Shown: positions 1 through 43,810 of the stretch, piece after piece
Position numbering within the stretch: position 1 is the first letter of the stretch
Layout of the letters: each line of letters begins with the position of its first letter
From: a virus
Lineage: Duplodnaviria; Heunggongvirae; Uroviricota; Caudoviricetes
Reading direction: 5' to 3' (one strand)
IMG/VR virus record: IMGVR_UViG_2671180268_000014
DNA: 43,810 nucleotides
Position numbers and translations under genes: made by a program
Notes under the pieces: generated by a model
What the model was told of the DNA's origin: nothing
Database searches by the model: none
The model's input: the letters and a program-made list of their open reading frames with translations, nothing else

Positions 1-1236
1 CTACGATAACCGCGCATTCAACATGGCTACCTGTTCGTCGTTCATGTCATCAATCCACATACCGTAAATTTCATACACCATCTGCGCAGTTTCATGCCCC
101 ATCTGGCTGGCTATAAACGCCGGGTTCGCTCCTGCCGTCAACAGCCAGCAGGCAAAAGTATGCCGCGTATGGTACGGATTACGGCGGCGAATACCAGCAC
201 GTTTTACTGCTGCATTCCATCTCGCACCCAAACTGCTTACCGAGTAATAAGGTTTCTGTTTTCCGTTACACACTCTGGGCATGAAAACAAAATGCAGTTT
301 TTGCTTTTCGGTTCTGCCGTACTCCCGATGATAAAAAGTGATTTCGCTTTTGCGATGATGCCCGGTCAGTTTGTATTGCTCCTTCAGTGCTTCAAGAGCA
401 GGCTGCAGTAGTGTTACCGTCCGGATCCCCGCATTTGTTTTTGGGGGACCGAACATATCCAGTATCGTCAGGTTTCTTCTGACATTCACAACTCCCTTCT
501 CGAAATCCACATCCTCCCACGCCAGAGCAGCCAGTTCCCCGTGACGAAGCCCGGAGTATACGGCAAATTTCCACAAGTTCTGGCTCTGTCCTTTTTCACT
601 TTCCATTAATGCATTGAATTCTGTTTTAGATAACGGGTCAGGCTTTATTCTGTTTCTCTGTAATTTCTTTACTCCTTCAAATGGTTTGGTTGATATAAAT
701 CCCGACTGATACGCAAAACGTAACAACGAACAGAGCAGGGCGATATAGTTATCAACTGTGCGCACGGTTCTTCCTTTTTTGTTGGATCTTGGATTATCCA
801 GGTAAAGCGTTTCTCCATGCAGCAGTTCATTCCGGTAGTTTAAGATATCGCTATAACGAATATGCGATATCGGAGTACTCTCACAAATTATTATCCTGAG
901 TGTTTTTAATTGTGATTTCGTTTTCTTCATTGTGTTTGTTGTTAACTCTGTTTCTTTAATTTTTGTCCAGATATCACAAAGCTCCCCGAACGTTTTTATG
1001 ACCCTCGTTGTCACCATTTTTGCCCCAGTGCTGGACTGGGGAAAACGTCTTAAATACTCAAACTCACCGGAATTGATTTCATGAACTATCAACGCTCTTA
1101 AATTCCCGGCTTTTTTAATGTTACTGTTAGTAACCTCCCAGCCTTTCAATGTTTCCCGACATCGTTTTCCTCGAAACATGAACCAGATGCGAATGTATTT
1201 ACCTCGAATCTCGACACCTGTTGGTAATTTAGACAT
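1..1236 (-). CDS. int: Tyrosine site-specific integrase (Rac IntR-like, 411 aa)
   Basis: Full ORF with TAG stop at 1-3. C-terminal catalytic region shows the tyrosine recombinase pattern (R in GLRHGELAAL, H-x-x-R in HTRHTFACW, downstream Y). Sits at the prophage left end next to an xis-like gene. Confidence 0.9.
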   Translation of the reverse strand: MSKLPTGVEIRGKYIRIWFMFRGKRCRETLKGWEVTNSNIKKAGNLRALIVHEINSGEFEYLRRFPQSSTGAKMVTTRVIKTFGELCDIWTKIKETELTTNTMKKTKSQLKTLRIIICESTPISHIRYSDILNYRNELLHGETLYLDNPRSNKKGRTVRTVDNYIALLCSLLRFAYQSGFISTKPFEGVKKLQRNRIKPDPLSKTEFNALMESEKGQSQNLWKFAVYSGLRHGELAALAWEDVDFEKGVVNVRRNLTILDMFGPPKTNAGIRTVTLLQPALEALKEQYKLTGHHRKSEITFYHREYGRTEKQKLHFVFMPRVCNGKQKPYYSVSSLGARWNAAVKRAGIRRRNPYHTRHTFACWLLTAGANPAFIASQMGHETAQMVYEIYGMWIDDMNDEQVAMLNARLS

Positions 1237-1237
1237 A

Positions 1238-1453
1238 TCATGAGTCTTTGATAAACTGATTTATCTTTGGATAGTTATACCAGATAATCCCTCGCTTACT
1301 GTCTGGCTTCCCTAAAGGAGATACTCGTTTGAAGTGGAAGCCTTCCACCCAACAGTTCTGGCGGTATGCTTCAATTTGTCTGGCCCCCAGACCAGTGCGA
1401 AGCATCAGGCCGTATTCAACCATCCACTCTTCATTAAAGATTACTTGTGCCAT
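1238..1453 (-). CDS. Excisionase-like small DNA-binding protein (YdaQ/Xis family)
   Basis: 71-aa ORF immediately upstream of int on the same strand, from the internal Met [10 protein letters not shown]; position and size fit lambdoid xis. Start chosen by length match to recalled Rac YdaQ. Confidence 0.6.
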
Positions 1454-1552
1454 CGCATCACCTCTGGCAGGCGCCAATGTTAGACTTAAATTGACGCCCG
1501 ATGTTGATTATTAATAATCAGCTATGAAGTTTTAATTTGAATACAATGCAAT

Positions 1553-1741
1553 TCACGAGGACTGAAGTTTCTCGCAATTAAAATTTATCAGTTTTACTTT
1601 CTGCTCTCTGGAAACGCCTGCTTCTTTTTTACCTGAGAGCATTTTTTCGCATTCTGATTTCGTTAGTTTAGATTTTGAATATCTTGTCCAGTTAGTAGGA
1701 GTGCCACCTTCCTTTTCAATAGTGGCGGTAATTTTATACAT
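1553..1741 (-). CDS. Hypothetical small protein (YdaC-like)
   Basis: ORF on the minus strand; start placed at MYKIT because it has a GGAGG Shine-Dalgarno 5 nt upstream. The longer ORF extends to 1813. Confidence 0.4.
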   Translation of the reverse strand: MYKITATIEKEGGTPTNWTRYSKSKLTKSECEKMLSGKKEAGVSREQKVKLINFNCEKLQSS

Positions 1742-1778
1742 GAACACCTCCATTATTATTTCCAGTGGTTCGTTTATT

Positions 1779-1928
1779 TCATCGTTCGAGTGCTTCTTTT
1801 TCACTTCCACCATAACCGGTTCGGGATTCGCATCCGTTACACTTCGCTCGGTAATATCCTGAAATGGCTTTCACCGTTACTGATGGACAACCACAAAATG
1901 GACATGGTTTAACATTGTCATATCTCAT
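1779..1928 (-). CDS. ralR: Restriction alleviation protein Lar/RalR-like (zinc ribbon, 49 aa)
   Basis: Translated by hand from the minus strand: MRYDNVKPCPFCGCPSVTVKAISGYYRAKCNGCESRTGYGGSEKEALER. Two CxxC pairs; position between xis and recT as in Rac. Below the 60-aa cutoff of the ORF track. Confidence 0.5.
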   Translation of the reverse strand: MRYDNVKPCPFCGCPSVTVKAISGYYRAKCNGCESRTGYGGSEKEALER

Positions 1929-1983
1929 AATTTTTCTCATAAAAATATTTCAAGTTGGCGGTGCATTACACCGCCAGGCTGAA

Positions 1984-2793
1984 TTATTCCTCTGAATTAT
2001 CGATTACACTGTATTCCCCGGTTAATACAGAGGAATCTGCAGGATCGATTGTCAGTGGTTCCTTTTCATCCATTGATACTGCACGCTGGATCTCAATTGA
2101 TACGGGCAGATATTTGAACAGGCGACGAATAGCCGTTTTCTTTGCCATTTCTTCCCAGTGAGTTACCCACGGCCCGTTATTACCAGCTTTACTCTGGCTG
2201 CGCACCAGCTCAATCTGTTTGCGCGTCATAACTTCAAACTGAGTACCTCCGTCTTTCAGTCTTGCGACAGCATAGACGTGGGTAACAGGGGCATCTTCGT
2301 TTTCTCCTGGGCGGTGTATTAACTTTTCATCAAGGCCAAATTCGAAATTAAACTCGTCACCTTCACGGACAACACGGGCTGACAGGCTGGCGATTTGACC
2401 TGAACGGCGAGCCAGATCAATCATGCCGCGATAGCCAATGATTAGCTGAACGTTTTTTTTACCGCTCTTTTCGTTTTTATTACCAAAAGGCAGTAAATAT
2501 GCATGACCGAGGGCGCTACCGGGCTCAAGTCCGAGCTGTGAACACTGTACGATTGCACTGACAAAACTCATAGTGTCACAGTTTCCTAACGCCGGAACTT
2601 TACGAATTTCTGTGGTGGCGATACGGATCATACGTTCAGCCGTCATATGGCGTGGAAGAGCTGCTGCCAGTTGCTCTTTCATTGATGGCTGGTTAATAAA
2701 ACTAATCACGTCGTTATTTTTAATTGCTGCTGGTGCACGGTTTCCCTGAGTTTTTTGCAGATCGGCTTTTGCGATTGGTGGTTGCTTAGTCAT
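1984..2793 (-). CDS. recT: RecT single-strand annealing recombinase
   Basis: Protein from [29 protein letters not shown] matches recalled E. coli RecT (269 aa). AAGGA SD 9 nt upstream of ATG at 2793. Overlaps the recE stop by 8 nt. Confidence 0.9.
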
Positions 2794-5386
2794 TTGCATA
2801 TTCCTTAGCCCAGCGGGGCAGTGATAACGTCTTAATAGCTGGCCATTCATCGGTATTGAGGCAGTCAGCCAGGGTTCGCAGATTGCGGTGATATTCCAGC
2901 TGACCTGCCAGTTTTGCTTCTTCGCCCATCATGAAAATTTCAACCGGATAACGTCCGCATTCAATAGTTGTGCTGGCAACCAGAAAAACGAAAGTTGGCT
3001 GCACTCCAAACTGTGCTTCATAACCGTCACTGTAGAATGCATCCTGAACGTGATAGCGGTAGTCGTAATAAGCGGTTTTGAATCGTTGAATATCCGCCGT
3101 AGTTTTCACGTCCATGATCCAGTGAAATTCAGGGATAATTTTGTCCGGACGGCACCGACACAAAATTGCTGTTTCAGGATCTTCCCAGTAAATTGATGAT
3201 TCAGCGTGTCCGGCGCTTTCAACAAGCCATTGCCCCAGCGGCAAAGCCATAACGCTCTGATACATGAGTTCAATTTTCCGGCCTTCTTCGGCAGTGATAA
3301 CCGTTTTTCCTGTGCTTGCGCATTCCCTCAGAAACGCTTTCTCTTCTTCTTTTCCGGAGTTTGTCCGGCGGTTAAATTCAGGTGCTACGATAAAGCGGTT
3401 ACTGAATTCTTCCGGCTCAAGTACCCGGCAGTGGAAAGCGGTTCCTAAATCGAGCGTTTTTGTCTTTGTGGTGTCCACGGGGGCATTTTTACGCCACAAA
3501 TACAGTGCCGGAGTATCAGCAATGTCATCGAGCTGAGACTTACTGACACCGGGACCCGCGTGGTAATTCTCATTCGAAATTCCGTAATAAATACCTGGCT
3601 CTATGTCTTCTACGATTACGGGATCTGCGACTTCGCCAGTTTCATCACTGCAATCGCGATGCGGATCGCTGCCAGCATTCTCATTGTGCGGATGTTCAGC
3701 GCCTTCCATTTCCTCCGGATCATTTTCCTTAGCTTCAACCTGACTCTCTTCATCGAATGTTTCCTGGTATGTTGCGTCGCCCATCACCGCACCACAGTCA
3801 GGGCAGTTATCCCCGCCAGTCTGGCCGCAGGCATTGCAGGCTATTTCCGGTTCCTGTTGCACTACTGGCTCAGGTTGATTCATATCCGGGCTGGTTTTTT
3901 CCGTTTCTGGCTGGTTCTGGTACACACAATCGCGAGTCTGGATCCCCTTTACCCATTTCGGATCGTTCGGGTCGCTAATTCCGTCAACAAATTCACCACG
4001 TGATGCAGCAAGCAATTTATCGGCATCGACAGGATTTTTTGATGGAATGTTTTTCCGGGCTTCATGGAGTTCTGCCCGCAGTTCCTGATATTTCGCATCA
4101 ACAGAATTTACCTGTGACTGAGCATCCAGCGGCTGCGTGTCCTGATGATGTTCAGTTGCGTCCGGTTCCATTGTTTCAGCCTCTCCCTGTTCAACTGCCG
4201 TTGTTCCAGATGGTTGCGGTTTTTCTTCATCATCCTGTTTTCCTTCTTCTGTTACTCGCTGCGGCATCGGGGCAGAGGAGCGACCGCAGGCAATATCCAC
4301 GATTTCCGGATCAGGGTTGGCATGATCGGTTTCAGTCAGTACTTTGTTCAGATATTCAGTGACGTGCGCGGGGATGACCTCGATCCCAATTGGTGCTTCT
4401 TTTACGGACGCAACCACGATGGCGCGGGAATAATCCAGCCCGCCAGGCATGGTGATGAATTTGTCGCGGAAAACAGAAAAGGGCGGTTTATTTTCAGCGA
4501 TAATTTCCTCAATGCGTTTAGCGTGTGCCGGATGAAGGTTATAGATGTCCAGATCCATTGAACGGGCCAGTACGCCAGTGGCTACGTCCCGCGCCAGTGA
4601 CGTCAGATCGTGTACGAAACCTTCGCCGCGATCGGTGAGGTTTCCGCCGCCAGCATTAGCACCGGAAGCCGTGCGAGTGATGTGTGAAACACGATTACCC
4701 TTCATCCACTCTTTTGTCAGCAGTCCTCGATCGGTGTAGTCAGCGTTCAGGTATGCTTCGAAAAAAGCAGTTATCAGTCCCAGGTTTGAATTACCAGGAT
4801 TAGGGAAAACTTTGTCAGTGTCACGAACCAGTTTGTGGAGTTCGCGAATTTCCAGCGGGTCGAGCAGGCTGGTTTTGTGGGAAACAGCCAGGGCAGTAAC
4901 AGCCGGTAGTTCTTCAGCCCGAGCAATGTGTAATGCCTGGAGTCCGTCGCGTGAAACGTGCGTTACCGGTTTTTCGCTGCCGTGTTGAGCAAGCCAACGA
5001 ATGGGCAGTTCCTGGCCAGAAATTGGGAGTAGCATATTCTCCTCAATCTCAGTCATGTCTTCGCCGTTGACGTTGGTATTGCCTTGATAGTGAGCGTTGT
5101 CTGGTGCTGCTCCCGGTTTTAGTTCCCATGTCATGGAGTCTTTGCTGAGTTGATAGCGTTCACTCCAGGTAAAATCGATCTCACCTTCAGCGGGCAGGTC
5201 ATTAACGACAGGAAAATTCGTGGCAACAGCTTTAAAATAGCTGCTCAGTTTTTTACCTGACTTAACGATCAGGTAGTCCAGAGTGGCACAGGTCGATTCA
5301 AAATCGTTGCTTGCCCACAGGACGACGTCAGGTTCACCGGATGATTTTTTCGCTTTCCGTAACAGGAAGAGTGGTTTTGTGCTCAT
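2786..5386 (-). CDS. recE: Exodeoxyribonuclease VIII (RecE), full length 866 aa
   Basis: 866-aa ORF immediately upstream of recT, same strand; length and C-terminal nuclease region fit Rac RecE. Plus-strand ORFs inside it are antisense artefacts. Confidence 0.9.
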
Positions 5387-5487
5387 TGTTTTTTAACCTC
5401 AACTCAGATTAAAATTCGTTTTGTTCAGTGAATGATCTTGCCGGATACACACTGTTCATAGCCTGCGCCATACGCAGGCTATTTCTT

Positions 5488-5763
5488 TCAGATTTCACCT
5501 TTTAATTTCATTGCAATTAGAGTTGCCAGAAATTCGGCTTTTTTTTCTGCGGGCAGATTCTTTCCGATATGCACCAGGCACATTTTTTTGACACCTTCAT
5601 CAAGTGTTTTTACGTTGCCTGATGGACCATCGATATCAACCACAGTGAATGGGGTTTCTTTATTTTCTGTTTTAATTACGTAGCCAATGCGCTTTCCTTC
5701 CAGATTCACCTCGTGAACAATGTCATCGGTAGTTACAACAGTGGCTTCATAATTGGTAATCAT
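5488..5763 (-). CDS. racC: RacC-like hypothetical protein (91 aa)
   Basis: Internal Met start MITNYEATVVTTDDIVHEVNLEGKR matches recalled Rac RacC; position upstream of recE. Confidence 0.6.
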   Translation of the reverse strand: MITNYEATVVTTDDIVHEVNLEGKRIGYVIKTENKETPFTVVDIDGPSGNVKTLDEGVKKMCLVHIGKNLPAEKKAEFLATLIAMKLKGEI

Positions 5764-5837
5764 GTTTTTCTCCTTAATTAAGGTTGAGCGAATACCTGCC
5801 ATTTCTGGCATAAATTCAGTTTCGAATAGTCAATTAA

Positions 5838-6008
5838 TTAAAGTTCATGTGCCATCTGGTCTTTTTCGGCACAAGCTTCACTGCAATATTTTCTCGGTTC
5901 GTCTTTTGATAAAATCCCGTGCATGAAGTGAAGCATTCTTTCAATAGCTTTGCTTTCTTCAACGTCTTTTTTGCAAAGGTGGTAAGCACATTTTATTTTC
6001 TTAGTCAT
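5838..6008 (-). CDS. Small zinc-binding protein (YdaE-like, 56 aa)
   Basis: Hand-translated: [56 protein letters not shown]. Cys/His-rich; its ATG overlaps the kilR TGA by 1 nt (TGATG). Confidence 0.5.
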   Translation of the reverse strand: MTKKIKCAYHLCKKDVEESKAIERMLHFMHGILSKDEPRKYCSEACAEKDQMAHEL

Positions 6009-6229
6009 CACCATGACTCCGCCTTTACAGGTAAACCATCACGACCGAGGAAGACTTTAATCATGCGGTCAGTAATGCATGTTTTTGTGGTCAGGTTACG
6101 AATATATAGTTTTCGCTTTTTAATATTGTTTGCCGAGGCAATATATGTCCGGCCTTCATGAAGAACATAATCGCCAGGAGTCACACACTGACGTGGTATT
6201 TCATCAGTTCCGAAGTGATGTGCAATCAT
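6008..6229 (-). CDS. kilR: Kil protein (KilR-like, cell division/FtsZ inhibitor)
   Basis: 73-aa protein from [29 protein letters not shown] matches recalled Rac KilR. The ORF-track start at 6241 adds 4 residues. Confidence 0.6.
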
Positions 6230-6670
6230 AATTATCTCCATTTTTACAAATGAACTTTGTTGATGCGGTGCCTGGTGCCTCCAGGTGACTGCAACCAGTT
6301 AACAATTACAGTCGGCTTTCCCACCCAAACCAATAAGGACTAACATGACTTTTAACTGTGCCACGTGCGCTTAGCCGCATTCACCGCATCACAAAATTCA
6401 CTTTAAAAAGGGCGGACATCAGCCGAACTTCAAGAAAAAAACTGATGCCGCCAGGACTACACACAGCAATGTCGTTATTTACAACCGGAGGCGCACTCCC
6501 ACCATTTAAATTTAACAGACAAGACCGACTCTTTATGGATATCGGAAATGCGCCTTCGTGTTGTGCCCGGTTTTATTTCACCACCTCCGGGCTTCGGTGG
6601 TCTCGGCTATACCCCTACAGCGAGAGCTTGTGTTAACATTTCAATACCCTTACAGTTGAGAGTTATTGAT

Positions 6671-7159
6671 ATGTTGGATGTATTTACTCCATTGTTGAAA
6701 CTTTTTGCTAACGAGCCACTCGAAATACTTATGTATACGATTATCATTTTTGGTCTCACTCTCTGGCTGATACCGAAAGAGTTTACTGTCGCATTCAATG
6801 CTTATACTGAAATACCTTGGCTCTTTCAGATTATCGTTTTTGCCTTTTCTTTCGTGGTCGCCATTTCCTTCTCAAGATTGCGAGCACATATTCAAAAGCA
6901 TTATTCATTACTACCAGAGCAACGAGTATTGCTTCGTTTATCTGAGAAAGAAATCGCTGTATTTAAAGATTTCCTTAAAACAGGAAATCTTATTATCACT
7001 TCTCCTTGCCGTAACCCGGTTATGAAAAAATTAGAACGGAAGGGCATCATTCAACATCAGAGTGATAGCGCAAACTGTTCTTATTATCTCGTCACCGAAA
7101 AATACTCCCATTTTATGAAGTTATTCTGGAACAGCAGGAGTAGACGTTTTAATCGTTAG
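6671..7159 (+). CDS. sieB: Superinfection exclusion protein B (SieB-like), membrane protein
   Basis: Start at the internal ATG (MLDVFTPLLKLF). Two hydrophobic segments (LEILMYTIIIFGLTLWLIP, IPWLFQIIVFAFSFVVAISF). Position between kil and the repressor as in Rac and lambda. Confidence 0.6.
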   Translation: MLDVFTPLLKLFANEPLEILMYTIIIFGLTLWLIPKEFTVAFNAYTEIPWLFQIIVFAFSFVVAISFSRLRAHIQKHYSLLPEQRVLLRLSEKEIAVFKDFLKTGNLIITSPCRNPVMKKLERKGIIQHQSDSANCSYYLVTEKYSHFMKLFWNSRSRRFNR

Positions 7160-7311
7160 CTTACTGTGTGCTTCTCCAACCATCGGCGCGCACCAGTTTC
7201 GGTTTTAAATGTTTTGCTTTTGGTATACGTCATGGCAGTGAACGTTCCATCCTGGTTGGGGAACACGCCGCACACCAGGGATTCGTTGTTGCCGAGGTCG
7301 ATTTTTTGCAT
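7156..7311 (-). CDS. Hypothetical small protein (YdaF-like, 51 aa)
   Basis: Hand-translated minus-strand ORF MQKIDLGNNESLVCGVFPNQDGTFTAMTYTKSKTFKTETGARRWLEKHTVS; below the ORF-track size cutoff. Confidence 0.35.
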   Translation of the reverse strand: MQKIDLGNNESLVCGVFPNQDGTFTAMTYTKSKTFKTETGARRWLEKHTVS

Positions 7312-7321
7312 TTTGCGAATC

Positions 7322-7456
7322 TCACATCTTGTTGCTGTGTATAGCGACTTCTGCCTGCCAGAGATCCCAGTCGTTGCTGCGTAAAGCCTGCACAGCCTGG
7401 TTGTAAGTGATACCGCAACAATCCATCAAATACTGAACTACTTCGTAATGCACCAT
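7322..7456 (-). CDS. Hypothetical small protein (YdaG-like, 44 aa)
   Basis: Internal Met of the 7322-7504 ORF: MVHYEVVQYLMDCCGITYNQAVQALRSNDWDLWQAEVAIHSNKM. Confidence 0.35.
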   Translation of the reverse strand: MVHYEVVQYLMDCCGITYNQAVQALRSNDWDLWQAEVAIHSNKM

Positions 7457-7746
7457 CTTATCTCTCCCCTTAACGCCGGGTGGCGGAACTGAAACCTGCT
7501 GCACTGCAAAATCTGAACCCTGCCGTCATGTTCATACGCCTCGGGCTGGCTACTTAACCCCTGACCACTGCCTGGTAACTCGAAGTATTGCCCTGCGTTC
7601 TGTGGGGCGGGGTGGGTTGGTAGGTATATAATGTACTTTGTGTTCATTGATGTAAAGTACTATAAGTACATTTTGTGTGTAAAAAAATGAGATGGGATAA
7701 AGTGAAGCACAAACCCGGAGGGGGACGCTACCGGATTTATGCTGGT

Positions 7747-8184
7747 TTAAGAGGCTTTTTGTTTTTTCTTTCGTGCTAGCTCTTCGTAAATTGCATTGTA
7801 CTTCTGTTTTTTCTCCTCAAGAGTTTTTAAAAGTTCATCTGTCTCACTGTCAGGGAGCTCGTCCAGAAGGTCAATGATGATTTTTTGTCTTGGATTTAAC
7901 TCCTGATAGAAACGTACCTGTCCACTTTCTTCTGTATCCTCTCCCAAAAGATAGGTTGGTGTTGTTCCAATGAGTGTTGCTAATTCCCTTAATTTCTCTC
8001 GGCGAGGAATTGTTTCGCCATTAAACCATTTGCTAACCGCTTTTGGTGTTAATTTCATTCGACGGGCAATTTCTGCCTGCCTTCCATGTTGTTCATAACC
8101 AGCGTTTTCACAGGCTAGCGCAAGCCTACTGGCGAACTCTTTACGCGCTTTATCTTCATGAACCATAAGTTCAATGATATTCAC
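7747..8184 (-). CDS. Prophage repressor, HTH XRE-family (CI/RacR-like)
   Basis: Helix-turn-helix segment GRQAEIARRMKLTPKAVSKWFNG near the N-terminus; transcribed divergently from a cro-like gene. GTG start at 8184; alternative ATG at 8166. Confidence 0.7.
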   Translation of the reverse strand: MNIIELMVHEDKARKEFASRLALACENAGYEQHGRQAEIARRMKLTPKAVSKWFNGETIPRREKLRELATLIGTTPTYLLGEDTEESGQVRFYQELNPRQKIIIDLLDELPDSETDELLKTLEEKKQKYNAIYEELARKKKQKAS

Positions 8185-8245
8185 TCTTGAATGTACTGTC
8201 AGTTCTGTTATAGCATGTACTCAAAGTTCACATTGTGAGGGTGAT
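8185..8245. promoter_or_regulatory. Divergent promoter/operator region of the immunity switch
   Basis: 61-bp gap between the divergent repressor and cro-like genes. Direct repeats ATGTACT at 8191-8197 and 8215-8221; inverted TTCAA...TTGAA at about 8170-8190. Confidence 0.4.
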
Positions 8246-8500
8246 ATGAACCAGAAAACACTTGAAGATGTAATCAAAACTGTTCGCGTTTCTGTTGTGG
8301 CCGACGTTTGTGGTGTCAGCCAAAGAGCAATCTACAAATGGATGGATAACGGAAAATTGCCTCGCACAGAATATACCGGCGAAACAAATTACGCTGAAAA
8401 AATCGCTCATGCATCAAACGGATTATTTTCTGCTGATGTAATTTTAACTATTGGCAGAAATAAAACTACTACGAAAAAGCTGATGGGAGTTGATTCATGA
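8246..8500 (+). CDS. Cro-like HTH regulator
   Basis: Start at the internal ATG with a GAGGG SD (gtgagggtgatATG). HTH-like VADVCGVSQRAIYKWMDNG. Its TGA overlaps the next gene's ATG (ATGA). Confidence 0.6.
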   Translation: MNQKTLEDVIKTVRVSVVADVCGVSQRAIYKWMDNGKLPRTEYTGETNYAEKIAHASNGLFSADVILTIGRNKTTTKKLMGVDS

Positions 8501-8919
8501 AAATCAAGCATGAGCACATCGAGTCAGTGTTGTTAGCCCTGGCAGCCGAAAAAGGGCAGGCATGGGTAGCCAATGCCATTACTGAAGAATATCTGCGCCA
8601 GGGGGGCGGCGAATTGCCCCTGGTACCAGGCAAGGACTGGAATAATCAGCAGAATATCTATCACCGTTGGTTGAAAGGTGAAACGAAAACGCAAAGAGAA
8701 AAAATTCAGAAGCTGATCCCAGCAATTCTGGCAATCCTTCCGCGCGAGCTGCGTCACCGACTCTGCATCTTCGATACCCTGGAACGCCGTGCATTACTGG
8801 CGGCGCAGGAAGCGTTAAGTACGGCAATTGATGCGCATGATGATGCAGTCCAAGCCGTTTACCGGAAAGCGCATTTCAGCGGCGGCGGGTCTTCCGACGA
8901 TTCTGTCATTGTTCATTAA
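8497..8919 (+). CDS. YdaT-like protein (CII-analogue position)
   Basis: 140-aa ORF translationally coupled to cro, in the position of lambdoid cII; length equals recalled Rac YdaT. Confidence 0.5.
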   Translation: MKIKHEHIESVLLALAAEKGQAWVANAITEEYLRQGGGELPLVPGKDWNNQQNIYHRWLKGETKTQREKIQKLIPAILAILPRELRHRLCIFDTLERRALLAAQEALSTAIDAHDDAVQAVYRKAHFSGGGSSDDSVIVH

Positions 8920-8931
8920 GCAAAAGTTTCC

Positions 8932-9789
8932 ATGCTGTTTGTGCTTATTCTAAGCCACCGGGCAGCATCATACGGGGCAATTATGGCCGCATTACCATAC
9001 ATGCAACTGTACATAGCTGATTACCTGGCTGACACCATGCATTTGTCAGCAGAGGAGCATGGTGCGTATTTGTTGCTGATGTTCAATTACTGGCAAACAG
9101 GAAAGCCAATACCTAAAAACAGGCTGGCAAAAATTGCCCGTCTGACTAACGAGCGATGGGCTGATGTTGAACCATCCTTGCAGGAGTTTTTTTGCGATAA
9201 CGGCGAGGAATGGGTGCATCTTCGGATTGAGGAAGATCTGGCATCAGTCAGGGAAAAATTAACCAAAAAATCAGCCGCAGGAAAAGCATCTGTTCAGGCC
9301 AGAAGAAGCAGAAAGGAAGCAGATGTTCAAACAAAACAAGAGAGAAATTTAACAGGTGTTCAAACAGATGTTGAAGTGGTGTTTGAACATGATGTCAACA
9401 CAAAGGCAACTAATAAAGATACAGATAAAGATCTAAAAACAGATCCCCCCCTAAATCCCCCCCGGGGGAATCGAGGTGTCAAAAAGTTTGACCCTCTGGA
9501 TATTGCTTTGCCGAACTGGATTTCTGTCTCGCTTTGGCGTGAGTGGGTTGAATTTCGCCAGGCATTGCGAAAACCGATTCGAACGGAGCAGGGCGCTAAC
9601 GGGGCGATACGGGAGCTGGAAAAATTCCGCCAGCAGGGTTTTTCACCTGAGCAGGTGATTCGACACAGCATCGCCAATGAATACCAGGGCTTGTTCGCGC
9701 CGAAAGGTGTTCGACCTGAGACGTTACTCCGACAGGTTAACACCGTCTCGTTACCGGATAGTGCGATCCCGCCAGGCTTCAGGGGGTAA
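8932..9789 (+). CDS. Replication initiation-like protein (YdaU/DUF1376-like)
   Basis: 285-aa ORF upstream of a DnaC-like gene. Alternative start at 8983 (MAALPYMQLY) has a better GGGG SD. Confidence 0.5.
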   Translation: MLFVLILSHRAASYGAIMAALPYMQLYIADYLADTMHLSAEEHGAYLLLMFNYWQTGKPIPKNRLAKIARLTNERWADVEPSLQEFFCDNGEEWVHLRIEEDLASVREKLTKKSAAGKASVQARRSRKEADVQTKQERNLTGVQTDVEVVFEHDVNTKATNKDTDKDLKTDPPLNPPRGNRGVKKFDPLDIALPNWISVSLWREWVEFRQALRKPIRTEQGANGAIRELEKFRQQGFSPEQVIRHSIANEYQGLFAPKGVRPETLLRQVNTVSLPDSAIPPGFRG

Positions 9790-9795
9790 CTGACC

Positions 9796-10226
9796 ATGAA
9801 AAATATTGCGACAGGCGACGTTCTTGAACGTATCCGCAGACTGGCCCCGTCACATGTAACCGCGCCATTCAAGACGGTAGCGGAGTGGCGCGAGTGGCAA
9901 CTTTCCGAAGGCCAGAAACGTTGTGAGGAGATCAACCGTCAGAATCGTCAGTTGCGGGTGGAAAAAATTCTGAATCGCTCTGGCATCCAGCCATTGCACC
10001 GCAAATGCTCGTTTTCGAATTACCAGGTGCAGAACGAAGCGCAGCGATACGCGTTGAGTCAGGCGAAATCCATCGCTGATGAACTGATGACCGGGTGTAC
10101 AAATTTTGCGTTCAGCGGAAAACCTGGTACCGGGAAGAACCACTTAGCGGCAGCTATCGGGAATCGCCTGCTGAAAGACGGTCAGACAGTGATTGTGGTT
10201 ACCGTGGCTGATGTTATGAGTGCCCT
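9796..10226 (+). CDS. DnaC-like AAA+ helicase loader (YdaV-like), 3' end lost in assembly gap
   Basis: Walker A GKPGTGKNHLAAAIG. The ORF runs into the N-run at 10227; the true stop is not observable. Confidence 0.7.
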
Positions 10227-10556
10227 NNNNNNNNNNNNNNNNNNNNNNNNNNNNNNNNNNNNNNNNNNNNNNNNNNNNNNNNNNNNNNNNNNNNNNNNNN
10301 NNNNNNNNNNNNNNNNNNNNNNNNNNNNNNNNNNNNNNNNNNNNNNNNNNNNNNNNNNNNNNNNNNNNNNNNNNNNNNNNNNNNNNNNNNNNNNNNNNNN
10401 NNNNNNNNNNNNNNNNNNNNNNNNNNNNNNNNNNNNNNNNNNNNNNNNNNNNNNNNNNNNNNNNNNNNNNNNNNNNNNNNNNNNNNNNNNNNNNNNNNNN
10501 NNNNNNNNNNNNNNNNNNNNNNNNNNNNNNNNNNNNNNNNNNNNNNNNNNNNNNNN
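10227..10556. other. Assembly gap (run of N)
   Basis: 330 consecutive N. The X-runs in ORF-track proteins are artefacts of translating it. Confidence 0.99.
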
Positions 10557-10580
10557 AATTTTTACCGGGAGGAAATTTTT

Positions 10581-11342
10581 ATGGAGACTGTTTTTGACGC
10601 ACTGAAAGCAATGGGAAAAGCCACATCCATAGAACTTGCTGCGCGACTTGATATCAGTCGTGAAGAAGTGCTGAACGAACTATGGGAACTGAAAAAAGCT
10701 GGTTTCGTTGATAAAAGCGCGTACACCTGGCGTGTGGCTGATAACAACGTTCAGCAGGAACAGCCAATGCAGGCAGAACTGCCGGAAGAAACCACCACGG
10801 CAACTGTAGTGAAAATCTCAGAGTGCGATTTAACCGCGACGATTGAACAACGCGGACCACAAACGGCGGATGAACTGGCTACGCTGTTCGGTACAACATC
10901 CCGCAAAGTTGCTTCAACGCTGGCAATGGCAATCAGCAAAGGACGCCTGATTCGCGTAAACCAGAACAGTAAATTTCGTTACTGCATGCCGGGCGATAAT
11001 TTACCAGCAGAGCCGAAAGCTGCATCGGTAGCGGAAACTGATGGTAAAGCCTTTCCTCAGCCAGCCGGTGTTGCGTTACCAGTACAGGAAGCGGCAACAC
11101 AGGAAGATATTAAAACAGAAACTGTGGCGGACATTGTGCAGTCGCTGCCATCGTTTACTGAAACGCAAGCGGATGACCTAGTTTTACCATCGCTGCATAT
11201 GGCAAACCGCGAACTGCGTCGGGCGAAAAATCATGTCCAGAAGTGGGAGCGAGTCTGCGCCGCGCTGCGGGAGCTGAACAAGCACCGGGATATTGTCCGA
11301 CAGATTGTCGATTCCTCCAGTCGTATTGTGTCGGAAAAGTGA
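10581..11342 (+). CDS. Hypothetical early protein, probably winged-helix (YdaW/DUF1627-like)
   Basis: ATG at 10581 with GGGAGG SD. N-terminal segment [30 protein letters not shown] is wHTH-like. Confidence 0.4.
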
Positions 11343-11774
11343 TTGCCGGAGGCGCTTATGGCAAAAGTTTTTACACAGGAAGAGCGTGAAAAAATTAAGG
11401 AGCAGGTTGTTGAGTTGGTACGCCAGAGTGGGCGCGAGACGTTAAGGCAACTGGAGGCCAAGACAGGTGCGACAAGATATCTGATGAGCATTCTTGCCAG
11501 AGAGTTGGTTGCCAGTGGCGATGTATACAACTCTGGCTATGGGTTATTCCCGTCTGAACAGGCTCGTAAGGATTGGAAAAACGCCCGCAAAAAACTATCC
11601 AGGGCAAAGGTGAAAAAAACGGTTGTGGTTGATCCTGACCTTATCTGGTCATTACCAGACGGAGAAATACGCCGCTATGACAGGCGTCAGAACATAATCT
11701 GTCGCGAGTGCCGGAAGAGTGAAGTTATGAAACGTGTACTGGCATTTTATCAAGGAAATCTTCGGTATTTATAG
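11343..11774 (+). CDS. Hypothetical protein
   Basis: 143-aa ORF abutting the previous gene; basic, with a C-terminal ICRECRK. Alternative start MAKVF at 11358. Confidence 0.35.
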   Translation: MPEALMAKVFTQEEREKIKEQVVELVRQSGRETLRQLEAKTGATRYLMSILARELVASGDVYNSGYGLFPSEQARKDWKNARKKLSRAKVKKTVVVDPDLIWSLPDGEIRRYDRRQNIICRECRKSEVMKRVLAFYQGNLRYL

Positions 11775-11930
11775 ACGTTACTAGATCAAAGAGCATTAGT
11801 TCATATGTAAATTGACATTTTTCTGGCACAGGGGAGAGCTAGCGTGGTTGTCCGCTTTGTGCCAATAGCGGACATTGCTGGCTCATGGTATGTTAGTTTA
11901 AGGAGGCAGGTTATGCCCTGTATTTCGCTG

Positions 11931-11939
11931 TGGTATAAT
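11931..11939 (+). promoter_or_regulatory. Extended -10 promoter element (TGgTATAAT) for the AT-rich cassette
   Basis: TGGTATAAT read directly at 11931-11939, about 34 nt upstream of the GTG at 11973, which has an AGGGAG SD at 11958-11963. No strong -35. Confidence 0.4.
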
Positions 11940-11972
11940 AGTTGCGCAATTGATACAAGGGAGCGTTACATC

Positions 11973-12935
11973 GTGAAAATTGTTTTCGAGGTTAATGGAA
12001 AGAAAGTTCCACTAAAATCTTTAAAATACATAAGCAAAAAAGATCAACTCGAAGTAATGAAAAACTGGTTCTTTGAAAACTTTGAAGATCCGGCAAATGC
12101 TTGTCCGTATGAAAGTAGAGAAGGTGGCTATGCTTACATATATGGCGGGCCGTATGATGCGAGCGAAGAACTACAATCCATCTTCGGTCAATATGTTAAA
12201 TCTGAGTATATTGAGGAATTAGTAGATGAATTACAAACACAATGTTTTGACTGGTCTGGAAACTCAAATAATATAGATGATTGGTACGATGATGATATCT
12301 ACGACGCTGTAACGTCTTCCGGTAATCCGTATTTAAAATTCATTGATAATATCGATAAAATAAAAAAACTTGCAAAAGATAAAACTGAACAACAGCAAAA
12401 AAACCACTTGCTTAGTTTGCTCTACACGAATGTTATTACAGCTTTGGAAACGCTTTATGTTGAGCTATTCATTAATTCTATAGAGAAAGATGATGTCTAC
12501 ATAGCCAATTGTATAGAAAAAGGTAAGACTGAATTTAAAGTAAGCAAAGATATTGCTGCGTTGCCTTTCAAGGGTGAACCCATCGAGAAAATTAGGGGAG
12601 AGCTAATCAGGTCAATCAAGGAACACTTGATCAGTGCAAGCTGGCATAGCACTAAAAAGGTAATCGACCGCTATGAAGCTACATTCGATATAAAAGTACA
12701 AAAAGACTGTCCGATAGAAGCTATTGAATTGGCAACCCTCAATCGAAATCACTTAGTGCATCGTGGTGGAAAGGATAAAGAAGGGAACCTCGTAGTGATT
12801 ACAGACCAGGATCTTGAAACGCTGATTGAAAATGCATCGAACCTGGCAATTATGCTCTACAACAGTTTAAATGTAGCAACGAATAAAACCACCATTTTGC
12901 AACCAGATGACAAACCGTTCATTCATGAATTTTAA
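11973..12935 (+). CDS. Cassette gene A: hypothetical protein with C-terminal Rx4H (HEPN-like) motif
   Basis: AT-rich ORF. GTG start with AGGGAG SD preferred; the six-frame ORF extends upstream to 11844. RNHLVH at 12744-12761 in a helical C-terminal region. No family recognised. Confidence 0.5.
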   Translation: MKIVFEVNGKKVPLKSLKYISKKDQLEVMKNWFFENFEDPANACPYESREGGYAYIYGGPYDASEELQSIFGQYVKSEYIEELVDELQTQCFDWSGNSNNIDDWYDDDIYDAVTSSGNPYLKFIDNIDKIKKLAKDKTEQQQKNHLLSLLYTNVITALETLYVELFINSIEKDDVYIANCIEKGKTEFKVSKDIAALPFKGEPIEKIRGELIRSIKEHLISASWHSTKKVIDRYEATFDIKVQKDCPIEAIELATLNRNHLVHRGGKDKEGNLVVITDQDLETLIENASNLAIMLYNSLNVATNKTTILQPDDKPFIHEF

Positions 12936-12950
12936 TAGCGCAGGTCATAC

Positions 12951-13952
12951 ATGGATATTCGCACACGAAAGACAAAATTTTTAGAGTCGTTAGATTCAAC
13001 TGAAGTGATACGCAAAGCAGTAAGTCTCGCTATAGATTGCATTATTGATAATCATAATAGTAATGAAGATACCCCCTTAGTTATTACCAGCTATGATGAT
13101 CTCTGTAGAATCCAGGTGCTAAATTATGTACAGGAGTTTTGCGAAGCTGCATTCCCTGATATGGATGAATATTACTTTAGTCCTAACATACTTCGCATCA
13201 ACGGCAAGACTAGTGAAGAAGCTTGTATTAACTTAATTAAACTCTTAAGAAGTACAAAAGGCATGCTATTCTGGTCCGATGCCCCATCGTGGTTCGCTAG
13301 CCTCCCCGACGGATTATTCCATGTTGTTAACATTGATCAAAAAATCGTTACTCGCGGCCTTAATAAGAAAAACTCTAAGCCGACAATAATCAATAAAGAT
13401 TACAGTGTAGATACACTACTATCAGAGCTATTTTTGAATGGCGCACACATGGAGCAACCCAACGTACACAACGTTTCTGAGGGAAACATGAAGTTCTATG
13501 ATGAATGCCATGCTGGATTAATCAGACCAATACCCGCTCCAATAGGCGCGTCATACGATGAAGAGATCACAATTAATTCTCCAGATTGGCAAAAGCTCGC
13601 GTGTGTAGCTTTACGCCGCTATCAGTCGAAGGAATGTCATGACGGAATGCAATGGGATACAACCGATCATGGTTGGACTGATGTAATCGCGTATCCATTC
13701 GTCGAAGAAATACAATCAATGGATAATAGTGGTTATCGACAATGTTTAGTTGGGCTGGTCACAATAAACAATTCAAATGCAAATTCTCCGTACCTATCTA
13801 CCGTTTGGATACATCCATTTTATCGCAGGAGAGGGTTATTAAGTAAGTTATGGCCAAAATTACAAGAGTTATATGGAAGTAACTTCGAAATTGAGCGACC
13901 TAATGAAAATATGAAAGCATTTCTGAAAAGTGCGAAACACGCAGATTACTAA
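12951..13952 (+). CDS. Cassette gene B: hypothetical protein with GNAT-like C-terminal motif
   Basis: AT-rich 333-aa ORF 15 nt downstream of gene A. C-terminus VWIHPFYRRRGLLSKLW resembles the GNAT motif A strand-turn-helix. Fold assignment is inference only. Confidence 0.5.
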   Translation: MDIRTRKTKFLESLDSTEVIRKAVSLAIDCIIDNHNSNEDTPLVITSYDDLCRIQVLNYVQEFCEAAFPDMDEYYFSPNILRINGKTSEEACINLIKLLRSTKGMLFWSDAPSWFASLPDGLFHVVNIDQKIVTRGLNKKNSKPTIINKDYSVDTLLSELFLNGAHMEQPNVHNVSEGNMKFYDECHAGLIRPIPAPIGASYDEEITINSPDWQKLACVALRRYQSKECHDGMQWDTTDHGWTDVIAYPFVEEIQSMDNSGYRQCLVGLVTINNSNANSPYLSTVWIHPFYRRRGLLSKLWPKLQELYGSNFEIERPNENMKAFLKSAKHADY

Positions 13953-14572
13953 TTTATGAATCAGTCTGTGGAGTTAGGGTTGGTGTGAACAAGTAGGGTA
14001 AGAGCCTCAACGTGATGCTATGCCGACCTGCTCCCTGAGAATTCACACAGAAGGCTGCTAGCAATGTCTGCAGATCGCTCAAAGCGGACTAAAATGTTGG
14101 CTTGTTTCTGACTTAGAGCATTTAAGGAAGTGCTGGTGGTGACTGGTTGTTGTGTTCCATTTCTACAGAATAAAATCACAGAAACTATACCCAATAGTTG
14201 TATTGAATCACTGACGAGACAGCCTCATATTTATCAGGACTGGTGTGCGTCTAATACAGGGGGTTGTCGTGCTGGTTCTCAAATGTGCGCTGGCTATTGC
14301 GGCTGTAATGGCAATTTATTGTCTTGCTGTTGTTCTTATGGAGCGGCTTTCTGATTGATTACATACTGGCTAGAAAAAAGGTGTTACCTTGGTTTATCTT
14401 TGTCCGGCAAGGTGCGCTCATTAATCTTAAGTAAATTTATTGCTCAAGTATTCAGATTACTTCTTATGGTTGAAGTCTCCTGTCAATGTAGAACCAATAT
14501 ATTTACAAAAATGAGACCCGTCGGGGATAGCCCTGCCGGGTCTGACTGTTAAAGCATTTTTAATATGATCAT

Positions 14573-14911
14573 CTATTTTTTGGTGCTATAGACTTTTTCG
14601 CCCGAAAAGTCTGGAGCGACCCAAAAGTTAATATTAAACTGAGCATCATCGCTTAGTTCAACACGGTGCCAGTATTGTGGTGGGCTTGTTGCAAAAGCGC
14701 CAGCATTAATGACTACTTTTATCTCCGGTTCAGTAGCATTCTCATCAGTAAAACCATAATATGTTACAGTGCCTTCCATTACGCACAACTGCCCAAAAAC
14801 ACCTGCTGCTGTATTATGATGTGTTAATAACGCTGAAGGTACGTTCTCTTTTGTGAAGAACGGAGTTGAGCGTTTGATTACCCAATCTTTAGGAATTCTC
14901 TTGTGTGTCAT
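14573..14911 (-). CDS. YeaR-like DUF1971 protein
   Basis: Start at internal ATG 14911 with GGAGG SD. Segments RSTPFF and FNINFWVAPDF resemble recalled E. coli YeaR (RSTPFW, FNIDFFVAPE). Confidence 0.55.
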   Translation of the reverse strand: MTHKRIPKDWVIKRSTPFFTKENVPSALLTHHNTAAGVFGQLCVMEGTVTYYGFTDENATEPEIKVVINAGAFATSPPQYWHRVELSDDAQFNINFWVAPDFSGEKVYSTKK

Positions 14912-15724
14912 AACCACCTCCTCCAAAACATGCATTAAAAATGCATCTTTTGGAGGGTTATGTCAAGCTGTTATGAAACACATAATTGATATGTTGATTA
15001 GAGGAGAAGATAGAATAAATATGGTTGTTTTTCGTATAACTATTTGTTTTACTTTTAGTTTATGCATTCTGTGTGTTAGGAATAAGTTATTAAAGTTTAA
15101 TCAAAAAATCTCGATGTAGTCCACATAGATTACTGTTACTGAACCTTATTGTGTGTATTAGTTGTGTTCTGAAATTTCAGCTTAATTATTTATGATGTAT
15201 TTTTTAACGATAAATATTTTCCCAGGATACCTTTACTGTGTATATAAATAAATTATATACGCATAAATAATGTAAAGGCGTCCTTTTAGATATATCTTAT
15301 CAAATGTTAATGACTTGAGTGGGAAATATGATTCCAGCAACTTATCATGTGGCTACTTTATAAAAATAATGCCCATATAAAACAACAAGCGAAAAGGATT
15401 ACGGATAAAAAAGGAGCGAGATGTGCGAACTTGTTATTTTCCATGTTTAACCACCTTAAATAATTGATGATGACGGGATGATTGCATCTGTAATGCTTTT
15501 ATTGAAATGTTATGATAAAAAAGAACTTTTGCATAACATTAAAATGTAATTTATCTAATCGTTTTTAATAATAAGTGTCGTATTTCTATCCTTGTACCAG
15601 CTATTTGATATGTAGTGTTTGTTCATGCTATGTGGGGCTTTACACCATAGCCAGTTTATTTATACTTTATTCGTCAGCCTGAACAACTGGCATCTGCTGC
15701 GCTGCGCCATCGAGAGATTGAGAA

Positions 15725-16324
15725 ATGGCGCATATACAACTGGTCAAACAAACCTCTTCTGGTTTACTTCTCCCGGCGACGCCGGAGAGTTGCGATTTTC
15801 TGCATCAAATCAAAATAGGTGAGTGGATACACGCAGACTTTAAGCGTGTGCGTAACTACGCATTCCACAAGCGTTTTTTCAAACTCCTGCAACTGGGATT
15901 CGATTACTGGACTCCGGTCGGTGGGGCGATCACGCCTCGCGAACGAGAACTGCTGTCTGGTTTCGTTGATTACCTGTGCGAATCAGTTGGTCGGGAACAC
16001 ACGCCAGCCCTGAGTGATGCCGCAGAGCAATACCTTAACACCGTTGCGACTCGTAGAACCCGGGATACGGCGTTGCTAAAGTCGTTTGAGGCTTTCCGCG
16101 AGTGGGTAACCATTCAGGCCGGATTTTACACCGAGCATATTTATCCGGACGGTAGCCGTGGGCGTCGGGCAAAATCCATCGCTTTTGCGAATATGGACGA
16201 AGTCGAGTTTCAGCAGGTTTATAAATCTGTACTGAATGTGCTGTGGAACTGGATTCTGTTCCGTAAATTCTCCTCTCAGGAGGAAGTTGAAAATGTGGCC
16301 GCACAACTACTGGAGTTTGCGTAA
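15725..16324 (+). CDS. DUF1367-like nin-region protein
   Basis: 199-aa ORF immediately upstream of a YbcO-like gene, in the usual nin-region order. Family call from recalled similarity. Confidence 0.45.
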   Translation: MAHIQLVKQTSSGLLLPATPESCDFLHQIKIGEWIHADFKRVRNYAFHKRFFKLLQLGFDYWTPVGGAITPRERELLSGFVDYLCESVGREHTPALSDAAEQYLNTVATRRTRDTALLKSFEAFREWVTIQAGFYTEHIYPDGSRGRRAKSIAFANMDEVEFQQVYKSVLNVLWNWILFRKFSSQEEVENVAAQLLEFA

Positions 16325-16614
16325 TGGTGAATTTACGTAAAGCGGCTAAAGGCCAGATGTGCCAGATCAGAATCCCTGGCTACTGCAATCACAATCCCGA
16401 AACCTCTGTGCTGGCGCATTACAGGCTGGCGGGGACGTGCGGAACAGCGACAAAACCACATGATATGCAGGCGGCGATAGCCTGTAGCTCATGCCACGAT
16501 CTAATCGACGGGCGGGTAAAAACCAGCGATTACACCAAAGAAGAATTGCGCCTGATGCATGCTGAAGGGGTTTTTCGCACACAAGAAATCTGGAGAAAGA
16601 AAGGTCATTTATGA
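16324..16614 (+). CDS. YbcO-like DUF1364 protein (putative nuclease)
   Basis: RKAAKGQMCQIRIPGYCNHNPETSVLAHYRLAGTCGTATKPHD and CSSCHDLIDGR align with recalled DLP12 YbcO including the conserved cysteines. Confidence 0.6.
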   Translation: MVNLRKAAKGQMCQIRIPGYCNHNPETSVLAHYRLAGTCGTATKPHDMQAAIACSSCHDLIDGRVKTSDYTKEELRLMHAEGVFRTQEIWRKKGHL

Positions 16615-17153
16615 TTTACCCAACGAATACAGGAAAAAGCGGAGAACACCTTCGCCTCACCACGCTGGAAAGTGTCTGGATTCAGGGAAAACTACGTATG
16701 TGGGGGCGCTGGTCGTATATTGGCGGTGGCAGGTCAGGGAATATGTTCAATCAGTTGTTGGCATCCAAAAAACTGACGAAAACAGCCATTAATGAAGCCC
16801 TGCGCAGAATGAAAAAAGCGGGAATAGAGAAAGCTGAGCTGGAAGCGTTTTTGCGAGAGATGATCAACGGCAAGCAAAAGAGCTGGCTGGCGCATTGTAC
16901 TGATGCAGAGGCGTTATGTATTGATCGAGTCATAAGTGAGGTGCTGGCAGAGCATCCAGGATTGATTTGCATTCTCCGGCAACGCTATGAAGGGCGGGGG
17001 ATGACTAAGCGCAAAATGGCTGAATTGCTAAATGATGCACACCCAGAGTGGTGTTTTAGCACATGCGAAAAACGGATTGCTAATTGGTTAGCTGTTGCTG
17101 AGTATGCCCTATATATTCCCATGCGTGAATCATTTGCTGAGAAAATGGCTTGA
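16611..17153 (+). CDS. Late-gene antiterminator Q-like protein
   Basis: Last ORF before a strong terminator and the lysis genes. N-terminal W-rich segment LRMWGRWSYIGGG resembles Q-family proteins. Overlaps the ybcO-like stop. Confidence 0.5.
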   Translation: MIYPTNTGKSGEHLRLTTLESVWIQGKLRMWGRWSYIGGGRSGNMFNQLLASKKLTKTAINEALRRMKKAGIEKAELEAFLREMINGKQKSWLAHCTDAEALCIDRVISEVLAEHPGLICILRQRYEGRGMTKRKMAELLNDAHPEWCFSTCEKRIANWLAVAEYALYIPMRESFAEKMA

Positions 17154-17233
17154 TTTCTTACGTATAAACTGCTTCAATTTTGCTATGCTTCGCAAAGCTG
17201 TATCGCGAGGCGGATTGCAGACATGGACATCGT

Positions 17234-17260
17234 AAAAAAACCGCTTAATGCGGTTTTTTT
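17234..17260. terminator. Rho-independent terminator, bidirectional (tR'-like)
   Basis: Perfect hairpin aaaaaaaccgc-TTAA-tgcggttttttt, A-run on one side and T-run on the other, about 80 nt downstream of the Q-like stop. Confidence 0.7.
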
Positions 17261-17580
17261 ACGTCAGGAAAGCAGGGGAGAATGCTGCTAGTTGGGCAAC
17301 TGGTCTTTCTGCTCCAAATTATAACAGAGACCAGTTATAGTTTCGGTGCTGTGTTTTTTTTACAATATTGTGATAACACATTGCTGGCGGGAGTTTTGAT
17401 ATTTCTTGGCAGGGGCTGATGATGCGTTATCCTGATGTCGTCAACTCATATAAAATGAGATGAGAGATCATTGCAGGGTGGTTTGTAATTCGCTGTTTAG
17501 CGGGACAATATGTTGTCTGATACAAGACACCCGACGCCTCAGATTACTATAATAAAGACGAAGCATCCTTTGTATTGACC

Positions 17581-17606
17581 AACCGCCTGTTTAGGCGGTT
17601 CTTTTT
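17581..17606 (+). terminator. Rho-independent terminator-like hairpin
   Basis: aaccgcc-tgttta-ggcggtt followed by cttttt, in the non-coding stretch between Q and the lipoprotein genes. Confidence 0.45.
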
Positions 17607-18197
17607 GGGCTGGTTTATTGTATGCCAAATGATTATTAAAAAGGTTGTGTTAATAACAAGATCCGAAATAATATGCCTGCATATTTTTATCTTGCTTATA
17701 TTCTGCATATTGTGCATAGCAGGCTCATCCCTGCAATCAAAACTGTATGATGAGTATTTTTTGTTTTCCTTTTTTCCAGTCATCTGATGATGACCTGCTT
17801 CTTTTTAATCCGGATCGACATCAGTTTTTTAAGATAATTCCTGCGAGTTATATGCATAAATGCCACAAACTCCGCATTTTATGTGGTTGGGAGTTGCCGG
17901 GCGCGCAGTGAGTTTGCTAAGAAAACTCCTGCATGGTGAATCCCCCTGTGCGGTGGGGTGATACCATTAACCTTTTCTGTCGCCGACAGGTATCACGAAC
18001 ATTTTGTTCACCGGGAGGCACCCGGCACCATGCACTTCAATAGATTCTCTCCACATTATGGATATTCTTTCAGAATATCCCACGCAGACTTTGTGTAAAT
18101 GTTAACAAATGTGCGTTTTATTTGATCTGATTCGCTGTTTGAGCGTCCAAAACAACGGTATATATAATCCTTTACTATATGACATATGTGAGGAAAA

Positions 18198-18626
18198 ATG
18201 GGTTTTCGTAGCGCATCAATTCTTACGTTGATTATTAGTGGGATTATTATCGGGTGCACTGATGCTGTATCGACAAATTATCATGACCGTACATCATATT
18301 ACTCCGATAAAGCAATAGAGACACAGTATGTGAGTTCATCTGAACGTACTTCTGATGTTAGTGAGGATATCCGTCTGTATGCCCATCAAATCAAGAGCGC
18401 CATCGAAAAACAGTTCGGGGATGCGAGTAAGTATTCAGGAAAAGAGTGTACACTGAGAATGCATATGGCCCCGAATGGCCTTCTACTGGAGGTTAAAAGA
18501 GAAAGTGGAGACCTCGATTTATGTCGTGAAGCGATGAATGCGATAAAGAATGCTGATATACCTGCCCCCCCTTCGCCGGAAGTATATAAAGTATTTCAAA
18601 ATGGGGTGCTGGATTTTAAACCCTGA
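18198..18626 (+). CDS. Lipoprotein with TolA C-terminal (domain III)-like domain
   Basis: Signal peptide plus lipobox (IIIGC, Thr at +2). C-terminus YAHQIKSAIEKQFGDASKYSGKECTLRMHMAPNGLLLEVK...PEVYKVFQNGVLDFKP closely parallels recalled TolA domain III. GAGGA SD. Confidence 0.6.
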   Translation: MGFRSASILTLIISGIIIGCTDAVSTNYHDRTSYYSDKAIETQYVSSSERTSDVSEDIRLYAHQIKSAIEKQFGDASKYSGKECTLRMHMAPNGLLLEVKRESGDLDLCREAMNAIKNADIPAPPSPEVYKVFQNGVLDFKP

Positions 18627-18776
18627 TATTTATTGTTTTGTAATAAACGGTTTCGGCTTAGGTTTGTTCTGACACAGCTACGGCACTGAGCTAAATTTAG
18701 CGGATAGTCAGCTCTGAGCCAGTGGCGGACGTAACAACTACTATTGCTGAGATTTTAATGGATTGAGGAGCAAGAA

Positions 18777-19172
18777 GTGGGATTAAAGAAAATCGTTATG
18801 TTGACTTTTTGGGTCGGTTTTGTTGCGGGATGCACACCTTTACACCCTTCAGATTGCCACAAAACTACTGCTACAGGTAGTTGCAGTTCAGGACGCTGGG
18901 ATGATCAGGATGAATGGGGGGCGCAAGCGCGGGGAATCAGAGCTGCAATTAATGCCAAACTTGATGAGCCGCATAACTGGAAAGGGAAAAAATGCAGGTT
19001 GCATATGGAATTCTCTCAGGATGGCACGGCGTTAAAAATATCTACCAGTAACGGTGATAAAGCCTATTGCGAAGCGATAAAGTCCGCAGCTCATAAAGCC
19101 AAATTTCCGGCCTTCAACAATCCGGAAGTCTACAGAGATTTTCAGAAATCTGGCTTTGACATGCGAGGTTAG
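18777..19172 (+). CDS. Second lipoprotein with TolA domain III-like C-terminus (paralogue)
   Basis: GTG start with GAGGAG SD; lipobox VAGC, Thr at +2. C-terminus KKCRLHMEFSQDGTALKIS...YCEAIKSAAHKAKFPAFNNPEVYRDFQ is collinear with the upstream paralogue. Confidence 0.55.
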   Translation: MGLKKIVMLTFWVGFVAGCTPLHPSDCHKTTATGSCSSGRWDDQDEWGAQARGIRAAINAKLDEPHNWKGKKCRLHMEFSQDGTALKISTSNGDKAYCEAIKSAAHKAKFPAFNNPEVYRDFQKSGFDMRG

Positions 19173-19423
19173 CTCTTCAATTACTATATCTCATTCATAG
19201 CAAACTGACAGATTTGATGATGTTCTATATACGAAACCTGTGATGTCAAGTCTGAGCTAATACAAATAAACATAATATCAGAGAAATACATTTTATTAGC
19301 TCGCTACGGCGAGCTTTTTATATTGCATCGTCTCCAGCATATATATCAATTAAGGCTCTGATTGATGTGTCTGAAAGCCTACACATAATAACTATGCCAT
19401 CCGTTCCGTGCGGAGGTGAGGCT

Positions 19424-19639
19424 ATGAAATCCATGGACAAAATTTCAACAGGCATTGCCTACGGCACCTCCGCAGGCAGTGCTGGCTACTGGTTTTTACA
19501 GTTGCTCGATAGAGTAACTCCGTCACAGTGGGCTGCAATCGGTGTGCTGGGTAGTCTGGTATTTGGCCTGCTGACGTACCTGACAAACCTTTATTTCAAG
19601 ATTAAAGAAGATAAGCGCAAGGCTGCGAGAGGTGAATAA
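19424..19639 (+). CDS. S: Pinholin, phage 21 S-type (dual-start MKSM)
   Basis: [71 protein letters not shown] matches recalled S21. The ORF-track start at 19367 is probably too long. Confidence 0.8.
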
Positions 19640-20136
19640 TGCCTCCATCATTACGAAAAGTCGTTGCTGCTGCTATTGGTGGCGGAGCAATTGCTATAGC
19701 ATCAGTGTTAATCACTGGCCCAAGTGGTAACGATGGTCTGGAAGGTGTCAGCTACATACCATACAAAGATATTGTTGGTGTATGGACTGTATGTCACGGG
19801 CATACAGGAAAAGACATCATGCTCGGTAAAACGTATACCAAAGCAGAATGCAAAACACTCTTGAATAAAGACCTTGCCACTGTCGCCAGACAAATTAACC
19901 CGTACATCAAAGTCGATATACCGGAAACAACGCGCGGCGCTCTTTACTCATTCGTTTACAACGTGGGTGCTGGCAATTTCAGAACATCGACGCTTCTTCG
20001 CAAAATAAACCAGGGCGATATCAAAGGCGCATGTGATCAGCTACGTCGCTGGACATATGCTGGCGGTAAGCAATGGAAAGGTCTCATGACTCGTCGTGAG
20101 ATTGAGCGTGAAATCTGTTTGTGGGGTCAGCAATGA
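19639..20136 (+). CDS. R: SAR endolysin (phage 21 R-type lysozyme)
   Basis: N-terminal weakly hydrophobic Gly/Ala-rich segment [20 protein letters not shown], then a lysozyme-like domain. Start overlaps the holin stop (TAATG). Confidence 0.85.
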
Positions 20137-20597
20137 ACAGAGTAACCGCGATTATCTCCGCTCTGGTTATCTGCATCATCGTCTGCCTGTCATGGGCTGT
20201 TAATCATTACCGTGATAACGCCATTACCTACAAAGCCCAGCGCGACAAAAATGCCAGAGAACTGAAGCTGGCGAACGCGGCAATTACTGACATGCAGATG
20301 CGTCAGCGTGATGTTGCTGCGCTCGATGCAAAATACACGAAGGAGTTAGCTGATGCGAAAGCTGAAAATGATGCTCTGCGTGATGATGTTGCCGCTGGTC
20401 GTCGTCGGTTGCACATCAAAGCAGTCTGTCAGTCAGTGCGTGAAGCCACCACCGCCTCCGGCGTGGATAATGCAGCCTCCCCCCGACTGGCAGACACCGC
20501 TGAACGGGATTATTTCACCCTCCGGGAACGACTGGTAATGATGCAGGCCCAACTTGAAGGTGCTCAGCAATACATAACCGAGCAGTGTTTAAAGTAA
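20133..20597 (+). CDS. Rz: Rz i-spanin
   Basis: [36 protein letters not shown] matches recalled lambda Rz. ATG overlaps the endolysin TGA (ATGA). Confidence 0.85.
20353..20538 (+). CDS. Rz1: Rz1 o-spanin lipoprotein, nested in Rz in the +1 frame
   Basis: Lipobox LVVVGC, proline-rich mature region ([16 protein letters not shown]); lies wholly inside Rz in another frame. Confidence 0.8.
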
Positions 20598-20734
20598 AAT
20601 CTTAACTACAATATGATTCATTTTGATGATTGTTTCATAAGGAACAGTGAAGTAAGATCTAAGAGGAGTTAAATTTTATACAGTATAATCATAATATTGC
20701 AGCAAGGTGGTTATAATTGAAAGAATATTTAGAT

Positions 20735-22192
20735 ATGAATACATCTCATGTAAGAGTTGTTACTCATATGTGTGGGTTCCTGGTTTGGCTCTATAGTCTT
20801 TCAATGTTGCCACCAATGGTTGTAGCATTGTTTTATAAAGAAAAAAGCCTGTTCGTTTTCTTTATAACTTTCGTTATATTTTTTTGCATTGGTGGCGGAG
20901 CGTGGTATACAACTAAGAAATCTGGCATTCAATTACGTACCCGTGATGGGTTTATTATAATTGTAATGTTTTGGATTTTGTTTTCTGTTATTAGTGCATT
21001 CCCTTTATGGATTGACTCAGAACTTAATTTAACGTTCATTGATGCTCTGTTTGAAGGGGTTTCTGGAATAACAACAACAGGAGCAACTGTAATTGATGAT
21101 GTTAGTTCATTACCTCGGGCATATTTGTACTATCGGTCACAGTTAAATTTTATAGGTGGTTTAGGAGTTATTGTTCTGGCGGTTGCAGTATTGCCATTAT
21201 TGGGTATTGGTGGTGCAAAGCTTTATCAGTCAGAAATGCCGGGGCCATTTAAGGATGACAAACTCACTCCCCGCCTGGCCGATACGTCACGGACACTGTG
21301 GATAACTTATTCTTTATTAGGTATTGCTTGTATTGTCTGTTATAGACTTGCAGGAATGCCTTTGTTTGATGCTATTTGTCACGGGATTTCCACAGTTTCG
21401 CTTGGTGGTTTCTCAACTCATAGCGAGAGTATCGGATATTTTAATAACTATTTGGTTGAGCTGGTGGCTGGTTCTTTTTCCCTGCTATCGGCTTTCAACT
21501 TCACTCTTTGGTATATTGTTATTAGCAGAAAAACGATAAAACCTTTAATCAGAGATATTGAACTTCGTTTCTTTCTGTTAATAGCCTTAGGGGTGATCAT
21601 TGTTACCTCTTTCCAGGTCTGGCATATAGGTATGTATGACTTGCATGGAAGTTTTATTCATTCGTTTTTTCTTGCCAGCTCCATGCTCACTGATAATGGT
21701 TTAGCTACGCAGGATTATGCAAACTGGCCCACGCACACGATAGTGTTTTTGCTGTTGTCAAGTTTCTTTGGGGGATGTATAGGTTCAACCTGTGGTGGAA
21801 TTAAGTCACTTCGATTTCTTATACTTTTCAAACAAAGCAAACACGAGATAAATCAGCTTTCTCATCCCAGAGCGTTGTTGAGTGTAAATGTAGGAGGGAA
21901 GATAGTTACAGATCGTGTAATGAGGTCTGTATGGAGTTTCTTTTTTCTTTATACTCTCTTCACGGTGTTTTTTATACTGGTGTTAAATGGTATGGGATAT
22001 GATTTTCTTACATCATTTGCAACAGTGGCTGCATGTATTAATAATATGGGATTAGGTTTTGGGGCTACTGCATCGTCATTCGGAGTGCTTAATGACATTG
22101 CAAAATATTTAATGTGCATAGCTATGATTCTTGGTCGCCTTGAAATTTATCCTGTTATTATATTGTTTTCAGGTTTTTTTTGGCGCTCCTAA
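20735..22192 (+). CDS. trkG: TrkH/TrkG-family potassium uptake protein
   Basis: 485-aa polytopic membrane protein from MNTSHVRVVTHMCGFLVWLYSL, matching recalled Rac TrkG. AT-rich relative to neighbours. ORF-track start at 20717 adds 6 residues. Confidence 0.85.
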   Translation: MNTSHVRVVTHMCGFLVWLYSLSMLPPMVVALFYKEKSLFVFFITFVIFFCIGGGAWYTTKKSGIQLRTRDGFIIIVMFWILFSVISAFPLWIDSELNLTFIDALFEGVSGITTTGATVIDDVSSLPRAYLYYRSQLNFIGGLGVIVLAVAVLPLLGIGGAKLYQSEMPGPFKDDKLTPRLADTSRTLWITYSLLGIACIVCYRLAGMPLFDAICHGISTVSLGGFSTHSESIGYFNNYLVELVAGSFSLLSAFNFTLWYIVISRKTIKPLIRDIELRFFLLIALGVIIVTSFQVWHIGMYDLHGSFIHSFFLASSMLTDNGLATQDYANWPTHTIVFLLLSSFFGGCIGSTCGGIKSLRFLILFKQSKHEINQLSHPRALLSVNVGGKIVTDRVMRSVWSFFFLYTLFTVFFILVLNGMGYDFLTSFATVAACINNMGLGFGATASSFGVLNDIAKYLMCIAMILGRLEIYPVIILFSGFFWRS

Positions 22193-22329
22193 TATATGGC
22201 TGATTTATAATTGTGAGTTTAATATTATGTTGACTCACTCATTGATCCAATACCTAACTTTACCAGCAACACCTCCGCCCCCAGTAGCACTGGCTGCTGG
22301 GGTGCGTTTTATTCATAAAGCAAGGCTGT

Positions 22330-23118
22330 ATGAGCGAGAAATTAAAGATAGTCTATCGCCCATTACAAGAATTGTCACCGTATGCGCACAACGCCAGGAC
22401 GCACAGTACTGAGCAGGTGGCACAACTGGTAGAAAGTATTAAGCAATTCGGCTGGACTAATCCGGTGCTGATTGACGAAAAGGGCGAAATTATTGCGGGT
22501 CACGGTCGTGTTATGGCGGCTGAAATGCTCAAAATGGATTCTGTTCCGGTCATTGTTCTGTCTGGCCTGACGGATGAGCAGAAAAAGGCGTACCGCCTGG
22601 CAGATAATCGCCTGCCGATGAATGCTGGCTGGGATGAAGATCTGTTGCGGATGGAGCTGTCGGACCTAATCAATGCTGATTTTGATGTCTCCCTGACAGG
22701 CTTCATCCCGGCAGAAATTGATGAACTGTTGACGGATGTTTTGCCCGGTACAGGAAATGAGGAGGAGCCGTATACGACGAAAATTGATACGCCTGTTTAT
22801 GAGCCGTCAGGCGGTAAACCGGATATCAGTGAACTGTACGACGATACGAAAACTCAGGAGCTGATCAGCCGGATACGTTCGGCGTCCCTTGATCCTGATA
22901 TTGAGAAATTCCTCCTGTGTGCAGCAGAACGTCACACGGTGTTTAATTTCAGCAGAATTGCGGACTATTACGCTCATGCCCCCGCTGAAATTCAGTGCCT
23001 TTTCGAGGAGTCGGCGCTGGTGATCATTGATTATCAGCAGGCTATTGAAAATGGATTTGTCCGAATGACGCAGCGCATGGTGGAGATCATGCATGGCGGG
23101 GAGGAGGAATATGCGTGA
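22330..23118 (+). CDS. ParB-like nuclease domain protein (YnaK-like, full length)
   Basis: N-terminal ParB/Srx-like region (LSPYAHNARTHS...GHGRVMAA...YRLADNRL). Immediately upstream of the packaging genes. Confidence 0.6.
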   Translation: MSEKLKIVYRPLQELSPYAHNARTHSTEQVAQLVESIKQFGWTNPVLIDEKGEIIAGHGRVMAAEMLKMDSVPVIVLSGLTDEQKKAYRLADNRLPMNAGWDEDLLRMELSDLINADFDVSLTGFIPAEIDELLTDVLPGTGNEEEPYTTKIDTPVYEPSGGKPDISELYDDTKTQELISRIRSASLDPDIEKFLLCAAERHTVFNFSRIADYYAHAPAEIQCLFEESALVIIDYQQAIENGFVRMTQRMVEIMHGGEEEYA

Positions 23119-24043
23119 TGATTTTTGCGCCTTTATTCTGACTCACGGGCGACCGGACAAAGTTCTGACTTACCGGACGTTGCGTCGTGCTGGCTATACC
23201 GGGAAAATTTTTATCGTTGTTGATGATGAAGATAAGACACGGCATCAGTACATGGCTGAATTTGGTGAACAGGTGCTGGTATTTTCCAAAGCCGATATTG
23301 CTAGTCGTTTTGACGAAGCCGATAATTTTAGTGACCGCCGCTCAATTTTTTACGCCCGTAATGCCTGTTTCGACCAGGCAAAACTGGTCGGGTGTAAATA
23401 CTTCATTCAGCTCGATGATGATTATCACGAGTTCCAGTTTCGGGTGGATCGCAACTATGACCAGGCCTATTTCCCGATAAGGAAACTGGATGAGATCCTT
23501 TCTGAAATGCTTGCGTACTACGAATCAATACCTGCTCTTTCCATCGCTATGTCGCAGGGCGGGGATTTTCTTGGTGACAATGGCGGCCATGCTTCGTGGG
23601 TGAAACGCAAGGCAATGAACAGCTTTATCTGTTCGGTTGATCGACCGTTCTCATTCATGGGGCGCATTAACGAGGATGTGAATACGTACACGAATCTCGG
23701 TCGCTGTGGTGAATTGTTTATGACGATCGGTGCTGTCCAGTTAGGGCAGAAACAGACGCAGAAAAACAGCGGCGGAATGACCGAGCTGTATCTGGATTCC
23801 GGAACCTACGTTAAAAGTTTTTACTCCGTCATGTATGCGCCGTCGTGCGTAAAAATCTCACTTATGGGTGCCAGTCATAAACGCATTCACCATCAGGTCA
23901 CCTGGAACAACGCTGCAGTAAAAATCCTTCACGAAAAATACAGGAAGAAGACACCCTGCATATCAATGGGGGTGACAAATGATTCCGTATTCGAAAGTCG
24001 AGTCTCTGGCAGCGTGCCGGATGACTGCACAACAAATCGCTGA
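23093..24043 (+). CDS. Hypothetical protein (YdaY-like), possible GT-A-like nucleotide-sugar transferase fold
   Basis: Segments AFILTHGRPDK...IFIVVDDED and a later QLDDDY resemble a GT-A Rossmann core with a DxD motif. Weak, motif-level only. Probable start at MRDDF (23111). Confidence 0.35.
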   Translation: MAGRRNMRDDFCAFILTHGRPDKVLTYRTLRRAGYTGKIFIVVDDEDKTRHQYMAEFGEQVLVFSKADIASRFDEADNFSDRRSIFYARNACFDQAKLVGCKYFIQLDDDYHEFQFRVDRNYDQAYFPIRKLDEILSEMLAYYESIPALSIAMSQGGDFLGDNGGHASWVKRKAMNSFICSVDRPFSFMGRINEDVNTYTNLGRCGELFMTIGAVQLGQKQTQKNSGGMTELYLDSGTYVKSFYSVMYAPSCVKISLMGASHKRIHHQVTWNNAAVKILHEKYRKKTPCISMGVTNDSVFESRVSGSVPDDCTTNR

Positions 24044-24230
24044 CGTTCTGGATGTTGATCTGAACCGACTGAAAGAAAATCGGGAAGCAATGACAGATTT
24101 TTATGCGGCCATCCGTAAGGGCAGAGCGAAAGGTGAAGCCGAGTTACGAGCGGCATTGTTTAAGCTTGCCAGAAAAGGGGATGCCTTTGCTCTGCGCGAA
24201 CTACTCAGGGTGGATAAAAATCAGGACTAA
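23979..24230 (+). CDS. Small HTH-like protein upstream of terS
   Basis: 83-aa ORF overlapping the 3' end of the previous gene; TAQQIADVLDVDLNRLKENREAM is HTH-like. Start uncertain (possibly the Met at 24021). Confidence 0.3.
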   Translation: MIPYSKVESLAACRMTAQQIADVLDVDLNRLKENREAMTDFYAAIRKGRAKGEAELRAALFKLARKGDAFALRELLRVDKNQD

Positions 24231-24233
24231 CTG

Positions 24234-25328
24234 ATGAGCAGACCGGACTGGGGGGCGTTGCAGCAGGAGTATATTGCTGAATACACCCGCTCCGGTATAT
24301 CTCCGGTGGCATGGTGTGAAGCAAGGGGACTGAATTACGCAACAGCCCGTCGTTACATCAAAAAAACTCCGAAAAATGCGCAGACAGAAATGTGCAAAAC
24401 TGCGCAAAAAAGTGCGCAGAAAAAATCTGCGCAGACTGCACAAAAGCGGAACGAAAAATCTCAGGAAAAAAAGCCAGTATTCGATGCGGGCCTGAATGAG
24501 GGCGACGCGGAGGAATTTTCGTTCTGTCCCGATGAATTCGGCATTTCTGACCAGCAGGCTAAGTTTGCGATGCTTGTTGCTCAGGGTAAAAAGCCGACAG
24601 AGGCGTACCGACTAGCCGGTTATGAGGGGCAAGGTGCGACAGCTAACAGCAACGCCAGTCGTATGCTTAGAAATGCCAGGGTTTTTCGCGCTATCAGCTA
24701 CTTCCGCAATCAGTACCAGAAACGCTATACCGCAGACCTGGATTTACTAGTGAGTCAGTTGATGGCTATTGTCCTGGCCGACCCCAATCAGCTTGCACAA
24801 TTTCGCCGTGTTAACTGCCGTTATTGCTGGGGCGAGAATCATCTCTACCAGTGGCGCGATATAGCAGAATTCGACAAGGCAGCGGCGCAGGCTTCCAGAG
24901 ATGGCAAACCCGAACCGGAATATGGAGGCCTCGGCTTTGTTGATAACGCCATACCCAATCCGGACTGCCCGAAGTGCTGCGGTGAGGGAACGGGACAGCT
25001 TTATATGGCTGATACCACTCTGCTTGATGGGGATGCGCGGCAATTATATGCAGGGGCAAAATTCGGAAAATTCGGCGTTGAGATCCTGCTGGAGGATAAG
25101 GCTGCCGCCCGGCGTGAATTGTTGCGTTTGTTTTCTGCTGGCGGGGCTTTATGTGCAGATAAGCGGCTACGGGAACTGGAAATTGAACGGCGCAGAATGG
25201 AAAACCAGAAGCTGCGCAAAGAGATCGAAACGGTGGAAGATAATGAACATCCCCAGCCTGTGGCGATCAATATTAATGTGGTTGATGCCAGAGTAAGGAG
25301 TGATGAAGATGATCTCTCCGACGCTTAA
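24234..25328 (+). CDS. Terminase small subunit (putative), with zinc-ribbon and AQK-rich linker
   Basis: Immediately upstream of and overlapping terL. Contains CRYCWGENH...CPKCCGEG (two CxxC) and a low-complexity AQK-rich N-terminal stretch that coincides with a DNA repeat array. Confidence 0.55.
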   Translation: MSRPDWGALQQEYIAEYTRSGISPVAWCEARGLNYATARRYIKKTPKNAQTEMCKTAQKSAQKKSAQTAQKRNEKSQEKKPVFDAGLNEGDAEEFSFCPDEFGISDQQAKFAMLVAQGKKPTEAYRLAGYEGQGATANSNASRMLRNARVFRAISYFRNQYQKRYTADLDLLVSQLMAIVLADPNQLAQFRRVNCRYCWGENHLYQWRDIAEFDKAAAQASRDGKPEPEYGGLGFVDNAIPNPDCPKCCGEGTGQLYMADTTLLDGDARQLYAGAKFGKFGVEILLEDKAAARRELLRLFSAGGALCADKRLRELEIERRRMENQKLRKEIETVEDNEHPQPVAININVVDARVRSDEDDLSDA

Positions 25329-26610
25329 TGTGCCTCAGGCGCGATTTCTTTCAATGCCCCATAAATTTAAAGCCTATATTGCTGGTTTTGGCTCGGGCAA
25401 AACATGGGTTGGGTGTGGCGGCATATGCAAGGGGATTTGGGAGCATCCAGGTATAAATCAGGGATATTTTGCGCCAACGTATCCCCAAATTCGCGATATT
25501 TTTTACCCTACAGTGGAAGAAGTTGCTGCTGACTGGGGATTGAACGTAAAAATTAATGAGGGAAATAAAGAGGTTCACTTTTATTACGGACGCCAGTATC
25601 GGGGAACCACTATCTGCAGATCGATGGAGAAGCCACAAACGATCGTCGGTTTCAAAATTGGTAATGCGTTGGTGGATGAACTGGACATTTTGCCGAAGGA
25701 AAAAGCCAGAACGGCGTGGCGCAAGATAATTGCACGTATGCGTTATAAGATTGATGGACTTCGCAACGGTATTGACGTTACAACCACGCCGGAAGGATTC
25801 AAATTTGTCTACGAGCAGTTTGTTAAAGCCGTGCGTGAAAAAACAGAGCTGGCCTCACTGTATGGTCTGGTGCAGGCATCTACTTTCGATAATGAAAAGA
25901 ACCTGCCAGCAGATTACATTCCTTCGCTTCTTGAATCATACCCTCCAGAGCTGATTAAAGCCTATCTTCGAGGACAGTTTACTAACCTGACAAGTGGTAC
26001 TGTTTACCATCAGTTTGACCGGAAACTGAATAATTGCGAAGAAGTGGAGCAGCCAGGGGAGCCGATTTATATTGGGATGGATTTTAACGTTGGAAAGATG
26101 GCGGGAATCGTCCATGTGCTGCGTTTGGGGCTTCCATGTGCGGTAACTGAAATCATCAATGCCTACGATACGCCGGATATGATCCGCATCATTAAAGAAC
26201 GCTTCTGGCTGTATGATGGGAATGATTACCGGAAAGTGAGGGAAATTTATATTTATCCAGATGCTTCCGGGGATTCCAGAAAATCAAGTAACGCAAGTAC
26301 GACGGATATAGCCCAGCTTAAGCAGGCTGGTTTTAACGTTGTGGTGAACAGCTCGAACCCGCCAGTAAAAGATCGCGTTAACTCAATGAATGCAATGTTC
26401 TGCAATGCCAATGGTGAGCGTCGCTATAAAGTTAATGTGAAGCGTTGCCCGTTATATGCCGAATCTCTGGAGCAACAGGTCTGGGATGAGAAGGGGGAGC
26501 CTGATAAAAAATCTGGCAATGATCACCCGAATGATGCCGGAGGTTATTTCATCGTTAAGCAATTCCCTATTGTCAAACCGACCGGAAGAGTCACATCACT
26601 TCGGATTTAA
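25300..26610 (+). CDS. Terminase large subunit
   Basis: Walker A-like GFGSGKTW near the N-terminus; 436 aa; followed directly by the portal gene. Start may be a few codons downstream. Confidence 0.8.
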   Translation: MMKMISPTLNVPQARFLSMPHKFKAYIAGFGSGKTWVGCGGICKGIWEHPGINQGYFAPTYPQIRDIFYPTVEEVAADWGLNVKINEGNKEVHFYYGRQYRGTTICRSMEKPQTIVGFKIGNALVDELDILPKEKARTAWRKIIARMRYKIDGLRNGIDVTTTPEGFKFVYEQFVKAVREKTELASLYGLVQASTFDNEKNLPADYIPSLLESYPPELIKAYLRGQFTNLTSGTVYHQFDRKLNNCEEVEQPGEPIYIGMDFNVGKMAGIVHVLRLGLPCAVTEIINAYDTPDMIRIIKERFWLYDGNDYRKVREIYIYPDASGDSRKSSNASTTDIAQLKQAGFNVVVNSSNPPVKDRVNSMNAMFCNANGERRYKVNVKRCPLYAESLEQQVWDEKGEPDKKSGNDHPNDAGGYFIVKQFPIVKPTGRVTSLRI

Positions 26611-26612
26611 TT

Positions 26613-28019
26613 ATGGCTGATATATCAACACCCAACCTCGACTATAACGATATGCTGGAGGCGTGGGATATTAACGACGCACTGATGGGCGGTACGCTTG
26701 AAATGCGCAGGCAGGGGGAAAATTATCTCCCAAAATGGCCTAACGAAGATGAAGACGCTTATAAAAAACGCCTGTCTGTGGCTACGCTACTTCCTGTGTA
26801 TGAAGAAAGCATCAAGCAAAATATTGGGCGCATATTTGCAGAGCCGACAGTATTGAGTGAGGAAACGCCGGCAAAAATCAGGGAATATGCAGAAAATATC
26901 GACATGGAGGGGAGCCGACTGGATGTGTGGGCGCAGCAATTTTTCAGCCTCGCATTTCAGTATGGTGTGGCACATGCGCTGGTGGACTATCCACGAACGG
27001 ATATGAAAGAGATTCGGACAAAAGCCGATGAAAACGCGACCGGTGGTCGTCCGTACGTTACGATGCTGAATCCACGCCAGGTTATTGGATGGAAATCGAA
27101 AGTTGAAAAAGGGAAAGTTGTTCTCACTGATTTGCGTATAAAAGAGGTCATCATTATTGATGGTGATGATTTCGGGCAGAAGAAGGTGGAGCAGATCCGC
27201 CATATTATGCCCCGTCGAGTTGAAATTTATCGACGTAGCGAAGGCACTAATGGCGAATCTGTCTGGACGCTTCATGAGTCATGGAATACCAGCCGTGATG
27301 ATATTCCTCTGGTAACACTGTACACGAAGAAAACAGGATTTATGCGTGGTACACCGCCATTGCTTAATCTTGGCTTGCTGAATATCAAGCACTGGCAAAG
27401 CCAGAGCGAGCAGGACAATATTCTTCATGTTGCCCGCGTTCCATTGCTGGTGGCCTACGGGCTGGACAGGAATGAAGAACTGACGGTTGGTGCATCCACC
27501 GCTACGATTTTTGAGGACAGAACAAAAAATGGCCTCGAATATGTTGAACATAGTGGCGCAGCGATAGAATCTGGCGAAACATCACTTGAGAAGCTGGAAA
27601 ATCAGATGCGTCATGCCGGCGCTAAACTTCTGCGTGCTGAAAATACATCCACCAAATCTGTTGATCAGACTAATGAAGAGCGAATGCAGGAAAACTCGCC
27701 GCTTTATACAATGGCGAACTCCCTCGAAGATGCCCTCGATAATATTCTCCAGATAATGGCGGAATGGATCGGAGAGAGTTGCGGTGGCAATGTGGATGTG
27801 CGCACTGAACTGGATGTATCTGCCCAGGTGTTTGACTCATCCTCCGCGCTGGCTGTTCAGTCATTGCGTCAGGGCGGTGATATACGTCAGATTGATGCGG
27901 TTCGGGTGTTGCAGGCGTTGAAATTTATCGATCAGGATTCCCGTCCAGAGGAAGTGATCGATGAATTAAAAAATCAGAGTGTAATGCTGATGGAAATCAA
28001 TGATGCAAACCGTGAATGA
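26613..28019 (+). CDS. Portal protein
   Basis: 468-aa ORF starting 2 nt after the terL stop; size and position typical of a portal. Confidence 0.65.
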   Translation: MADISTPNLDYNDMLEAWDINDALMGGTLEMRRQGENYLPKWPNEDEDAYKKRLSVATLLPVYEESIKQNIGRIFAEPTVLSEETPAKIREYAENIDMEGSRLDVWAQQFFSLAFQYGVAHALVDYPRTDMKEIRTKADENATGGRPYVTMLNPRQVIGWKSKVEKGKVVLTDLRIKEVIIIDGDDFGQKKVEQIRHIMPRRVEIYRRSEGTNGESVWTLHESWNTSRDDIPLVTLYTKKTGFMRGTPPLLNLGLLNIKHWQSQSEQDNILHVARVPLLVAYGLDRNEELTVGASTATIFEDRTKNGLEYVEHSGAAIESGETSLEKLENQMRHAGAKLLRAENTSTKSVDQTNEERMQENSPLYTMANSLEDALDNILQIMAEWIGESCGGNVDVRTELDVSAQVFDSSSALAVQSLRQGGDIRQIDAVRVLQALKFIDQDSRPEEVIDELKNQSVMLMEINDANRE

Positions 28020-29115
28020 ACGGCTGCGTGATGAATCAATTGCTCATGCAGTCTGGATATCCCGCTATAGCACTGGCGTGGCTGCCAGAATGGTGAAAAT
28101 ACTGAATGACAGCGATGCGGAACTTACTGCTCGCCTGCTGATAGCACTGGACAGCCTCGATCCAGGTAGTTTTACCGTTAAGCGCCTGGAGTCACTTCTG
28201 GCGAGCGTCAGAGAGGTTAACCGCACTGCTATTAACAGCATGTTTACCAGTCTCTCCGGAGAGCTGAACGAGCTGGCAATTTATGAGGCTGGTTATCAGT
28301 TAAGTCTGTTTGATTCTATGCTACCTGATTTTGTTGCTGATGTTCACCCTCTGGTTGGTATCTCTCCTGATGCACTTTATGCCGCTGCAATGGCGCGACC
28401 ATTCCAGGGACGACTGCTCAGTGAGTGGGCCTCAGATCTTGAGGCGGATCGGCTCAGACGCATAACAAATACAGTGCGTCAGGGTTTTTTGCTGGGGGAT
28501 ACCAATGAGCAGATCGCAAGAAAAATTCGGGGACATGTCAGTAAGGGATTTCAGGATGGTGCATTGCAGATGAGCCGGGCTAATGCGGCCAGCATTGCAA
28601 AAACAGCGGTTGGACATCTTGCTGCTACTGCCCGTGAGAGTTTTGCCAGCGCGAATAATGATTTGATTAAGGGTAAGCAATGGTTATCAACGCTTGATAA
28701 TCGTACTACGCCACAATGTCGAATCAGGGATCGCCTCAAATATACGCTGAATAATAAACCTGTAGGTCACAGCGTGCCTTATTTGCAGGGGCCGGGAAAA
28801 ATTCATTTCTGCTGCCGCTCAACGGAAACGTTCATTCTGAAATCAGCGAAGGAACTGGGTATTGATGTTCGCGATATTTCCCCGGCTGAGCGGGCCAGCA
28901 TGGATGGCGTGGTGGCCGGAGATACAACCTACAGGGAATGGTTTTTGCGTCAGCCTTACACCAGACAAAAACAGATTGTGGGGGAAAGCCGAGCAAAGCT
29001 GATTCGGGATGGTGGTATGTCGCCAGATGAATTTTACACCGATAAAGGCGAATGGCTGACGCTGAAGCAGCTCCGTGAGCGTGATGCACAGGTATTCAGA
29101 AAAGCAGGGATTTAA
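28000..29115 (+). CDS. Head morphogenesis / minor head protein (Mu F-like, SPP1 gp7-like)
   Basis: 371-aa ORF overlapping the portal 3' end and followed by a strong terminator; assignment is by position and size. Confidence 0.45.
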   Translation: MMQTVNERLRDESIAHAVWISRYSTGVAARMVKILNDSDAELTARLLIALDSLDPGSFTVKRLESLLASVREVNRTAINSMFTSLSGELNELAIYEAGYQLSLFDSMLPDFVADVHPLVGISPDALYAAAMARPFQGRLLSEWASDLEADRLRRITNTVRQGFLLGDTNEQIARKIRGHVSKGFQDGALQMSRANAASIAKTAVGHLAATARESFASANNDLIKGKQWLSTLDNRTTPQCRIRDRLKYTLNNKPVGHSVPYLQGPGKIHFCCRSTETFILKSAKELGIDVRDISPAERASMDGVVAGDTTYREWFLRQPYTRQKQIVGESRAKLIRDGGMSPDEFYTDKGEWLTLKQLRERDAQVFRKAGI

Positions 29116-29134
29116 ATAAATCATTTATTACAAC

Positions 29135-29159
29135 AGGCTACCTTCGGGTGGCCTTTTTT
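29135..29159 (+). terminator. Rho-independent terminator with UUCG tetraloop
   Basis: aggctacc-ttcg-ggtggcct followed by ttttt; 8-bp stem with one G-U pair. Confidence 0.6.
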
Positions 29160-29219
29160 ATTGCTGCGATCCGGATGGTGAGCAGCGTAACTGTCGGAAG
29201 ACTTAAACCAGGTACTAAT

Positions 29220-29984
29220 ATGAAACTGAAAACGGTCGAGATTAACGGAAAACAATACGCAGAAATTGATACTGCTGGCCTGCCAGTTTATGTGCACGAC
29301 GATGGTAAAGAAATTGGCTTCGATGCACCGCTGGCGACAAAAAAAATTACAGAGCTTAATGGCGAGGCAAAAAATCATCGCCTGGCTAAAGAAGCTGCAG
29401 AGGAAAAACTGGCTAAGTTTGCCGCTATCGAAGACCCGAAGAAGGCGATCGAGGCACTGGAAATGCTGTCAAAAATCGACCAGAAAAAGCTGCTCGATGC
29501 GGGACAGGTTGACCAGGTTAAGGCAGAAATTACGAAAAATTTTCAGCAGCAATTAGATGAAGAAAAGCAACGCTCTCAGATGCTGGAGAAGCAGCTTTAC
29601 GATTCTATGATTGGCGGTAGTTTTGCGGGTTCAAAATATATTGCCGATAAAATTGCGATTCCGGCAGATTTATTACAAGCCCGCTTCGGGCAGGCATTCA
29701 AAGTGGAAGAAGGGAGGATCGTTGCTTATGACGCTTCCGGCAACAAAATTTATTCCCGCGCGAAGCCTGGCGAACTGGCGCAGTTTGATGAGGCGCTGGA
29801 GTTCCTTGTCGAAAATTACCCTCAGAAAGACTACATCCTGAAAGCCAGTGGCAACAATGGCGGCGGCTCCCGTCCGACACAGCATGATATTGGTCAGAAA
29901 ACGATGAAACGCTCTGCTTTTGATGCACTGGATGTTGCAGGTAAGCAAAACGCATTGAAAGACGGTATCACAATCGTTGATTAA
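29220..29984 (+). CDS. Scaffolding-like protein
   Basis: Helical, charged protein with coiled-coil-like regions, directly upstream of the major capsid gene. Start at MKLKTVEING; the ORF-track start at 29148 overlaps the terminator. Confidence 0.45.
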   Translation: MKLKTVEINGKQYAEIDTAGLPVYVHDDGKEIGFDAPLATKKITELNGEAKNHRLAKEAAEEKLAKFAAIEDPKKAIEALEMLSKIDQKKLLDAGQVDQVKAEITKNFQQQLDEEKQRSQMLEKQLYDSMIGGSFAGSKYIADKIAIPADLLQARFGQAFKVEEGRIVAYDASGNKIYSRAKPGELAQFDEALEFLVENYPQKDYILKASGNNGGGSRPTQHDIGQKTMKRSAFDALDVAGKQNALKDGITIVD

Positions 29985-30082
29985 CACATTTGTCAGCTTC
30001 CGGATGGGAGCTGGTGTCAGGGCTGGATAGCTCATTACTCCATCTATTCACAATTACGCAAATTTTTAAGGAATATTTAATT

Positions 30083-31222
30083 ATGGCTGGAAATACCCTG
30101 ACCGGGTTGATCCCGACTATTTATACCGCCCTGGATGTTGTATCCCGTGAGCAGGTAGGTTTTATCCCTGCGGTAGCAAAAAACGCAAAAGCTGACGCCG
30201 CAGCAAAAGATCAGACGGTAACCGCGCCAGTTGCGCCTGAGGCGAAAACCGAAGATATCGTACCGGGGCCGTCAGCTCCGAATACCGGTGATCAAAATAT
30301 TGGCACTGTTGATGTAAAAATTACTAAATCCAAAATGGCACCGGTTAAATGGAATGGTGAAGAACAACTGGCTCTTGGCCCTTCAGGGACTTACAACACC
30401 ATTCTGGCTGATCAGTTCAAGCAGGCTTTTCGCGCCCTTGCAAACGAGGTTGAGGCTGATCTTGGTGCGTTGTATTTCGGTGCTTCCCGCGCCGTGGGAA
30501 CCGCAGGGACAACGCCGTTTGGTGTTAAAGATGATCTTTCTGATGCTGCTCTGGCTCGTCAGGTTCTGGAGGATAACGGCGCACCGACAACCGATCTGCA
30601 GATGGTGCTTGGCTCCACTGCCATTGCTAATTTGCGCGGAAAACAGTCTGTATTGTTTAAAGTGAATGAATCCGGCACTGAACAGCTACTGCGTGAGGGC
30701 GTGTTGGGGCGTCTGGAGGGATTCAATATTCACAGTTCGGCAGGTGTGAAACGAGCGCCAAAGGTTGCTGCAACTGGTTATCTCGTGAATGGAGAGAAAA
30801 AAGAAGGCGATGTTCTTATTTCCATTGATACTGGTTCGGGGAGTATTTCTGCAGGTCAGATTGTTACGTTCGCTGGTGATCCGAATCAGTATGTTGTGGC
30901 AGCAGCGACCAGCAATCTGATTACTCTTGCAGCGCCCGGACTGCGTCAGGATCTGGCCGATGATACTGCCATCACAGTTGTTGGGGCCTTTACTGCAAAT
31001 ATGGCGTTTGATCGCAACGCGTTTCTGCTGGCATCCCGTACTCCGGCAATGCCGGAAGGTGGCGATAATGCTGATGATGTAATGAATGTTACGGACCCGA
31101 TTTCAGGGATTACGTTCCAGATTGCACTGTATCGTCAGTATCGCCAGGTGCGCTATGAAGTTGGACTGGCATGGGGTGTTTCATCAGTGAAGCCGGCACA
31201 TGGTTGTCTGATTCTTGGTTAA
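30083..31222 (+). CDS. Major capsid protein
   Basis: About 380 aa, AAGGA SD, followed by a strong terminator hairpin. Start at MAGNTLTGL. Confidence 0.6.
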   Translation: MAGNTLTGLIPTIYTALDVVSREQVGFIPAVAKNAKADAAAKDQTVTAPVAPEAKTEDIVPGPSAPNTGDQNIGTVDVKITKSKMAPVKWNGEEQLALGPSGTYNTILADQFKQAFRALANEVEADLGALYFGASRAVGTAGTTPFGVKDDLSDAALARQVLEDNGAPTTDLQMVLGSTAIANLRGKQSVLFKVNESGTEQLLREGVLGRLEGFNIHSSAGVKRAPKVAATGYLVNGEKKEGDVLISIDTGSGSISAGQIVTFAGDPNQYVVAAATSNLITLAAPGLRQDLADDTAITVVGAFTANMAFDRNAFLLASRTPAMPEGGDNADDVMNVTDPISGITFQIALYRQYRQVRYEVGLAWGVSSVKPAHGCLILG

Positions 31223-31232
31223 ACATTCAAAC

Positions 31233-31253
31233 GGGGCTTCGGCCCCATTTTTA
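31233..31253 (+). terminator. Rho-independent terminator with UUCG tetraloop after the capsid gene
   Basis: ggggc-ttcg-gcccc followed by atttttaat. Confidence 0.55.
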
Positions 31254-31264
31254 ATGGGGGGCAT

Positions 31265-31441
31265 ATGGCCGGATTAACTAAAGAGCAAAGAGCACAGCGT
31301 GAAGCCGCACAAAAAACGCAAATTGAGTTAGTGGTTATGGTGACCGATTATCAGATGTTTCCCGGCGCACCAACTATCGCTAATGTTCATCCTGATGAAG
31401 TTGACAACTGGAAGGCTATGGGCTGGAAAACTCAGGAGTAA
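31265..31441 (+). CDS. Hypothetical small protein (58 aa)
   Basis: Hand-translated: MAGLTKEQRAQREAAQKTQIELVVMVTDYQMFPGAPTIANVHPDEVDNWKAMGWKTQE. Fills the gap between capsid and head-tail genes. Confidence 0.3.
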   Translation: MAGLTKEQRAQREAAQKTQIELVVMVTDYQMFPGAPTIANVHPDEVDNWKAMGWKTQE

Positions 31442-31444
31442 CAC

Positions 31445-31840
31445 ATGATCACTTACGTGACCTGTGATGACGTTGATAATGCGTTTGGGAACGCCTGGAC
31501 GAGTGAGAACGCTAAAAATAAAGCTGTTTTAATGGCTAATGCCTGGCTTAATGGCTTCAACCTGAAAATTAACCCATCCCGTATTCCGGAAGAGGTAAAA
31601 CTTGCGGGAGCATATGCAGCCAGAATTGCCTCATTCGGTAAGTTGTTTCAGCAGAAAAATGATTCTGGCGTTGTTATCAGTAAAGCCGTGTCGGCTGACG
31701 GGGTCAGTGTATCGAAATCATTTTCTGAGTTGCCAGCAAACAGCACTGCATTGCTTGAACCCGATTTACAGCTTGCGATAGCACTGCTGAAACCGTACGG
31801 ACTTAGTCGCTCACAAGTCAGGGTTGTGAGGGGGGGATAA
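31445..31840 (+). CDS. Head-tail connector / head completion protein (putative)
   Basis: 131-aa ORF with AGGAG SD, first of four tightly packed small genes between capsid and tail tube. Position-based. Confidence 0.35.
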   Translation: MITYVTCDDVDNAFGNAWTSENAKNKAVLMANAWLNGFNLKINPSRIPEEVKLAGAYAARIASFGKLFQQKNDSGVVISKAVSADGVSVSKSFSELPANSTALLEPDLQLAIALLKPYGLSRSQVRVVRGG

Positions 31841-32223
31841 TGGGGCTTCGTGAAGAGATTCAGTCAGAGGTTGCCGCTGCTTTTGATGAGGATTTAGCGG
31901 ACGCCGTGAGTGATTTTTCTGGTTCTTACGTTACGCACCGGCACTGGGATCCTGTGACGGAAACTGGCGGCGAATCAACCGCAATCTATACCGGGCGAGG
32001 CGTGTTGACACGTTATAAGCTGGGCAGAATTGATGGGATTAATATTTTGCATGGTGACCTTAAATTAACCGCTCTGGTATGCGAGGTTACGGATAAACCA
32101 GCTGTCGACCATATTATTGAGATTTATGATCCTGTATCAAGGCAGTTACAACGATACGAGGTAATTACAGCAAGTGTAGATCCTTCCGCATCAGTTTACT
32201 CTATCCAGTTAAGGAGAGCGTAA
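31840..32223 (+). CDS. Head-tail joining protein (putative)
   Basis: 127-aa ORF with overlapping start/stop. Position-based. Confidence 0.3.
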   Translation: MGLREEIQSEVAAAFDEDLADAVSDFSGSYVTHRHWDPVTETGGESTAIYTGRGVLTRYKLGRIDGINILHGDLKLTALVCEVTDKPAVDHIIEIYDPVSRQLQRYEVITASVDPSASVYSIQLRRA

Positions 32224-32604
32224 ATGGCAAAGGCATGGGATATAGAACCGTCAATATTTGCCGGGATGATTGAGGAAGATGTAGGGCTGAAGATTCGCTA
32301 CATCGCTATGCAGATTCTTACTGCTATTGATATTGCTGCTCCGGTTGATACCGGACGTTTCAGAAATAACAACCTGGTGTCGTTACAGCATCCCGATTTT
32401 GGTATATCTGATAACGTGGATCCGAACGGTACGATTGCTGTTCAGCGTGGGATCGGGGTTATTTCGAAAGCTGCAAATTACGGGGTTATTTATATCCAGA
32501 ATAACCTTCCTTATGCAGAGGCTCTTGAAAACGGTCATTCACAACAAGCGCCAACTGGCGTGTATGCCAACGCTTTTCATGGTGTTTTACAGGCTTACAA
32601 ATGA
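32224..32604 (+). CDS. Head-tail joining protein (HK97 gp10-like, putative)
   Basis: 126-aa ORF abutting neighbours. Position-based. Confidence 0.3.
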   Translation: MAKAWDIEPSIFAGMIEEDVGLKIRYIAMQILTAIDIAAPVDTGRFRNNNLVSLQHPDFGISDNVDPNGTIAVQRGIGVISKAANYGVIYIQNNLPYAEALENGHSQQAPTGVYANAFHGVLQAYK

Positions 32605-32993
32605 AGTTTACTGAAATCAGAAATACGGTTATTTCCAGAATGACGGCACAGACGATTATTGATGGAAAAGACGTATTGTATCCGAACGGGCCAACGTTCG
32701 ATCCTTCCGGTAAGTTAATCTGGGCGCGGTTAAGTAATATTCCCGGGCAGGCTGGAGTTAATGAAATTGGCGCGGGGCCGGTTGTTTATCGCACGGGGAT
32801 AATCATTATTCAGTTATTTGTCCCCGCAGGTTCTGGTTCAAAACTCATTACTGAGACAGCCGATAAATTGCGGGAACTGTTTGAGTTTCAGGATGACGAT
32901 CGTCTCAGTTACCAGGCTGTTTCCTCAATAGCCGTTGGCGAAAAGAATGGCTGGTTCCAGCTTAATCTTCAAATTCCATATCGCGCGCTCTAG
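32601..32993 (+). CDS. Tail completion protein (putative)
   Basis: 130-aa ORF directly upstream of the major tail gene. Position-based. Confidence 0.3.
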   Translation: MKFTEIRNTVISRMTAQTIIDGKDVLYPNGPTFDPSGKLIWARLSNIPGQAGVNEIGAGPVVYRTGIIIIQLFVPAGSGSKLITETADKLRELFEFQDDDRLSYQAVSSIAVGEKNGWFQLNLQIPYRAL

Positions 32994-33019
32994 CGCAATT
33001 AATGACATAGGAGGCTCCT

Positions 33020-33982
33020 GTGAGTTCAGGTGCAAAGGTTATCTCGGCATTTATCCGGGAGACGGTTGCAGGCACTACGCCAGCAAGTGGTGACTGGAGT
33101 TTATTAAAACGCACAAGCTGGGGAGTAAAACCCACCCAGAATAAAGGCGAAAATAATGAGATTGGTGGCTCCCGGATGGCTCAGGGGGCGACGCCTGGCA
33201 CTGTGGATGTCGGCGGTGATGTTGGTACCAAATTTCGCTGGGGTCAACATGATGATTTTCTTGCATCCTGTTTCGGCGCGGAATGGTCAGGCGATTCTCT
33301 GACAATGGGGAATGAGCGAATAACATTTTCTCTGGCGACCTATGCGTCCGATGTCGGAATTGCCTCTGTCGTCAGAGGAGCGCAGGTTGGCTCATGGAAA
33401 ATGCAGATCCCTAACGACGGCGATATTACAGCGACCGTAACCTTTGCCGGACTGGACTGGGAATCAAAGGCCGATGATACGAATTTTATCAAAGGCGAAC
33501 CTGTGGATAGTGCAGGAAAGCTACGTTATTCGTTTAAGGAGGTTTCAGCAGTAAGCCTGAATGGTGTTGCCGGAGGTAACGGTTTTTGTATCGACAGTTT
33601 TGATATTCAGTTCGATAACAAACTCCAGACACAGCGTTGTATCGGGACTGGCTCGCCTTATGCAGGAGCAAATATTCCGACTACTTTTACACCGTCCGGT
33701 ACGGTGACGCTTTCATGGTCTAAAGCCGCGTGGGAAATCTGGAGTAAAACACTGACTGGAGAAACAGTTCCGTTCAGCTTCACGCTTTCGAATGGAGAGG
33801 GGGCATACACTTTCAGTTTCCCGAAGGTTCAGGTGTCAGGTGAATGGCCTGATGGGGGTAATAGCGACATTATCCAGGTTCAATTGAGCATTACCGCAGC
33901 AGATGAAGCACCTACGATAACCAGAAAAAAAAATTCCCCGGCTGCCGTGATCGCAAAAGCCAGTGCTGAGGCGATTAGTTGA
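33020..33982 (+). CDS. Major tail tube protein
   Basis: 320-aa protein upstream of the G/GT chaperone pair and tape measure; Thr/Ser/Gly-rich. Not lambda V-like. Confidence 0.5.
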   Translation: MSSGAKVISAFIRETVAGTTPASGDWSLLKRTSWGVKPTQNKGENNEIGGSRMAQGATPGTVDVGGDVGTKFRWGQHDDFLASCFGAEWSGDSLTMGNERITFSLATYASDVGIASVVRGAQVGSWKMQIPNDGDITATVTFAGLDWESKADDTNFIKGEPVDSAGKLRYSFKEVSAVSLNGVAGGNGFCIDSFDIQFDNKLQTQRCIGTGSPYAGANIPTTFTPSGTVTLSWSKAAWEIWSKTLTGETVPFSFTLSNGEGAYTFSFPKVQVSGEWPDGGNSDIIQVQLSITAADEAPTITRKKNSPAAVIAKASAEAIS

Positions 33983-34030
33983 TTTTCCGTTATTCCTCCT
34001 GTGGTACTGCCCTACAGGGGGACGCATTGA

Positions 34031-34492
34031 ATGAGGTTATGGATGTTTATTCTTAATCAGAAAATTATCATTGGTGGAGAACGCTGGTTTACGCCAATGA
34101 AGGACTTAAAACCTGTAGACGGGTTAAAACTGTTGGTGGCAAGCAGCGATAACGATCAGTATCGCTCCCGTAATGCATTAATCCGTCGCCACATTGAGAA
34201 AATGGATGCCAGTTTGCACGTCGGAACGAAGGAGTTTGATATTTCAAAGGTTTCCGAGGTGGATTCTGTTGATGATTTACTCATTGATAATGCCGCTCGT
34301 TATCTGCTGAAAGACTGGAAAGGGGTTGGTGAACTGGTTAATGGTGTTGAGGTTGCACTGGAATATACGGCAGAACGAGGGATCGCGCTGCTTAAGCAGA
34401 ATCCAGAGTTGTACTGGCAGATCCTTGCAGAAGCAGCCAGCATCGCCCAGGGTAAAGAGCAGCAGAAGCAGGATACGATAAAAAAGCCATAG
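34031..34492 (+). CDS. Tail assembly chaperone G
   Basis: 153-aa ORF ending ...QDTIKKP with an in-frame A_AAA_AAG slippery heptamer at 34480-34486, immediately upstream of the tape measure gene. Confidence 0.6.
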   Translation: MRLWMFILNQKIIIGGERWFTPMKDLKPVDGLKLLVASSDNDQYRSRNALIRRHIEKMDASLHVGTKEFDISKVSEVDSVDDLLIDNAARYLLKDWKGVGELVNGVEVALEYTAERGIALLKQNPELYWQILAEAASIAQGKEQQKQDTIKKP

Positions 34493-34800
34493 CTGCCCAG
34501 CGGTGGTTATCGGAGTTCGGGGGAGAAAGGGGGGAAAAGGCAAGATGGAAGCGAGAAAAACTCAGGTTGCCACCGATACCGGAACCAGAAATAGACCCGG
34601 TGCTTAAGGAGTTGTTGTACGCCTATTCGGTAATATCCCGTGCCCGACGTTATGCTGGAATGGCTGGGGTGCCTTTGCCTTTATCTCTGACAGAGATAAA
34701 TGAATATTTAGCCACTCATCCGGTATTGATTGAGCGCGATGAATTTGAAGCAGTGATCTTTGCACTGGATGACCAGTATTTTCAGGAGCAGTGTGTGTAG
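34031..34800 (+). CDS. Tail assembly chaperone GT, product of a -1 programmed frameshift
   Basis: The -1 frame stays open from the slippery site to 34800 (verified codon by codon: ...KK-AIAAQRWLSEFGGERGEKARWKREKLRLPPIPEPEIDPV...). Confidence 0.5.
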
Positions 34801-34920
34801 TTGTTAATTACGTACACTCTGTTACAGAGATGTGATGGTGTCTTTAATTAAATCGATGATGCTCCTGGAGAAAAGCATTGCGTGGCCTCGTAATCGCTAT
34901 ATCTACTATTATGTCGCCTG

Positions 34921-34945
34921 AAACCCACTTCGCGGTGGGTTTTTT
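34921..34945 (+). terminator. Terminator-like hairpin between GT and the tape measure gene
   Basis: aaacccac-ttcgc-ggtgggttttttg; stem followed by a T-run. Probably an attenuator. Confidence 0.45.
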
Positions 34946-34965
34946 GTTGTCAGGAGTTTTAATAA

Positions 34966-37900
34966 ATGGCAGAGCAAACCTCGCGTCTCGCAATAATTAT
35001 TGATAGCACTGGAGCGAAAAATAATGCTGACAATCTGACCTCCTCATTAGTCAAAATGACGCAGGCTGGGGAAACTGCTGCAAATAGCGCAGGGAAAGTG
35101 ACTAAGGCAACAGAAGATGAGAAGAACGCGCTCGCAAAATTAAAAGCAGCTATTGATCCAGTTGGTGCCGCAATTGATACTGTCGGTCGACGCTATTCTG
35201 AATTAAAGAAATTTTTCGATAAAGGGCTTATTGATAAAGAAGAATATGAATTTCTTGTCCGTAAACTTAATGAAACCACAGAGGAATTGAGCGGGGTTGC
35301 GCAAGCGCAGAGAGAAGCCGAGAAGGCCGGAAAACTTGCTGCCGCCCAGCAGGAAGCGCAGGCTCAGGCCTTTCAAAGAATGCTGGACAAGATCGACCCT
35401 CTGGCTGCGGCGCTAAGAAATCTTGAACAACAGCATGATGAACTTAATGCTGCGTTTGCATCCGGGAAAATAAATGGTTCTCAGTTTGAGAATTATAGCC
35501 GAAAAATACAGGAAACACGGCGAGAGCTTACCGGAGAGGCTCAGGCAGAGCGAGAAGCAGCAAAAGCGCATGATGAACAGGTTGTTGCTTTGCAACGTCT
35601 GATTGCTCAACTTGATCCTGTCGGAACTGCTTTTAATCGTCTGGTAGAACAACAGAAACAGCTCAATGAAGCAAAAGCTAAGGGGATGCTTTCTCCTGAA
35701 ATGTATGAGGAGCTTTCTGGAAAACTTCGTGCTATGCGGAGTGAGCTTGAGGTTACTCAATCACAATTAAGCAAAACCGGAATGTCGGCAAAACAAACGG
35801 CTTTTGCTATGCGCATGTTGCCTGTACAAATGACGGATATTGTTGTTGGGTTGTCCACTGGTCAGTCGCCATTTATGGTGTTAATGCAGCAGGGCGGCCA
35901 GCTAAAAGATATGTTCGGTGGGATTGGCCCGGCGATCAAAGGTGTAGGTTCTTATGTGCTGGGATTAATTAATCCTTTTACCCTGGCCGCAGCAGCCGTT
36001 GGGGTCTTAGGACTGGCTTACTATAAAGGCTCTCAGGAGCAGGACGAATTTAATAAATCTCTTATTCTTACCGGAAATCAGTTGGGGACAACCAGCGGGC
36101 AATTGGGCGATATAGCTCAACGTGCCGGGAATGCGGCTGATTCGACAACTGGTGCTGCGGCGGCAGTATTAAATCAGCTTGTGCGTTCGGGAAAGGTAGC
36201 GAGCAGTTCGCTGGAGCAAGTGACGACAGCGATAGTAAAAACGAGCGAAGTAACAGGAATATCAACCGAACAACTGGTTAATGACTTCAATGAAATTGCA
36301 AAGGATCCTGTCAGTGCCATATCAAAACTTAATGATCAGTACCATTTTCTGACACTTGCGACTTATAACCAGATTAAGGCGCTACAGGATGAAGGGAACC
36401 AGCAGGAGGCCGCCCGCATTGCGACAGAAGAATACTCATCCTCAATGATCCAGCGCACCAACCAGATTAAAGAAAATCTTGGTTATCTTGAGACTGCATG
36501 GAAAGCTGTCGCAGACTCCGCAAAATGGGCATGGGATTCCATGCTGGATATTGGCCGTGAGGCCTCCCTTGATCAAAAAATCTCAGATGTTCTCCGTCAA
36601 ATTGATGAAATAGAAAAAAATACCCGACCCGGAGTTTTCGGGTTAGGTGGCATTGGAGATGGCGGAGCTCAAAATAAAAGGCTGGCACGATTAAAGCAGC
36701 AATTGGGCGTACTTCAAGCAGAAAAAATTGCTCAGGACGTACTAAATTCATCAATAAACGATTACAACAAGCGACAACAGGAAGGAATTGAACTCAGACA
36801 GAGAGCAGATGCCTTTTCAAAACAATATCAGACCCGGGAGCAGCAGAGAGCTAGTGAACTTGCAAAACTGGAAAAGCTAAAGAATCAGTATTCAAAGGAA
36901 GAATATAATAATCTTATCGCTCAAATAAATGAGCGTTATAAAGATCCAAAGCAACCAAAGGCGAAAGGTTATTCTGATGATGCAGCCCAACGAATGATTG
37001 ATCATCTGAATCAACAGAATGCGTTACTAAGTTCACAAGCTGAGTTGACCGTTAAATTAAGTTCCTCTGAACAGGAACTGGTTAAGTGGCGTCAGCGGAT
37101 TGCCGACCTAGAGTCACGACCATCATCGAAATTAACCCAGGATCAGAAATCGCTTCTCTTACACCGGGAAGAAATAACCACGTTGATGGAGAAAAATGTT
37201 GCGATTGAAAAAAATAACAGGCTAATCAAGGAATCCGCCGAAATAACAGCATGGCGTGATTCATTGCAGGCTTCGATTGATAATCGTCAGCAGGGGTATG
37301 ATATTCAGATTGCTGGTTATGGGGTTGGCGATAAAAATCAGCAACGCCAGCAGGAATTACTGCGGATTGAACATGGATATAACAATCAGCGTCTGCAACT
37401 TGAACGTGACTATGCAGATAAATCCCGTGGAATGTCAGATCATGTTTTTCAAGAGAAAATGCAGGCTCTGAATGATGCTCTGGAACGGGAAAAAGAAATT
37501 GTCAGACAGAAAAACGAGCAGCTCGATATTCAGGCAGGAGACTGGGTTAGTGGTGCCTCCCAGGGATTCAATAACTGGCTGGATGACACTAAGGATATCA
37601 GTGAGCAGATAAAATCAACCACGACTCAGATGTTTGATGGGATGACCGATGCGCTGGGTGATTTTGTCACGACAGGCAAGGCAAATTTTCGTTCTTTCGC
37701 TACTTCCGTGATTTCGGATCTTAGTCGAATAGCATTAAAGGCTTCAATTACTGGGATTTTCGACAGCATTAGTAACAGTTCTTCTGGGGGGATTTTAGGA
37801 ACTATCGGGAGTGCTATTAGTAAATTTATTCCGAATGCAAAGGGCGGTGTTTATGAGTCTCCGTCATTGAGCACGTATTCGAACGGTATTTATGATTCCC

Positions 37901-38199
37901 CGCAATTTTTTGCTTTTGCAAAAGGGGCTGGTGTTTTTGGTGAGGCTGGACCGGAAGCCATTATGCCATTAACACGAACTTCCGATGGTTCTCTTGGTGT
38001 CAGAGCTATTAATAGTAAAAGTGGTAATGGAGGCGGAGATATTACCTATGCCCCTGTATACCAAATCACTATTCAAAATGACGGCCAGAATGGAGAGATT
38101 GGCCCTCAGGCAATAAAAGCACTTATGGGGATGGTTGATCAGCGGGTGCAGGGCAATCTGTTAAATATGCGACGTGATGGGGGAATGTTAAGTGGCTAA
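34966..38199 (+). CDS. Tail tape measure protein (1077 aa)
   Basis: Long helical, coiled-coil-rich ORF. C-terminal region [55 protein letters not shown] resembles recalled lambda H. Confidence 0.8.
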
Positions 38200-38530
38200 T
38201 ACGGAAGAATTTCACTGGTTACCAGAGGATGGAATGAAAACAGAAAATAAACCATCGATAAAAACTGTAAGATTTGGTGATGGTTATGAGCAACGAAGTC
38301 CAAATGGACTTAATCATTCTCTGCGCGTTTTCACCTGTGATTTCAAAGTTGAGGCGAATGAACGTGATTCATTTGAAAAATTTTTAGCCCGGCATGAAGG
38401 CTATAAATCTTTTTTTTGGCGCCCGCCGGGTATTAACAGAAAAATCAGAGTGGTGTGTCGAACGTGGTCAGCGACAGAACATATCACCTATACCGATTTT
38501 TCGTGTCAGTTTGACGAAGTGGTGATCTGA
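38192..38530 (+). CDS. M: Minor tail protein M (lambda M-like)
   Basis: [16 protein letters not shown]...[19 protein letters not shown]...FDEVVI aligns with recalled lambda gpM. GTG start. Confidence 0.85.
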
Positions 38531-39228
38531 TGCAGGACATACAACAGGAAACGCTGAATGAATGCATTCGTGCGGAGCAGTCGGCCAGCGTGGTGCTCTG
38601 GGAAATCGACCTGACCGAGGTAGGCGGGGATCGCTACTTTTTCTGCAATGAGCAGAACGAGAAAGGAGAGTCTGTCACCTGGCAGAGTCGGCAGTATCAG
38701 GCCTATCCCATTCAGGGGAGTGGATTTGAGATGAACGGCAAAGGTGCCAGTGCAAGGCCAACGCTGAAAGTCTCTAATCTGCACGGCATGGTCACCGGGA
38801 TGGCGGAAGACCTGCAGAGTCTGGTCGGCGGAACGGTGGTCAGGCGTAAGGTTTACGCCCGTTTTCTGGATGCGGTGAACTTCGTCAACGGAAACAGTGA
38901 CGCCGATCCGGAGCAGGAGGTGATCAGCCGCTGGCGTATTGAGCAGTGCAGCGAACTGAGCGCGGTCAGTGCCTCCTTTGTACTGTCCACGCCGACGGAA
39001 ACGGACGGCGCTGTTTTTCCGGGGCGCATCATGCTTGCTAATACCTGCACCTGGACCTATCGCGGTGATGAGTGCGGTTATCACGGTCCGGCTGTCGCGG
39101 ATGAATATGACCAGCCAACGTCCGATATCACGAAGGATAAATGCAGCAAATGCCTGAGCGGTTGTAAGTTCCGCAATAACGTCGGCAACTTTGGCGGCTT
39201 CCTTTCCATTAACAAACTTTCGCAGTAA
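38530..39228 (+). CDS. L: Minor tail protein L (lambda L-like)
   Basis: Near-identical to recalled lambda gpL ([33 protein letters not shown]...). ATG overlaps the M stop. Confidence 0.9.
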   Translation: MQDIQQETLNECIRAEQSASVVLWEIDLTEVGGDRYFFCNEQNEKGESVTWQSRQYQAYPIQGSGFEMNGKGASARPTLKVSNLHGMVTGMAEDLQSLVGGTVVRRKVYARFLDAVNFVNGNSDADPEQEVISRWRIEQCSELSAVSASFVLSTPTETDGAVFPGRIMLANTCTWTYRGDECGYHGPAVADEYDQPTSDITKDKCSKCLSGCKFRNNVGNFGGFLSINKLSQ

Positions 39229-39233
39229 ATCCC

Positions 39234-40058
39234 ATGACACAGACAGAATCAGCGATTCTGGCGCACGCCCGGCGATGTGCGCCAGCGGAGTCGTGCGGCT
39301 TCGTGGTGAGAACACCGGAGGGGGAAAGATATTTTCCCTGCGTGAATATTTCCGGTGAGCCGGAGGAGTATTTCCGNNNNNNNNNNNNNNNNNNNNNNNN
39401 NNNNNNNNNNNNNNNNNNNNNNNNNNNNNNNNNNNNNNNNNNNNNNNNNNNNNNNNNNNNNNNNNNNNNNNNNNNNNNNNNNNNNNNNNNNNNNNNNNNN
39501 NNNNNNNNNNNNNNNNNNNNNNNNNNNNNNNNNNNNNNNNNNNNNNNNNNNNNNNNNNNNNNNNNNNNNNNNNNNNNNNNNNNNNNNNNNNNNNNNNNNN
39601 NNNNNNNNNNNNNNNNNNNNNNNNNNNNNNNNNNNNNNNNNNNNNNNNNNNNNNNNNNNNNNNNNNNNNNNNNNNNNNNNNNNNNNNNNNNNNNNNNNNN
39701 NNNNCTGGCGGGAATTGAGATGCCAGATTTTCATCGTGAGGACGACTGGTGGCGTAATGGTCAGAATCTCTATCTGGATAATCTGGAGGCTACAGGGCTG
39801 TATCAGGTGCCGTTGTCAACGGCGCAGCCGGGCGATGTGCTGCTGTGCTGTTTTGGTTCATCGGTGCCGAATCATGCCGCCATTTACTGTGGTGACGGCG
39901 AGCTGCTGCACCATATTCCTGAACAACTGAGTAAACGAGAGAGGTACACCGACAAATGGCAGCGACGCACACACTCCCTCTGGCGTCACCGGGCATGGCA
40001 CGCATCTGCCTTTACGGGGATTTGCAGCGATTTGGCCGCCGCATCGACCTTCGTGTGA
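39234..40058 (+). CDS. K: Tail assembly protein K (lambda K-like), interrupted by assembly gap
   Basis: Both ends match recalled lambda K (N-terminus MTQTESAILAHARRCAPAESCGFVV; C-terminus ...VLLCCFGSSVPNHAAIYCGDGELLHHIPEQLSKRERY...). The N-run at 39377-39704 is longer than the roughly 100 nt expected to be missing, so the internal frame is not reliable. Confidence 0.8.
   Translation: MTQTESAILAHARRCAPAESCGFVVRTPEGERYFPCVNISGEPEEYFXXXXXXXXXXXXXXXXXXXXXXXXXXXXXXXXXXXXXXXXXXXXXXXXXXXXXXXXXXXXXXXXXXXXXXXXXXXXXXXXXXXXXXXXXXXXXXXXXXXXXXXXXXXXXXLAGIEMPDFHREDDWWRNGQNLYLDNLEATGLYQVPLSTAQPGDVLLCCFGSSVPNHAAIYCGDGELLHHIPEQLSKRERYTDKWQRRTHSLWRHRAWHASAFTGICSDLAAASTFV
39377..39704. other. Assembly gap (run of N) inside gene K
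   Basis: 328 consecutive N. Confidence 0.99.
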
Positions 40059-40603
40059 AAACGGGGGCCGAAGCCATCCGGGCACTGGCCACACAGCTCC
40101 CGGCATTTCGTCAGAAACTGAGCGACGGCTGGTATCAGGTGCGCATTGCCGGGCGTGATGCAGGCGAAAATGAATTATCTGCCCGTCTTAATGAACCGCT
40201 GGCAAATGGTGCCGTGATCCACATCGTTCCGCGTCTGGCGGGTGCCAAAAGTGGCGGTGTGTTTCAGGCGGTGCTGGGTGCGGCGCTGATTGCGGTGGCA
40301 TGGTGGAACCCTGTGGGCTGGCTGGGGGCCGCGGCTGTATCGGGTATGTATGCAGCAGGGGCCAGTATGATCCTGGGTGGTGTGGCGCAGATGCTGGCAC
40401 CGAAAGCCAGGACGCCCACGGCAGCCAGTACAGATAACGGCAAACAGAACACGTATTTCTCGTCACTGGATAACATGGTTGCCCAGGGTAATGTTCTGCC
40501 TGTTCTGTACGGGGAAATGCGCGTGGGGTCACGTGTGGTTTCTCAGGAGATCAGCACGGCAGACGAAGGGGATGGTGGTCAGGTTGTGGTGATTGGTCGC
40601 TGA
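39956..40603 (+). CDS. I: Tail assembly protein I (lambda I-like)
   Basis: MAATHTLPLASPGMARICLYGDLQRFGRRIDLRVKTGAEAIRALATQLPAFRQKLSDGWYQVRIAGRD matches recalled lambda gpI. Overlaps the 3' end of K. Confidence 0.85.
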   Translation: MAATHTLPLASPGMARICLYGDLQRFGRRIDLRVKTGAEAIRALATQLPAFRQKLSDGWYQVRIAGRDAGENELSARLNEPLANGAVIHIVPRLAGAKSGGVFQAVLGAALIAVAWWNPVGWLGAAAVSGMYAAGASMILGGVAQMLAPKARTPTAASTDNGKQNTYFSSLDNMVAQGNVLPVLYGEMRVGSRVVSQEISTADEGDGGQVVVIGR

Positions 40604-40621
40604 TGCAAAATGTTTTATGAG

Positions 40622-40641
40622 AAACCGCCTGCGGGCGGTTT
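40622..40641 (+). terminator. Hairpin between I and J (weak terminator/attenuator)
   Basis: aaaccgcc-tgcg-ggcggttt followed by tgtcgttt; just upstream of the J SD (GAGGA). Confidence 0.35.
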
Positions 40642-40663
40642 TGTCGTTTATGGAGCGTGAGGA

Positions 40664-43600
40664 ATGGGTAAAGGCAGCAGTAAGGGGCATACCCCGCGCG
40701 AAGCGAAGGACAACCTGAAGTCCACGCAGCTGCTGAGTGTGATCGATGCCATCAGCGAAGGGCCGGTTGAAGGTCCGGTGGATGGATTAAAAAGCGTGCT
40801 GCTGAACAGTACGCCGGTGCTGGACAGTGAGGGGAATACCAACATCTCCGGCGTCACGGTGGTGTTCCGGGCAGGTGAGCAGGAGCAGTCACCGCCGGAG
40901 GGATTTGAATCCTCCGGCTCCGAGACGGTGCTGGGTACGGAAGTGAAATATGACACGCCGATCACCCGGACCATCACGTCGGCAAACATCGACCGTCTGC
41001 GCTTTACCTTCGGTGTACAGGCACTGGTGGAAACCACCTCAAAGGGAGACAGGAATCCGTCGGAAGTCCGCCTGCTGGTTCAGATACAGCGTAACGGTGG
41101 CTGGGTGACGGAAAAAGACATCACCATTAAGGGCAAAACCACCTCGCAGTATCTGGTCTCGGTGGTGGTGGATAACCTGCCGCCGCGCCCGTTTAATATC
41201 CGGATGCGCAGAATGACGCCGGACAGCACCACAGACCAGCTGCAGAACAAAACGCTCTGGTCGTCATACACCGAAATCATCGATGTGAAACAGTGCTACC
41301 CGAACACGGCACTGGTCGGCGTACAGGTGGATTCGGAGCAGTTCGGCAGCCAGCAGGTGAGCCGTAATTATCATCTTCGCGGGCGCATTCTGCAGGTGCC
41401 GTCGAACTATAACCCGCAGACGCGACAATACAGCGGTATCTGGGACGGAACGTTAAAACCAGCATACAGCAACAACATGGCCTGGTGTCTGTGGGATATG
41501 CTGACCCACCCGCGCTACGGCATGGGGAAACGTCTTGGTGCGGCGGATGTGGACAAATGGGCGCTGTATGTCATCGGCCAGTACTGCGACCAGTCAGTGC
41601 CGGACGGCTTTGGCGGCACGGAGCCGCGCATCACCTGTAATGCGTACCTGACCACACAGCGCAAGGCGTGGGATGTGCTCAGTGATTTCTGCTCGGCGAT
41701 GCGCTGTATGCCGGTATGGAACGGGCAGACGCTGACGTTCGTGCAGGACCGACCGTCGGATAAGGTGTGGACCTATAACCGCAGTAATGTGGTGATGCCG
41801 GATGATGGCGCGCCGTTCCGCTACAGCTTCAGCGCCCTGAAAGACCGCCATAATGCCGTTGAGGTGAACTGGATTGACCCGGATAACGGCTGGGAGACGG
41901 CGACAGAGCTTGTGGAGGATACGCAGGCCATTGCCCGTTACGGTCGTAACGTCACGAAGATGGATGCTTTTGGCTGTACCAGCCGGGGGCAGGCACACCG
42001 CGCCGGGCTGTGGCTGATTAAAACAGAACTGCTGGAAACGCAGACCGTGGACTTCAGCGTGGGCGCAGAAGGGCTTCGCCATGTGCCGGGCGATGTCATT
42101 GAAATCTGTGATGATGACTATGCGGGTATCAGCATCGGCGGGCGCGTGCTGGCGGTAAACAGCCAGACCCGGACGCTGACGCTCGACCGTGAAATCACGC
42201 TGCCATCCTCCGGTACCATGCTGATAAGCCTGGTTGACGGAAGTGGCAATCCGGTCAGCGTGGAGGTTCAGTCCGTCACCGACGGCGTGAAGGTGAAAGT
42301 GAGCCGTGTTCCTGACGGCGTTGCTGAATACAGCGTGTGGGGGCTGAAGCTGCCGACGTTGCGCCAGCGCCTGTTCCGCTGTGTGAGTATCCGTGAGAAC
42401 GATGACGGCACGTATGCCATCACTGCCGTGCAGCATGTACCGGAAAAAGAAGCCATCGTGGATAACGGGGCGCACTTTGACGGCGACCAGAGCGGCACGG
42501 TGAATGGTGTCACGCCGCCAGCGGTGCAGCACCTGACTGCCGAAGTCACCGCAGACAGCGGGGAATATCAGGTGCTGGCGCGCTGGGACACGCCGAAGGT
42601 GGTGAAGGGGGTGAGCTTTATGCTTCGCCTGACCGTGGCAGCGGATGACGGCAGTGAGCGGCTGGTCAGCACGGCCCGGACGACGGAAACCACATACCGC
42701 TTCACGCAACTGGCGCTGGGACGGTACACGCTGACAGTCCGGGCGGTAAATGCCTGGGGACAGCAGGGCGATCCGGCGTCGGTATCGTTCAGGATTGCCG
42801 CACCGGTAGCACCGTCGCGGATTGAGCTGACGCCGGGCTATTTTCAGATAACTGCCACGCCGCATCTTGCGGTTTATGATCCGACGGTACAGTTTGAGTT
42901 CTGGTTCTCGGAAACGCGGATTACCGATATCAGGCAGGTTGAAACCACAGCCCGCTACCTTGGCGCGGGGCTGTACTGGATAGCCGCCAGTATCAATATC
43001 AAACCGGGCCATGATTATTACTTTTATATCCGCAGTGTGAACACCGTTGGCAAATCGGCATTCGTGGAGGCCGTCGGTCGGGCGAGCGATGATGCGGAAG
43101 GTTACCTGGATTTTTTCAAAGGCAAGATAACCGAATCCCATCTCGGTAAAGAGCTGCTGGAAAAAGTTGATCTGACGGAGGATAACGCCAGCAGACTGGA
43201 TGAGTTTTCGAAAGAGTGGAAGGACGCTAACGATAAATGGAATGCGATGTGGGGCGTCAAAATTGAGCAGACCAAAGACGGCAAACATTATGTCGCGGGT
43301 ATTGGCCTCAGCATGGAGGACACGGAGGAAGGCAAGCTGAGCCAGTTTCTGGTTGCCGCCAATCGTATCGCGTTTATTGACCCGGCAAACGGGAATGAAA
43401 CGCCGATGTTTGTGGCGCAGGGCAACCAGATATTCATGAACGACGTGTTCCTGAAGCGCCTGACAGCCCCCGCCATTACCAGCGGTGGCAGTCCTCCGGT
43501 ATTTTCCCTGACATCAGACGGAAAGCTGACCGCTAAAAATGCGGATATCAGTGGTAGTGTGAATGCGAACTCAGGAACGCTCAACAATGTCACGATTAAC

Positions 43601-43810
43601 CAGAACTGTACGATTAAGGGCATGCTGGAGGCGACCCAGGTCAGAGGGGATTTCGTTAAAGCTGTATCAAAAGCCTTCCCGAAAAAAGTCGGTACGTGGG
43701 GTAACACGGAAACACCAGACGGTACGGTTACAGTCACCATCAGCGATGATCATAACTTTGACCGCCAGATTATTATTCCGCCCATTATTTTTAACGGTAT
43801 AGCGTATGAC
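40664..43810 (+). CDS. J: Host specificity / central tail fibre protein J (lambda J-like), 3' end beyond window
   Basis: ATG at 40664 with GAGGA SD. Frame read open to the window end (1049 codons); matches recalled lambda gpJ from [34 protein letters not shown] onward. Minus-strand ORFs here are antisense artefacts. Confidence 0.9.

Follow-up and report, generated by a model that had tools for sequence, protein, structure and literature searches.

Modules of the HEPN-MNT (HepT-MntA, type VII) and GNAT-RHH (TacAT, AtaRT, ItaRT) types resemble parts of the locus described here, and in both of them the toxin gene is typically not the first. Closer to the locus is a class of abortive-infection (Abi)-type HEPN proteins, which includes AbiJ-NTD/HEPN proteins and proteins that combine a HEPN domain of the MAE_18760 family with an N-terminal HEPN/RES-NTD1 domain. 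The NTD1-HEPN architecture was catalogued by Anantharaman et al. in 2013, who inferred an Abi-like role and a logic of sensor plus suicidal RNase (PMC3710099). An N-terminal sensor domain joined to a HEPN RNase is typical of suicide effectors on the host side (PMC3710099).

The locus lies in a 43,810-nt stretch of DNA from a tailed phage (IMG/VR record IMGVR_UViG_2671180268_000014; the window), a Rac-type lambdoid E. coli prophage. It is a horizontally mobile, self-contained cargo unit of 2.2 kb (11850–14089) with two genes, which we call A and B. The explanation that we favor, to which we assign a probability of roughly 0.5, is that the cassette is a prophage-borne system by which the lysogen is defended against other phages; in it, A would act as an Abi-type HEPN effector, and B would be autonomous or accessory in function.

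A two-gene cassette in a prophage cargo hotspot

The cassette occupies a prophage cargo hotspot, flanked by replication genes on one side and by nin-like genes on the other. Its open reading frames run in the same direction on the + strand, gene A at 11973–12935 (320 aa, GTG start) and gene B at 12951–13952 (333 aa), and 15 nt separate the stop codon of A from the start of B, which has a weak Shine–Dalgarno sequence (CAGG). RefSeq annotates the same two coding sequences in an identical E. coli locus, and the public sources all label both products hypothetical. A sequence-only reading of this DNA had identified the two genes and had taken them for foreign cargo, placed downstream of the replication module and upstream of nin/Q, where lambdoid prophages commonly carry accessory defence genes. 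The gene coordinates hold, and the cargo at this site is variable: about 700 E. coli genomes have the junction alone in common and carry different cargo. The extent given in that reading, 11811–13952, has to be corrected to 11850–14089 for the functional and mobile unit.

The AT-richness on which the idea of foreign cargo had been based is also real. The GC content of the cassette is 39.0% (36.1% for gene A and 39.1% for gene B, with GC3 of 0.35 and 0.36, respectively), whereas the flanking genes are at 49.3% (replication region, upstream) and 49.1% (nin-like, downstream). Across the whole window, only 1.9% of 2240-bp segments have a GC content below 38.5%. The low-GC block extends beyond the cassette, to ~15724.

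An extended −10 promoter element, TGGTATAAT (11931–11939, + strand), can be read in the sequence upstream of gene A. Because it has a poor −35, it is missing from the list produced by a simple two-hexamer scan. A Shine–Dalgarno sequence, AGGGAG (11958–11963, + strand), lies 9 nt before the GTG codon of gene A. The −10 element (as TGGTAYAAT), the Shine–Dalgarno sequence (as AAGGRRG) and the GTG start are all conserved in diverged cassette copies at ~83–86% nucleotide identity, in agreement with the earlier claim that the cassette has its own promoter. Two variants that have lost A by deletion, L103 and L134, still have the −10 element, which would there drive B. An in-frame ATG at 11913, which has a strong Shine–Dalgarno sequence and serves as the start in some 340-aa annotations, was rejected as the true start of gene A because it is not conserved. 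With a sigma-70 extended −10 promoter of its own, the cassette can therefore be expressed in a lysogen. Its strand is that of the early-right operon, and transcription is also expected during lytic growth.

The complete cassette is present in 205 of 5426 E. coli genomes, and clusters at ≥90% identity extend over many Enterobacterales genera. Its locations outside phages include an Aeromonas element with a relaxase and chromosomal islands bounded by integrases. Both protein families are confined to mobile or variable regions and have spread rapidly between genera. The dN/dS ratios, 0.12–0.21 for gene A and 0.25–0.43 for gene B, show that both are real genes under purifying selection.

Predicted functions of A and B and their separability

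The predicted structure of the gene A product is all-alpha with a four-helix core, as in the HEPN superfamily. The protein is composed of an N-terminal HEPN/RES-NTD1 domain (approximately residues 1–115; 11973–12317, + strand) and a predicted C-terminal HEPN RNase domain (approximately residues 119–308; 12327–12896, + strand). The latter contains the Rx4H catalytic motif R258-N-H-L-V-H263 (12744–12761, + strand) to which the sequence-only reading had drawn attention; R258 and H263 are invariant among 55 family members, down to 26% identity, as are E159, W224 and H225. Among the best structural matches are 8xdj, 7ae2 and 5yep, HEPN toxins under covalent-modification control. The sequence of A itself scores 22.2 bits with PF18870, below the 27.4-bit Pfam gathering cut-off, and does not match PF18735, so that the Pfam assignment rests on the fold and on the family members, of which 52 of 55 match PF18870 and 30 of 55 match PF18735 at E ≤ 0.01 (best E = 7e-11). 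Elsewhere, the N-terminal domain is fused to different C-terminal domains (L060–L083 and P0116–P0120). The fold, the family Pfam matches and the catalogued class support the view of A as a predicted HEPN RNase with an Abi-like architecture.

If the cassette serves in defence, A would be an abortive-infection-type effector in which the Rx4H site of the HEPN RNase domain is intact. The HEPN/RES-NTD1 domain would restrain the RNase as long as no cue of infection is sensed; activated A would cleave RNA (mRNA, tRNA or rRNA), translation would stop, and the superinfecting phage would be aborted. B would be not an obligatory antitoxin of A but an acyl-transferase-fold protein with its own function. 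This function may be independent of A, as a further piece of cargo, or B may serve as an accessory modulator of A in the lineage where the two are paired.

Gene B encodes a family-specific α/β N-terminal domain (approximately residues 1–190, + strand) and a C-terminal domain (approximately residues 190–333, + strand) whose predicted structure has the GNAT fold, and the GNAT-like stretch noted earlier is thus real at the level of the fold. With PF00583, gene B scores 19.9 bits against a cut-off of 20.7 bits, and 17 of 45 family members match at E ≤ 0.01. In the motif-A-like stretch, R292-R-R-G-L-L (13824–13841, + strand), only R292 is invariant in the alignment; G295 varies (G, R, Q or E), and the final G/A position of motif A is L or M. 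Motif A therein appears only partly conserved, with Leu probably at the position of the usual catalytic Tyr. The protein has no DNA-binding domain for autoregulation. A BFVD fold search returned generic phage GNATs only, the N-terminal domain of B was found in no other architecture among 1.84 billion representatives, and no conserved partner was found beside distant B relatives.

Neither protein has a significant match in PADLOC-DB v2.0.0 (for A, the best E-values are 0.009–0.022 over short stretches; for B, there was no match). The best E-values of the A and B family profiles against all PDB chains (0.034–0.04) are spurious, and an NCBIfam search of the two proteins gave no useful match. Literature searches for the A–B pair, RiboL-PSP, HEPN plus GNAT or the protein accessions found nothing relevant. 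No paper on the pair turned up, and the label 'undescribed' fits A only in part, as its architecture was listed, with an Abi-like role, in 2013 (PMC3710099).

The pairing of A with B is limited to one Enterobacterales/Aeromonas lineage. In 77 of 80 genomic loci, A relatives occur without B and have no recurrent neighbor, the genes around them forming no family of more than three. Those lacking B include relatives at 75–76% identity in Aeromonas taiwanensis and Yersinia alsatica and at least 70 further relatives. Solitary A relatives are found in mobile or variable regions that hold some restriction–modification and Abi genes and are not clear defence islands. B relatives below ~56% identity are never accompanied by A, and solitary ones were found in marine Gammaproteobacteria. 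At least four independent events have removed or truncated A and left B whole, and the reverse was never seen; 5′-side truncations could account for part of this asymmetry. Such an asymmetry is what one would expect of an effector that is costly or toxic. Between L103 and L134, which share an A deletion, B has a dN of 0.001 and a dS of 0.056; judged by these values, B is kept under purifying selection after A has been deleted. A and B are separable and not an obligate pair, and the earlier idea of a two-component system of effector plus modifier or sensor is weakened on three counts: A stands alone in nearly all loci, B stands alone in its more distant relatives, and selection on B continues after the deletion of A.

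The same observations bear on an obligate toxin and modifying-enzyme system akin to type VII HEPN-MNT, in which B would bind A via its N-terminal domain and acylate or neutralize it until infection frees A. Several features would suit such a system: the single promoter and the 15-nt spacer, which is compatible with translational coupling; the inheritance of the pair as one cassette in different mobile elements (84–100% identity for A and 73–100% for B); the one-sided loss of A, as for a toxin and its antidote; and the control by covalent modification of HEPN toxins that are among the best structural matches of A. We nevertheless regard it as unlikely, given the close and distant A relatives without B or any recurrent partner, the solitary B relatives of marine Gammaproteobacteria and the persistence of selection on B. 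The seemingly degenerate motif A with its Leu, the lack of an autoregulatory DNA-binding domain and a toxin-first gene order unlike that of HEPN-MNT or GNAT-RHH modules also speak against it.

End repeats, cassette exchange and cargo at the same site

Inverted repeats of ~30 nt mark both ends of the cassette; the number of matches to them expected by chance is 0. The left repeat, GTCCGCTTTGTGCCAATAGCGGACATTGCT (11850–11879, + strand), holds a 24-bp dyad, GTCCGCT-N10-AGCGGAC, and its inverted partner on the right, which reads GTCCGCTTTGAGCGATCTGCAGACATTGCT on the − strand (14060–14089), likewise has a 24-bp dyad. Where the same cargo is found in unrelated contexts (Serratia, Aeromonas-type and metagenomic), homology spans exactly 11850 to 14089/14090. 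In sister prophages with other cargo, homology stops at 11877/11878 and restarts at 14063 (phage Tritos) or 14075 (prophage L002, where three cassettes occupy the place of the A–B unit). These junctions show that whole cassettes have been swapped within the end repeats.

No target-site duplication is visible in any cassette flank examined, and the units form arrays with conserved spacers of 11–18 nt. Inverted ends, arrays and the lack of duplication are more readily explained by exchange at fixed sites than by transposition. An attC-like hairpin at the ends was considered and rejected because the changes in the dyad arms are one-sided rather than compensatory (165 unpaired and 53 G-T against 11 compensated). 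An Rfam search of 11600–15800 gave no match, and the ends are therefore not a known RNA element. Neither an integrase nor another recombinase was found to recur with the cassette ends; a 202-aa tyrosine recombinase inside the L002 array was rejected as a candidate, since it recurs only in that array type.

We tentatively suggest that the A–B unit might be a member of an unrecognized or barely described class of defence cassettes exchanged by a recombinase supplied in trans, a possibility we hold to be open to considerable doubt. The units of such a class would consist of one or two genes between two inverted 24-bp sites of the above dyad form. The left dyad type is told apart from the right one by two fixed positions at the centre, and like would thus recombine with like, in a naturally occurring counterpart to recombinase-mediated cassette exchange. 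The proposed range comprises lambdoid prophages, P2-like phages and genomic islands, in Enterobacterales and in some marine Gammaproteobacteria. The repeats are not mentioned in two papers on prophage hotspots (PMC9122126, PMC13586616) and may be described by Nilsson et al. 2004; literature searches for the repeat sequence itself and for hotspots with repeats found nothing relevant.

A survey for the same ends yielded 151 cassettes with 39 cargo types, often arrayed, in lambdoid prophages, P2-like phages and genomic islands. The cargo includes PD-T7-1, AbiH, the PADLOC candidate families PDC-S15/S33/S39/S06, a ThsB-like TIR protein and CBASS-type endonuclease domains, and the defence genes occur in either orientation. 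In L002 and phage Tritos, PD-T7-1 and PDC-S15 are located in repeat-bounded units at exactly the prophage site of A–B, and P2-like phage 899 has the same junction element in its tail-fibre/sheath hotspot. The A–B cassette is a good defence candidate because sister prophages hold known anti-phage genes at the same site. About half of the other cargo is without known function, and what such company says about A and B is therefore no more than suggestive.

The survey also returned LysR, MFS and alkyl sulfatase genes between such repeats, in large intervals that are probably false pairings of ends. If taken at face value, this plainly non-defence cargo would agree with a view of A and B as unrelated passengers linked by descent only, the cassette being selfish, addictive or non-immune, with A acting, for example, in stress-induced RNA turnover and B as a housekeeping-type acyltransferase. 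The solitary occurrence of both families elsewhere and the lack of PADLOC matches point the same way. We consider this explanation improbable because A and B stay together as a unit across several different mobile contexts, the cargo found in this setting has a strong link to defence genes, and neither family is seen outside mobile or variable regions, with fast spread of both between genera.

In phage lambda, the equivalent position is that of ren, an anti-exclusion gene, so that position alone cannot separate defence from counter-defence. As lytic-cycle accessories, A and B could help the carrying phage to beat the immunity of the host or of a resident prophage, for instance with a host defence component as the target of acetylation or degradation. 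The delayed-early location on the strand of the pR operon, the parallel with ren and the abundance of small GNAT proteins in phages, seen in the BFVD matches, would be compatible with this role. The sequence-only reading had given anti-defence equal weight, but nothing speaks specifically for it, and we think it very unlikely. The cassette has its own promoter and also resides on the Aeromonas relaxase-bearing element and on integrase-bounded islands, same-ended cassettes carry defence genes in either orientation, and no known anti-defence protein was among the structural matches of either protein. Moreover, the combination of sensor and HEPN RNase is typical of suicide effectors on the host side (PMC3710099).

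Should lysogens be protected, the cassette would extend the known defence functions of prophages by a HEPN family and would provide the first biological context for the small GNAT-fold family of B. As the N-terminal domain of A is common to RES toxins, it would also offer a handle on infection sensing by such domains. The boundary repeats matter apart from A and B: they are precise, directly searchable markers of cargo units, so that the hotspot cargo of lambdoid and P2-like prophages becomes a list of discrete candidates, and the small sample surveyed already provides 39 candidate cargo types, around half of them lacking a known function. The repeats also suggest a testable mechanism for the shuffling of defence genes between unrelated mobile elements.

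Comparison with described systems

The cassette shares with GNAT-RHH modules a GNAT-fold protein on mobile DNA. Unlike the toxins of these modules, B is twice as long, has a unique N-terminal domain and a degenerate motif A, and is not accompanied by an RHH antitoxin; it is also tolerated alone. The likeness to HEPN-MNT lies in a HEPN RNase, predicted in the case of A, beside a co-transcribed partner with an enzyme fold, and HEPN-MNT toxins are the best structural matches of A (8xdj, 5yep, 7ae2). In contrast to HEPN-MNT, the partner of A has a GNAT fold and is not a nucleotidyltransferase, the gene order is reversed, A has an extra N-terminal domain, and pairing is not obligate, A being solitary in 77 of 80 loci and B persisting alone.

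Integron cassettes and the hotspot cargo of P2-like phages and P4 satellites (Rousset et al. 2022, PMC9122126; PMC13586616) resemble the A–B unit and the other units with such ends in being small units of one or two genes, often for defence, that are arrayed at fixed hotspots and exchanged as modules. In integron cassettes, a single attC takes the place of the two inverted 24-bp dyad ends of each A–B-type unit. The A–B-type ends are further distinguished by the lack of R''/R' boxes and of IntI or any other recurrent integrase, and by arm changes that are one-sided and not compensatory.

The Abi-type HEPN class (AbiJ-NTD/HEPN; MAE_18760-family HEPN with HEPN/RES-NTD1; PMC3710099) has the same architecture as A, an N-terminal domain followed by a C-terminal HEPN domain. 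In this class, too, the N-terminal domain is found on other toxin domains, the Rx4H motif is intact, and the genes are mostly stand-alone and located in variable regions, like those of the A family. By Pfam, the HEPN part of the A family is RiboL-PSP-HEPN (PF18735), whereas the 2013 table ties NTD1 to the MAE_18760 family (PMC3710099). In the A–B lineage, gene A has also gained a co-transcribed GNAT-fold neighbor.

A promoter-bearing two-gene unit in a Rac-type prophage

The window, which opens with its integrase, is a lambdoid prophage of the Rac type. In E. coli FORC_081 an identical copy of this region adjoins ttcA, and its gene order runs intR, xisR, ralR, recT, recE, kilR, sieB, repressors and ydaT, followed by replication genes (DUF1376, DnaC, DUF1627, DUF977), two 'hypothetical proteins' corresponding to genes A and B, DUF1971 on the opposite strand, DUF1367, DUF1364, DUF1133 and the lysis genes. 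Runs of N, at about 10227–10560 and again in a run that ends at 39704 (658 N in the window altogether), hide one further stretch as well as part of the DnaC-like replication gene; ORF calls there are unreliable.

Gene A (11973–12935; 320 aa from a GTG start) and gene B (12951–13952; 333 aa) lie on the plus strand 15 nt apart, as the sequence-only reading had placed them. The AT-richness noted there also holds: GC content is 39.0% in the cassette (11850–14089) versus 49.3% upstream and 49.1% downstream, and GC3 is 0.35 and 0.36 in the two genes versus 0.47–0.53 in the flanks. The proposed promoter and ribosome-binding site, an extended -10 element TGGTATAAT (11931–11939) and a Shine-Dalgarno sequence AGGGAG (11958–11963), are present and, together with the GTG start, are kept in copies as low as about 83–86% nucleotide identity. 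Some annotations and the PHROG profile use a 340-aa form of gene A that begins at an in-frame ATG at 11913, preceded by a strong Shine-Dalgarno sequence, AAGGAGG (stretch 11900–11915). This form was rejected, as the ATG is absent from diverged copies; it precedes the conserved -10 element. Both genes are under purifying selection, as judged from dN/dS values of 0.12–0.21 for gene A and 0.25–0.43 for gene B. The foreign, promoter-bearing cargo unit is real, and the Rx4H and GNAT-like motifs assigned to its products were correctly identified.

Common ends and exchange of cargo cassettes

The most interesting result goes beyond that original claim: cargo at this and at unrelated phages' and islands' hotspots consists of cassettes with common dyad ends, which are the site of exchange. 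Where unrelated contexts carry the same cargo, their homology to the window extends from 11850 to 14089/90; an inverted repeat (11850–11879 and 14060–14089), not expected by chance, has its outer edges at these limits. Inside each end lies a 24-bp dyad, GTCCGCT-N10-AGCGGAC, in which two fixed central positions distinguish left from right ends. Against sister prophages with different cargo, phage Tritos and E. coli WCHEC115106 (locus L002, with three cassettes at the place of the window's one), homology stops at 11877/78 and restarts at 14063/75, which identifies the cassette ends as the crossover zone.

A profile built from the ends and run on 283 loci found 151 cassettes with 39 cargo types (numbered loci L002, L003, L103, L110–L113, L129, L131, L133, L136, L137, L164 and many of L165–L283). 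Cassettes with common ends hold one to three genes and often form arrays, with the next left end 11–18 nt past a right end. In some large intervals that contain LysR, MFS or sulfatase genes, ends far apart have probably been paired wrongly. Of 5426 complete E. coli genomes, 744 carry the junction element. It is also present in P2-like phages, where it lies between the genes for tail-fibre assembly and tail sheath, which is the P2 Z/fun cargo site. Judging by its title, work by Nilsson and colleagues from 2004 may be a precedent in P2-like phages. On a marine gammaproteobacterial contig (L152 4876–8416; also L151; TARA, marine metagenome), weak yet recognisable copies of the end repeat (E = 8e-6 and 8.5e-4) lie on either side of a B relative of 46% identity, which has a 754-aa ORF after it; the end-repeat system thus extends past Enterobacterales.

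The ends may act as a recombination site in double-stranded form, or cargo may be exchanged there by plain short homology, given that the dyad arms show one-sided changes, an Rfam search of the ends matched no family, no target duplications are visible in the flanks and no recombinase recurs with the ends. For the second possibility, the prophage has a RecET of its own. An attC-like hairpin is unsupported, since the arm changes are not compensatory. Such repeats are not mentioned in two accounts of cargo hotspots (Rousset et al. 2022, PMC9122126; PMC13586616). As a separate observation, a tyrosine-recombinase ORF of 202 aa (L002 9284–9892), which carries the label 'site-specific integrase', sits exactly between the right and left ends of consecutive cassettes; it recurs only in the same array type, with a fragment in L103.

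Past the right end, the low-GC block goes on through 14090–15724 (35.7% GC), which may represent a decayed second cargo unit. It includes a degenerate left-end-like sequence at about 14106 and the DUF1971 gene (14573–14935, minus strand), and after that gene come 789 nt of non-coding sequence at 30.5% GC. Tritos and L002 remain homologous to the window as far as 14373. A putative unannotated ORF (14130–14354, plus strand; 74 aa with 12 cysteines, …GCCVPF…CAGYCGCNGNLLSCCCSYG…) falls in the stretch common to these two prophages. Elsewhere, a further cassette boundary may lie at 18703–18733, where the profile matches weakly (E = 0.035) in the interval between two TolA-like cargo genes that precede the lysis genes.

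The two proteins and their loose association

By itself, the gene A protein gives a sub-threshold match to PF18870 and nothing else. Of the 122 homologues collected, 55 were aligned; PF18870 (HEPN/RES N-terminal domain 1) is recognised in 52 of these and PF18735 (RiboL-PSP-HEPN) in 30, the best E-value being 7e-11. R258 and H263 of the Rx4H motif, E159, W224 and H225 are invariant in this alignment. Conservation is higher in the N-terminal domain (motif W-F-x-x-N-F-E-D-P...P-Y-E-S-x-E-G-G-Y-x-Y-I-Y-G-G-P-Y-D) than in the HEPN domain. The N-terminal domain is also joined to other C-terminal domains (homologues P0116–P0120; loci L060–L083). Its most conserved motif, CPYESREGGYAYIYGGPYD (residues 45–61; 12105–12155), is the lowest-confidence part of the AF2 model (pLDDT 53–60) and may form a ligand- or partner-binding loop. 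The AF2 model of the gene B protein is confident (pLDDT 90.6), and GNAT motif A is partly retained, with R292 invariant and the glycines variable in the family alignment. An exhaustive HMMER search (20 clusters among 1.84 billion proteins) found no relatives of its N-terminal ~190 residues outside its own family, and a BFVD search returned generic 150-aa phage GNATs and nothing else.

The pairing had been read as an effector plus a modifier. As an obligate system this is unsupported, given that A is solitary elsewhere and B persists without A; the two genes form a system only loosely. At 80 A-relative loci from many phyla, a B relative comes next downstream only in near-identical copies, gene A at 75–76% identity stands without B (Aeromonas taiwanensis, Yersinia alsatica), and no recurrent partner emerged from roughly 500 flanking ORFs, no family exceeding three occurrences. 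At 80 B-derived loci, the A-B pair and its short spacer are found wherever B is 73–100% identical, A then being 84–100% identical; those B relatives with less than about 56% identity, most of them marine, have neither A nor another recurrent neighbour. One A-B copy resides on a relaxase-bearing element in Aeromonas. There (Aeromonas caviae, L114–L117; A 86% and B 79% identical), the A-B pair has no end repeats and adjoins SIR2 and cREC_REC genes, a defence-like neighbourhood.

Within the paired clade, at least four independent events removed or truncated A but spared B (L091; L103/L134; L104; L110–113, where the last 39–64 codons are all that remains of A), and the reverse case was not seen there. 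The L103/L134 deletion retains the promoter, joined to the A tail directly before B. These two loci share the deletion yet differ in B by dN 0.001 and dS 0.056, so selection maintains B even where A is gone. Taken as a whole, the solitary relatives, the one-way losses of A and this selection on B argue that A carries a cost and is dispensable, B being more than an antidote to A.

Cassette cargo and known defence genes

The unit had been proposed as a candidate defence or counter-defence system. Comparison with the PADLOC defence catalogue, and with NCBIfam, gave no match for either protein; their PHROG families are of unknown function, both genes are labelled hypothetical in every public source, and no experimental studies of the gene A family were found in the literature. 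Roughly half of the cassette cargo in the survey is likewise without any match. Solitary A relatives have integrases, transposases, R-M genes, AbiJ_NTD3 and ArdA as neighbours, plus ordinary genes. At the window's own prophage site, PD-T7-1 occupies a cassette in WCHEC115106 and PDC-S15 one in Tritos, and further cassette cargo includes AbiH, PDC-S33, PDC-S39, PDC-S06, a ThsB-like TIR protein and CBASS-type endonuclease domains. These known defence genes in other cassettes are the strongest available argument, though an indirect one, for the A-B cassette as candidate defence cargo; a defence role is plausible and has support from this context. Fusions of HEPN/RES-NTD1 to HEPN, RES and other domains are listed by Anantharaman et al. 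2013 (PMC3710099), who deduce, for architectures of this kind, that the N-terminal domain detects an invader and holds a suicidal RNase in check.

Follow-up and report, generated by a model that had tools for sequence, protein, structure and literature searches.

Proteins that join the HEPN/RES N-terminal domain 1 (NTD1) to a HEPN domain of the MAE_18760/RiboL-PSP type were catalogued computationally, with KPK_1764 as an example (Anantharaman et al. 2013, Biol Direct 8:15). These HEPN proteins have the same two-domain architecture as the protein described here, possess a conserved Rx4-6H, and are predicted to be RNases of conflict systems. Throughout the HEPN superfamily, the Rx4-6H motif is located at the end of helix 3. 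In many HEPN families, helix 2 also contributes a conserved acidic residue close to the active site, and some families use a His derived from an insert (Anantharaman et al. 2013).

DS-33 is a two-gene defense system with the working name 'GNAT' and is composed of WP_014639476.1 (DS-33A) and WP_000354965.1 (DS-33B). The system was reported in the DefensePredictor paper (Science 2026, PMC13092281), where it appears in the figures and supplementary tables and is not named in the main text. Tested in E. coli MG1655 from a low-copy plasmid and under its native promoter, it was scored as validated and replicated, and it is one of four validated systems with HEPN domains. Wild-type DS-33 gives 2-6 log protection against T7, T3, Bas67, and Bas26. 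The log10 values of the two replicates (Table S7) are 3.8/2.6 for T7, 3.3/2.4 for T3, 4.0/2.0 for Bas67, 5.0/5.9 for Bas26, and 0.8/0.1 for T5. With the HEPN gene deleted, protection is 0.1/-0.3, -0.5/0.0, 0.0/-0.2, 0.5/0.3, and 0.5/0.1 against the same phages in the same order, and the R258A mutant gives 0.8/0.5, -0.3/0.3, 0.5/0.0, 0.7/0.4, and 0.4/0.3. By HHpred, the authors related DS-33A to PD-T4-2 with a probability of 96.1% over 55% of the protein (PMC13092281).

The window analyzed here is a stretch of 43,810 nucleotides from a virus of the Caudoviricetes (IMG/VR record IMGVR_UViG_2671180268_000014), and it carries the two DS-33 proteins in the same order and with the same spacing. Gene A (11973..12935, plus strand) encodes a 320-aa protein made up of NTD1 followed by a RiboL-PSP-type HEPN domain. 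A string comparison with DS-33A of Table S8 (PMC13092281) found 320 of 320 residues identical, and the RefSeq accession WP_014639476.1 was traced to the supplementary tables of the same paper. Gene B (12951..13952, plus strand) encodes the 333-aa DS-33B and is identical to WP_000354965.1 at 332 of 333 positions. The sole difference is P289L, with Pro here and Leu in the published protein.

Two 'hypothetical proteins' of about 205 complete E. coli genomes are, in other words, a validated prophage-borne defense system. The feature has been described before: its assignment to HEPN and the need for R258 are in print (PMC13092281), and the architecture was catalogued in 2013. DS-33 in this window is not a new kind of system, and the remaining interest is its mechanism. 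The reading favored here, given a probability of roughly 85%, is that A is a stand-alone, two-domain anti-phage effector in which NTD1 precedes a RiboL-PSP-type HEPN domain with R258-x4-H263 as the active site. Under the same reading, A travels with its own promoter-like element and with B in a low-GC cargo unit at a variable site of a lambdoid prophage, and B is accessory.

The functional start of gene A, as read from the sequence, is GTG 11973. This codon was chosen because of its ribosome-binding site, the RefSeq annotation, the N-termini of homologues, and a TATAAT that lies inside the longer ORFs. The ribosome-binding site, AAGGGAG (11957..11963, plus strand), was read 9 nt upstream of the GTG. 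The RefSeq product WP_014639476.1 is 320 aa long with the same start, and homologues with 76-89% identity have N-termini that coincide with that of the GTG 11973 product. The same evidence rules out two longer ORFs, one from GTG 11844, the start used in the original prediction, and one from ATG 11913, which is implied by a 340-aa cluster and a PHROG profile.

The TATAAT is part of a promoter-like extended -10 element, TGgTATAAT (11931..11939, plus strand), that was read 34 nt upstream of the start codon and within the mobile unit; it may serve as a promoter. The element has a poor -35 hexamer and was missed by a consensus scan. Across the region, the consensus promoter and terminator scan performed no better than on shuffles. 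The gene A product matches PHROG 17908 (E 6e-226), whose function is unassigned. It is not covered by any NCBIfam model, and no credible PADLOC model matches A, B, or the 49 homologues of A; DS-33 therefore post-dates those libraries.

The original prediction singled out an Rx4H motif at 12744-12761. These codons read CGA AAT CAC TTA GTG CAT and encode RNHLVH when translated in frame with the ORF whose last position is 12935; the surrounding sequence is ATLNRNHLVHRGG, as claimed. The motif holds, but its numbering as R301/H306, counted from 11844, does not. With the start at GTG 11973, the residues are R258 and H263. Together with the next Arg, the predicted catalytic segment R258-N-H-L-V-H263-R264 spans 12744..12764 (plus strand), a designation that draws on sequence, conservation, and the published R258A mutant.

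The R258-H263 motif by itself is weak evidence. Any Rx4-6H is present in 29% of shuffles of the gene A product, and a second, non-conserved Rx4H (R213-H218) is found in the same protein, as might be seen if the motif had arisen by chance in a helical protein and had no function. The narrower pattern R[NDH]x3H is present in 1.8% of the shuffles. The flagged Rx4H is considered non-random because it is conserved across homologues. In an alignment of the gene A product with 49 homologous sequences (27-87% identity), R258, H263, and R264 are invariant, and so are E159 and W224-H225. Among 266 family proteins fetched, an Rx4H in the C-terminal half is missing in only four proteins of at least 260 aa, and these four have only the N-terminal domain in common with the gene A product. 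In nearly all fetched members, the motif is RHDIVHR, RNHLVHR, or RHDLVHR. A chance origin has practically no probability left, being refuted by this invariance down to 27% identity and by the loss of defense in the published R258A mutant; the canonical position of the motif in the HEPN fold argues against it as well.

That position comes from an AlphaFold2 model of the gene A product, built on the 49-sequence alignment and confident overall (mean pLDDT 87). The HEPN domain of the model covers residues ~119-308 (12327..12896, plus strand), with proposed helices H1 at 119-134, H2 at 140-170, H3 at 248-263, and H4 at 278-308, and an insert at 171-247. R258-H263 ends helix 248-263, and a loop then leads into the last helix, 278-308. 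The protein thus shows the conserved Rx4-6H that closes helix 3 of a HEPN fold, with a polar residue, N259, after the Arg. Structure prediction had been named as a check on the original prediction that the C-terminal half is a HEPN domain with this motif, and the canonical helix 3 end in the model bears the claim out, as do PF18735 matches among homologues. The invariant acidic residue E159 (12447..12449, plus strand) sits in helix 2, modeled at 140-170, in a context other than Ex3[KR]. The invariant pair W224-H225 is encoded at 12642..12647 (plus strand).

A fold comparison of the gene A model has Csx1, Csm6, LsoA, AbiA, and Las1 among the proteins listed. A Foldseek search of the whole model against the PDB returned nothing significant. 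The sole matches of the gene A alignment profile against PDB sequences, eL20 and SNAPIN, are weak and were discarded as spurious.

Family assignment of the HEPN domain is supported through homologues and fold, as the gene A product's own scores are below gathering. PF18735 (RiboL-PSP-HEPN, gathering score 28.4 bits) is matched by 31 of the 49 homologues at E<=0.01; the gene A product itself has no match to it at E<=1. A homologue that is 58% identical to the gene A product over its full length (P0061) scores 28.5 bits over residues 126-297, which include the motif, and is thereby above the gathering score. Five others (P0099, P0101, P0103, P0108, and P0113) score 29-39 bits. A profile search of the gene A family found 3623 representative clusters (50% identity) at E<=1e-3 and 843 at E<=1e-30, spread across many bacterial phyla, and the 150 best family clusters listed are mostly 270-330 aa long. 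The essential part of DS-33 is, on its predicted features, a stand-alone protein of the HEPN nuclease type from a family of ~3600 such clusters in many phyla.

The core of NTD1 is located at residues 26-92 (12048..12248, plus strand) and is defined by a PF18870 match and by conservation. PF18870 is the only Pfam match of the gene A product (E 1.9e-4, 22.2 bits, gathering score 27.4). It is matched by 46 of the 49 homologues at E<=0.01, with P0113 (29.6 bits) and P0117 (28.7 bits) above the gathering score. No other part of the protein is as conserved as this core, which has a mean majority-residue fraction of 0.67 vs 0.38-0.60 for the HEPN segments. Its invariant residues are P45, G58, G59, P60, and F71, and W94 is invariant just outside it. 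In P0117 (locus L083), NTD1 is fused to PIN; the domain is also known on HEPN, RES, and ABC ATPase proteins (Anantharaman et al. 2013, Biol Direct 8:15). Strong conservation and attachment to several effectors are easier to reconcile with a module for regulation or ligand binding that different proteins share than with a receptor that recognizes variable phage proteins.

A regulatory N-terminal half, as originally suggested, is plausible, and the region is a defined HEPN/RES-NTD1; the 'aromatic, acidic' segment to which the role was given is a different matter. WYDDDIYD is not in the N-terminal domain, which covers residues ~25-95. It occupies residues 104-111, a lower-confidence linker helix between the two domains.

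The high conservation of NTD1 also raises the idea that the HEPN domain is not a nuclease, with R258 needed for ligand binding or folding and the effector activity located elsewhere, e.g., in NTD1. Some HEPN domains are non-catalytic binding modules, and the published motif mutant is R258A alone. Non-catalytic HEPN domains, however, typically lose Rx4-6H, whereas R258, H263, R264, and E159 are invariant in this family and a polar residue follows the Arg. The occurrence of NTD1 on HEPN, PIN, and RES proteins fits an adaptor or regulator and not an effector. A non-nuclease HEPN domain is accordingly considered very unlikely.

The nuclease reading agrees with the genetic data. The original prediction proposed an R301A variant as an experiment, and for phage defense its equivalent, R258A, has been published, with defense by the identical protein abolished (PMC13092281).

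Genes A and B are 15 nt apart on the same strand and, with short flanks, make up a mobile two-gene unit (11914..13994, plus strand). It forms the low-GC cargo of a lambdoid prophage at a site whose content varies. GC content is 0.33-0.42 over the A-B segment vs ~0.50 in the flanks. Upstream of A are a DUF1376 replication-type gene, an ORF at 9796-10605 that is interrupted by an N run and reads as DnaC-like in translation, a DUF1627 gene, and a DUF977 gene. Downstream of B are a DUF1971 gene (minus strand), an AT-rich gap, and DUF1367, YbcO, and DUF1133 genes, the last with a weak match to antiterminator Q (PF06530) just at the cut-off. The region is the accessory region of a lambdoid prophage, after the replication and DUF977 genes. 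Phages Tritos, Evi, and 204576 match over only the first ~97 query bases, and in Tritos and Evi the DUF977 gene is followed by different cargo, which marks the site as a variable hotspot.

The whole cassette is found in 205 complete E. coli genomes, and 902 match at least part of the query. Outside E. coli, 11850-14026 is 97% identical in nucleotide sequence to a Serratia locus (L007) in an unrelated genomic context, where A and B are in a CP4-like island. The unit at 11914-13994 has 86% nucleotide identity to Aeromonas loci (L089-L092), where it is beside Thoeris genes in a defense island. A and B thus move as a unit among three unrelated kinds of mobile element, which is unexpected if B is irrelevant to A.

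Gene B has an N-terminal alpha/beta region and, at its C-terminus (~residues 205-330, nt 13563-13940), the alpha/beta fold of a GNAT acetyltransferase. The protein scores 19.9 bits against PF00583 (gathering score 20.7), which is matched by 11 of 34 homologues. Acetyl-CoA motif A in B is R292-R-R-G295-L-L, with Leu last (consensus R/Q-x-x-G-x-G/A). Codon P289 (13815..13817, plus strand), where the tested DS-33B has Leu, falls where the segment presumed to bind acetyl-CoA, WIHPFYRRRG, begins. P289 is invariant in the 34 homologues, and H288 and R292 are as well.

The common transfer of A and B, together with their spacing on one strand, speaks for a functional pair in which B restrains or tunes A in the manner of an antitoxin or attenuator. 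As MntA controls HepT covalently, B might by analogy act through acetylation of A or of the RNA/tRNA that A targets. With the GNAT gene deleted, the published protection (log10, two replicates) is 4.8/4.3 against T7, 3.3/3.3 against T3, 4.0/3.3 against Bas67, 5.0/4.9 against Bas26, and 1.7/0.5 against T5 (Table S7, PMC13092281). Protection is equal or stronger in 9 of 10 comparisons with the wild type, e.g., 4.8/4.3 vs 3.8/2.6 for T7, 3.3 vs 2.0 in one Bas67 replicate, and 1.7/0.5 vs 0.8/0.1 for T5. This is a hint that B dampens A, although altered expression from the deletion construct could also account for the stronger defense. Since the tested allele carries P289L at an invariant position, the dispensability of B was seen with a possibly impaired allele, and the full effect of B may be missed.

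Other observations weigh against the pair. The strain without B is viable and defended, so A is not lethal in its absence. When all ORFs up to 3 kb from A were clustered for 62 full-length loci, no neighbor family recurred beyond three of them. In Aeromonas taiwanensis, Yersinia, Pantoea, and distant phyla, A stands by itself, and B is absent beside relatives of A at <=76% identity (54-76% in Aeromonas taiwanensis, Yersinia, Pantoea, and others). When B was searched by tblastn against 85 loci with relatives of A, it was found only beside near-identical A in E. coli and Serratia; the Aeromonas loci, fetched later, also carry the A and B pair. B also occurs without A in a Mu-like prophage, a Shewanella locus, and a defense island with TerB/BrxC-like, helicase, Mrr, and HEPN_Toprim_N genes. 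Similarity of the Citrobacter/Enterobacter-type loci (L093-L096) to the window starts at 12740, and B there follows a mere 3' remnant of A, its last ~195 nt.

B as an obligatory partner is ruled out by the tblastn distribution and by the published B deletion, which keeps defense. The looser idea of a functional pair is judged unlikely, though it deserves some weight. The published deletion shows that A needs no partner for defense, and the 62 loci show that its family has no conserved one.

The gene A product ends in ...PDDKPFIHEF. Residues 309-320 form a disordered acidic tail that ends in Phe, LQPDDKPFIHEF (12897..12932, plus strand), with pLDDT <50 in the model. A C-terminal Phe is present in 143 of 243 full-length family members (59%), against a background Phe frequency of 4.8%. 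Of the members that end in Phe, 89 have E or D at position -2 and 85 have one at position -4. Certain alphaproteobacterial proteins share NTD1 only, which is followed by a GIGHNNPP motif and a hydrophobic C-terminus, and 7 of 10 end in PF or LF. The acidic Phe tail in 59% of the family and P289L in the tested GNAT allele are new details of the system.

Bacterial SSB and T7 gp2.5 both bind their partners through an acidic C-terminal tip with Phe as its last residue; for T7 SSB, the DARNA literature names this C-terminal residue as F232. By analogy, NTD1 and the tail ([DE][DE]x[DE]F-COOH) might form a single switch. An SSB-like tail could dock on NTD1 and keep the nuclease off, or could mimic an SSB tail and in this way engage phage replication proteins, and the HEPN domain would be freed when a T7-like replisome assembles. 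Such a switch is quite doubtful, and any connection of the tail and NTD1 with the fact that DS-33 prefers T7-like phages is speculative.

A stand-alone HEPN effector would act through a short series of steps, modeled on related systems. By analogy to HepT, HepS, DARNA/PD-T7-3, ApeA, and RnlA, DS-33A would be kept inactive until infection, given that it needs no antitoxin. Its HEPN domains would dimerize, and two Rx4H motifs would come together as a composite site. Infection would activate the protein, with RNA cut in the absence of a metal cofactor; the target would most likely be tRNA anticodon loops or mRNA. Phage production would then be stopped, probably by abortive infection. NTD1, possibly with the acidic Phe tail, is the likely regulatory or sensing module, and B is accessory and not required for defense.

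Several described systems share parts of this arrangement. PD-T4-2B (Vassallo et al. 2022) has a PF18735 RiboL-PSP-HEPN domain in a validated E. coli defense system, like DS-33A. In PD-T4-2, the HEPN protein is paired with DUF262, a ParB-like NTPase, whereas DS-33A has NTD1 and no such partner. The PADLOC model of PD-T4-2 matches neither A nor its 49 homologues, and the neighbors of A are DUF977 and GNAT genes, which sets the locus apart from PD-T4-2. Operons of ParA/Soj with MAE_18760 and of ParB with RiboL-PSP-HEPN are also described (Anantharaman et al. 2013), and neither partner is beside gene A.

HepT is a minimal HEPN toxin that is neutralized by an adjacent MNT nucleotidyltransferase, whereas A is tolerated without any partner. 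No adjacent MNT nucleotidyltransferase was found next to A in this locus or in 62 related loci, so the locus is not a HepT/MntA system. The GNAT toxins TacT, AtaT, and ItaT are small proteins with an adjacent ribbon-helix-helix antitoxin. B is distinct from this group, as it is 333 aa long with a large extra N-terminal region and no small antitoxin gene was found next to it.

DARNA (PD-T7-3) and ApeA are single polypeptides in which HEPN is joined to a non-catalytic sensing domain. Their active site is occluded at rest, and tRNA anticodons are cleaved upon infection. DARNA is active against T7, as is DS-33, and forms a dodecamer that is activated by SSB-bound ssDNA. Both differ from DS-33A in domain order and in their sensing domains.

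Like DS-33A, HepS, from the Salmonella prophage Gifsy-1 (Nature 2026, PMC13043305), is a single HEPN protein that has neither partner nor antitoxin, and its gene lies past the replication genes in a lambdoid prophage's accessory region. HepS is inactive by default, and its defense needs Rx4H (PMC13043305). Compared by description, HepS has <250 aa without extra domains and forms a tetramer triggered by the tail-tip protein J, while A has 320 aa and NTD1; by size and domain content, A is not a HepS protein. A probably works like the single-protein HEPN defense nucleases, and among these HepS is, by analogy, the best working model for the action of DS-33A.

[quoted passage not shown] Within it lies an invariant Trp-His pair, W224-H225 (window 12642-12647), which may be an extra active-site or RNA-binding element. 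The insert also carries a second Rx4H motif, RSIKEH, spanning R213-H218 (window 12609-12626). This motif is probably fortuitous because family members do not conserve R213.

Gene B (DS-33B) encodes a proline at position 289 (codon at window 13815-13817), a residue that is invariant among its homologues (34/34) and is located at the presumed acetyl-CoA-binding segment. By contrast with the window, leucine occupies this position in the DS-33B allele used for the experiments of the DefensePredictor paper (PMC13092281). In four Citrobacter/Enterobacter-type loci (L093-L096), only the final ~195 nt of gene A is found upstream of gene B. This piece, at ~4790-5000 of the locus, is equivalent to window 12740-12935. 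Similarity to the window begins a few bases from the R258 codon of the HEPN motif; the piece is thus a remnant of gene A and not an intact gene.

In Aeromonas (loci L089-L092), the A-B pair is located within a defence island, where its neighbours are a gene for a TIR-domain protein and two Thoeris-like genes (SIR2/STALD and ThsB-TIR). In one of these genomes, a class 1 integron-like resistance region also adjoins the A-B pair.

The N-terminal domain of A, NTD1, is found on other proteins as well. In alphaproteobacterial loci (within L066-L085), NTD1 occurs without the rest of A and is joined to different C-terminal parts. One such partner possesses a GIGHNNPP motif and a hydrophobic C-terminus whose last residues are mostly PF. 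The protein P0117 of locus L083 has the inverted domain order: it begins with a PIN_8 nuclease, and NTD1 forms its C-terminal part.

Directly downstream of the A-B cassette is a DUF1971-family gene on the opposite (-) strand (window 14573-14935). It is followed, ahead of the DUF1367 gene, by a strongly AT-rich stretch (window 14900-15700, GC ~0.28) that lacks long ORFs. Both may be additional cargo of the A-B hotspot. The site just 3' of the DUF977 gene holds unrelated cargo in other lambdoid phages, e.g., an oppositely oriented gene for a hypothetical protein of 444 aa in phage Tritos (L097), and a transcriptional regulator with a putative acetyltransferase in phage Evi (L098). Elsewhere, the window has two masked or unresolved N runs (10227-10556 and 39377-39704), the first of which breaks up the ORF at 9796-10605.

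Gene A ends in an acidic tail that is predicted to be disordered and has Phe as the last residue (residues 309-320, window 12897-12932). A disordered, acidic, Phe-ended tail is characteristic of the majority of the A family (P0001-P0120 and P0187-P0332). The C-terminal residue is F in 143 of 243 members, and E/D is common at positions -2 and -4. The C-terminal tips of SSB proteins are similar to this acidic Phe tail.

Follow-up and report, generated by a model that had tools for sequence, protein, structure and literature searches.

What does a virus gene annotated as a hypothetical protein do, when its C-terminus appears to carry the cofactor-binding motif of an acetyltransferase? This question is raised by gene B, the second of two adjacent genes in a Caudoviricetes record (IMGVR_UViG_2671180268_000014) whose full 43,810-nt stretch is hereafter called the window. 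We analysed the fold, motif, domain architecture, distribution and linkage pattern of gene B and found that it is a divergent member of the very large and well-known GNAT superfamily, in which a P-loop-like domain precedes a minimal GNAT-like domain (Table 1).

The gene B family is uncharacterised, mobile-element-borne and found in defence islands. Gene B itself belongs to phrog_16994, a group of unknown function (E = 4.5e-246), and its homologues form 66 clusters, every named one of which is from Gammaproteobacteria. Among complete E. coli genomes, 209 of 5426 (~4%) carry the gene; UTI89 and the type strain, ATCC 11775, are among them. The viral contigs with gene B were of prophage type only, and tblastn of gene B against INPHARED phage GenBank records gave no match. 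Literature searches with WP_000354966, WP_014639476 and three PHROG identifiers returned no paper mentioning them, and NCBIfam gave no informative match for gene B or its upstream neighbour, gene A. Some family members are already labelled GNAT by NCBI.

Table 1 Coordinates of gene A, gene B and their features in the window
Feature	Position	Strand	Description
Extended -10 element TGGTATAAT	11931..11939	+	Putative; read from sequence, 34 nt before the gene A GTG
Gene A	11973..12935	+	320 aa, GTG start; WP_014639476.1; phrog_17908
HEPN/RES-NTD1 signature WFFENFEDP	12066-12092	+	Gene A; Pfam PF18870, 22.2 bits
HEPN/RES-NTD1 segment ESREGGYAYIYGGPY	12111-12155	+	Gene A; same domain
HEPN domain RNHLVHR	12744-12764	+	Gene A; Rx4H motif
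A-B spacer	12936..12950	+	15 nt; AGG ribosome-binding site
Gene B	12951..13952	+	333 aa; from the ORF list; RefSeq WP_000354966.1 "hypothetical protein"
N-terminal domain	12951..13505	+	Residues 1-185; P-loop-NTPase-like alpha/beta fold, no Walker A
Motif AIDCIIDN	13029-13052	+	Conserved; N-terminal domain
Loop PLVITSYDD	13074-13100	+	After strand 1; variable in the family
Walker-B-like MLFWSD	13263-13280	+	D110 conserved in at least 90%
Motif TRGLN	13350-13364	+	Conserved; N-terminal domain
GNAT-like domain	13506..13949	+	Residues ~186-333
Lead-in IRPIPAP	13521-13541	+	Conserved; N-terminal edge of the GNAT-like domain
Strand beta1 / helix alpha1 ITINSPDWQKLACVALRRYQSKE	13566-13634	+	Part of the GNAT-like domain
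Strand beta4 YLSTVWI, motif A loop, helix alpha3	13791..13877	+	DSSP of the model; predicted CoA pyrophosphate-binding element
Motif A loop HPFYRRRGLL	13812-13841	+	R292-x-x-G295-x-L297 at 13824-13841
Strand beta5 NFEIERP, helix alpha4 NENMKAFLKS	13881..13931	+	DSSP; motif-B equivalent

The GNAT-like C-terminal domain

The initial annotation had placed the strand, R-x-x-G and helix of GNAT motif A within 13680-13952, an interval that encodes gene B residues 244-333 and the stop codon and contains the peptide CLVGLVTINNSNANSPYLSTVWIHPFYRRRGLLSKLWPKLQELYG (residues 265-309, nt 13743-13877). The AlphaFold2 model of gene B (pLDDT 90, pTM 0.81) reproduced this arrangement, with a strand at residues 281-287, a loop at 288-295 and a helix at 296-308, followed by a strand at 313-314 and a helix at 319-327. 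The domain as a whole runs in the GNAT order beta1-alpha1-alpha2-beta2-beta3-beta4-alpha3-beta5-alpha4 and extends beyond that interval, to about residues 186-333.

Profile searches pointed to the same superfamily. The Pfam model PF00583 matched the whole protein at 19.9 bits (E = 9e-4), 0.8 bits under its gathering cut-off of 20.7, and matched residues 181-333 alone (153 aa) at 21.5 bits (E = 3e-4), over that cut-off. Matches at E ≤ 0.1 were obtained for 25 of 41 full-length relatives and, in the C-terminal-domain alignment, for 13 of its 24 sequences, with best values of 5e-6 to 6e-6; relative P0198 scored 24.2 bits, and several remote relatives gave no Pfam match at all. Against the PDB, the domain profile found RibT (5xxr), a solved minimal GNAT, at E = 0.002, in an alignment that spans beta3, beta4 and motif A and pairs the gene B motif with RHQGIG of RibT. 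A Foldseek search of viral structures (BFVD) ranked phage GNATs at the top, with weak and generic matches and no full-length analogue of gene B. The full-length family profile found no GNAT in the PDB, only a radical SAM protein at noise level (E = 0.029); together with the narrowly missed Pfam cut-off, this might suggest that the R-x-x-G is fortuitous and the domain no GNAT. An R-x-x-G after a strand would indeed be trivial on its own, but the Pfam, RibT and Foldseek matches support the assignment, and since fold and profiles both contradict a chance resemblance, we regard it as hardly credible. Neither a non-GNAT fold nor confident homology to an unrelated family, both named beforehand as grounds for abandoning the assignment, appeared in the model or profile results.

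The first ~40 residues of the domain weakly resemble ribosomal protein bS18 (E about 0.09). This relation was dropped, as it was a lone, non-significant family-level match and the segment forms an ordinary GNAT beta1/alpha1 in the model.

Motif A of gene B reads R292-R-R-G295-L-L297, compared with the canonical Q/R-x-x-G-x-G/A, and its last position is hydrophobic in all members. The initial annotation had called the match weak with the second glycine replaced; L297 does occupy the G/A position, the Pfam score of the protein lies close to its threshold, and the atypical match follows from this replacement. Among full-length members W286, H288, P289 and R292 are invariant, as are P317, M321 and F324, and when stand-alone relatives are included in the C-terminal-domain alignment P289 and R292 stay invariant and H288 is kept in at least 90%. 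G295 is R, Q or another residue in 5 of the 24 domain-alignment sequences and in a few full-length members. The remotest of 468 profile matches cover only positions ~277-330, from beta4 to alpha4. The C-terminal ~150 residues are a divergent minimal GNAT, best conserved in its predicted cofactor-binding core of beta4, the R-x-x-G loop, alpha3, beta5 and alpha4.

Several features set gene B apart from ordinary members of PF00583. It carries a conserved IRPxPAP lead-in that these lack, has Leu at the last motif-A G/A position, has no beta6/beta7 and has a unique N-terminal domain joined to its GNAT part. Its signature, W-x-H-P-[FY]-x-R ... P-x-[SN]-x-[AN]-M-x-x-F-L, defines a family of its own with no dedicated Pfam model, which PF00583 detects weakly. 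The chain ends at residue 333, 6 residues past alpha4, too early to accommodate the usual beta6/beta7, and the model has no such strand beside beta5 and nothing after helix 319-327. A two-residue strand at 194-195 is present in the full-length model and absent from the model of the isolated N-terminal domain; the IRPIPAP lead-in, a strand only in the full-length model, may stand in for beta6/beta7. The alpha4 Tyr, a frequent general acid in GNATs, is absent from gene B, so that with the C-terminal strands also missing a non-catalytic GNAT fold is possible.

The N-terminal P-loop-like domain

The N-terminal two thirds, left unassigned by the initial annotation, can now be assigned: this domain has an AAA+/STAND-like P-loop fold from which the Walker A loop has been lost. 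It has a three-layer alpha/beta core with a parallel sheet, resembling NB-ARC/Orc1/Cdc6 cores. No Walker A GxxxxGK[ST] was found after strand 1, where the window has TSYDD and the family has VGGDN, TCLSD, SHGME and others. A candidate Walker B (hhhhD/E) can be read from sequence as MLFWSD or LLYWAD, with D110 in at least 90% of the family.

Like AAA+/STAND sensors (Avs/NLR-like), gene B joins such a domain and an enzymatic effector-type domain in a single polypeptide, but it lacks their Walker A, helical lid, winged-helix domains and repeats, and with only 185 aa the domain is too small to work as a STAND switch. TmcA/NAT10 RNA cytidine acetyltransferases also place a GNAT after a P-loop helicase-like domain. 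These proteins exceed 650 aa and combine an active ATPase of the Walker A type with a tail that binds tRNA; gene B lacks both a Walker A and extra domains and does not match their families in Pfam, and the likeness is one of architecture only. Kinship with DUF3987 primase-helicases was considered for the N-terminal domain and rejected (hhalign probabilities of 0.3% and 0.5%). The N-terminal ~185 residues probably do not hydrolyse NTP and may instead serve in recognition, regulation or oligomerisation.

With the N-terminal domain clearly an inactivated P-loop fold, gene B could be a pseudo-enzyme throughout, both of its domains being inactivated enzyme folds: the GNAT fold would be kept and acyl-CoA binding or catalysis lost, leaving a binding or scaffold protein that, for example, sequesters a phage or host factor. 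The Leu in motif A, the variable G295, the chain end after alpha4 and the borderline Pfam score are all consistent with this. Against it, the strongest conservation in distant relatives falls on the cofactor core (H288, P289, R292, P317 and M321) and not on surface patches, and the best sequence match, RibT of B. subtilis, is a similarly short GNAT reportedly found with bound CoA in its structure. In GNATs it is backbone amides that hold the CoA pyrophosphate, and binding may therefore survive a side-chain change. We therefore consider a wholly inactive protein rather unlikely.

Distribution of gene B and its link to gene A

Gene A is a candidate HEPN RNase, judged by an Rx4H motif: R258, H263 and R264 are kept without exception across 21 diverse homologues. 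PF18870 and PF18735 domains have been recorded in homologues of gene A, and the GTG start of gene A agrees with RefSeq and with the conserved upstream DNA. Anantharaman et al. 2013 (PMC3710099) described the HEPN family (HEPN/RES-NTD1; MAE_18760 / RiboL-PSP-type HEPN) to which gene A belongs by its N-terminal HEPN/RES-NTD1 signature and invariant Rx4H; the passages searched in that paper link this family to no GNAT partner. In our analysis only one terminal clade shows the GNAT link, and a literature search on HEPN with GNAT returned general conflict-system papers only.

Within this clade the two genes form a unit. E. coli, Serratia and Aeromonas share a TGnTAYAAT element and about 75 nt of conserved DNA upstream of gene A although their flanks differ, suggesting a promoter carried by the A-B cassette. 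A consensus promoter scan missed it because of its weak -35, and it was located by sequence reading and conservation. The 15-nt spacing between the genes recurs in Aeromonas (4985 to 5001) and on a Providencia plasmid (4288 to 4304). Identities of A and B to the window copies were 98/95% in Serratia, 96/92% in locus L058 and 86/79% in Aeromonas. Across E. coli, Serratia and Aeromonas, A-B travels as a promoter-plus-two-gene unit. Its GC content of 33-42% is low compared with the ~50% of the flanking DNA, and it is carried by prophages, integrative mobilisable elements and plasmids.

Outside this clade the linkage dissolves. At ≤86% identity, every locus has gene B without gene A, and co-occurrence of the two genes is thus not obligate. 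In Citrobacter/Enterobacter islands and on the Providencia plasmid gene A is truncated or frameshifted beside an intact gene B; P4-like satellites and prophage ends carry intact A-like genes (71% and 56% identity) without gene B; and in E. coli SF-173 an IS1 splits gene B at about residue 187 next to an intact, identical gene A. Gene B is older than its pairing with gene A and independent of it. The term "cassette" used in the initial annotation consequently suits the promoter and A-B unit of the terminal clade and not gene B, which predates the pairing.

These patterns bear on whether gene B might neutralise gene A, by acetylation or binding, as in a HEPN-MNT-like pair with an RNase toxin. 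The single operon, conserved spacer and shared promoter, the co-divergence of the genes and the persistence of gene B where gene A decays all favour this, the last being what a toxin and its antitoxin would show. We nevertheless rank this reading as very unlikely, given gene B alone in every more divergent lineage, A-like genes that survive alone and the disrupted gene B beside an intact gene A in SF-173, where an N-terminal fragment of gene B could still be made and might by itself neutralise gene A.

The initial annotation had hinted at an aminoacyl-tRNA-acetylating toxin, and gene B shares with TacT, AtaT, ItaT and KacT the GNAT fold, carriage on prophages and mobile elements and a conflict setting. 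A TacT/AtaT/ItaT-like gene B would acetylate the amino group of aminoacyl-tRNA and stop translation in abortive infection, with its N-terminal domain as the restraint until infection. The mobile-element and defence-island context is compatible with this, the domain attached to the GNAT looks regulatory and could take over from a separate antitoxin, and the HEPN partner also hints at an RNA or translation target. Known toxins of this type consist of a single domain of ~160-180 aa, are encoded next to a DUF1778/RHH antitoxin gene and act on a defined aminoacyl-tRNA. Gene B, by contrast, has 333 aa, two domains and no sequence match to those families; it usually stands alone, and about 15 distinct loci showed no RHH/DUF1778 antitoxin gene and no other conserved small partner beside it, the upstream gene being the 320-aa gene A or unrelated. 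It does not look like such a toxin module, the hint as worded found no support, and a toxin of this kind appears quite unlikely.

Phages and integrative elements also encode the GNAT-like domain by itself, in stand-alone proteins of ~160 aa (24-37% identity) that all end after alpha4 like gene B. Their neighbourhoods contain no conserved partner gene, and a viral-contig scan with one of them, P0226, gave no match. In two loci (L027, L029) they come right after DUF3987 primase-helicase genes. The cassette in the window lies behind a ydaU/DnaC-like/DUF1627/DUF977 replication module, and in L002 gene B follows a large gene (919 aa as called) that, by sequence, looks like a primase-helicase. Together with the likeness of the N-terminal domain to initiator/loader AAA+ proteins, these positions could mean that gene B and its stand-alone relatives act as accessories on the replication machinery of the element or host. 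We hold this to be highly improbable: the cassette has its own predicted promoter and foreign GC content and moves between unrelated backbones, many gene B loci have no replication genes nearby, and gene B aligned with the neighbouring DUF3987 proteins at an hhalign probability below 1%. The slot itself is a common cargo site, as accessory cargo often follows the replication genes of lambdoid phages.

Defence genes were a recurrent neighbour. Gene B lies near SIR2-HerA (L009), a McrB-like AAA protein with REase_II matches whose adjacent gene we read as McrC-like (L006), a ThsA-like SIR2 (L015) and SIR2-cREC (L032-35), and sits in an island of TerB/AAA/helicase, Mrr_cat and HEPN_Toprim_N genes (L004). 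By plain count about 5 of about 15 distinct loci are associated with defence islands, and solo gene B in more distant taxa often adjoins SIR2-HerA or McrBC-like genes; a Neptunicella homologue (L003) lies among housekeeping-type genes. Support for a defence role thus comes from the gene neighbourhood only; among the known systems in PADLOC-DB v2.0.0 no family matched gene B at E ≤ 10 and gene A matched at noise level only (E ≥ 0.011).

A proposed role in mobile-element conflict

Considering the above, we lean, with somewhat better than even confidence, towards gene B being a two-domain GNAT protein that serves as an acyl-CoA transferase in conflict between mobile elements, phages and their hosts. 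Cofactor binding, catalysis, target and defence role are predictions of this reading. Gene B would move an acyl group from acyl-CoA to a macromolecule, either a protein or a charged tRNA, during such conflict, and would act as an autonomous single-gene module. In the terminal clade (the E. coli Rac-like prophage, Serratia, Aeromonas and plasmids) it has been joined to the candidate HEPN RNase gene A under a shared putative promoter.

A bolder version, which we offer tentatively and think doubtful as a whole, is an as yet unrecognised single-gene anti-phage or anti-mobile-element system. Here the inactivated AAA+/STAND-like domain would sense a component of the invader and release the minimal GNAT, which would acylate a translation or replication factor; the HEPN RNase would be a second effector in enterobacterial and Aeromonas elements, and the stand-alone 160-aa phage forms would be ancestral or counter-acting. 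To our knowledge, few of the anti-phage systems described so far use an acetyltransferase as effector.

With the GNAT assignment, a "hypothetical protein" becomes an enzyme candidate that can be put to the test, in which a minimal GNAT comes after an inactivated P-loop fold, an architecture that we did not find described. The assignment also delimits a sequence family of its own, which exists as stand-alone phage and mobile-element proteins as well, recurs in defence islands and has a putative HEPN RNase partner in one clade. If the predicted activity and target hold true, acylation of protein or RNA would join the chemistry of mobile-element conflict; if gene B is inactive, two enzyme folds would have been reused as binding modules.

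Fold of the C-terminal domain of B

The initial annotation had noted a beta-strand, an R-x-x-G and a helix at the C-terminus of B and had taken them, as a weak match, for GNAT motif A. A confident AlphaFold2 model of B built from 41 homologues (pLDDT 90, pTM 0.81) has exactly this order, with a strand at residues 281-287 (YLSTVWI), a loop at 288-295 (HPFYRRRG) and a helix at 296-308, followed by a strand at 313-314 and a helix at 319-327, and R292-x-x-G295-x-L297 stands where GNATs have Q/R-x-x-G-x-G/A. The structural interpretation was likewise borne out. Pfam Acetyltransf_1 (cut-off 20.7 bits) scored 19.9 bits on whole B and 21.5 bits on residues 181-333 alone, and at E<=0.1 it matched 25 of 41 full-length relatives and, in the alignment of the C-terminal domain, 13 of 24 sequences (best E 5e-6 to 6e-6). 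The domain profile of B matched RibT, a solved minimal GNAT, at E=0.002, with HPFYRnkGLL opposite NPSHRHQGIG, and the top Foldseek matches among viral models were phage GNATs; "GNAT family N-acetyltransferase" is also the existing NCBI label on some B homologues and IS-generated fragments. A bare R-x-x-G would mean little, and the motif could then be a chance occurrence; because of the Pfam matches, the RibT profile and the Foldseek context it is more than trivial, and we place chance last among the rival explanations, as hardly credible. Neither a non-GNAT fold nor confident homology to an unrelated family emerged, and the C-terminal domain very likely has the GNAT fold.

Motif A is kept in part: its last position is hydrophobic (L or M) throughout the family, and a minority of members have another residue in place of G295. 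B stops six residues past helix alpha4, as do all relatives at the same point, so there is no space for the usual beta6/beta7. N-terminal to beta1 lies a conserved I-R-P-x-P-A-P-x-G lead-in, with R192, A196 and P197 invariant among the full-length family, which in the model of full-length B contains a short strand of two residues (194-195) that is absent from the isolated N-terminal model. We suspect that the lead-in strand pairs with beta5, replacing the absent beta6/beta7. Residues ~190-225 (family profile IRPxxAxxGxxFDxWITxxSPxWQRxxxxQLRR) also gave weak matches to the bS18 ribosomal protein core of many species (E 0.09-1.4), a single, non-significant family-level match that is probably due to chance.

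All sequences in the C-terminal-domain alignment, stand-alone relatives at 24-37% identity among them, have P289 and R292, and at least 90% keep H288, P317 and M321; the remotest among 468 profile hits match B only at positions ~277-330, the beta4-alpha3-beta5-alpha4 core, which in GNATs is the part that holds acetyl-CoA. As judged from sequence, this conservation argues for a conserved cofactor site over a decaying one. A pseudo-enzyme or adaptor, which would suit the incomplete motif A and the lost strands and sits less easily with such a site, ranks first among the rivals and is unlikely; that B is an active transferase we regard as an evenly balanced proposition.

Family and N-terminal domain of B

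A word-indexed search with B returned 66 clusters, of which all organism-named ones were gammaproteobacterial. An exhaustive profile search found only ~10 full-length representatives (50% clustering), together with a larger set of stand-alone proteins of 150-180 aa that align to profile positions ~180-330 (E 1e-37 to 1e-12). B, A and the stand-alone form correspond to phrog_16994, phrog_17908 and phrog_36762, all of "unknown function" in PHROGs. Remoter relatives include 450-570-aa proteins that share the terminal W-x-H-P-[FY]-x-R...P-x-S-x-A-M-x-x-F-L module; these seem to be a larger branch of the GNAT-like family, so far uncharacterised. In P0234, P0242, P0244 and P0250 the C-terminal module is W-[IV]-H-P-[FY]-x-R-x-x-G...P-S-x-A-M-x-x-F-L, and P0234 at least carries a degenerate second copy further upstream (FIWCHPFVR); a Pfam scan of P0234 and P0242 gave no match.

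Stand-alone genes were found in a phage-like contig and small integrase-bearing elements, and two lie directly 3' of a DUF3987 primase-helicase gene. That B is a replication accessory, as such a position might suggest, ranks fourth among the rivals and is very unlikely.

The N-terminal two thirds of B, left unassigned in the initial annotation, can now be read. The family alignment contains no Walker A, and the loop after strand 1 (TSYDD in the window copy) is freely variable in other members; the N-terminal domain is therefore an inactivated P-loop fold, which shares the AAA+/STAND fold but lacks its Walker A. A Walker-B-like hhhhD (LFWSD, D110) and a polar cluster (D29, N34, R100, H124, R135, N138) are conserved. 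No sequence relatives of this domain were detected beyond the B family. Nor is it related to the DUF3987 helicases encoded just ahead of some stand-alone genes.

Setting and linkage of A and B

The window represents an E. coli prophage of the lambdoid, Rac-like kind, with recE/racC/kilR/sieB/ydaT/ydaU genes left of A-B and DUF1367/DUF1364/DUF1133 nin-type genes and lysis genes to the right. A and B lie in a low-GC island (33-42% GC vs ~50% in the flanks) that has the replication module on one side and the nin region on the other.

Features in the window and at loci of relatives
Sequence	Feature	Coordinates	Strand	Remarks
Window	DnaC-like replication gene	9796-10605
Window	Masked bases (N)	10220-10560		within the DnaC-like gene; translation unreadable across the run
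Window	Conserved DNA 5' of A	11900-11972		~75 nt, includes the extended -10
Window	Extended -10 promoter-like element TGGTATAAT	11931-11939	+	34 nt 5' of gene A GTG
Window	Gene A	11973..12935	+	320 aa, GTG start; 15-nt spacer, then B
Window	R-x4-H-R motif (RNHLVHR)	12744-12764	+	in gene A
Window	Gene B	12951..13952	+	333-codon ORF
Window	Lead-in and beta1/alpha1 of B	13518-13625		residues ~190-225
Window	3' end of gene B	13680-13952		residues 244-333 and stop codon; GNAT-like stretch of the initial annotation
Window	Peptide quoted in the initial annotation	13743-13877		residues 265-309 of B
Window	Region between B and nin-type genes	13953-15700		long, AT-rich, mostly non-coding; hokD at the corresponding region in other strains
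Window	DUF1971/TehB-like gene	14573-14935	-	sole gene within 13953-15700
Window	Lowest GC in that region	14800-15600		down to 27-32%
Window	sRNA STnc100	17901-18087	+	Rfam match, 86.6 bits, E=6e-18
L027, phage-like contig	Locus with stand-alone gene 3' of DUF3987 gene	3619-5411		stand-alone protein of 160 aa; its gene overlaps the DUF3987 gene
L029, integrase-bearing element	Locus with stand-alone gene 3' of DUF3987 gene	2653-5492		stand-alone protein of 160 aa
L036-L039, Citrobacter/Enterobacter islands	Remnant of A, adjoining intact B	4791-4982		last 64 codons of A (257-320)
L026, Providencia rettgeri plasmid	Frameshifted A, adjoining intact B	3337-4285		A in three frames
L067, E. coli SF-173 (NZ_CP012631.1)	IS1 in B, intact A	2501-4279		natural insertion mutant
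L068, E. coli MB56	ISSen4 copies on both sides of A	1706-5068		natural insertion mutant
L007, Rahnella	250-aa protein downstream of solo B	7847-8599	-	HEPN-like Rx4H motif LRNRIAHGQW; no PADLOC match

Gene A carries the N-terminal domain signature of HEPN/RES-NTD1, a family given a computational description in Anantharaman et al. 2013 (PMC3710099), and the residues R258, H263 and R264 of its R-x4-H-R motif are invariant in 21 homologues at identities down to 26%, features that mark it as a candidate HEPN RNase. P4-like satellites and prophage ends carry intact A-like genes (71% and 56% identity) with no B, and because close homologues are such lone cargo, A by itself is probably a candidate for a single-gene system of defence or abortive infection. 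The DNA 5' of A is kept in E. coli, Serratia (L006) and Aeromonas (L033), each with the extended -10 as TGnTAYAAT, despite unrelated flanks, and the mobile unit is therefore the predicted promoter, A and B; a consensus promoter scan did not detect this extended -10.

Among 5426 complete E. coli genomes, A and B were each found in 209, and 205 had 80% or more of the 2.2-kb pair at one place. The pair also occurs in Serratia grimesii (A 98%, B 95% identity to the window copies), an IMG/VR contig (96% and 92%) and an Aeromonas integrative mobilisable element (86% and 79%), and the spacer was again 15 nt where measured, in Aeromonas and a Providencia plasmid. Klebsiella, E. coli and Citrobacter plasmids also count among the settings of the pair, with the match recorded for B alone. 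B is solo at 86% identity or less in Rahnella, Citrobacter/Enterobacter, Shewanella, Idiomarina, Marinomonas, Colwellia, Paraglaciecola, Neptunicella and others. The IS1 insertion of SF-173 interrupts B near residue 187, where its two domains meet, and leaves A intact. Solo B, decayed A beside B, lone A-like genes and SF-173 together rule out an obligate toxin-antitoxin relation, and the independent occurrence of the two genes suggests that B is older and autonomous and that A was added later. That B is an antitoxin or modifier of A, as their tight pairing might invite one to think, ranks third and is very unlikely beside so many solo copies.

Neighbourhood and predicted role of B

Solo or paired, B stands beside SIR2-HerA (L009), an McrB-like AAA protein with restriction-enzyme matches and an adjacent gene read as McrC-like (L006), a ThsA-like SIR2 protein (L015), a TerB_N/AAA/helicase cluster with Mrr_cat and HEPN_Toprim_N genes (L004) and a SIR2-cREC pair (L032-35). 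Elsewhere it lies in a conjugative-type element as read from ORFs (L008), adjoins a pair read as HigBA (L010) or, at one locus, is surrounded by ordinary chromosomal genes. PADLOC has no model for B, and a literature search found no publication on it. Because of the defence-type neighbours, the foreign GC content of the cassette and its predicted promoter of its own, we consider a conflict function (defence or exclusion) reasonably likely, the neighbourhoods being a small sample.

B would then be an acyl-CoA-dependent acyltransferase whose inactivated P-loop domain may serve target recognition or control, and which may act on a macromolecular target in conflicts involving phages or mobile elements, co-expressed in the E. 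coli clade with the putative HEPN RNase A; we lean towards this combined reading with some reserve. An aminoacyl-tRNA-acetylating toxin with built-in control, the second-ranked rival, would draw on the same GNAT fold and is quite unlikely. B is not a TacT/AtaT-type module, because it has no antitoxin gene and differs in architecture. Nor is B a relative of TmcA/NAT10, which it resembles in domain order only. By its fold B belongs to the GNATs, a very well-known superfamily of enzymes, of which it is a divergent variant with a new architecture; its mobile-element and defence-island ecology is suggestive.

Follow-up and report, generated by a model that had tools for sequence, protein, structure and literature searches.

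A candidate Q-type control region for prophage late genes downstream of a DUF1133/AntQ-family gene

The locus and its Q-like gene

The window, by which we mean the whole 43,810-nt stretch of viral DNA analysed here (Caudoviricetes; IMG/VR record IMGVR_UViG_2671180268_000014), contains a gap of about 1 kb at 17154-18197. A Q-like antiterminator gene (16611-17153, + strand) lies upstream of the gap, and two genes for TolA-like lipoproteins (morons) lie downstream of it, followed by intact holin, endolysin and Rz genes. GC content in the gap is 35-45%, compared with 47-52% in the upstream genes, and no ORF in 17264-18197 is conserved, in agreement with a first-pass annotation that had described an AT-rich, non-coding region without a convincing ORF. 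Relatives' similarities in all six frames, with frame switching, revealed no conserved protein-coding gene in the leader. An 88-codon frame in common with the related locus L039 was rejected; it spans the terminator, contains indels of 1 and 2 nt, and its differences (7/9/13) have no third-position bias. tRNA genes, which relatives carry at this site, are absent from the whole window. A sigma-54 promoter at TGGCAGGGGC (around 17408) was also discarded, as its spacing is unsuitable, judged by eye only. The leader between the first terminator and the lysis genes is a non-coding mosaic.

Profile searches connected the Q-like protein, which is encoded immediately upstream of the promoter described below, with known Q proteins. 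It matches Pfam DUF1133 with an E value of 2.5e-107 and PF06530 with 26.1 bits (cut-off 26), and the DUF1133 family profile matches 21Q, the phage 21 Q protein (6jnx/6p18), with an E value of 4.3e-6. Aligning DUF1133 to 21Q with hhalign gave a probability of 94.7% (E 6e-8, 132 columns), and one published study lists DUF1133 as Q by HHpred. An AlphaFold2 model built from a 28-sequence alignment was too poor (mean pLDDT 54), and sequence profiles were therefore used instead. The DNA-backbone contacts of 21Q (S93/K94/T125) are retained in DUF1133 as (S/T)K and T. R127 and R128 are the base-reading positions of 21Q (PMC6606751); the equivalent positions vary within DUF1133, and the predicted DNA-reading residues of the window protein are EK (E153 and K154). 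Homologues 84-89% identical to the window protein are encoded immediately 5' of isrK, as antQ is in Gifsy-1 (PMC4825925). Judged by these alignments, the window protein is a distant relative of both phage 21 Q and Gifsy-1 AntQ. The family still carries the label 'unknown function' in databases.

Late promoter, spacer and pause element

A PR'-like promoter is predicted at the very end of the Q-like gene, on the + strand. Its -35 element TTGATT (17150-17155) overlaps the stop codon TGA (17151-17153), and the hexamer TTCAAT (17173-17178) follows after 17 nt, which is the -35/-10-like pair noticed in the first-pass annotation. TTCAAT belongs to an extended -10 element, TGcTTCAAT (17170-17178), and a second motif of this kind, TGcTATGCT (17181-17189), lies just downstream. 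The hexamer of the latter, TATGCT (17184-17189), matches TAAGCT of phage 21 and is predicted to act as a sigma-dependent pause element in the initially transcribed region, with transcription starting at 17185-17187. The layout TTGATT-N14-TGc-TTCAAT-N5-TATGCT occupies 17150-17189, with a strong terminator beyond it at 17231-17263. The pattern TTG-N17-TGnTTnAAT-N5-TAnGCT occurs once in the window, whereas shuffled sequences gave an expectation of 0.00.

The layout is conserved at or just after the ends of DUF1133 genes, despite differing flanking sequence. TTGnnn lies exactly 17 nt 5' of TTnAAT in the motif-bearing DUF1133 loci, TGn accompanies TTnAAT in 25 of 27 motif-bearing entries, and TAnGCT is conserved 5 nt past TTnAAT. 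When loci were checked in genome contigs, 20 of 25 had TTGnnn-N14-TGn-TTnAAT-N5-TAnGCT followed 35-100 nt on by a terminator with a GC stem and T-run. These loci come from Escherichia, Shigella, Citrobacter, Klebsiella, Enterobacter, Buttiauxella, Phytobacter and other genera, and between genera the layout is kept at 52-64% Q protein identity. The homologues L012, L013 and L016 (84-89% identical) have a quite different downstream promoter that lacks TAnGCT. The proposed -10 (TTnAAT) has no A at the second position, where A is highly conserved, and TGnTAnGCT resembles an extended -10 promoter in its own right.

The spacer (17156-17169) may contain the site that Q recognizes. Spacer type covaries with the Q helix residues: EK occurs with TTACGy, RR with GTGAGC(A/C), and E[STN] with TTGCGCGG, while CS accompanies the isrK-type promoter. 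In the RR-type relatives a single TGAGCA lies exactly 26 nt 5' of the pause element, the same distance as in phage 21. TGAGCA is absent from the window spacer, as is any obvious direct repeat of a subsite, and the covariation points to TTACGT (17158-17163), 26 nt before the pause element, as a candidate Q-binding site. The association between helix and spacer could be mere linkage, since no more than about 100 bp separates them, and the spacer codes for protein in the 192-aa homologues.

The first terminator and a short RNA

The first-pass annotation had placed a perfect bidirectional terminator shortly after the promoter, and an inverted repeat with perfect 14-nt arms is present there at 17231-17244 and 17250-17263, flanked by A7 on its 5' side and by T7 on its 3' side. 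Both strands fold with strong z scores (the + strand at -19.7 kcal/mol with z = -6.5, the - strand at -16.0 with z = -6.2), which makes the terminator bidirectional in form. On the + strand this tR'-like intrinsic terminator (17231-17263) lies between the promoter and the late genes and would end an RNA of about 75 nt; further terminators precede the holin gene. Homology to the window usually ends 50-60 nt past the stop codon in the 80 viral contigs with a Q of at least 93% identity, and all variants seen among them (at least four alleles) retain a terminator at the same distance.

The minimum-free-energy fold of the short RNA has a 5' stem-loop (17187-17211, + strand; GCUUCGC-N11-GCGAGGC), and other locus types form a stem-loop from the same G with different sequence. 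An alignment of isrK to 17187-17260 has the same layout but scores 21.6 bits, below the gathering score of 50. The best duplex between the short RNA and the downstream leader was matched by 26 of 60 shuffled sequences, and IsrK-like trans pairing with the leader was rejected on this ground. By position, the product of about 75 nt from PR' to tR' would be the counterpart of lambda 6S RNA and Gifsy-1 IsrK.

Relics and a structured RNA in the leader

The 9-bp inverted repeat that the first-pass annotation had pointed out is present exactly at 17298-17306 and 17328-17336, and a T-run follows 16 nt away (17353-17360), but a function for it found no support. Its 5' arm falls in DNA specific to the window, relatives do not conserve the structure, and the fold is no better than that of shuffled sequence (z = -1.1 and -0.5), so that it was rejected as a functional hairpin or terminator. 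The repeat and its T8 run lie within 17294-17362 (+ strand), which is homologous to the DNA directly 3' of a tRNA-Gly gene in L040, L042, L039 and L004 and is the relic of a structured tRNA-cluster trailer. In relatives this trailer is a multi-hairpin structure closed by GCACUG/CAGUGC and followed by a U-run, with z down to -5.35; the window version (z -0.5) does not form it.

The second terminator noted earlier (17581-17606) is real and conserved. It consists of an 8-bp stem (17581-17600) followed by CTTTTT, with a T-run to 17606 and z = -2.1. We identify it as the intact end of a decayed STnc100-like unit (17440-17606, + strand), because the homologous stretch in L040 gives a full-length STnc100 match with the terminator aligned, at a sub-threshold score of 27.3 bits (E 6e-4). 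Alignment to relatives showed that the 5' arm of the P4 hairpin has been lost through a 17-nt deletion near 17526. The exact 13-mer CGGGAGGCACCCG of the decayed unit also occurs in the L040 and L004 homologues. A third terminator-like hairpin lies at about 17777-17806 (+ strand) and is followed by CUUCUUUUU (dG -7.8, z -3.9); L040 has a strong terminator (-16.5) at the corresponding site.

The possible small RNA mentioned in the first-pass annotation also turned out to be correct, largely on other grounds: besides the predicted PR'-tR' product, a search for known sRNA families, which the annotation had proposed, matched Rfam STnc100 (RF02076) at 17901-18087 on the + strand, with 86.6 bits against a gathering score of 47. 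The match spans the full model (1-206). At a relaxed threshold the only other Rfam matches in the window were terminator look-alikes (Thr leader, AgrB and others). The stems lie at 17930-17938/18026-18034 (P1), 17958-17965/17989-17996 (P3) and 18011-18025 (P4). Among 15 copies, 5 of the 8 pairs of P1, the closing stem, show compensatory changes and none is broken, and P2 and P4 are invariant. The window core folds as predicted (-45.6, z -4.1) and contains the invariant cores GAAUCCCCCUGUGCGG.GGGG and CCGGGAGGCACCCGG. By model score and covariation, 17901-18087 is a bona fide STnc100/PasD-family RNA. EcOnc27/sRNA103 and PasD, which are other copies, are reported to be expressed, Hfq-bound sRNAs (PMC12711010; bioRxiv 10.64898/2026.05.13.724894). 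Like the stx- and esterase-adjacent copies, the window copy lies between Q and lysis genes on the sense strand (bioRxiv 10.64898/2026.05.13.724894; PMC12711010), and it differs in belonging to the short type and in its place 5' of a TolA-like gene.

The family-consensus 3' terminator (GC stem plus U-run) is not present in the window copy, whose 3' hairpin (18060-18080) reads GGAUAUUCU-UUC-AGAAUAUCC; CACGCAG comes next, and a U-tract is lacking. The same holds for the tolA-linked copies in mEp460 and M6, and L007_a likewise has no GC-stem/U-run terminator. Because its end hairpin is AU-rich and lacks a U-tract, the window RNA may not be released by termination.

The TolA-like moron genes appear to have a promoter of their own. 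A promoter-like site, TTGAGC-N18-TATAAT (18139-18168, + strand), has 10/12 consensus matches, and we propose that it serves these two genes separately. Prophages with other Q genes carry the stretch 18007-18197 together with the tolA-like gene, at 99.5-100% identity. A terminator with a 7-bp GC-rich stem and a T-run (19298-19315, + strand; dG -13.0, z -3.8) follows the moron genes, and the holin gene (19367-19639, PF04971) begins just 3' of it. Every feature named in the first-pass annotation was recovered in place or a few bases away; the STnc100 match, the third hairpin and the moron promoter-like site had been absent from it.

Comparison with known systems

One of the closest parallels is the late cassette of phage 21 (PDB 6P18/6JNX). 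In both, the promoter directly follows the Q gene, a pause hexamer of the same type lies at the transcription start (TAAGCT at +2 to +7 in phage 21, TATGCT in the window), and an intrinsic terminator comes within 100 nt. In the curated phage 21 record the -35 is followed by a spacer containing the QBE (two copies of TGAGCA), then by the -10, the start site, TAAGCT and a terminator; QBE subsite 1 (PMC6606751) occupies the position at which RR-type relatives have TGAGCA. However, the two Q proteins are only about 23% identical, although the backbone contacts are kept. Unlike 21Q, DUF1133 has about 35 extra residues past its N-terminal helix, and its helix-turn-helix region is without the long loop of the helix-turn[loop]-helix motif. 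Phage 21 has two direct-repeat subsites, the second of which is not evident in the window, and it combines RR with TGAGCA where the window combines EK with TTACGT. Further differences are the extended -10 of the window promoter and a separate 5' stem-loop ahead of the terminator.

The antQ-isrK locus of Gifsy-1 has a Q protein of the same family, and the isrK-adjacent DUF1133 genes are those 84-89% identical to the window gene. In Gifsy-1 the antQ-type gene is followed by a promoter that gives a terminated 77-nt RNA and a read-through mRNA (PMC4825925). Its -35 overlaps the stop codon as in the window, and a counterpart of its terminated RNA with a 5' hairpin and of its read-through is proposed here. 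In position and layout the window RNA resembles IsrK (RF01394), which is also a short terminated RNA directly after antQ, and true isrK lies there in L012 and L016. In contrast, the promoter and RNA sequences are unrelated, as the isrK score indicates, the Q C-terminal helix carries CS instead of EK, and the isrK-type promoter is without TAnGCT. Gifsy-1 also has an orf45-anrP-isrJ/C4 module downstream, which the window lacks; no orf45-anrP target was found downstream of the window promoter, and 17264-18197 has no conserved ORF.

Lambda PR'-qut-6S-tR' has a comparable design: the promoter after Q is constitutive, a -10-like pause element occupies +1 to +6, and the late genes lie beyond the terminator that ends a short RNA. 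Lambda 6S RNA is 194 nt long. The spacing from -10 to pause element is 6 nt in lambda (TAAATT-N6-AACGAT) versus 5 nt in the window, lambda requires an extra -35-like element, and its Q is a member of PF03589, an unrelated family.

Proposed switch and alternative explanations

We consider it likely, with a probability of about 0.75, that the gap is the control region of the late (lysis) genes of a Rac-type prophage, that is, the regulatory leader of a late operon under a Q-type switch. The PR'/qut/tR' reading offered in the first-pass annotation is thereby favoured, and it draws on computational and comparative evidence, namely on phylogenetic footprinting of DUF1133 loci in many genera, on the correspondence with the curated phage 21 pR' and on the profile homology to 21Q. 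Without Q, the sigma-70 promoter at the end of the Q gene (TTGATT, TGcTTCAAT) would initiate at about 17185-17187, TGcTATGCT would serve as a sigma-dependent pause element, and transcription would stop at 17231-17263, leaving the RNA of about 75 nt with its 5' stem-loop. On induction the DUF1133/AntQ-type Q protein would be made. It would bind the spacer (candidate TTACGT), load on the paused polymerase and confer terminator resistance, so that transcription would read through 17231-17263, 17581-17606, about 17777-17806 and 19298-19315 into holin, endolysin and Rz. Antitermination would be needed because several + strand terminators separate the promoter from the holin gene. Gifsy-1 AntQ has been reported to act broadly and not at one site, which counts against a site-specific model. 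Prophages of this type are defective in many E. coli, K-12 included, and the switch may therefore be a relic in some hosts.

Another explanation is that the locus holds a free-standing IsrK-type sRNA gene, whose product acts in trans, with Q antitermination inessential at this site because AntQ-type proteins act globally. It gains support from the sub-threshold isrK alignment, in which 5' hairpin, spacer and terminator all align, from the conserved 5' hairpin potential, from true isrK at exactly this site after the DUF1133 gene in close relatives, and from the findings that IsrK is trans-acting and that AntQ alters core-genome transcription (PMC4825925). We regard it as unlikely, as the score stays well short of the Rfam gathering score, the orf45-anrP target is absent, leader pairing is no better than in shuffles, and the conserved pause hexamer and the phage 21 TGAGCA spacing are left unexplained; it is also compatible with the late switch and does not exclude it. 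The promoter itself might also be read differently, with the extended -10 TGcTATGCT (17181-17189) as the true promoter, a start at about 17196 and no sigma-dependent pause element. Unlike TTnAAT, TAnGCT has both of the key -10 bases (A2 and T6), and TGn precedes it in many loci. This is nevertheless improbable, because TTGnnn at 17 nt and TGn before TTnAAT are kept even in non-coding DNA, the experimentally curated phage 21 pause element has this same hexamer, equally far from TGAGCA, a start at about 17196 would halve the conserved 5' stem-loop, and isrK-type relatives have a consensus TATATT at the position of TTCAAT. It is equally improbable that TTCAAT and TTGATT are parts of a protein-binding site or a coincidence, as this promoter reading entails.

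Decay is the remaining explanation: the whole interval would be the functionless spacer of a defective prophage, with motifs persisting through recent divergence. About 450 E. coli genomes contain most of the region, its middle being at least 99.4% identical in them, and clear relics are present (the lost tRNA cluster and the broken STnc100-like unit). But different genera keep the layout at 52-64% protein identity, terminator alleles are replaced and not lost, the P1 stem of STnc100 shows compensatory changes, and holin, endolysin and Rz are intact downstream, which makes this explanation very improbable.

Significance of the late-switch map

Under the favoured late-switch reading, the gap is a clean, hitherto undescribed example for the DUF1133 Q family and is ordinary in kind. 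It gives a concrete, testable map of the late switch for this family, and a specificity-swap experiment can be designed directly because the residues and DNA sites align with the solved phage 21 complex. The stack of terminators and small-RNA units illustrates the silencing of lysis and moron genes in a lysogen. Current understanding of Q antitermination and prophage sRNAs is unchanged by it, and both are extended to a new case.

Taken jointly, the observations also permit a broader and more tentative interpretation, which is possible but which we would not favour as it stands. DUF1133/AntQ would then be a fourth, loop-less branch of Q proteins with a single spacer subsite read by a code, in which RR would read TGAGCA, EK would read TTACGT and E[S/T/N] would read TTGCGC. 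In the same interpretation, tandem STnc100-type leader units might act in cis on the late transcript, besides a role as trans-acting sRNAs. If true, the code would explain how lambdoid prophages exchange late-gene switches, with the Q C-terminal helix and the promoter moving as one module. Members of the DUF1133/AntQ family occur in prophages of E. coli, Shigella and Salmonella by the hundreds, some Stx phages among them.

Prophage setting of the Q leader

The region studied is the gap between the 180-aa 'Q' gene (16611-17153, + strand) and two lipoprotein genes (18198 onward). Judged from sequence, it appears to add a new and well-resolved case to known kinds, combining a phage-21-type Q switch with an STnc100 RNA. 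A full-length RalA antitoxin sRNA (1557-1735, + strand; Rfam RF02694, 225 bits) marks the window, a lambdoid prophage of E. coli, as Rac-type. The potassium transporter gene trkG (20717-22192) lies within the prophage directly after Rz/Rz1, following the lysis genes. In the Rac prophage of K-12, trkG has the same place after Rz/Rz1; K-12 is not known to carry the Q-to-endolysin stretch. About 450 complete E. coli genomes carry the same 1,044 bases at ≥99.4% identity, with no annotation there. The region is moderately AT-rich (GC 35-45% vs 47-52% upstream). The absence of a convincing ORF was confirmed: no ORF is conserved, and matches occur in all frames, with frame shifts. An 88-codon shared frame was rejected as coding because of indels of 1 and 2 nt and a lack of third-position bias.

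A probable late promoter, pause element and first terminator

The first-pass annotation read the DNA downstream of Q as a PR'/qut/tR' region, and comparative and homology evidence supports this reading. The promoter-like pair is present (TTGATT at 17150-17155, 17 nt, TTCAAT at 17173-17178), and its -35 overlaps the Q stop codon. The perfect terminator is also found, with 14-nt arms at 17231-17244 and 17250-17263 flanked by A7 and T7; this inverted repeat (17231-17263) folds at -19.7 kcal/mol (z = -6.5 against shuffled sequence). The comparison covered 27 DUF1133 loci taken from contigs of one genome per species, together with further loci from phages and E. coli. A fixed layout, TTGnnn-N14-TGn-TTnAAT-N5-TAnGCT, stands at or after the gene end in 20 of the 25 genome-contig loci checked, and a GC-stem/T-run terminator follows it 35-100 nt downstream in DUF1133 loci. 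In homologues of 192 aa the coding tail includes the -35 and the spacer, whereas in the window type both are non-coding; the layout is unchanged. The full promoter/pause pattern occurs once in the window, with zero expected. In 80 viral contigs with a Q at least 93% identical, likeness to the window mostly stops 50-60 nt past the stop codon, and every variant (at least four alleles) has its own terminator at equal distance. Thus the terminator is replaced but never lost, as predicted for a functional terminator.

In the curated record of phage 21, the order is TTGACA, tcat, TGAGCA, aa, TGAGCA, -10, start site, TAAGCT and terminator; TAAGCT occupies +2 to +7 and is the sigma-dependent pause element. 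TAnGCT of the DUF1133 loci is therefore of the same hexamer type and in the same place. Lambda has the same geometry, TAAATT-N6-AACGAT. The main rival explanation, in which TGcTATGCT is the promoter itself, is disfavoured by this phage 21 correspondence, by the conserved spacing between -35 and TGn, and by a predicted 5' stem-loop of the transcript. At 17170-17189 of the window, an 11-nt direct repeat of the TGCT.. type (TGCTTCAATTT then TGCTATGCT) is made up of the -10 and the pause element; the spacing between the two is one helical turn, and each has a TG dinucleotide of the extended -10 type.

Across DUF1133 loci, the base-reading residues of Q and the promoter spacer vary in concert. Helix S-TC-EK goes with spacer TyTTACGyrTAAAC (window type), x-TC-RR with (A/G)GTGAGC(A/C) in most of 8 loci, R-TC-E[S/T/N] with GTTGCGCGG in 7 loci plus L020, a related locus without the promoter motif, and R-TC-CS with an isrK-type promoter in 3 loci. 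In the RR loci, TGAGCA lies exactly 26 nt before the pause element, which is the placement of phage 21 subsite 1. This shared placement is the best indication that the spacer would be the Q-binding site and TAnGCT a pause element, not a promoter -10. No second subsite was seen in the window's spacer. Linkage contributes to the pairing, because helix and spacer are only ~100 bp apart. In two related loci, L012 and L016, the promoter is very unlike that of the window and lacks TAnGCT. The swap point is within the last ~30 codons of Q, so that the promoter is exchanged along with the C-terminal helix.

The Q-like protein

The Q-like protein belongs to Pfam DUF1133 (E 2.5e-107) and is borderline against Phage_antitermQ PF06530 (26.1 bits, cut-off 26). 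A DUF1133 profile made from 25 homologues (52-93% identity) matched only phage 21 Q (21Q) among solved structures (6jnx/6p18, E 4.3e-6), and hhalign of DUF1133 against 21Q gave a probability of 94.7% (E 6e-8, 132 columns). In 21Q, residues A124, R127 and R128 of helix H6 read the bases, and S93, K94 and T125 contact the DNA backbone (PMC6606751). The DUF1133 helix xTCxxRI aligns with ATCRRE of 21Q; the alignments retain the backbone contacts, in the form (S/T)K and T, and show variation at the base-reading positions. Unlike 21Q, DUF1133 lacks the long loop that 21Q puts into the minor groove. An AlphaFold model (pLDDT 54) was not good enough to rely on. A survey of Stx phages had named DUF1133 as Q via HHpred (PMC8136144). 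Rfam isrK is immediately 3' of homologues 84-89% identical to the window Q (L012, L016), and antQ of Gifsy-1 occupies the same position relative to isrK. Interference with termination was demonstrated for AntQ, which is Q-like (PMC4825925). Downstream of these DUF1133 genes (L012 3075-3276, L016 3088-3268), isrK is accompanied by C4 antisense RNA, and in L012 by c4-a1b1 as well.

A predicted short RNA from the probable late promoter

A transcription start at about 17185-17187 would give a terminated RNA of ~75 nt. Its predicted 5' stem-loop is GCUUCGC-N11-GCGAGGC (17187-17211), and other locus types have a different stem-loop beginning at the same G. Rfam isrK shares the layout of 17187-17260, with a score far below threshold (21.6 vs 50). 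No significant duplex between the short RNA and the downstream leader was found.

A mosaic leader

The leader is mosaic. Diverged homologues of 17327-17900 (63-78% identity) adjoin a phage tRNA cluster (Ile, Arg or Lys, Thr, Gly) on its 3' side; no such cluster is present in the window. Relatives have 2-4 tRNA genes between tR' and the remaining leader (L039 1885-2194, L040 2108-2417, L004 3354-3504); the window counterpart, 17213-17326, has no tRNA and only a partial structured trailer. In relatives this trailer is a multi-hairpin closed by GCACUG/CAGUGC with a U-run (z down to -5.35), and the part retained in the window has z = -0.5. The 9-bp inverted repeat noted earlier (17298-17306/17328-17336) is exact; it falls within this remnant and its 5' arm is window-specific, so we rejected it as a functional element.

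The second terminator was borne out, with a stem at 17581-17600 followed by CTTTTT. In L040, the homologue of 17440-17606 matches STnc100 over its full length, though below threshold (27.3 bits, E 6e-4), and the terminator is part of the alignment; an exact STnc100 13-mer, CGGGAGGCACCCG, is present in this homologue and in that of L004. A loss of 17 nt from the window took away, among other bases, the 5' arm of the hairpin with that 13-mer. Because of this match and this loss, we identify 17581-17606 as the terminator, still intact, of a decayed STnc100-like unit. At about 17777-17806 there is a third terminator-like hairpin.

The STnc100 RNA

The stretch 17901-18087 (+ strand) matches a known small-RNA family, STnc100 (Rfam RF02076, 86.6 bits vs gathering score 47). 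A comparison of 15 copies from related prophages showed compensatory changes at five pairs of the 8-bp closing stem and no broken pair; the sequence of two hairpins is invariant. The window core folds as a four-way junction (-45.6 kcal/mol, z = -4.1). The family's copies are in sense orientation and sit between Q and the lysis genes; one is directly after stx1B in H-19B, and others are upstream of TolA-like or SASA-esterase genes. The family has been linked to Hfq-bound PasD small RNAs of EPEC (bioRxiv 10.64898/2026.05.13.724894) and to EcOnc27/sRNA103 adjoining stx2B (PMC12711010). The consensus U-tract terminator is absent from the window copy and other tolA-linked copies; thus the window copy may not yield a discrete, released RNA. 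Tandem arrays of 3-5 copies ~250 nt apart are found in L007 (3577-4692), L008 (2702-3681) and L039 (2936-4293), upstream of SASA-esterase or tolA-like genes, and most copies have their own terminator.

The TolA-like moron

Each of the two tandem lipoprotein genes (18198-18626 and 18777-19172) encodes a TolA C-terminal domain (PF06519, E 2e-23 and 1e-14), and the pair is a self-contained moron within the late operon. The segment 18007-18197, which includes a good promoter-like site (TTGAGC-N18-TATAAT, 18139-18168), accompanies the TolA-like gene in prophages having other Q genes and is 99.5-100% identical there. It is a speculation that these lipoproteins are decoys against colicins or filamentous phages using TolA. 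A further terminator (19298-19315) follows them just before the holin gene. Several + strand terminators thus lie between the late promoter and the lysis genes, consistent with processive antitermination being required. In L017, a Superficieibacter prophage, a cspA thermoregulator (3555-3955; Rfam RF01766, 155.6 bits) is in the late leader after the DUF1133 gene, a different kind of moron in the same slot.

Follow-up and report, generated by a model that had tools for sequence, protein, structure and literature searches.

[quoted passage not shown] The question is raised by ORF1 and ORF2, two intact genes in the late region of a Rac-type E. coli prophage (IMG/VR record IMGVR_UViG_2671180268_000014), the whole stretch of which, 43,810 nucleotides, is called the window here. 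Filamentous phages and many colicins dock in the periplasm on the tip of TolA.

Organization of the interval between the Q-like gene and the holin gene

The locus comprises the following features.

16611-17153, + strand: Q-like late antiterminator gene (DUF1133), phrog_753 'anti-termination protein Q-like', E = 2e-79
17236-17262, + strand: strong intrinsic terminator (AAAAAAACCGCTTAATGCGGTTTTTTT), read from the sequence, directly 3' of the Q-like gene
17581-17600, + strand: second terminator-like hairpin between the Q-like gene and the cassette (terminator scan; -14 kcal/mol, z = -2.0)
17901-18087, + strand: STnc100-family RNA element (Rfam RF02076, 86.6 bits against a gathering score of 47)
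18005-19640, + strand: mosaic module with the putative promoter, ORF1, ORF2, the predicted terminator and the holin gene
18139-18168, + strand: promoter-like site of the sigma-70 type (TTGAGC, 18 nt spacer, TATAAT; promoter scan, 10/12 matches)
18198-18626, + strand: ORF1, 142 aa, lipoprotein with TolA domain III fold
ORF1 aa 1-20, + strand: signal peptide, Cys20 codon at 18255-18257
ORF1 aa 21-53, + strand: disordered linker
ORF1 aa 54-142, 18357-18623, + strand: TolAIII domain
18777-19172, + strand: ORF2, 131 aa, GTG start, lipoprotein with TolA domain III fold
ORF2 aa 1-19, + strand: signal peptide, Cys19 codon at 18831-18833
ORF2 aa 46-131, 18912-19169, + strand: TolAIII domain
19298-19322, + strand: intrinsic terminator (AGCTCGC-TACG-GCGAGCT then TTTTTAT; terminator scan, -13 kcal/mol, z = -3.7)
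19424-19639, + strand: holin gene of the essD type (PHROG holin family; RefSeq essD)
19639-20136, + strand: endolysin (PHROG endolysin family; RefSeq rrrD)
20121-20597 and 20353-20538, + strand: Rz/Rz1 (PHROG Rz families)

The Q-like gene (16611-17153), a DUF1133 family protein in RefSeq, forms the upstream border of the slot, and the holin gene, followed by the endolysin and Rz/Rz1 genes, the downstream border. This agrees with the initial annotation, which had placed ORF1 and ORF2 in a moron slot between Q and the holin. The strong terminator behind the Q-like gene is a candidate for the tR' of a short late leader; an isrK-like Rfam match (17187-17260) that overlaps it is weak, its 21.6 bits being below the gathering score. 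The STnc100 element, which precedes ORF1 by ~110 nt, has an AT-rich terminal hairpin without the U-run seen in the family consensus, and the left edge of the mobile cassette (near 18005) falls within the element. A tRNA scan found no tRNA in the slot, which is the place of tRNAs in Stx phages.

A possible promoter had been noted near 18160. The sequence concerned, TATATATAAT at 18159-18168, is part of the sigma-70-like site at 18139-18168, a consensus match only, which precedes ORF1 by ~30 nt. As described before, a Shine-Dalgarno-like sequence belongs to each ORF, with GAGGA at 18190-18194 before the start of ORF1 and GAGGAG at 18765-18770 before that of ORF2. A predicted, convincing terminator (19298-19322) closes the pair upstream of the holin gene. 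With promoter and terminator both predicted from consensus or fold, ORF1 and ORF2 appear to form a moron-like unit in the Q-holin interval.

Similarity to TolA domain III

[quoted passage not shown] The Pfam family TolA_C (PF06519; gathering cutoff 25) matches ORF1 with E = 2.4e-23 (82.6 bits) and ORF2 with E = 1.3e-14 (54.6 bits), and PDB chains of TolA are matched at 5e-28 and 5e-9, respectively. Residues 55-142 of ORF1 align without gaps to residues 334-421 of E. coli TolA at 59% identity, and the C-termini, ...VFQNGVLDFKP in ORF1 and ...VFKNAPLDFKP in TolA, had been quoted correctly from FQNGVLDFKP and FKNAPLDFKP onwards. ORF2 is ~31% identical to TolAIII. AlphaFold2 models of both proteins have a pLDDT >90 across the domains; in Foldseek, the ORF1 model superposes on the solved TolAIII domain 2x9a_B with 0.6 Å and a TM score of 0.96, the ORF2 model on 3qdp with 1.1 Å and a TM score of 0.92. 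The alignment and the structural superposition, which had been suggested as checks, thus both point to TolA, the latter on predicted models. The TolAIII structures superposed are those from g3p and colicin A complexes, PDB 2x9a being the If1 g3p-TolA complex.

The models indicate that ORF1 and ORF2 share the TolAIII fold, a three-stranded sheet against helices. The cysteine pair corresponding to C363 and C388 of TolA is invariant in ORF1, ORF2 and all aligned relatives, and is kept in 65-66 of 70 sequences of the wider family. [quoted passage not shown] ORF1 additionally matches Pfam TonB_2, while a But2 match (E = 0.15) is sub-threshold.

The other features of full-length TolA are missing. 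The N-terminus is a cleavable lipoprotein signal peptide and not an inner-membrane helix, and the TolA profile matches span only the last ~85-97 model positions. With PRK09510 (cutoff 213) both proteins score below the cutoff (ORF1 107.8, ORF2 53.7); with TIGR02794 (cutoff 59.45) ORF2 stays below (47.2) and ORF1 exceeds it (75.6) solely via its C-terminal 97 residues, which probably accounts for a 'tolA pseudogene' label in RefSeq. As they have neither the inner-membrane anchor nor domain II, ORF1 and ORF2 cannot couple to TolQR. Compared with TolA itself (PF06519; PDB 1TOL, 1S62, 2X9A, 3QDP/3QDR), the fold, the disulfide pair and the C-terminal β3 edge strand are alike, whereas the anchor, the SHLS motif, the helical domain II and the coupling to the proton motive force are absent, and anchoring is by a lipobox, as predicted to the outer membrane. 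The genes also differ in location. ORF1 and ORF2 do not lie in a tolQRA-tolB-pal operon but in the interval between the Q-like gene and the holin gene of a prophage, and the genes of the family are found on prophages, plasmids and accessory chromosomal loci.

Signal peptides and predicted sorting

The proposed lipoprotein signal peptides, each with a lipobox and Thr at +2, are present in both proteins. ORF1 begins with MGFRSASILTLIISGIIIGC, followed by TDA (lipobox IIGC, Cys20), and ORF2 with (GTG)MGLKKIVMLTFWVGFVAGC, followed by TPL (lipobox VAGC, Cys19); a charged n-region and a hydrophobic h-region precede each lipobox, and both lipoboxes fit the pattern [LVI][ASTVI][GAS]C. By a heuristic, 51 of 67 short family representatives carry a lipobox, and Asp is found at +2 in none of the 51. 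As neither ORF has Asp at +2, the standard Lol rule predicts sorting of both lipoproteins to the outer membrane.

In the AlphaFold2 models, a disordered linker of ~25-35 residues stands where TolA has domain II. The linker of ORF2 contains two extra conserved cysteines (CxPLHPSxCHKTTATGSC).

Mobility and distribution

The module at 18005-19640 travels as one block among lambdoid backgrounds. Homology to the window begins at ~18000-18010 in 39 of 80 IMG/VR prophage contigs and stops at ~19620-19640, away from the contig edge, in 36 of the 80. Phage mEp460_ev081 is 99% identical over 18007-19640, with lower identity out to 17910, and differs from the window in both Q and endolysin. The same cargo is hence seen as a discrete block in backgrounds that differ on both sides. 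Genes of the ORF1 type are also seen singly, adjoining other morons. Among 50,697 phage records, mEp460_ev081 is the only one that has either gene, a protein-level search included.

A match to the ORF1-ORF2 region is present in about a quarter of complete E. coli genomes and the full two-gene cassette in 14%; the latter is found intact, with >99% conservation, in 775 complete E. coli genomes, and the genes are frequent in clinical and animal E. coli. Genes of the ORF1 type were found only in E. coli and Shigella, in prophages wherever the context was examined. For the ORF2 lineage, phage specificity did not hold up: as a single-gene accessory locus it also occurs on Enterobacterales chromosomes, I-complex plasmids and pO157. 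The relatives on I-complex plasmids sit directly after the relaxase gene nikB, and that on pO157 lies in the psiB-psiA-hok leading region. Further relatives were found on IncF and IncR plasmids of Klebsiella and Enterobacter and on IncFIB plasmids of Pantoea, ORF2-type copies on IncK/B/O resistance plasmids, and a third lineage on roughly 300 Klebsiella and Enterobacter plasmids. In the sampled plasmids the relatives sit on F- and I-type plasmids; these contexts comprise about a dozen plasmids, and only a subset of F- and I-type plasmids carries the gene.

On chromosomes the surroundings vary. In Serratia a relative adjoins GmrSD and HEPN genes. In Enterobacter and Citrobacter, ORF2-type genes are stable in ordinary neighbourhoods that show neither a mobile nor a defence context. 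When the ORFs flanking 18 species-level ORF2-type loci were clustered, no conserved partner gene emerged. Only generic LysR regulators recurred near these loci.

Two lineages under purifying selection

ORF1 and ORF2 had been described as tandem paralogues. Two TolAIII lipoprotein genes in tandem are indeed present, but with 27% identity between them a recent tandem duplication is ruled out, and ORF1 is nearer to host TolA (59%) than to ORF2. A recent capture of the 3' end of E. coli tolA as ORF1 is likewise ruled out by an identity of only 59%. From these identities, ORF1 and ORF2 appear to represent two separately acquired lineages.

RefSeq (PGAP) calls ORF1 a pseudogene, 'tolA, incomplete, missing N-terminus', which would make the genes dead fragments of tolA acquired by a phage. 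This flag and the TIGR02794 score, reached through the C-terminal 97 residues of ORF1 only, are what speaks for such fragments. The two ORFs, however, each have their own start, Shine-Dalgarno sequence, lipoprotein signal peptide and stop codon, and they are intact in 80 of 80 (ORF1) and 77 of 77 (ORF2) independent IMG/VR copies. The dN/dS ratios are far under 1, with 0.08-0.12 for the ORF2 lineage, 0.24 for the ORF1 domain and 0.06 for the ORF2 linker, which is conserved as strongly as the ORF2 domain. Diverged ORF1 variants (66-91% identity) have all kept the lipobox, and at 59% identity to E. coli TolA ORF1 is not a recent fragment of the host gene. We therefore regard dead fragments as extremely improbable; intactness and dN/dS rule out a pseudogene, and the RefSeq label is mistaken and conceals a gene that is both intact and conserved.

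With a dN/dS of about 0.1, purifying selection on ORF2-type genes is strong. Aligned chromosomal homologues retain both the GTG start and the GAGGAG sequence of ORF2, while plasmid copies conserve the Shine-Dalgarno sequence and have Met at the codon equivalent to the GTG start (P0053).

Ligand-binding surfaces

Three ligands of TolA, g3p-N1, colicin N and TolB, dock on its β3 strand by strand addition, with D418 and K420 involved (PMC4339652, PMC7391070). At this edge ORF1 reads LDFKP, as TolA does, and ORF2 FDMRG. The motif [LIF]-D-[FM]-[KR] is the most conserved non-core motif in the 67 short family representatives, and 53 of 71 aligned family sequences terminate exactly at it, leaving the edge strand free.

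Colicin A is bound by a different face of TolA, formed by K368, K379 and K396 together with the strand 375-380 (PMC3365938). The corresponding positions are H, K and K in ORF1, with the strand LLEVKR, and E, S and H in ORF2, in which all three TolA lysines are lost. The two proteins hence probably differ in ligand range. Judged by these residues, ORF1 seems to keep both known ligand faces of TolAIII, that for colicin A largely, and ORF2 the β3-edge site only. A tyrosine genetically tied to TolB binding has been named Y352 (PMC2707214) and appears to be Tyr353 in the numbering used here. It is replaced by Gly in ORF1 and by Asp in ORF2, which would fit a decoy that spares the Tol-Pal function of its own host.

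Possible roles of the TolAIII lipoproteins

We tentatively propose that ORF1 and ORF2 are outer-membrane-tethered decoys for TolA-dependent invaders (filamentous phages with their g3p, group A colicins), a reading that we hold to be the likeliest of those considered, with a probability somewhat short of one half. Each lipoprotein would hang a free TolAIII copy into the periplasm on a flexible tether of 25-35 residues. [quoted passage not shown] For the lysogen or the plasmid host, the benefit would be exclusion or tolerance. With both ligand faces, ORF1 would have the wider range as a decoy, whereas ORF2 would offer the β3-edge site only. Expression would take place in the lysogen from the unit's own promoter and late again from the Q-dependent transcript. 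We infer that both proteins reach the outer membrane, bind these ligands, are expressed in the lysogen and protect it. As the promoter is a consensus match only, expression may be late-lytic only, and a protective role in the lysogen would then be unlikely.

The β3 edge, identical in ORF1 and TolA, is conserved more than any other surface feature of the wider family, as a decoy for β3 ligands would have it; the strand could also be conserved for folding reasons alone. Periplasmic TolAIII is said to have given tolerance to colicins and Ff phage in work by Levengood-Freyermuth et al. in 1993. TolA-dependent filamentous phages use F and I pili as primary receptors, and such pili are made by the F- and I-type plasmids on which the sampled relatives sit. 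For F-pilus phages, the need for Tol has been described (PMC13596461). A wider form of the proposal, namely an unrecognised, mimicry-based envelope defence that is widespread on prophages, conjugative plasmids and chromosomes of Enterobacterales, we consider doubtful. In this view, g3p and Tol-dependent bacteriocins would be intercepted by the copied periplasmic co-receptor beneath the outer membrane before they meet energised TolA, carriage on F- and I-type plasmids would offset the weakness brought by the pilus, and the change at Tyr353 would spare TolB. For the stable chromosomal genes of Enterobacter and Citrobacter, a housekeeping envelope role fits as well as defence.

A TolAIII domain tethered to the outer membrane beside TolB-Pal could just as well titrate TolB. 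It would then compete with TolA for the N-terminal strand of TolB and damp the mobilisation of Pal, the outer membrane would be loosened with more vesicles or leakiness, and late expression just before the action of holin, endolysin and spanin would ease rupture and release. TolB uses the same β3 site as g3p and colicin N (PMC4339652, bioRxiv 10.1101/790931, PMC7391070), and exported TolAIII, in a construct of Wan and Baneyx used for a leaky outer membrane, makes E. coli leak periplasmic proteins (PMC6195910). The position directly upstream of the lysis cassette is in line with such a modulator, as is the joint movement of the module and the holin gene; as the genes follow the Q-like gene with several terminators in between, they are expected to be co-transcribed late in a Q-dependent manner. 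Regulation of vesicles via TolB interactions has also been proposed (PMC7391070). TolA-TolB binding is weak, however, with a Kd of 40-200 µM (PMC7391070), and neither lineage retains the TolB-linked tyrosine (PMC2707214). In the gut, a lasting tol phenotype that includes sensitivity to bile and detergents would carry a high cost, yet the cassette persists intact and >99% conserved in those 775 genomes, and in Enterobacter the ORF2 type is a stable part of the chromosome. A lysis-helper role moreover fails for the plasmid and chromosomal copies with no lysis genes nearby. On balance we consider modulation of Tol-Pal unlikely.

Domains of the TolA/TonB type bind short β-strand peptides in general. 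The same fold might thus serve another periplasmic strand, such as a Ton box or a receptor turn, and exclude tailed phages by inactivating an outer-membrane receptor from inside, as Cor and Llp do with FhuA. Cor is a prophage outer-membrane lipoprotein that blocks its receptor from the periplasmic side. Prophage lipoproteins of this kind are an established class (Llp-FhuA, bioRxiv 10.64898/2026.03.26.714494), and the fold matches to TonB with FhuA and BtuB, together with the TonB_2 match of ORF1, are compatible with it. So is ORF2, with ~31% identity to TolAIII and the colicin A lysines lost; its linker, with two extra cysteines and a dN/dS of 0.06, as conserved as the domain, suggests a specific linker partner. 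Conversely, the 59% identity of ORF1 to TolAIII, its identical β3 strand and mostly kept colicin A face argue that ORF1, at least, binds the ligands of TolA itself. The family has neither a linked receptor gene nor any other conserved partner, and Pfam and PHROGs, which returned TolA, TonB_2 and phrog_5772 only, gave no sequence similarity to Cor or Llp. A different target is accordingly rather improbable in our view. Still less probable is a general envelope or virulence lipoprotein in the manner of Bor, Iss and TraT, which would confer resistance to serum, bile or antimicrobial peptides and leave TolA ligands unaffected. The Bor-like occurrence by a prophage lysis cassette, with close relatives on pO157, and the frequency in clinical and animal E. 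coli would suit this role; homology to Bor, Iss and TraT is absent, and the precise conservation of the fold, the disulfide pair and the free β3 edge would be left unexplained.

Relation to known systems

As a decoy, the pair would have man-made forerunners in the periplasmic TolAIII of Levengood-Freyermuth et al. 1993 and Wan and Baneyx 1998, which likewise place TolAIII in the periplasm without the rest of TolA. The natural copies differ in being lipid-tethered and diverged, ORF1 by Y353G and K368H and ORF2 by the absence of the colicin A lysines, and in being present presumably at low native levels. In infected cells, g3p reportedly occupies TolA and so brings about colicin tolerance and superinfection resistance, as Boeke, Model and Zinder found in 1982. 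Such exclusion would share the g3p-N1/TolAIII interface and the expected phenotype with the decoy proposed here, but the logic is reversed: a copy of the receptor would saturate the ligand of the invader, not a ligand the receptor.

Cor (phages phi80, N15, HK022 and mEp) and Llp (T5) are found in similar moron-like positions. They are unrelated in sequence and fold and inactivate FhuA, whereas ORF1 and ORF2 copy a periplasmic co-receptor and would intercept the ligand of the invader instead of masking a receptor. Lambda Bor and plasmid Iss are also lipoprotein morons by the lambdoid lysis cassette with homologues on large virulence plasmids, but their fold is unrelated and they are tied to serum resistance, not to Tol.

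Full-text literature searches found no paper on a phage- or plasmid-encoded TolAIII lipoprotein, and in the literature searched no mechanism of phage or colicin exclusion that displays a copied host co-receptor domain is described. Three candidates for a prior report were set aside: PMC6854850 merely has 'TolA protein, hypothetical protein' in a table of strain-specific regions, PMC2948877 is about host tolA, and PMC3210124 only cites a TolA paper. In PADLOC-DB 2.0 no family matched ORF1 or ORF2 at E up to 1, PHROGs returned phrog_5772 alone (function unknown), and the BFVD viral structure library gave no fold match at E <= 0.001.

Implications

Natural stand-alone lipoprotein copies of TolAIII are good, testable decoy candidates. 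Should ORF1 and ORF2 titrate TolB instead, the mobilisation-and-capture cycle of Tol-Pal and vesicle production would have in them their first natural regulators, a regulation raised as an open question in a review of the Tol-Pal system (PMC7391070). If they act as decoys, they would represent a natural defence based on the display of a copied host co-receptor domain, and not on a hidden or altered surface receptor. As the genes are common in E. coli and on plasmids, this would matter in practice: they could bias the outcome of colicin- and bacteriocin-based therapeutics, and could affect filamentous-phage tools such as phage display and phagemid delivery as well as competition in the gut.

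Genomic context of the TolA-like genes

The window represents a full-length E. coli prophage, lambdoid and of Rac type. A near-identical region in strain ECCHD184 is annotated in the order intR, xisR, rcbA, ralR, recT, recE, kilR, sieB and so on, and continues through DUF1367, DUF1364 and DUF1133 genes to two TolA-like genes, followed by essD, rrrD, a lysis protein and trkG. In agreement with the initial annotation, the two TolA-like lipoprotein genes of the window, ORF1 (18198-18626, 142 aa) and ORF2 (18777-19172, 131 aa), occupy the slot between a Q-like gene and the holin, endolysin and Rz/Rz1 genes.

Features of the window
1557-1735, +, RalA antitoxin sRNA of the RalR/RalA type I toxin-antitoxin (225 bits), expected for a Rac-type prophage
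16611-17153, +, Q-like antiterminator gene (DUF1133; phrog_753, 2e-79)
17187-17260 region, +, isrK-like Rfam match (21.6 bits, below threshold), overlapping the next feature
17236-17262, +, predicted strong intrinsic terminator AAAAAAACCGCTTAATGCGGTTTTTTT, 80-110 nt after the Q-like gene, read from the sequence and missed by the terminator scan
17581-17600, +, second predicted terminator downstream of the Q-like gene
17901-18087, +, STnc100-family RNA element (Rfam, 86.6 bits against a gathering score of 47), ~110 nt upstream of ORF1
18139-18168, +, predicted sigma-70-like promoter upstream of ORF1 (TTGAGC, 18 nt spacer, TATAAT)
19298-19322, +, predicted clean terminator after ORF2 (-13 kcal/mol, z = -3.7)
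19424-19639, +, holin gene downstream of ORF2
19639-20136, +, endolysin gene after the holin gene
after the endolysin gene, +, Rz/Rz1 genes of the lysis cassette
20717-22192, +, potassium transporter gene trkG, low G+C (0.32-0.42)

As in the Rac prophage of E. coli K-12, which is not known to carry the ORF1-ORF2 region, trkG lies directly 3' of Rz/Rz1. The terminator and the isrK-like match at 17187-17262 look like a short pR'-tR' leader, resembling IsrK of Salmonella Gifsy-1 in position. The terminal hairpin of the STnc100 element is AT-rich, degenerate and without a U-run, unlike the family consensus, and the element may therefore not terminate here. G+C is 0.38-0.45 across the ORF1-ORF2 unit, compared with 0.47-0.50 for the Q-like gene and a maximum of 0.55 among the lysis genes. 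The signals as predicted have a classic moron layout, with a putative promoter and a putative terminator flanking the two genes between Q and holin. The moron context proposed earlier is supported. In a lysogen the unit would be insulated from read-through and served by its own predicted promoter; late in infection, Q-modified polymerase would read through into it.

The ORF1-ORF2-holin cassette is mobile. Homology to the window starts at ~18005 in 39 of 80 IMG/VR contigs and ends at ~19620-19640, the end of the holin gene, in 36 of the 80. The pattern is similar in phage mEp460_ev081, whose Q and endolysin both differ from those of the window: it is 99% identical over 18007-19640, with lower identity on to 17910. 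The left recombination boundary of the cassette falls inside the STnc100 element.

Two other parts of the window carry further genes. One, at 11844-13952 (+), is a second variable cargo slot, flanked by the replication genes and the nin region. It holds two cargo ORFs of 363 aa, with a weak match to a HEPN/RES N-terminal domain, and 333 aa, with a weak GNAT match, which are possibly a toxin or defence pair; the ECCHD184 equivalent holds a BCCT transporter, DUF2254, LysR, gamma-glutamylcyclotransferase and an MFS transporter. About 1 kb past a tail assembly protein I homologue, two ORFs of 564 and 150 aa at 41594-43740 (-) gave no Pfam match.

Both proteins carry a TolA C-terminal domain behind a lipoprotein signal

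The lipoprotein signal and lipobox with Thr at +2 are seen in both sequences (MGFRSASILTLIISGIIIGC followed by TDA in ORF1, MGLKKIVMLTFWVGFVAGC followed by TPL in ORF2). Homologues on the chromosomes of Enterobacter, Serratia and Citrobacter share the GTG start and GAGGAG Shine-Dalgarno of ORF2; on plasmids the Shine-Dalgarno is retained and Met occupies the equivalent start position. The shorter RefSeq start, Met8, would cut off the charged n-region of the signal peptide.

Pfam TolA_C matches ORF1 with E = 2.4e-23 and ORF2 with E = 1.3e-14. Against TolA of solved structures, ORF1 55-142 aligns without gaps to residues 334-421 (E = 5e-28) and ORF2 aligns with E = 5e-9. AlphaFold2 gives both domains a pLDDT >90, and <50 over the first ~50 (ORF1) or ~40 (ORF2) residues, which comprise signal peptide and linker. 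Superposed by Foldseek on TolA domain III (TolAIII) of E. coli, the ORF1 model reaches a TM-score of 0.96 (2x9a_B, rmsd 0.6 Å, 59% identity) and the ORF2 model 0.92 (3qdp, rmsd 1.1 Å, 31% identity). Alignment and superposition thus confirm the suspected likeness far beyond chance, and structural mimicry of TolAIII holds for both proteins on profile, alignment and predicted structure. Profile score, fold and disulfide pair place both in the TolA C-terminal domain family. They were rejected as TolA proper, of which four defining features are missing: anchor, domain II, equivalog score and operon context.

In the ORF2 lineage the linker (residues 19-36, window 18831-18884) is conserved and cysteine-rich, C-x-PLHPS-x-C-HKTTATGS-C-SSGRWDDQDEWG. 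Purifying selection on it is as strong as on the domain (dN/dS 0.06), which suggests a disulfide-bonded loop with its own function. The linker of ORF1 is variable.

Two lineages on prophages, plasmids and chromosomes

The pair had been described as tandem paralogues. As recent duplicates they do not stand: identity between ORF1 and ORF2 is only 27%, less than the 59% between ORF1 and host TolA. The two lineages also differ in distribution. ORF1-type proteins were found only in E. coli and Shigella, with variants at 91, 74 and 66% identity that all have a lipobox. The 66% variant stands alone, without ORF2, between a different Q (PF03589) and holin, with further morons alongside, namely TfpB, an AraC-type regulator and a nanS-p-like esterase. 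Proteins of the ORF2 type, 78-89% identical, are spread over Citrobacter, Enterobacter, Serratia, Klebsiella, Raoultella, Pluralibacter, Pantoea, Kluyvera and Yokenella. Each chromosomal copy examined is a lone gene, and the surroundings are unrelated: beside arsRBC in Citrobacter, between glutathione peroxidase and RidA genes in Enterobacter, and between nrdDG and a GmrSD-HEPN pair on the Serratia marcescens chromosome (segments L011/L012, 6957-8736), where the GmrSD-family and HEPN-domain genes look like a small defence island. Neighbour clustering of 18 species-level loci turned up no conserved partner of ORF2-type genes.

An ORF2-type gene with 87-88% nucleotide identity is present on ~600 plasmids. 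On all I-complex plasmids sampled (IncK2/Z, IncI1/B/O, MPF_I) the gene follows the relaxase gene nikB at a distance of 68 nt and in the same orientation; the pO157 copy belongs to the leading region, where psiB, psiA and hok precede it. A third lineage, the 144-aa lipoprotein WP_001567367 (LLITAC followed by S; 35% identical to ORF2), named simply 'tolA' in RefSeq, is found on ~310 plasmids of Klebsiella, Enterobacter and Pantoea. Region 4217-5246 of L018, a segment of Klebsiella pneumoniae plasmid pMR0617ctx, carries it, as do two further segments, L104 and L105. The four examined were IncF, IncR and one Pantoea IncFIB, and in 2 of 3 contexts shown the gene is behind a thioredoxin-fold gene.

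Of 5426 complete E. coli genomes, 1340 match the region; the complete two-gene cassette is present in 775, with few exceptions at ≥99% identity. Among isolated phage genomes the genes occur in 1 of 50,697; PHROGs lists the family of the phage members, phrog_5772, as function unknown. With ORF2 as query, HMMER run over the full set of 1.8 billion cluster representatives gave 130 matches at E ≤ 1e-3. A heuristic lipobox is present in 51 of 67 complete family proteins of 105-170 aa, none of the 51 having Asp at +2, and the cysteine pair in 65-66 of 70 wider-family sequences. Conservation is strong at the C-terminal motif [LIF]-D-[FM]-[KR], and in 53 of 71 aligned sequences the last residue coincides with that of TolA. 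Given these counts, a lipobox followed by a linker and TolAIII is a broad, recurrent architecture.

Intactness and annotation

Both are functional genes. Among IMG/VR prophage copies, no disruption is seen in ORF1 (80 of 80 intact) or ORF2 (77 of 77, the remaining three being cut by contig ends). Compared with homologues on plasmids and chromosomes, ORF2 has a dN/dS of 0.08-0.12; ORF1, compared with its 66% variant, has 0.36 overall, 0.24 in the domain and 0.50 in signal peptide and linker. These data contradict a reading as pseudogenes, to which we give practically no credence. RefSeq (PGAP), however, labels ORF1 (e.g. in NZ_CP033250.1) 'tolA', cell envelope integrity protein TolA, a pseudogene, incomplete and missing its N-terminus. 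That feature begins well inside an ORF which is complete with a lipoprotein signal peptide. As ORF1 exceeds the TIGR02794 cutoff via the C-terminal domain alone, the label appears to be an artefact, a systematic misannotation by an equivalog model passed through a single domain.

Ligand surfaces and possible function

TolAIII acts as a hub on which two ligand faces have been mapped. Its β3 strand is used for strand addition by g3p-N1, colicin N and the TolB N-terminus, with backbone hydrogen bonds to D418 and K420, and replacing these positions by proline leads to loss of binding and a full tol phenotype (PMC4339652; PMC7391070; bioRxiv 10.1101/790931). By sequence comparison ORF1 is identical to TolA here (LDFKP) and ORF2 has FDMRG. 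Colicin A binds the opposite edge (L375-P380) with cation-π contacts to K368, K379 and K396 (PMC3365938); this face reads H, K, K with LLEVKR in ORF1 and E, S, H in ORF2. A Tyr found in two genetic screens for TolB binding was named Y352 (PMC2707214) and appears to be Tyr353 when residues are numbered to agree with K368, K396 and D418. ORF1 has Gly at this position and ORF2 has Asp.

Without the TolQR-contacting anchor and domain II, neither protein can transduce energy. Both are predicted to be held by a short, flexible tether against the outer membrane's inner face, and would stand at the point where g3p-N1 or colicin T-domains entering the cell first appear. Exported TolAIII reportedly confers tolerance to colicins and Ff phage (Levengood-Freyermuth, 1993). 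Laboratory-made exported TolAIII has been used to leak periplasmic proteins from E. coli (PMC6195910, citing Wan & Baneyx 1998, Levengood-Freyermuth 1993). For these reasons we favour, tentatively and short of an even chance, tethered decoys. The host plasmids sampled, in about a dozen contexts, were mostly of F or I type. Ff and If1 phages use the pili that plasmids of these types make. TolA is required by both phage groups (PMC13596461; PDB 2x9a, the If1 g3p-TolA complex).

Titration of TolB, with altered Tol-Pal and vesiculation or lysis, would suit genes that adjoin lysis genes and a ligand that shares the β3 site, but chromosomal and plasmid copies fit it poorly, TolA-TolB affinity is weak, the TolB-linked Tyr is lost in both proteins and a tol phenotype is likely costly in the gut; we consider it somewhat unlikely. 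That the fold was retargeted to another β-strand ligand, such as a receptor Ton box in the manner of Cor/Llp, is most plausible in the case of ORF2, where linker and domain are equally conserved, and is unlikely overall. A Bor/Iss-like envelope factor seems quite improbable.

Functionally, ORF1 and ORF2 come nearest to periplasmic TolAIII made artificially, to Cor and Llp, exclusion lipoproteins of unrelated fold and different logic, and to g3p-mediated exclusion by filamentous phages, which uses in reverse the interface that tethered decoys would use. No PADLOC model matches ORF1 or ORF2, BFVD gave no structural match, and a literature search found no functional study of these lipoproteins. 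The existence of the genes is not new, the domain being already annotated in RefSeq; a role for ORF1- and ORF2-type genes would be.

Follow-up and report, generated by a model that had tools for sequence, protein, structure and literature searches.

What might a ParB-like protein and a glycosyltransferase (GT) do together at the head of the DNA-packaging genes of a phage? The question is raised by an Escherichia coli Rac-like prophage, analysed here as a stretch of 43,810 nt (IMG/VR record IMGVR_UViG_2671180268_000014; hereafter the window), in which an intact two-gene pair encoding a ParB-fold protein and a glycosyltransferase precedes the packaging genes. The glycosyltransferase belongs to the TAGT (TET-associated glycosyltransferase) family, PF20691, together with the T2/T6 beta-glucosyl-HMC-alpha-glucosyltransferase, the GT-A DNA glycosyltransferases associated with phage 5mYOX enzymes, the kinetoplastid base-J glucosyltransferase and GREB1. 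Characterised TAGT relatives act on DNA (PMC13216743, PMC13390438, bioRxiv 10.1101/2023.12.21.572611), and GREB1 is reported to O-GlcNAcylate a protein (PMC7968844). "Solitary" TAGTs are found in 288 of 753 GT-encoding phage genomes (PMC13216743), about 65% of mined GT contigs are without a neighbouring base-modifying enzyme (bioRxiv 10.1101/2023.12.21.572611), and the function of solitary TAGTs is left open in these recent papers (PMC13216743, bioRxiv 10.1101/2023.12.21.572611). In one large and highly conserved TAGT subfamily, we find, the enzyme is not solitary but forms an almost obligate pair with a dedicated ParB-fold protein, with no recurrent hydroxylase.

Organization of the locus

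The genes form a late operon on the + strand in the order ParB-like, GT, small open reading frame (ORF), TerS, TerL and portal (Table 1). Both ORFs of the preliminary description are present on this strand where it had placed them (22330-23118, 262 aa, and 23093-24043, 316 aa), and the motifs IFIVVDDED and QLDDDY that it had singled out are confirmed within the translation of the second. The 316-aa ORF is real, but its start is corrected to ATG 23111, giving 310 aa. This is almost certainly the start used, as predicted from the strong Shine-Dalgarno sequence in front of it, from the M-R-D-D-F with which all GT homologues begin, and from the RefSeq annotation, which uses the same codon. The end of the ParB gene and the beginning of the GT gene share 8 nt (ATGCGTGA), a pattern repeated in nearly all related loci, and this overlap and the Shine-Dalgarno sequence indicate that translation of the two genes would be coupled. 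The statement that the pair lies directly upstream of the terminase genes holds save for one small intervening ORF (24021-24230), which resembles part of a small-terminase family and is relevant here only as context for the ParB-GT pair.

Upstream of the module are a Q gene, a pR'-like promoter and a tR'-like terminator, and a further terminator-like hairpin separates the module from the trkG moron, whose GC content is 0.35-0.41 compared with 0.46-0.51 for the module. The hairpin after trkG may keep the module silent in the lysogen, with Q-modified late transcription reading through it.

Table 1. Coordinates of the ParB-GT module and flanking features in the window.
Feature	Position	Strand	Details
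Terminator-like hairpin between trkG moron and ParB gene	22279..22302	+	10-bp stem, 7 G-C pairs, T-rich tail
Gene for predicted ParB/Srx-fold protein	22330..23118	+	ORF, 262 aa
ParB N-terminal 144 aa (predicted nucleotide-binding domain and helix-helix segment)	22330..22761	+	phrog_498 and PADLOC MTase_II matches
Conserved linear motif Y148-T-x-K-I-x-x-P-x-Y-E-P-x-G-x-x-P164	22771..22821	+	invariant or nearly invariant alignment columns
ParB C-terminal domain (RHTVFxF ... SALVIIDY ... AIExGF)	22825..23094	+	conserved motifs
Shine-Dalgarno GGAGGAGG for GT start 23111	23099..23106	+	sequence; strong Shine-Dalgarno
Gene for predicted TAGT-family GT-A glycosyltransferase	23111..24043	+	310 aa; longer ORF 23093-24043, 316 aa
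GT motif D102-D-D-Y	23414-23425	+	invariant in alignment
GT motif N187-E-D-V	23669-23680	+	invariant in alignment
E. coli-specific GT tail, last ~25 aa	from ~23963	+	overlaps next ORF
Small ORF between GT and TerS	24021..24230	+	69 aa (83 aa from 23979); phrog_309, 8.3e-23; RefSeq CDS
TerS	24234-25328	+	Terminase_2, 3.8e-8
TerL	25300-26610	+	Terminase_6N, 3.7e-33; Terminase_6C, 3.4e-10
Portal	26613 onward	+	follows TerL

The glycosyltransferase

The second protein matches PF20691 with 118.8 bits (cut-off 27.5; 4.1e-34), residues 14-228 of the 316-aa reading covering profile positions 4-205 of 205, and phrog_842 with 8e-104. Pfam, NCBIfam and PADLOC found nothing in it besides the TAGT domain, PADLOC giving no match at all, and a sequence search of the PDB gave none either. 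Structure prediction, which had been proposed for this protein in the preliminary description, was carried out and yielded an AlphaFold2 (AF2) core with pLDDT >90. The leading Foldseek matches of the model in the PDB are GT-A glycosyltransferases (K4CP, SunS, SpsA and glycogenin) and its best matches in BFVD are TAGT proteins; together with PF20691 membership, these results bear out the GT-A fold that had been suggested from motifs.

Across 32 homologues R14, D102-D104 and E188-D189 do not vary, and the set of invariants comprises R14, D38..D41, D68-E-A-D-N-F, Y81-A-R-N, D102-D-D-Y, Q149-G-G-D, N187-E-D-V, T216-Q..G-G-M-T and R258-x-H-H. An R...DDD...ED(Y/F/V) motif is that of phage DNA GT-A enzymes and of JGT (bioRxiv 10.1101/2023.12.21.572611). 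The invariant catalytic motifs and the modelled fold establish the protein as a TAGT-family GT-A enzyme that is predicted to be catalytically intact.

Its likeness to the TAGT family thus extends to the GT-A fold, the R...DDD...ED motifs and the structural matches in BFVD, and both these motifs and the C-terminal K/P/HH residues are common to this GT and the T4-like TAGT of Aeromonas phage 65. The ParB-coupled enzymes nonetheless form a tight subfamily, with approximately 40% identity between E. coli and haloarchaeal viruses, always paired with one type of ParB. Unlike in the known TAGT settings, no dCMP/dUMP hydroxymethylase, TET/JBP enzyme, C5-methyltransferase or alpha-/beta-glucosyltransferase stands alongside this GT, and tblastn found no T2 or T6 match to it at E<=1e-3. 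Since the known acceptors are absent and T2 and T6 give no match, the PHROG/RefSeq name "beta-glucosyl-HMC-alpha-glucosyltransferase" is a misnomer here.

The ParB-like protein

The first protein matches Pfam ParB_N (29.3 bits, cut-off 26.3; 8.7e-7) and phrog_620 (1.7e-90), and Foldseek with its AF2 model retrieved Noc, ParB-CDP, PadC, KorB, sulfiredoxin (Srx) and serine kinase. Profile matches and model together establish a predicted ParB/Srx fold, laid out as a nucleotide-binding domain (aa 1-95), a helix-helix segment (aa 97-135), a disordered linker and a helical C-terminal domain. The "nuclease" in its earlier label, ParB-like nuclease-domain protein, is a historical name; we found no evidence for a nuclease function of this protein, nor was a helix-turn-helix DNA-binding domain recognised in the AF2 model.

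Alignments of the N-terminal 144 aa show conservation of N21-x-R23, S36, G57-H-G-R60 and N93. Where the CTP-binding arginine patch reads GERRxRA, this protein has GHGR, retaining of the GERR arginines just the last one (R60). As in the partition ParB proteins (the CTPase clamps Spo0J, Noc and KorB), it conserves an Arg corresponding to the phosphate-binding one, together with the box III Asn. In contrast to partition ParB, the protein has GHGR for GERR and no recognised helix-turn-helix centromere-binding domain, no ParA is annotated, and the gene lies in a late lytic operon. Judged by these sequence and model features, the protein is not part of a partition system.

The same 144 aa match phrog_498, "DNA methyltransferase" (6e-51), and the PADLOC profile MTase_II (1.5e-38), the sole defence-profile match in the ParB-like protein. 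A reading of the pair as a defence system was rejected, PADLOC being negative for the GT and giving only this N-terminal match for ParB. The N-terminal module matched 422 phage records, with "DNA methyltransferase/methylase" the commonest annotation among the 40 listed, and has 42% identity over 113 aa to a ParB-N6_N4_Mtase fusion. These matches show the N-terminal half to be, by homology, a module that is otherwise fused to DNA methyltransferases in phages. Such fusions resemble the protein studied here in their homologous N-terminal 144 aa (42–52% identity to examples) and occupy the same genomic slot, between replication or lysis genes and terminase genes. They differ from it in that the enzyme of our pair is a separate polypeptide, with predicted glycosyl transfer rather than methylation as its activity, and in that the ParB here ends in a dedicated C-terminal domain of approximately 100 aa. 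In one related phage (L114), the ParB-TAGT pair is directly preceded by a ParB-methyltransferase fusion.

The YTxKIxxPxYEP motif lies within a segment predicted to be disordered, with pLDDT <50 over aa 136–169 in the AF2 model, and is a candidate docking peptide for the GT or, in a rival reading considered below, a candidate Tyr/Thr acceptor. The domain that follows is always C-terminal, in proteins of 250–310 aa, and forms 1,187 clusters at 50% identity. Among the best 150 of these clusters there was no ParB-TAGT fusion long enough to include a GT, and none of the 240 homologues listed has both Pfam domains.

A close parallel is with ParB176 of the 5mYOX176/ParB176 system (O'Toole et al., PNAS 2026, PMC13229309). 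Both proteins have a nucleotide-binding domain, a helical segment, a disordered linker and a C-terminal domain, neither has a recognisable DNA-binding domain, and the N-x-R, S and R nucleotide-site residues have nearly the same spacing, as compared by the published description. The ParB176 gene adjoins a post-replicative DNA-modifying enzyme near terminase genes, and the ParB-like gene here adjoins the GT near terminase; the partner enzyme is, however, a glycosyltransferase and not a dioxygenase. A further likeness is to the ParB-terminase (Tls) locus of Iyer/Aravind, as cited in PMC4738411, in which a ParB domain, a putative DNA-modifying enzyme and terminase genes share one conserved neighbourhood.

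Conservation of the pair

An earlier scan of viral contigs had returned only near-identical E. coli prophages. The scan used here was led by the haloarchaeal protein for diversity, and 80 diverse loci were picked by GT motifs alone. An upstream ParB of the same type was present at 79 of them, directly adjacent at 78, and the one locus without it has just 74 nt of upstream sequence. Conversely, every one of 80 loci picked by ParB C-terminal motifs contained the GT, adjacent in 69 cases and separated by one inserted gene in 11. Thus, whether the virus infects bacteria or archaea, pairing of ParB and GT is almost obligate. The inserted gene encodes His_Phos_1 and cytidylyltransferase-like domains, a combination which would be consistent with synthesis of an activated donor.

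The pair occurs in haloarchaeal virus HHTV-2 (38% and 41% identity), in Lactobacillus phages phi jlb1 and c5, in Porphyromonas phage005a and in metagenomic phages. A ParB, GT, TerS, TerL, portal neighbourhood is common to the window, these four named phages, loci L002-L004 and most of L089-L168; in phage c5 the pair comes right after cos. Terminases of at least five families adjoin the pair across loci. The portal and upstream genes also differ between loci, and other than the GT, only the ParB-like gene recurs at nearly all loci.

Search for an acceptor source

Pfam was run on the module, trkG, the terminase genes and ten poorly known ORFs of the window, and the RefSeq annotation of an identical prophage was consulted. 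Neither revealed a TET/JBP dioxygenase, a thymidylate-synthase-like hydroxymethylase or a methyltransferase in the window, nor, in this lambdoid prophage, an alpha- or beta-glucosyltransferase to add a first glucose or an hmC pathway. Many ORFs in the window are without an assigned function. In the complete genome of phage c5 (31.8 kb, 50 ORFs), no TET/JBP enzyme, hydroxymethylase or methyltransferase is annotated.

For the neighbour survey, 1,031 genes from the 80 loci were clustered, and Pfam was run on 20 recurrent families and 123 upstream family representatives. Among the top 25 families listed, no acceptor-making family recurs within 7 kb of the 80 modules; the neighbour families have replication, recombination, Q and terminase functions, with rare radical SAM and MT-A70 matches. 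As no source of 5-hydroxymethyl-pyrimidine was found, the textbook TAGT reaction cannot be assumed. We know of no direct glycosylation of canonical DNA bases, and in the literature we found no report of DNA-modification data for HHTV-2, Lactobacillus phage c5 or Rac-like phages.

Proposed function and alternatives

With moderate confidence, we favor a reading in which the pair is a ParB-assisted, late-expressed DNA glycosylation module whose acceptor is other than that of the characterised TAGTs. The two proteins would constitute a self-contained nucleic-acid modification module at the head of the packaging operon, expressed late, with the ParB-like protein serving as adaptor or activator of the GT. 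Its nucleotide-binding domain and helix-helix segment may engage double-stranded DNA, possibly in an NTP-dependent manner, and the GT may be held by the C-terminal domain or by the conserved YEP linker motif. With a host NDP-sugar as donor, the GT would then glycosylate phage DNA after its replication, either just before packaging or as packaging proceeds, and the sugar-bearing DNA could be masked, in the next host, from restriction or other DNA-sensing defences. From the lack of a 5-hydroxymethyl-pyrimidine-making enzyme with the module, we infer that the acceptor probably differs from that of characterised TAGTs. A narrower proposal, that the ParB-coupled subfamily and its adaptor glycosylate DNA without hydroxymethyl-pyrimidine, on a canonical base or on the backbone and possibly in a sparse or site-specific manner, is offered tentatively.

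There is precedent for such a role of ParB. A ParB-dependent phage thymine dioxygenase has been demonstrated experimentally, with ParB176 as its activator on double-stranded DNA (PMC13229309), and in PMC4738411 (citing Iyer/Aravind) the "ParB-terminase large subunit locus" is predicted to modify phage DNA during packaging. The earlier suggestion that ParB-like proteins beside packaging genes are often partners of DNA-modification enzymes fits this dioxygenase and this locus, as well as the methyltransferase-fused N-terminal module. Mutations of the NTP-site residues of ParB176 had little effect (PMC13229309), which weakens the case for the adaptor mechanism. Also weighing against the favored reading are the missing acceptor source, the lack of a known direct glycosylation of canonical DNA bases and the protein substrate of GREB1.

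The main alternative acceptor is a protein, most economically the ParB-like partner itself, glycosylated at the invariant Tyr/Thr of YTxKIxxPxYEP by glycogenin-like or GREB1-like chemistry and acting as a glycoprotein in packaging or counter-defence. This partner is the only other gene recurring at nearly all loci, the Tyr/Thr-rich motif in its predicted disordered linker is strongly conserved, and with this acceptor the problem of the missing acceptor disappears. The self-glucosylating enzyme glycogenin is among the structural neighbours of the GT, and TAGT-family GREB1 is reported to O-GlcNAcylate a protein (PMC7968844). We nevertheless consider a protein acceptor unlikely: elsewhere, the ParB N-terminal module occurs fused to DNA methyltransferases, viral TAGTs with a described substrate act on DNA (PMC13216743, PMC13390438, bioRxiv 10.1101/2023.12.21.572611), a docking peptide explains the conserved linear motif equally well, and a glycosylated ParB has no apparent function. 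Less probable still is the standard TAGT reaction, in which the sugar goes onto 5-hydroxymethyl-cytosine or -uracil, or onto the first sugar of that base, and an unrecognised, highly divergent phage or host dioxygenase or hydroxymethylase supplies the base. No dioxygenase or hydroxymethylase was found in the window by Pfam or RefSeq annotation, none is annotated among the 50 ORFs of phage c5, no such family recurs near the 80 diverse modules, and ParB is the only partner at nearly all loci. Hosts range from haloarchaea to Bacteroidota, so a common host-made hydroxylated base would be implausible. What speaks for this reaction is that the catalytic and family-wide invariant residues are all common to the T4-like TAGT of Aeromonas phage 65 and the family profile, that thousands of 5mYOX-like sequences are without Pfam TET/JBP annotation (PMC13229309), and that so many window ORFs have no assigned function.

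It is also conceivable, but highly improbable, that the two genes are unrelated neighbours, ParB being a packaging accessory (pac/cos recognition, nuclease) or partition protein and the GT a lysogenic-conversion moron altering a cell-surface glycan. A location next to the terminase, in phage c5 immediately behind cos, would suit such an accessory, historical annotations read "ParB-like nuclease" and "partition protein", and prophage-borne GT-A enzymes such as TarP do modify surface polymers (bioRxiv 10.1101/2023.12.21.572611). Chance proximity is difficult to reconcile with near-obligate pairing in both directions, with start/stop overlap, and with the fact that the pair is kept next to terminases of at least five unrelated types. 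The prophage has no annotated ParA and no helix-turn-helix was recognised; Pfam, NCBIfam and PADLOC show no domain besides TAGT in the GT, with no flippase or other surface-glycan gene annotated nearby; and the pair sits behind a terminator-like hairpin in the late operon, not under a lysogenic promoter. The partition-ParB, nuclease and lysogenic-conversion readings were rejected on the obligate pairing, the lack of ParA and helix-turn-helix, the lack of nuclease evidence and the late-operon position.

The readings differ in their consequences. If the pair modifies DNA, the activator role of ParB would extend from dioxygenases to glycosyltransferases and a new acceptor chemistry would be implied; if DNA without hydroxymethyl-pyrimidine is glycosylated, just two genes would provide a chemically new class of DNA modification. 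If a protein is the acceptor, the default "DNA glucosyltransferase" annotation of the PHROG family would be overturned.

Distribution in E. coli and the K-12 deletion

Of 5,426 complete E. coli genomes, 889 (~1 in 6) carry both genes intact, and thousands of identical-length copies are on record. The Rac-like prophage is a convenient test bed, offering a tractable host, an inducible phage and a natural deletion of the module in K-12. This deletion of 11,557 bp corresponds to window positions 22584-34140 and removes the GT, packaging and head genes outright. The preliminary description had named ynaK and ydaY of K-12 as the remains of this region. For ynaK this is correct, as it corresponds to ParB codons 1-85, but the other half of the claim is wrong: ydaY is a tail gene, corresponding to the window from 34141 onward, and no GT remnant.

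A ParB-fold protein and a TAGT glycosyltransferase encoded by overlapping genes

Both ORFs of the pair lie where the preliminary description placed them, and the motifs quoted there are present in the translations. The second had been given as 316 aa; this ORF exists, but its likely start is ATG 23111, giving 310 aa, since a ribosome-binding site (GGAGGAGG) lies 4 nt 5′ of this codon, MRDDF is the N-terminus of every transferase homologue and RefSeq annotates the same start. The two genes share 8 nt at the ParB stop and the transferase start (ATGCGTGA), an arrangement typical of translational coupling. The GT-A-like fold suspected for this protein was confirmed by a match to Pfam PF20691 (TET-associated glycosyltransferase, TAGT; 4.1e-34), by the confident GT-A core of an AlphaFold2 model (32 homologues), and by Foldseek, whose top PDB matches are the GT-A enzymes K4CP (chondroitin polymerase), SunS/ThuS, SpsA and glycogenin. 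Among viral models, TAGT-domain proteins match best (TM 0.7–0.8), and the T4-like "beta-glucosyl-HMC-alpha-glucosyltransferase" of Klebsiella phage PKO111 ranks below them. The protein also matches phrog_842 (8e-104); its RefSeq product name is "GREB1-related protein". Residues R14, D102-D103-D104-Y105 and N187-E188-D189 are invariant in the alignment, and R14, D102–D104 and the E188-D189 region match the R...DDD...ED active-site signature that the base-J glucosyltransferase of trypanosomes has in common with phage GT-A enzymes acting on DNA (bioRxiv 10.1101/2023.12.21.572611). Conservation of the C-terminal residues K235, P244 and H260-H261 extends even to Aeromonas phage 65, a T4-like phage with its own TAGT.

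The first gene had been described as a ParB-like nuclease. Its ParB fold holds, as the protein clears the Pfam ParB_N threshold, but "nuclease" is just an inherited label. It matches phrog_620 along its whole length, and its model comprises a ParB/Srx nucleotide-binding domain (aa 7–95), a helix-helix segment (103–134), a disordered stretch (136–169) and a helical C-terminal domain. Among solved structures, its fold comes nearest to the CTP-binding domains of Noc, ParB, PadC and KorB, followed by sulfiredoxin and serine kinase. GHGR stands in place of GERR, and N21-x-R23, S36, R60 and N93 are conserved. A partition protein was rejected because no helix-turn-helix domain is recognised in the model and the prophage annotation lists no ParA. 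The ParB proteins align full-length, with 38–42% identity to haloarchaeal and Lactobacillus proteins, and share the motifs YTxKIxxPxYEPxGxxP in the disordered linker and RHTVFxF...SALVIIDY in the C-terminal domain. The latter domain forms ~1,190 clusters at 50% identity, always at the end of 250–310-aa proteins; among the best 150 of these clusters, no match was long enough for a fusion to the transferase.

The pair in the late region of the prophage

In the window we recognise a lambdoid, Rac-like prophage of E. coli; over the range of the module it is 100% identical to strain EC2, whose RefSeq annotation of this region was consulted. Because a terminator-like hairpin follows trkG, no convincing promoter was found on the 5′ side of the ParB gene, and the GC content of the module equals that of the structural genes, we infer that the module is expressed late and Q-dependently with the packaging genes and is silent in lysogens. 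The pair does precede TerS and TerL, as had been proposed, but not directly: a small ORF intervenes, which matches the middle of small-terminase phrog_309 (8e-23) and overlaps the E. coli-specific tail formed by the last ~25 aa of the transferase. TerS, at 364 aa, is unusually long, and its N-terminus resembles IS66 TnpA weakly in NCBIfam, below the cut-off (E 4e-4).

The early region holds two neighbouring ORFs (363 and 333 aa) for which Pfam gave weak, sub-threshold matches only (HEPN/RES N-terminal domain 1; GNAT acetyltransferase) and PADLOC gave none; possibly they form an uncharacterised toxin or defence pair. The EC2 counterpart of the second is annotated as frameshifted.

Features of the window and of compared loci (L-numbers)
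Sequence	Feature	Position	Strand	Remarks
Window	ORF, 363 aa	11844-12935
Window	ORF, 333 aa	12951-13952
Window	DUF1971 protein	14573-14935	-	nin-like region; 2.6e-26
Window	Q-like antiterminator	16611-17153	+
Window	pR'-like promoter, tR'-like terminator	17524-17600	+
Window	TolA C-terminal domain ORF 1	18198-18626	+	E 2.4e-23; between late promoter region and lysis cassette
Window	TolA C-terminal domain ORF 2	18777-19172	+	E 1.3e-14; between late promoter region and lysis cassette
Window	Lysis genes	19367-20597	+
Window	trkG	20717-22192	+	low-GC moron (0.35-0.41); TrkH family, 1e-144; between lysis genes and module
Window	Strong terminator-like hairpin	22279-22302	+	3' of trkG
Window	ParB gene	22330-23118	+	262 aa
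Window	TAGT gene	23111-24043	+	310 aa
Window	Small ORF	23979-24230	+	69 or 83 aa; between transferase and TerS
Window	TerS, TerL, portal		+	in this order after small ORF
Window	Segment deleted in K-12 Rac	22584-34140		compare L250
Window	Tail-region ORF	34031-34492		153 aa
L001 (EC2)	"ynaK pseudogene"	20001-20258		= window 22330-22587
L008 (Vibrio phage pv27)	TAGT gene	5887-6888
L106	Radical SAM gene	936-1901		322 aa
L114	ParB-N6_N4 methyltransferase fusion	4921-6096
L206	Phosphatase-cytidylyltransferase insert	2942-3892		also L173, L176, L182, L186, L193, L195, L203, L212, L221, L226

Reciprocal pairing of the two genes

Homologues 40–47% identical to the transferase are encoded by halovirus HHTV-2, by Lactobacillus phages phi jlb1, c5, phiLdb and LL-Ku, by Nocardia phage NTR1 and by Vibrio phages of 191 kb, and a further one, at 27%, by a Porphyromonas phage. 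The same ParB type lies just 5′ of the transferase in HHTV-2 (gp21/gp22), phi jlb1 (024/025), c5 (ORF1/ORF2, beginning 90 nt after cos), Porphyromonas phage005a and three metagenomic phages. When 80 diverse IMG/VR loci were picked by two transferase peptide motifs alone, 79 had the ParB gene 5′ of the transferase, 78 of them directly adjacent with stop and start nearly always overlapping, and L106 with one gene between; the single locus without ParB has just 74 nt of upstream sequence. Conversely, all 80 loci picked by ParB C-terminal motifs carry the transferase (69 adjacent, 11 with one inserted gene). On the 3′ side the modules are followed by TerS, TerL and portal genes, with terminases from at least five families that are unrelated to one another (Terminase_6 in the window; Terminase_3, T7-like RNaseH type, TerL_ATPase and GpA elsewhere), and on the 5′ side lies the end of the replication/nin region (NinG, RusA, DnaB, SSB, ERF, RecT, Q). 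An exception is formed by the large Vibrio phages such as pv27 (191 kb), whose TAGT (44% identical, with an N-terminal extension of ~30 aa) sits amid replication genes (primase, exonuclease, helicase), with no ParB gene annotated within the 12.9-kb stretch inspected.

A search of 5,426 complete E. coli genomes found at least 80% of the pair in 889. K-12 (MC1061) aligns to window 20153–22583 and picks up again at 34141, and thus carries a clean 11,557-bp deletion, after which ParB codon 85 directly abuts a gene of the tail region; its Rac lacks transferase, terminase and head genes altogether. The deletion's flanks are ynaK and ydaY, previously taken as fragments of this region: ynaK is indeed ParB codons 1–85, but ydaY (window 34141 onward, within the 153-aa ORF 34031–34492) is a tail-region gene and not a transferase remnant. 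In EC2 the 262-aa ParB gene is intact and its ORF open, but RefSeq/PGAP lists it as a ynaK pseudogene that is truncated ("missing C-terminus"); this is probably an artefact, the name being taken from the K-12 fragment.

Acceptor and substrate

Characterised TAGT relatives glycosylate the hydroxyl of 5-hydroxymethyl-cytosine or -uracil, or the first glucose on it (PMC13216743, PMC13390438, bioRxiv 10.1101/2023.12.21.572611). Pfam scans and RefSeq annotation revealed no TET/JBP dioxygenase, hydroxymethylase, C5-methyltransferase or first glucosyltransferase in the window; no such enzyme is annotated among the 50 ORFs of the complete c5 genome, and none recurs among the neighbour families listed around 80 related modules. 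The module therefore seems self-sufficient, and its acceptor would differ from those of the characterised relatives. A hidden hydroxylase would restore the textbook TAGT reaction, but we consider it improbable. A shared host-made hydroxylated base is implausible, because viruses of this kind infect Archaea as well as Firmicutes, Actinobacteria, Bacteroidota and Proteobacteria.

Our best guess for the substrate is DNA. The ParB N-terminal 144 aa matched 422 phage records, and DNA methyltransferase is the commonest annotation among the matches listed. These are ParB-methyltransferase fusions, so the same ParB module works with enzymes that undoubtedly act on DNA; identity to the ParB-N6_N4_Mtase fusion of L114 is 42%. 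In another phage, the ParB protein was shown to switch on the thymine dioxygenase paired with it, specifically when the DNA is double-stranded (O'Toole et al., PNAS 2026; PMC13229309). This activator, ParB176, shares the layout of our protein (nucleotide-binding domain, short helical segment, disordered linker, C-terminal domain, no DNA-binding domain), and its mutated residues N14, R16, S29 and R56 correspond, at nearly the same spacing, to N21, R23, S36 and R60. The strongest rival to DNA is a protein as acceptor, and the simplest candidate would be the conserved Tyr/Thr motif of the ParB partner itself; GREB1 and glycogenin are precedents. We judge this rival rather unlikely. That the genes are unrelated neighbours or serve partition is highly improbable, and is contradicted by the reciprocal pairing and gene overlap.

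Both the components and this general kind of locus are known and annotated, and solitary TAGTs are given as of undefined function in recent papers (PMC13216743). No characterised system explains why this TAGT subfamily is so strictly coupled to a dedicated ParB protein without any hydroxylase. Iyer et al. 2013 may already catalogue the arrangement. By annotation this is an ordinary, widespread prophage gene pair, yet it poses a concrete, readily testable question, that of ParB-assisted glycosylation.

Genes associated with the pair at other loci

The gene inserted in 11 of 80 modules of the ParB-motif sample encodes 317–330 aa, a histidine phosphatase (His_Phos_1, 3e-37) fused to a TagD/RfaE-II-like cytidylyltransferase-like domain (9e-13), and may make a special activated donor. 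The L106 insert is a radical SAM protein, weakly MoaA- or viperin-like. The inserted genes look as though they furnish an active transferase with an activated donor, or tailor that donor. In L114 the ParB-methyltransferase fusion lies directly 5′ of the ParB-TAGT pair, placing two ParB-headed modification units in tandem ahead of the terminase genes. A second radical SAM family occurs among the upstream neighbours of related modules.
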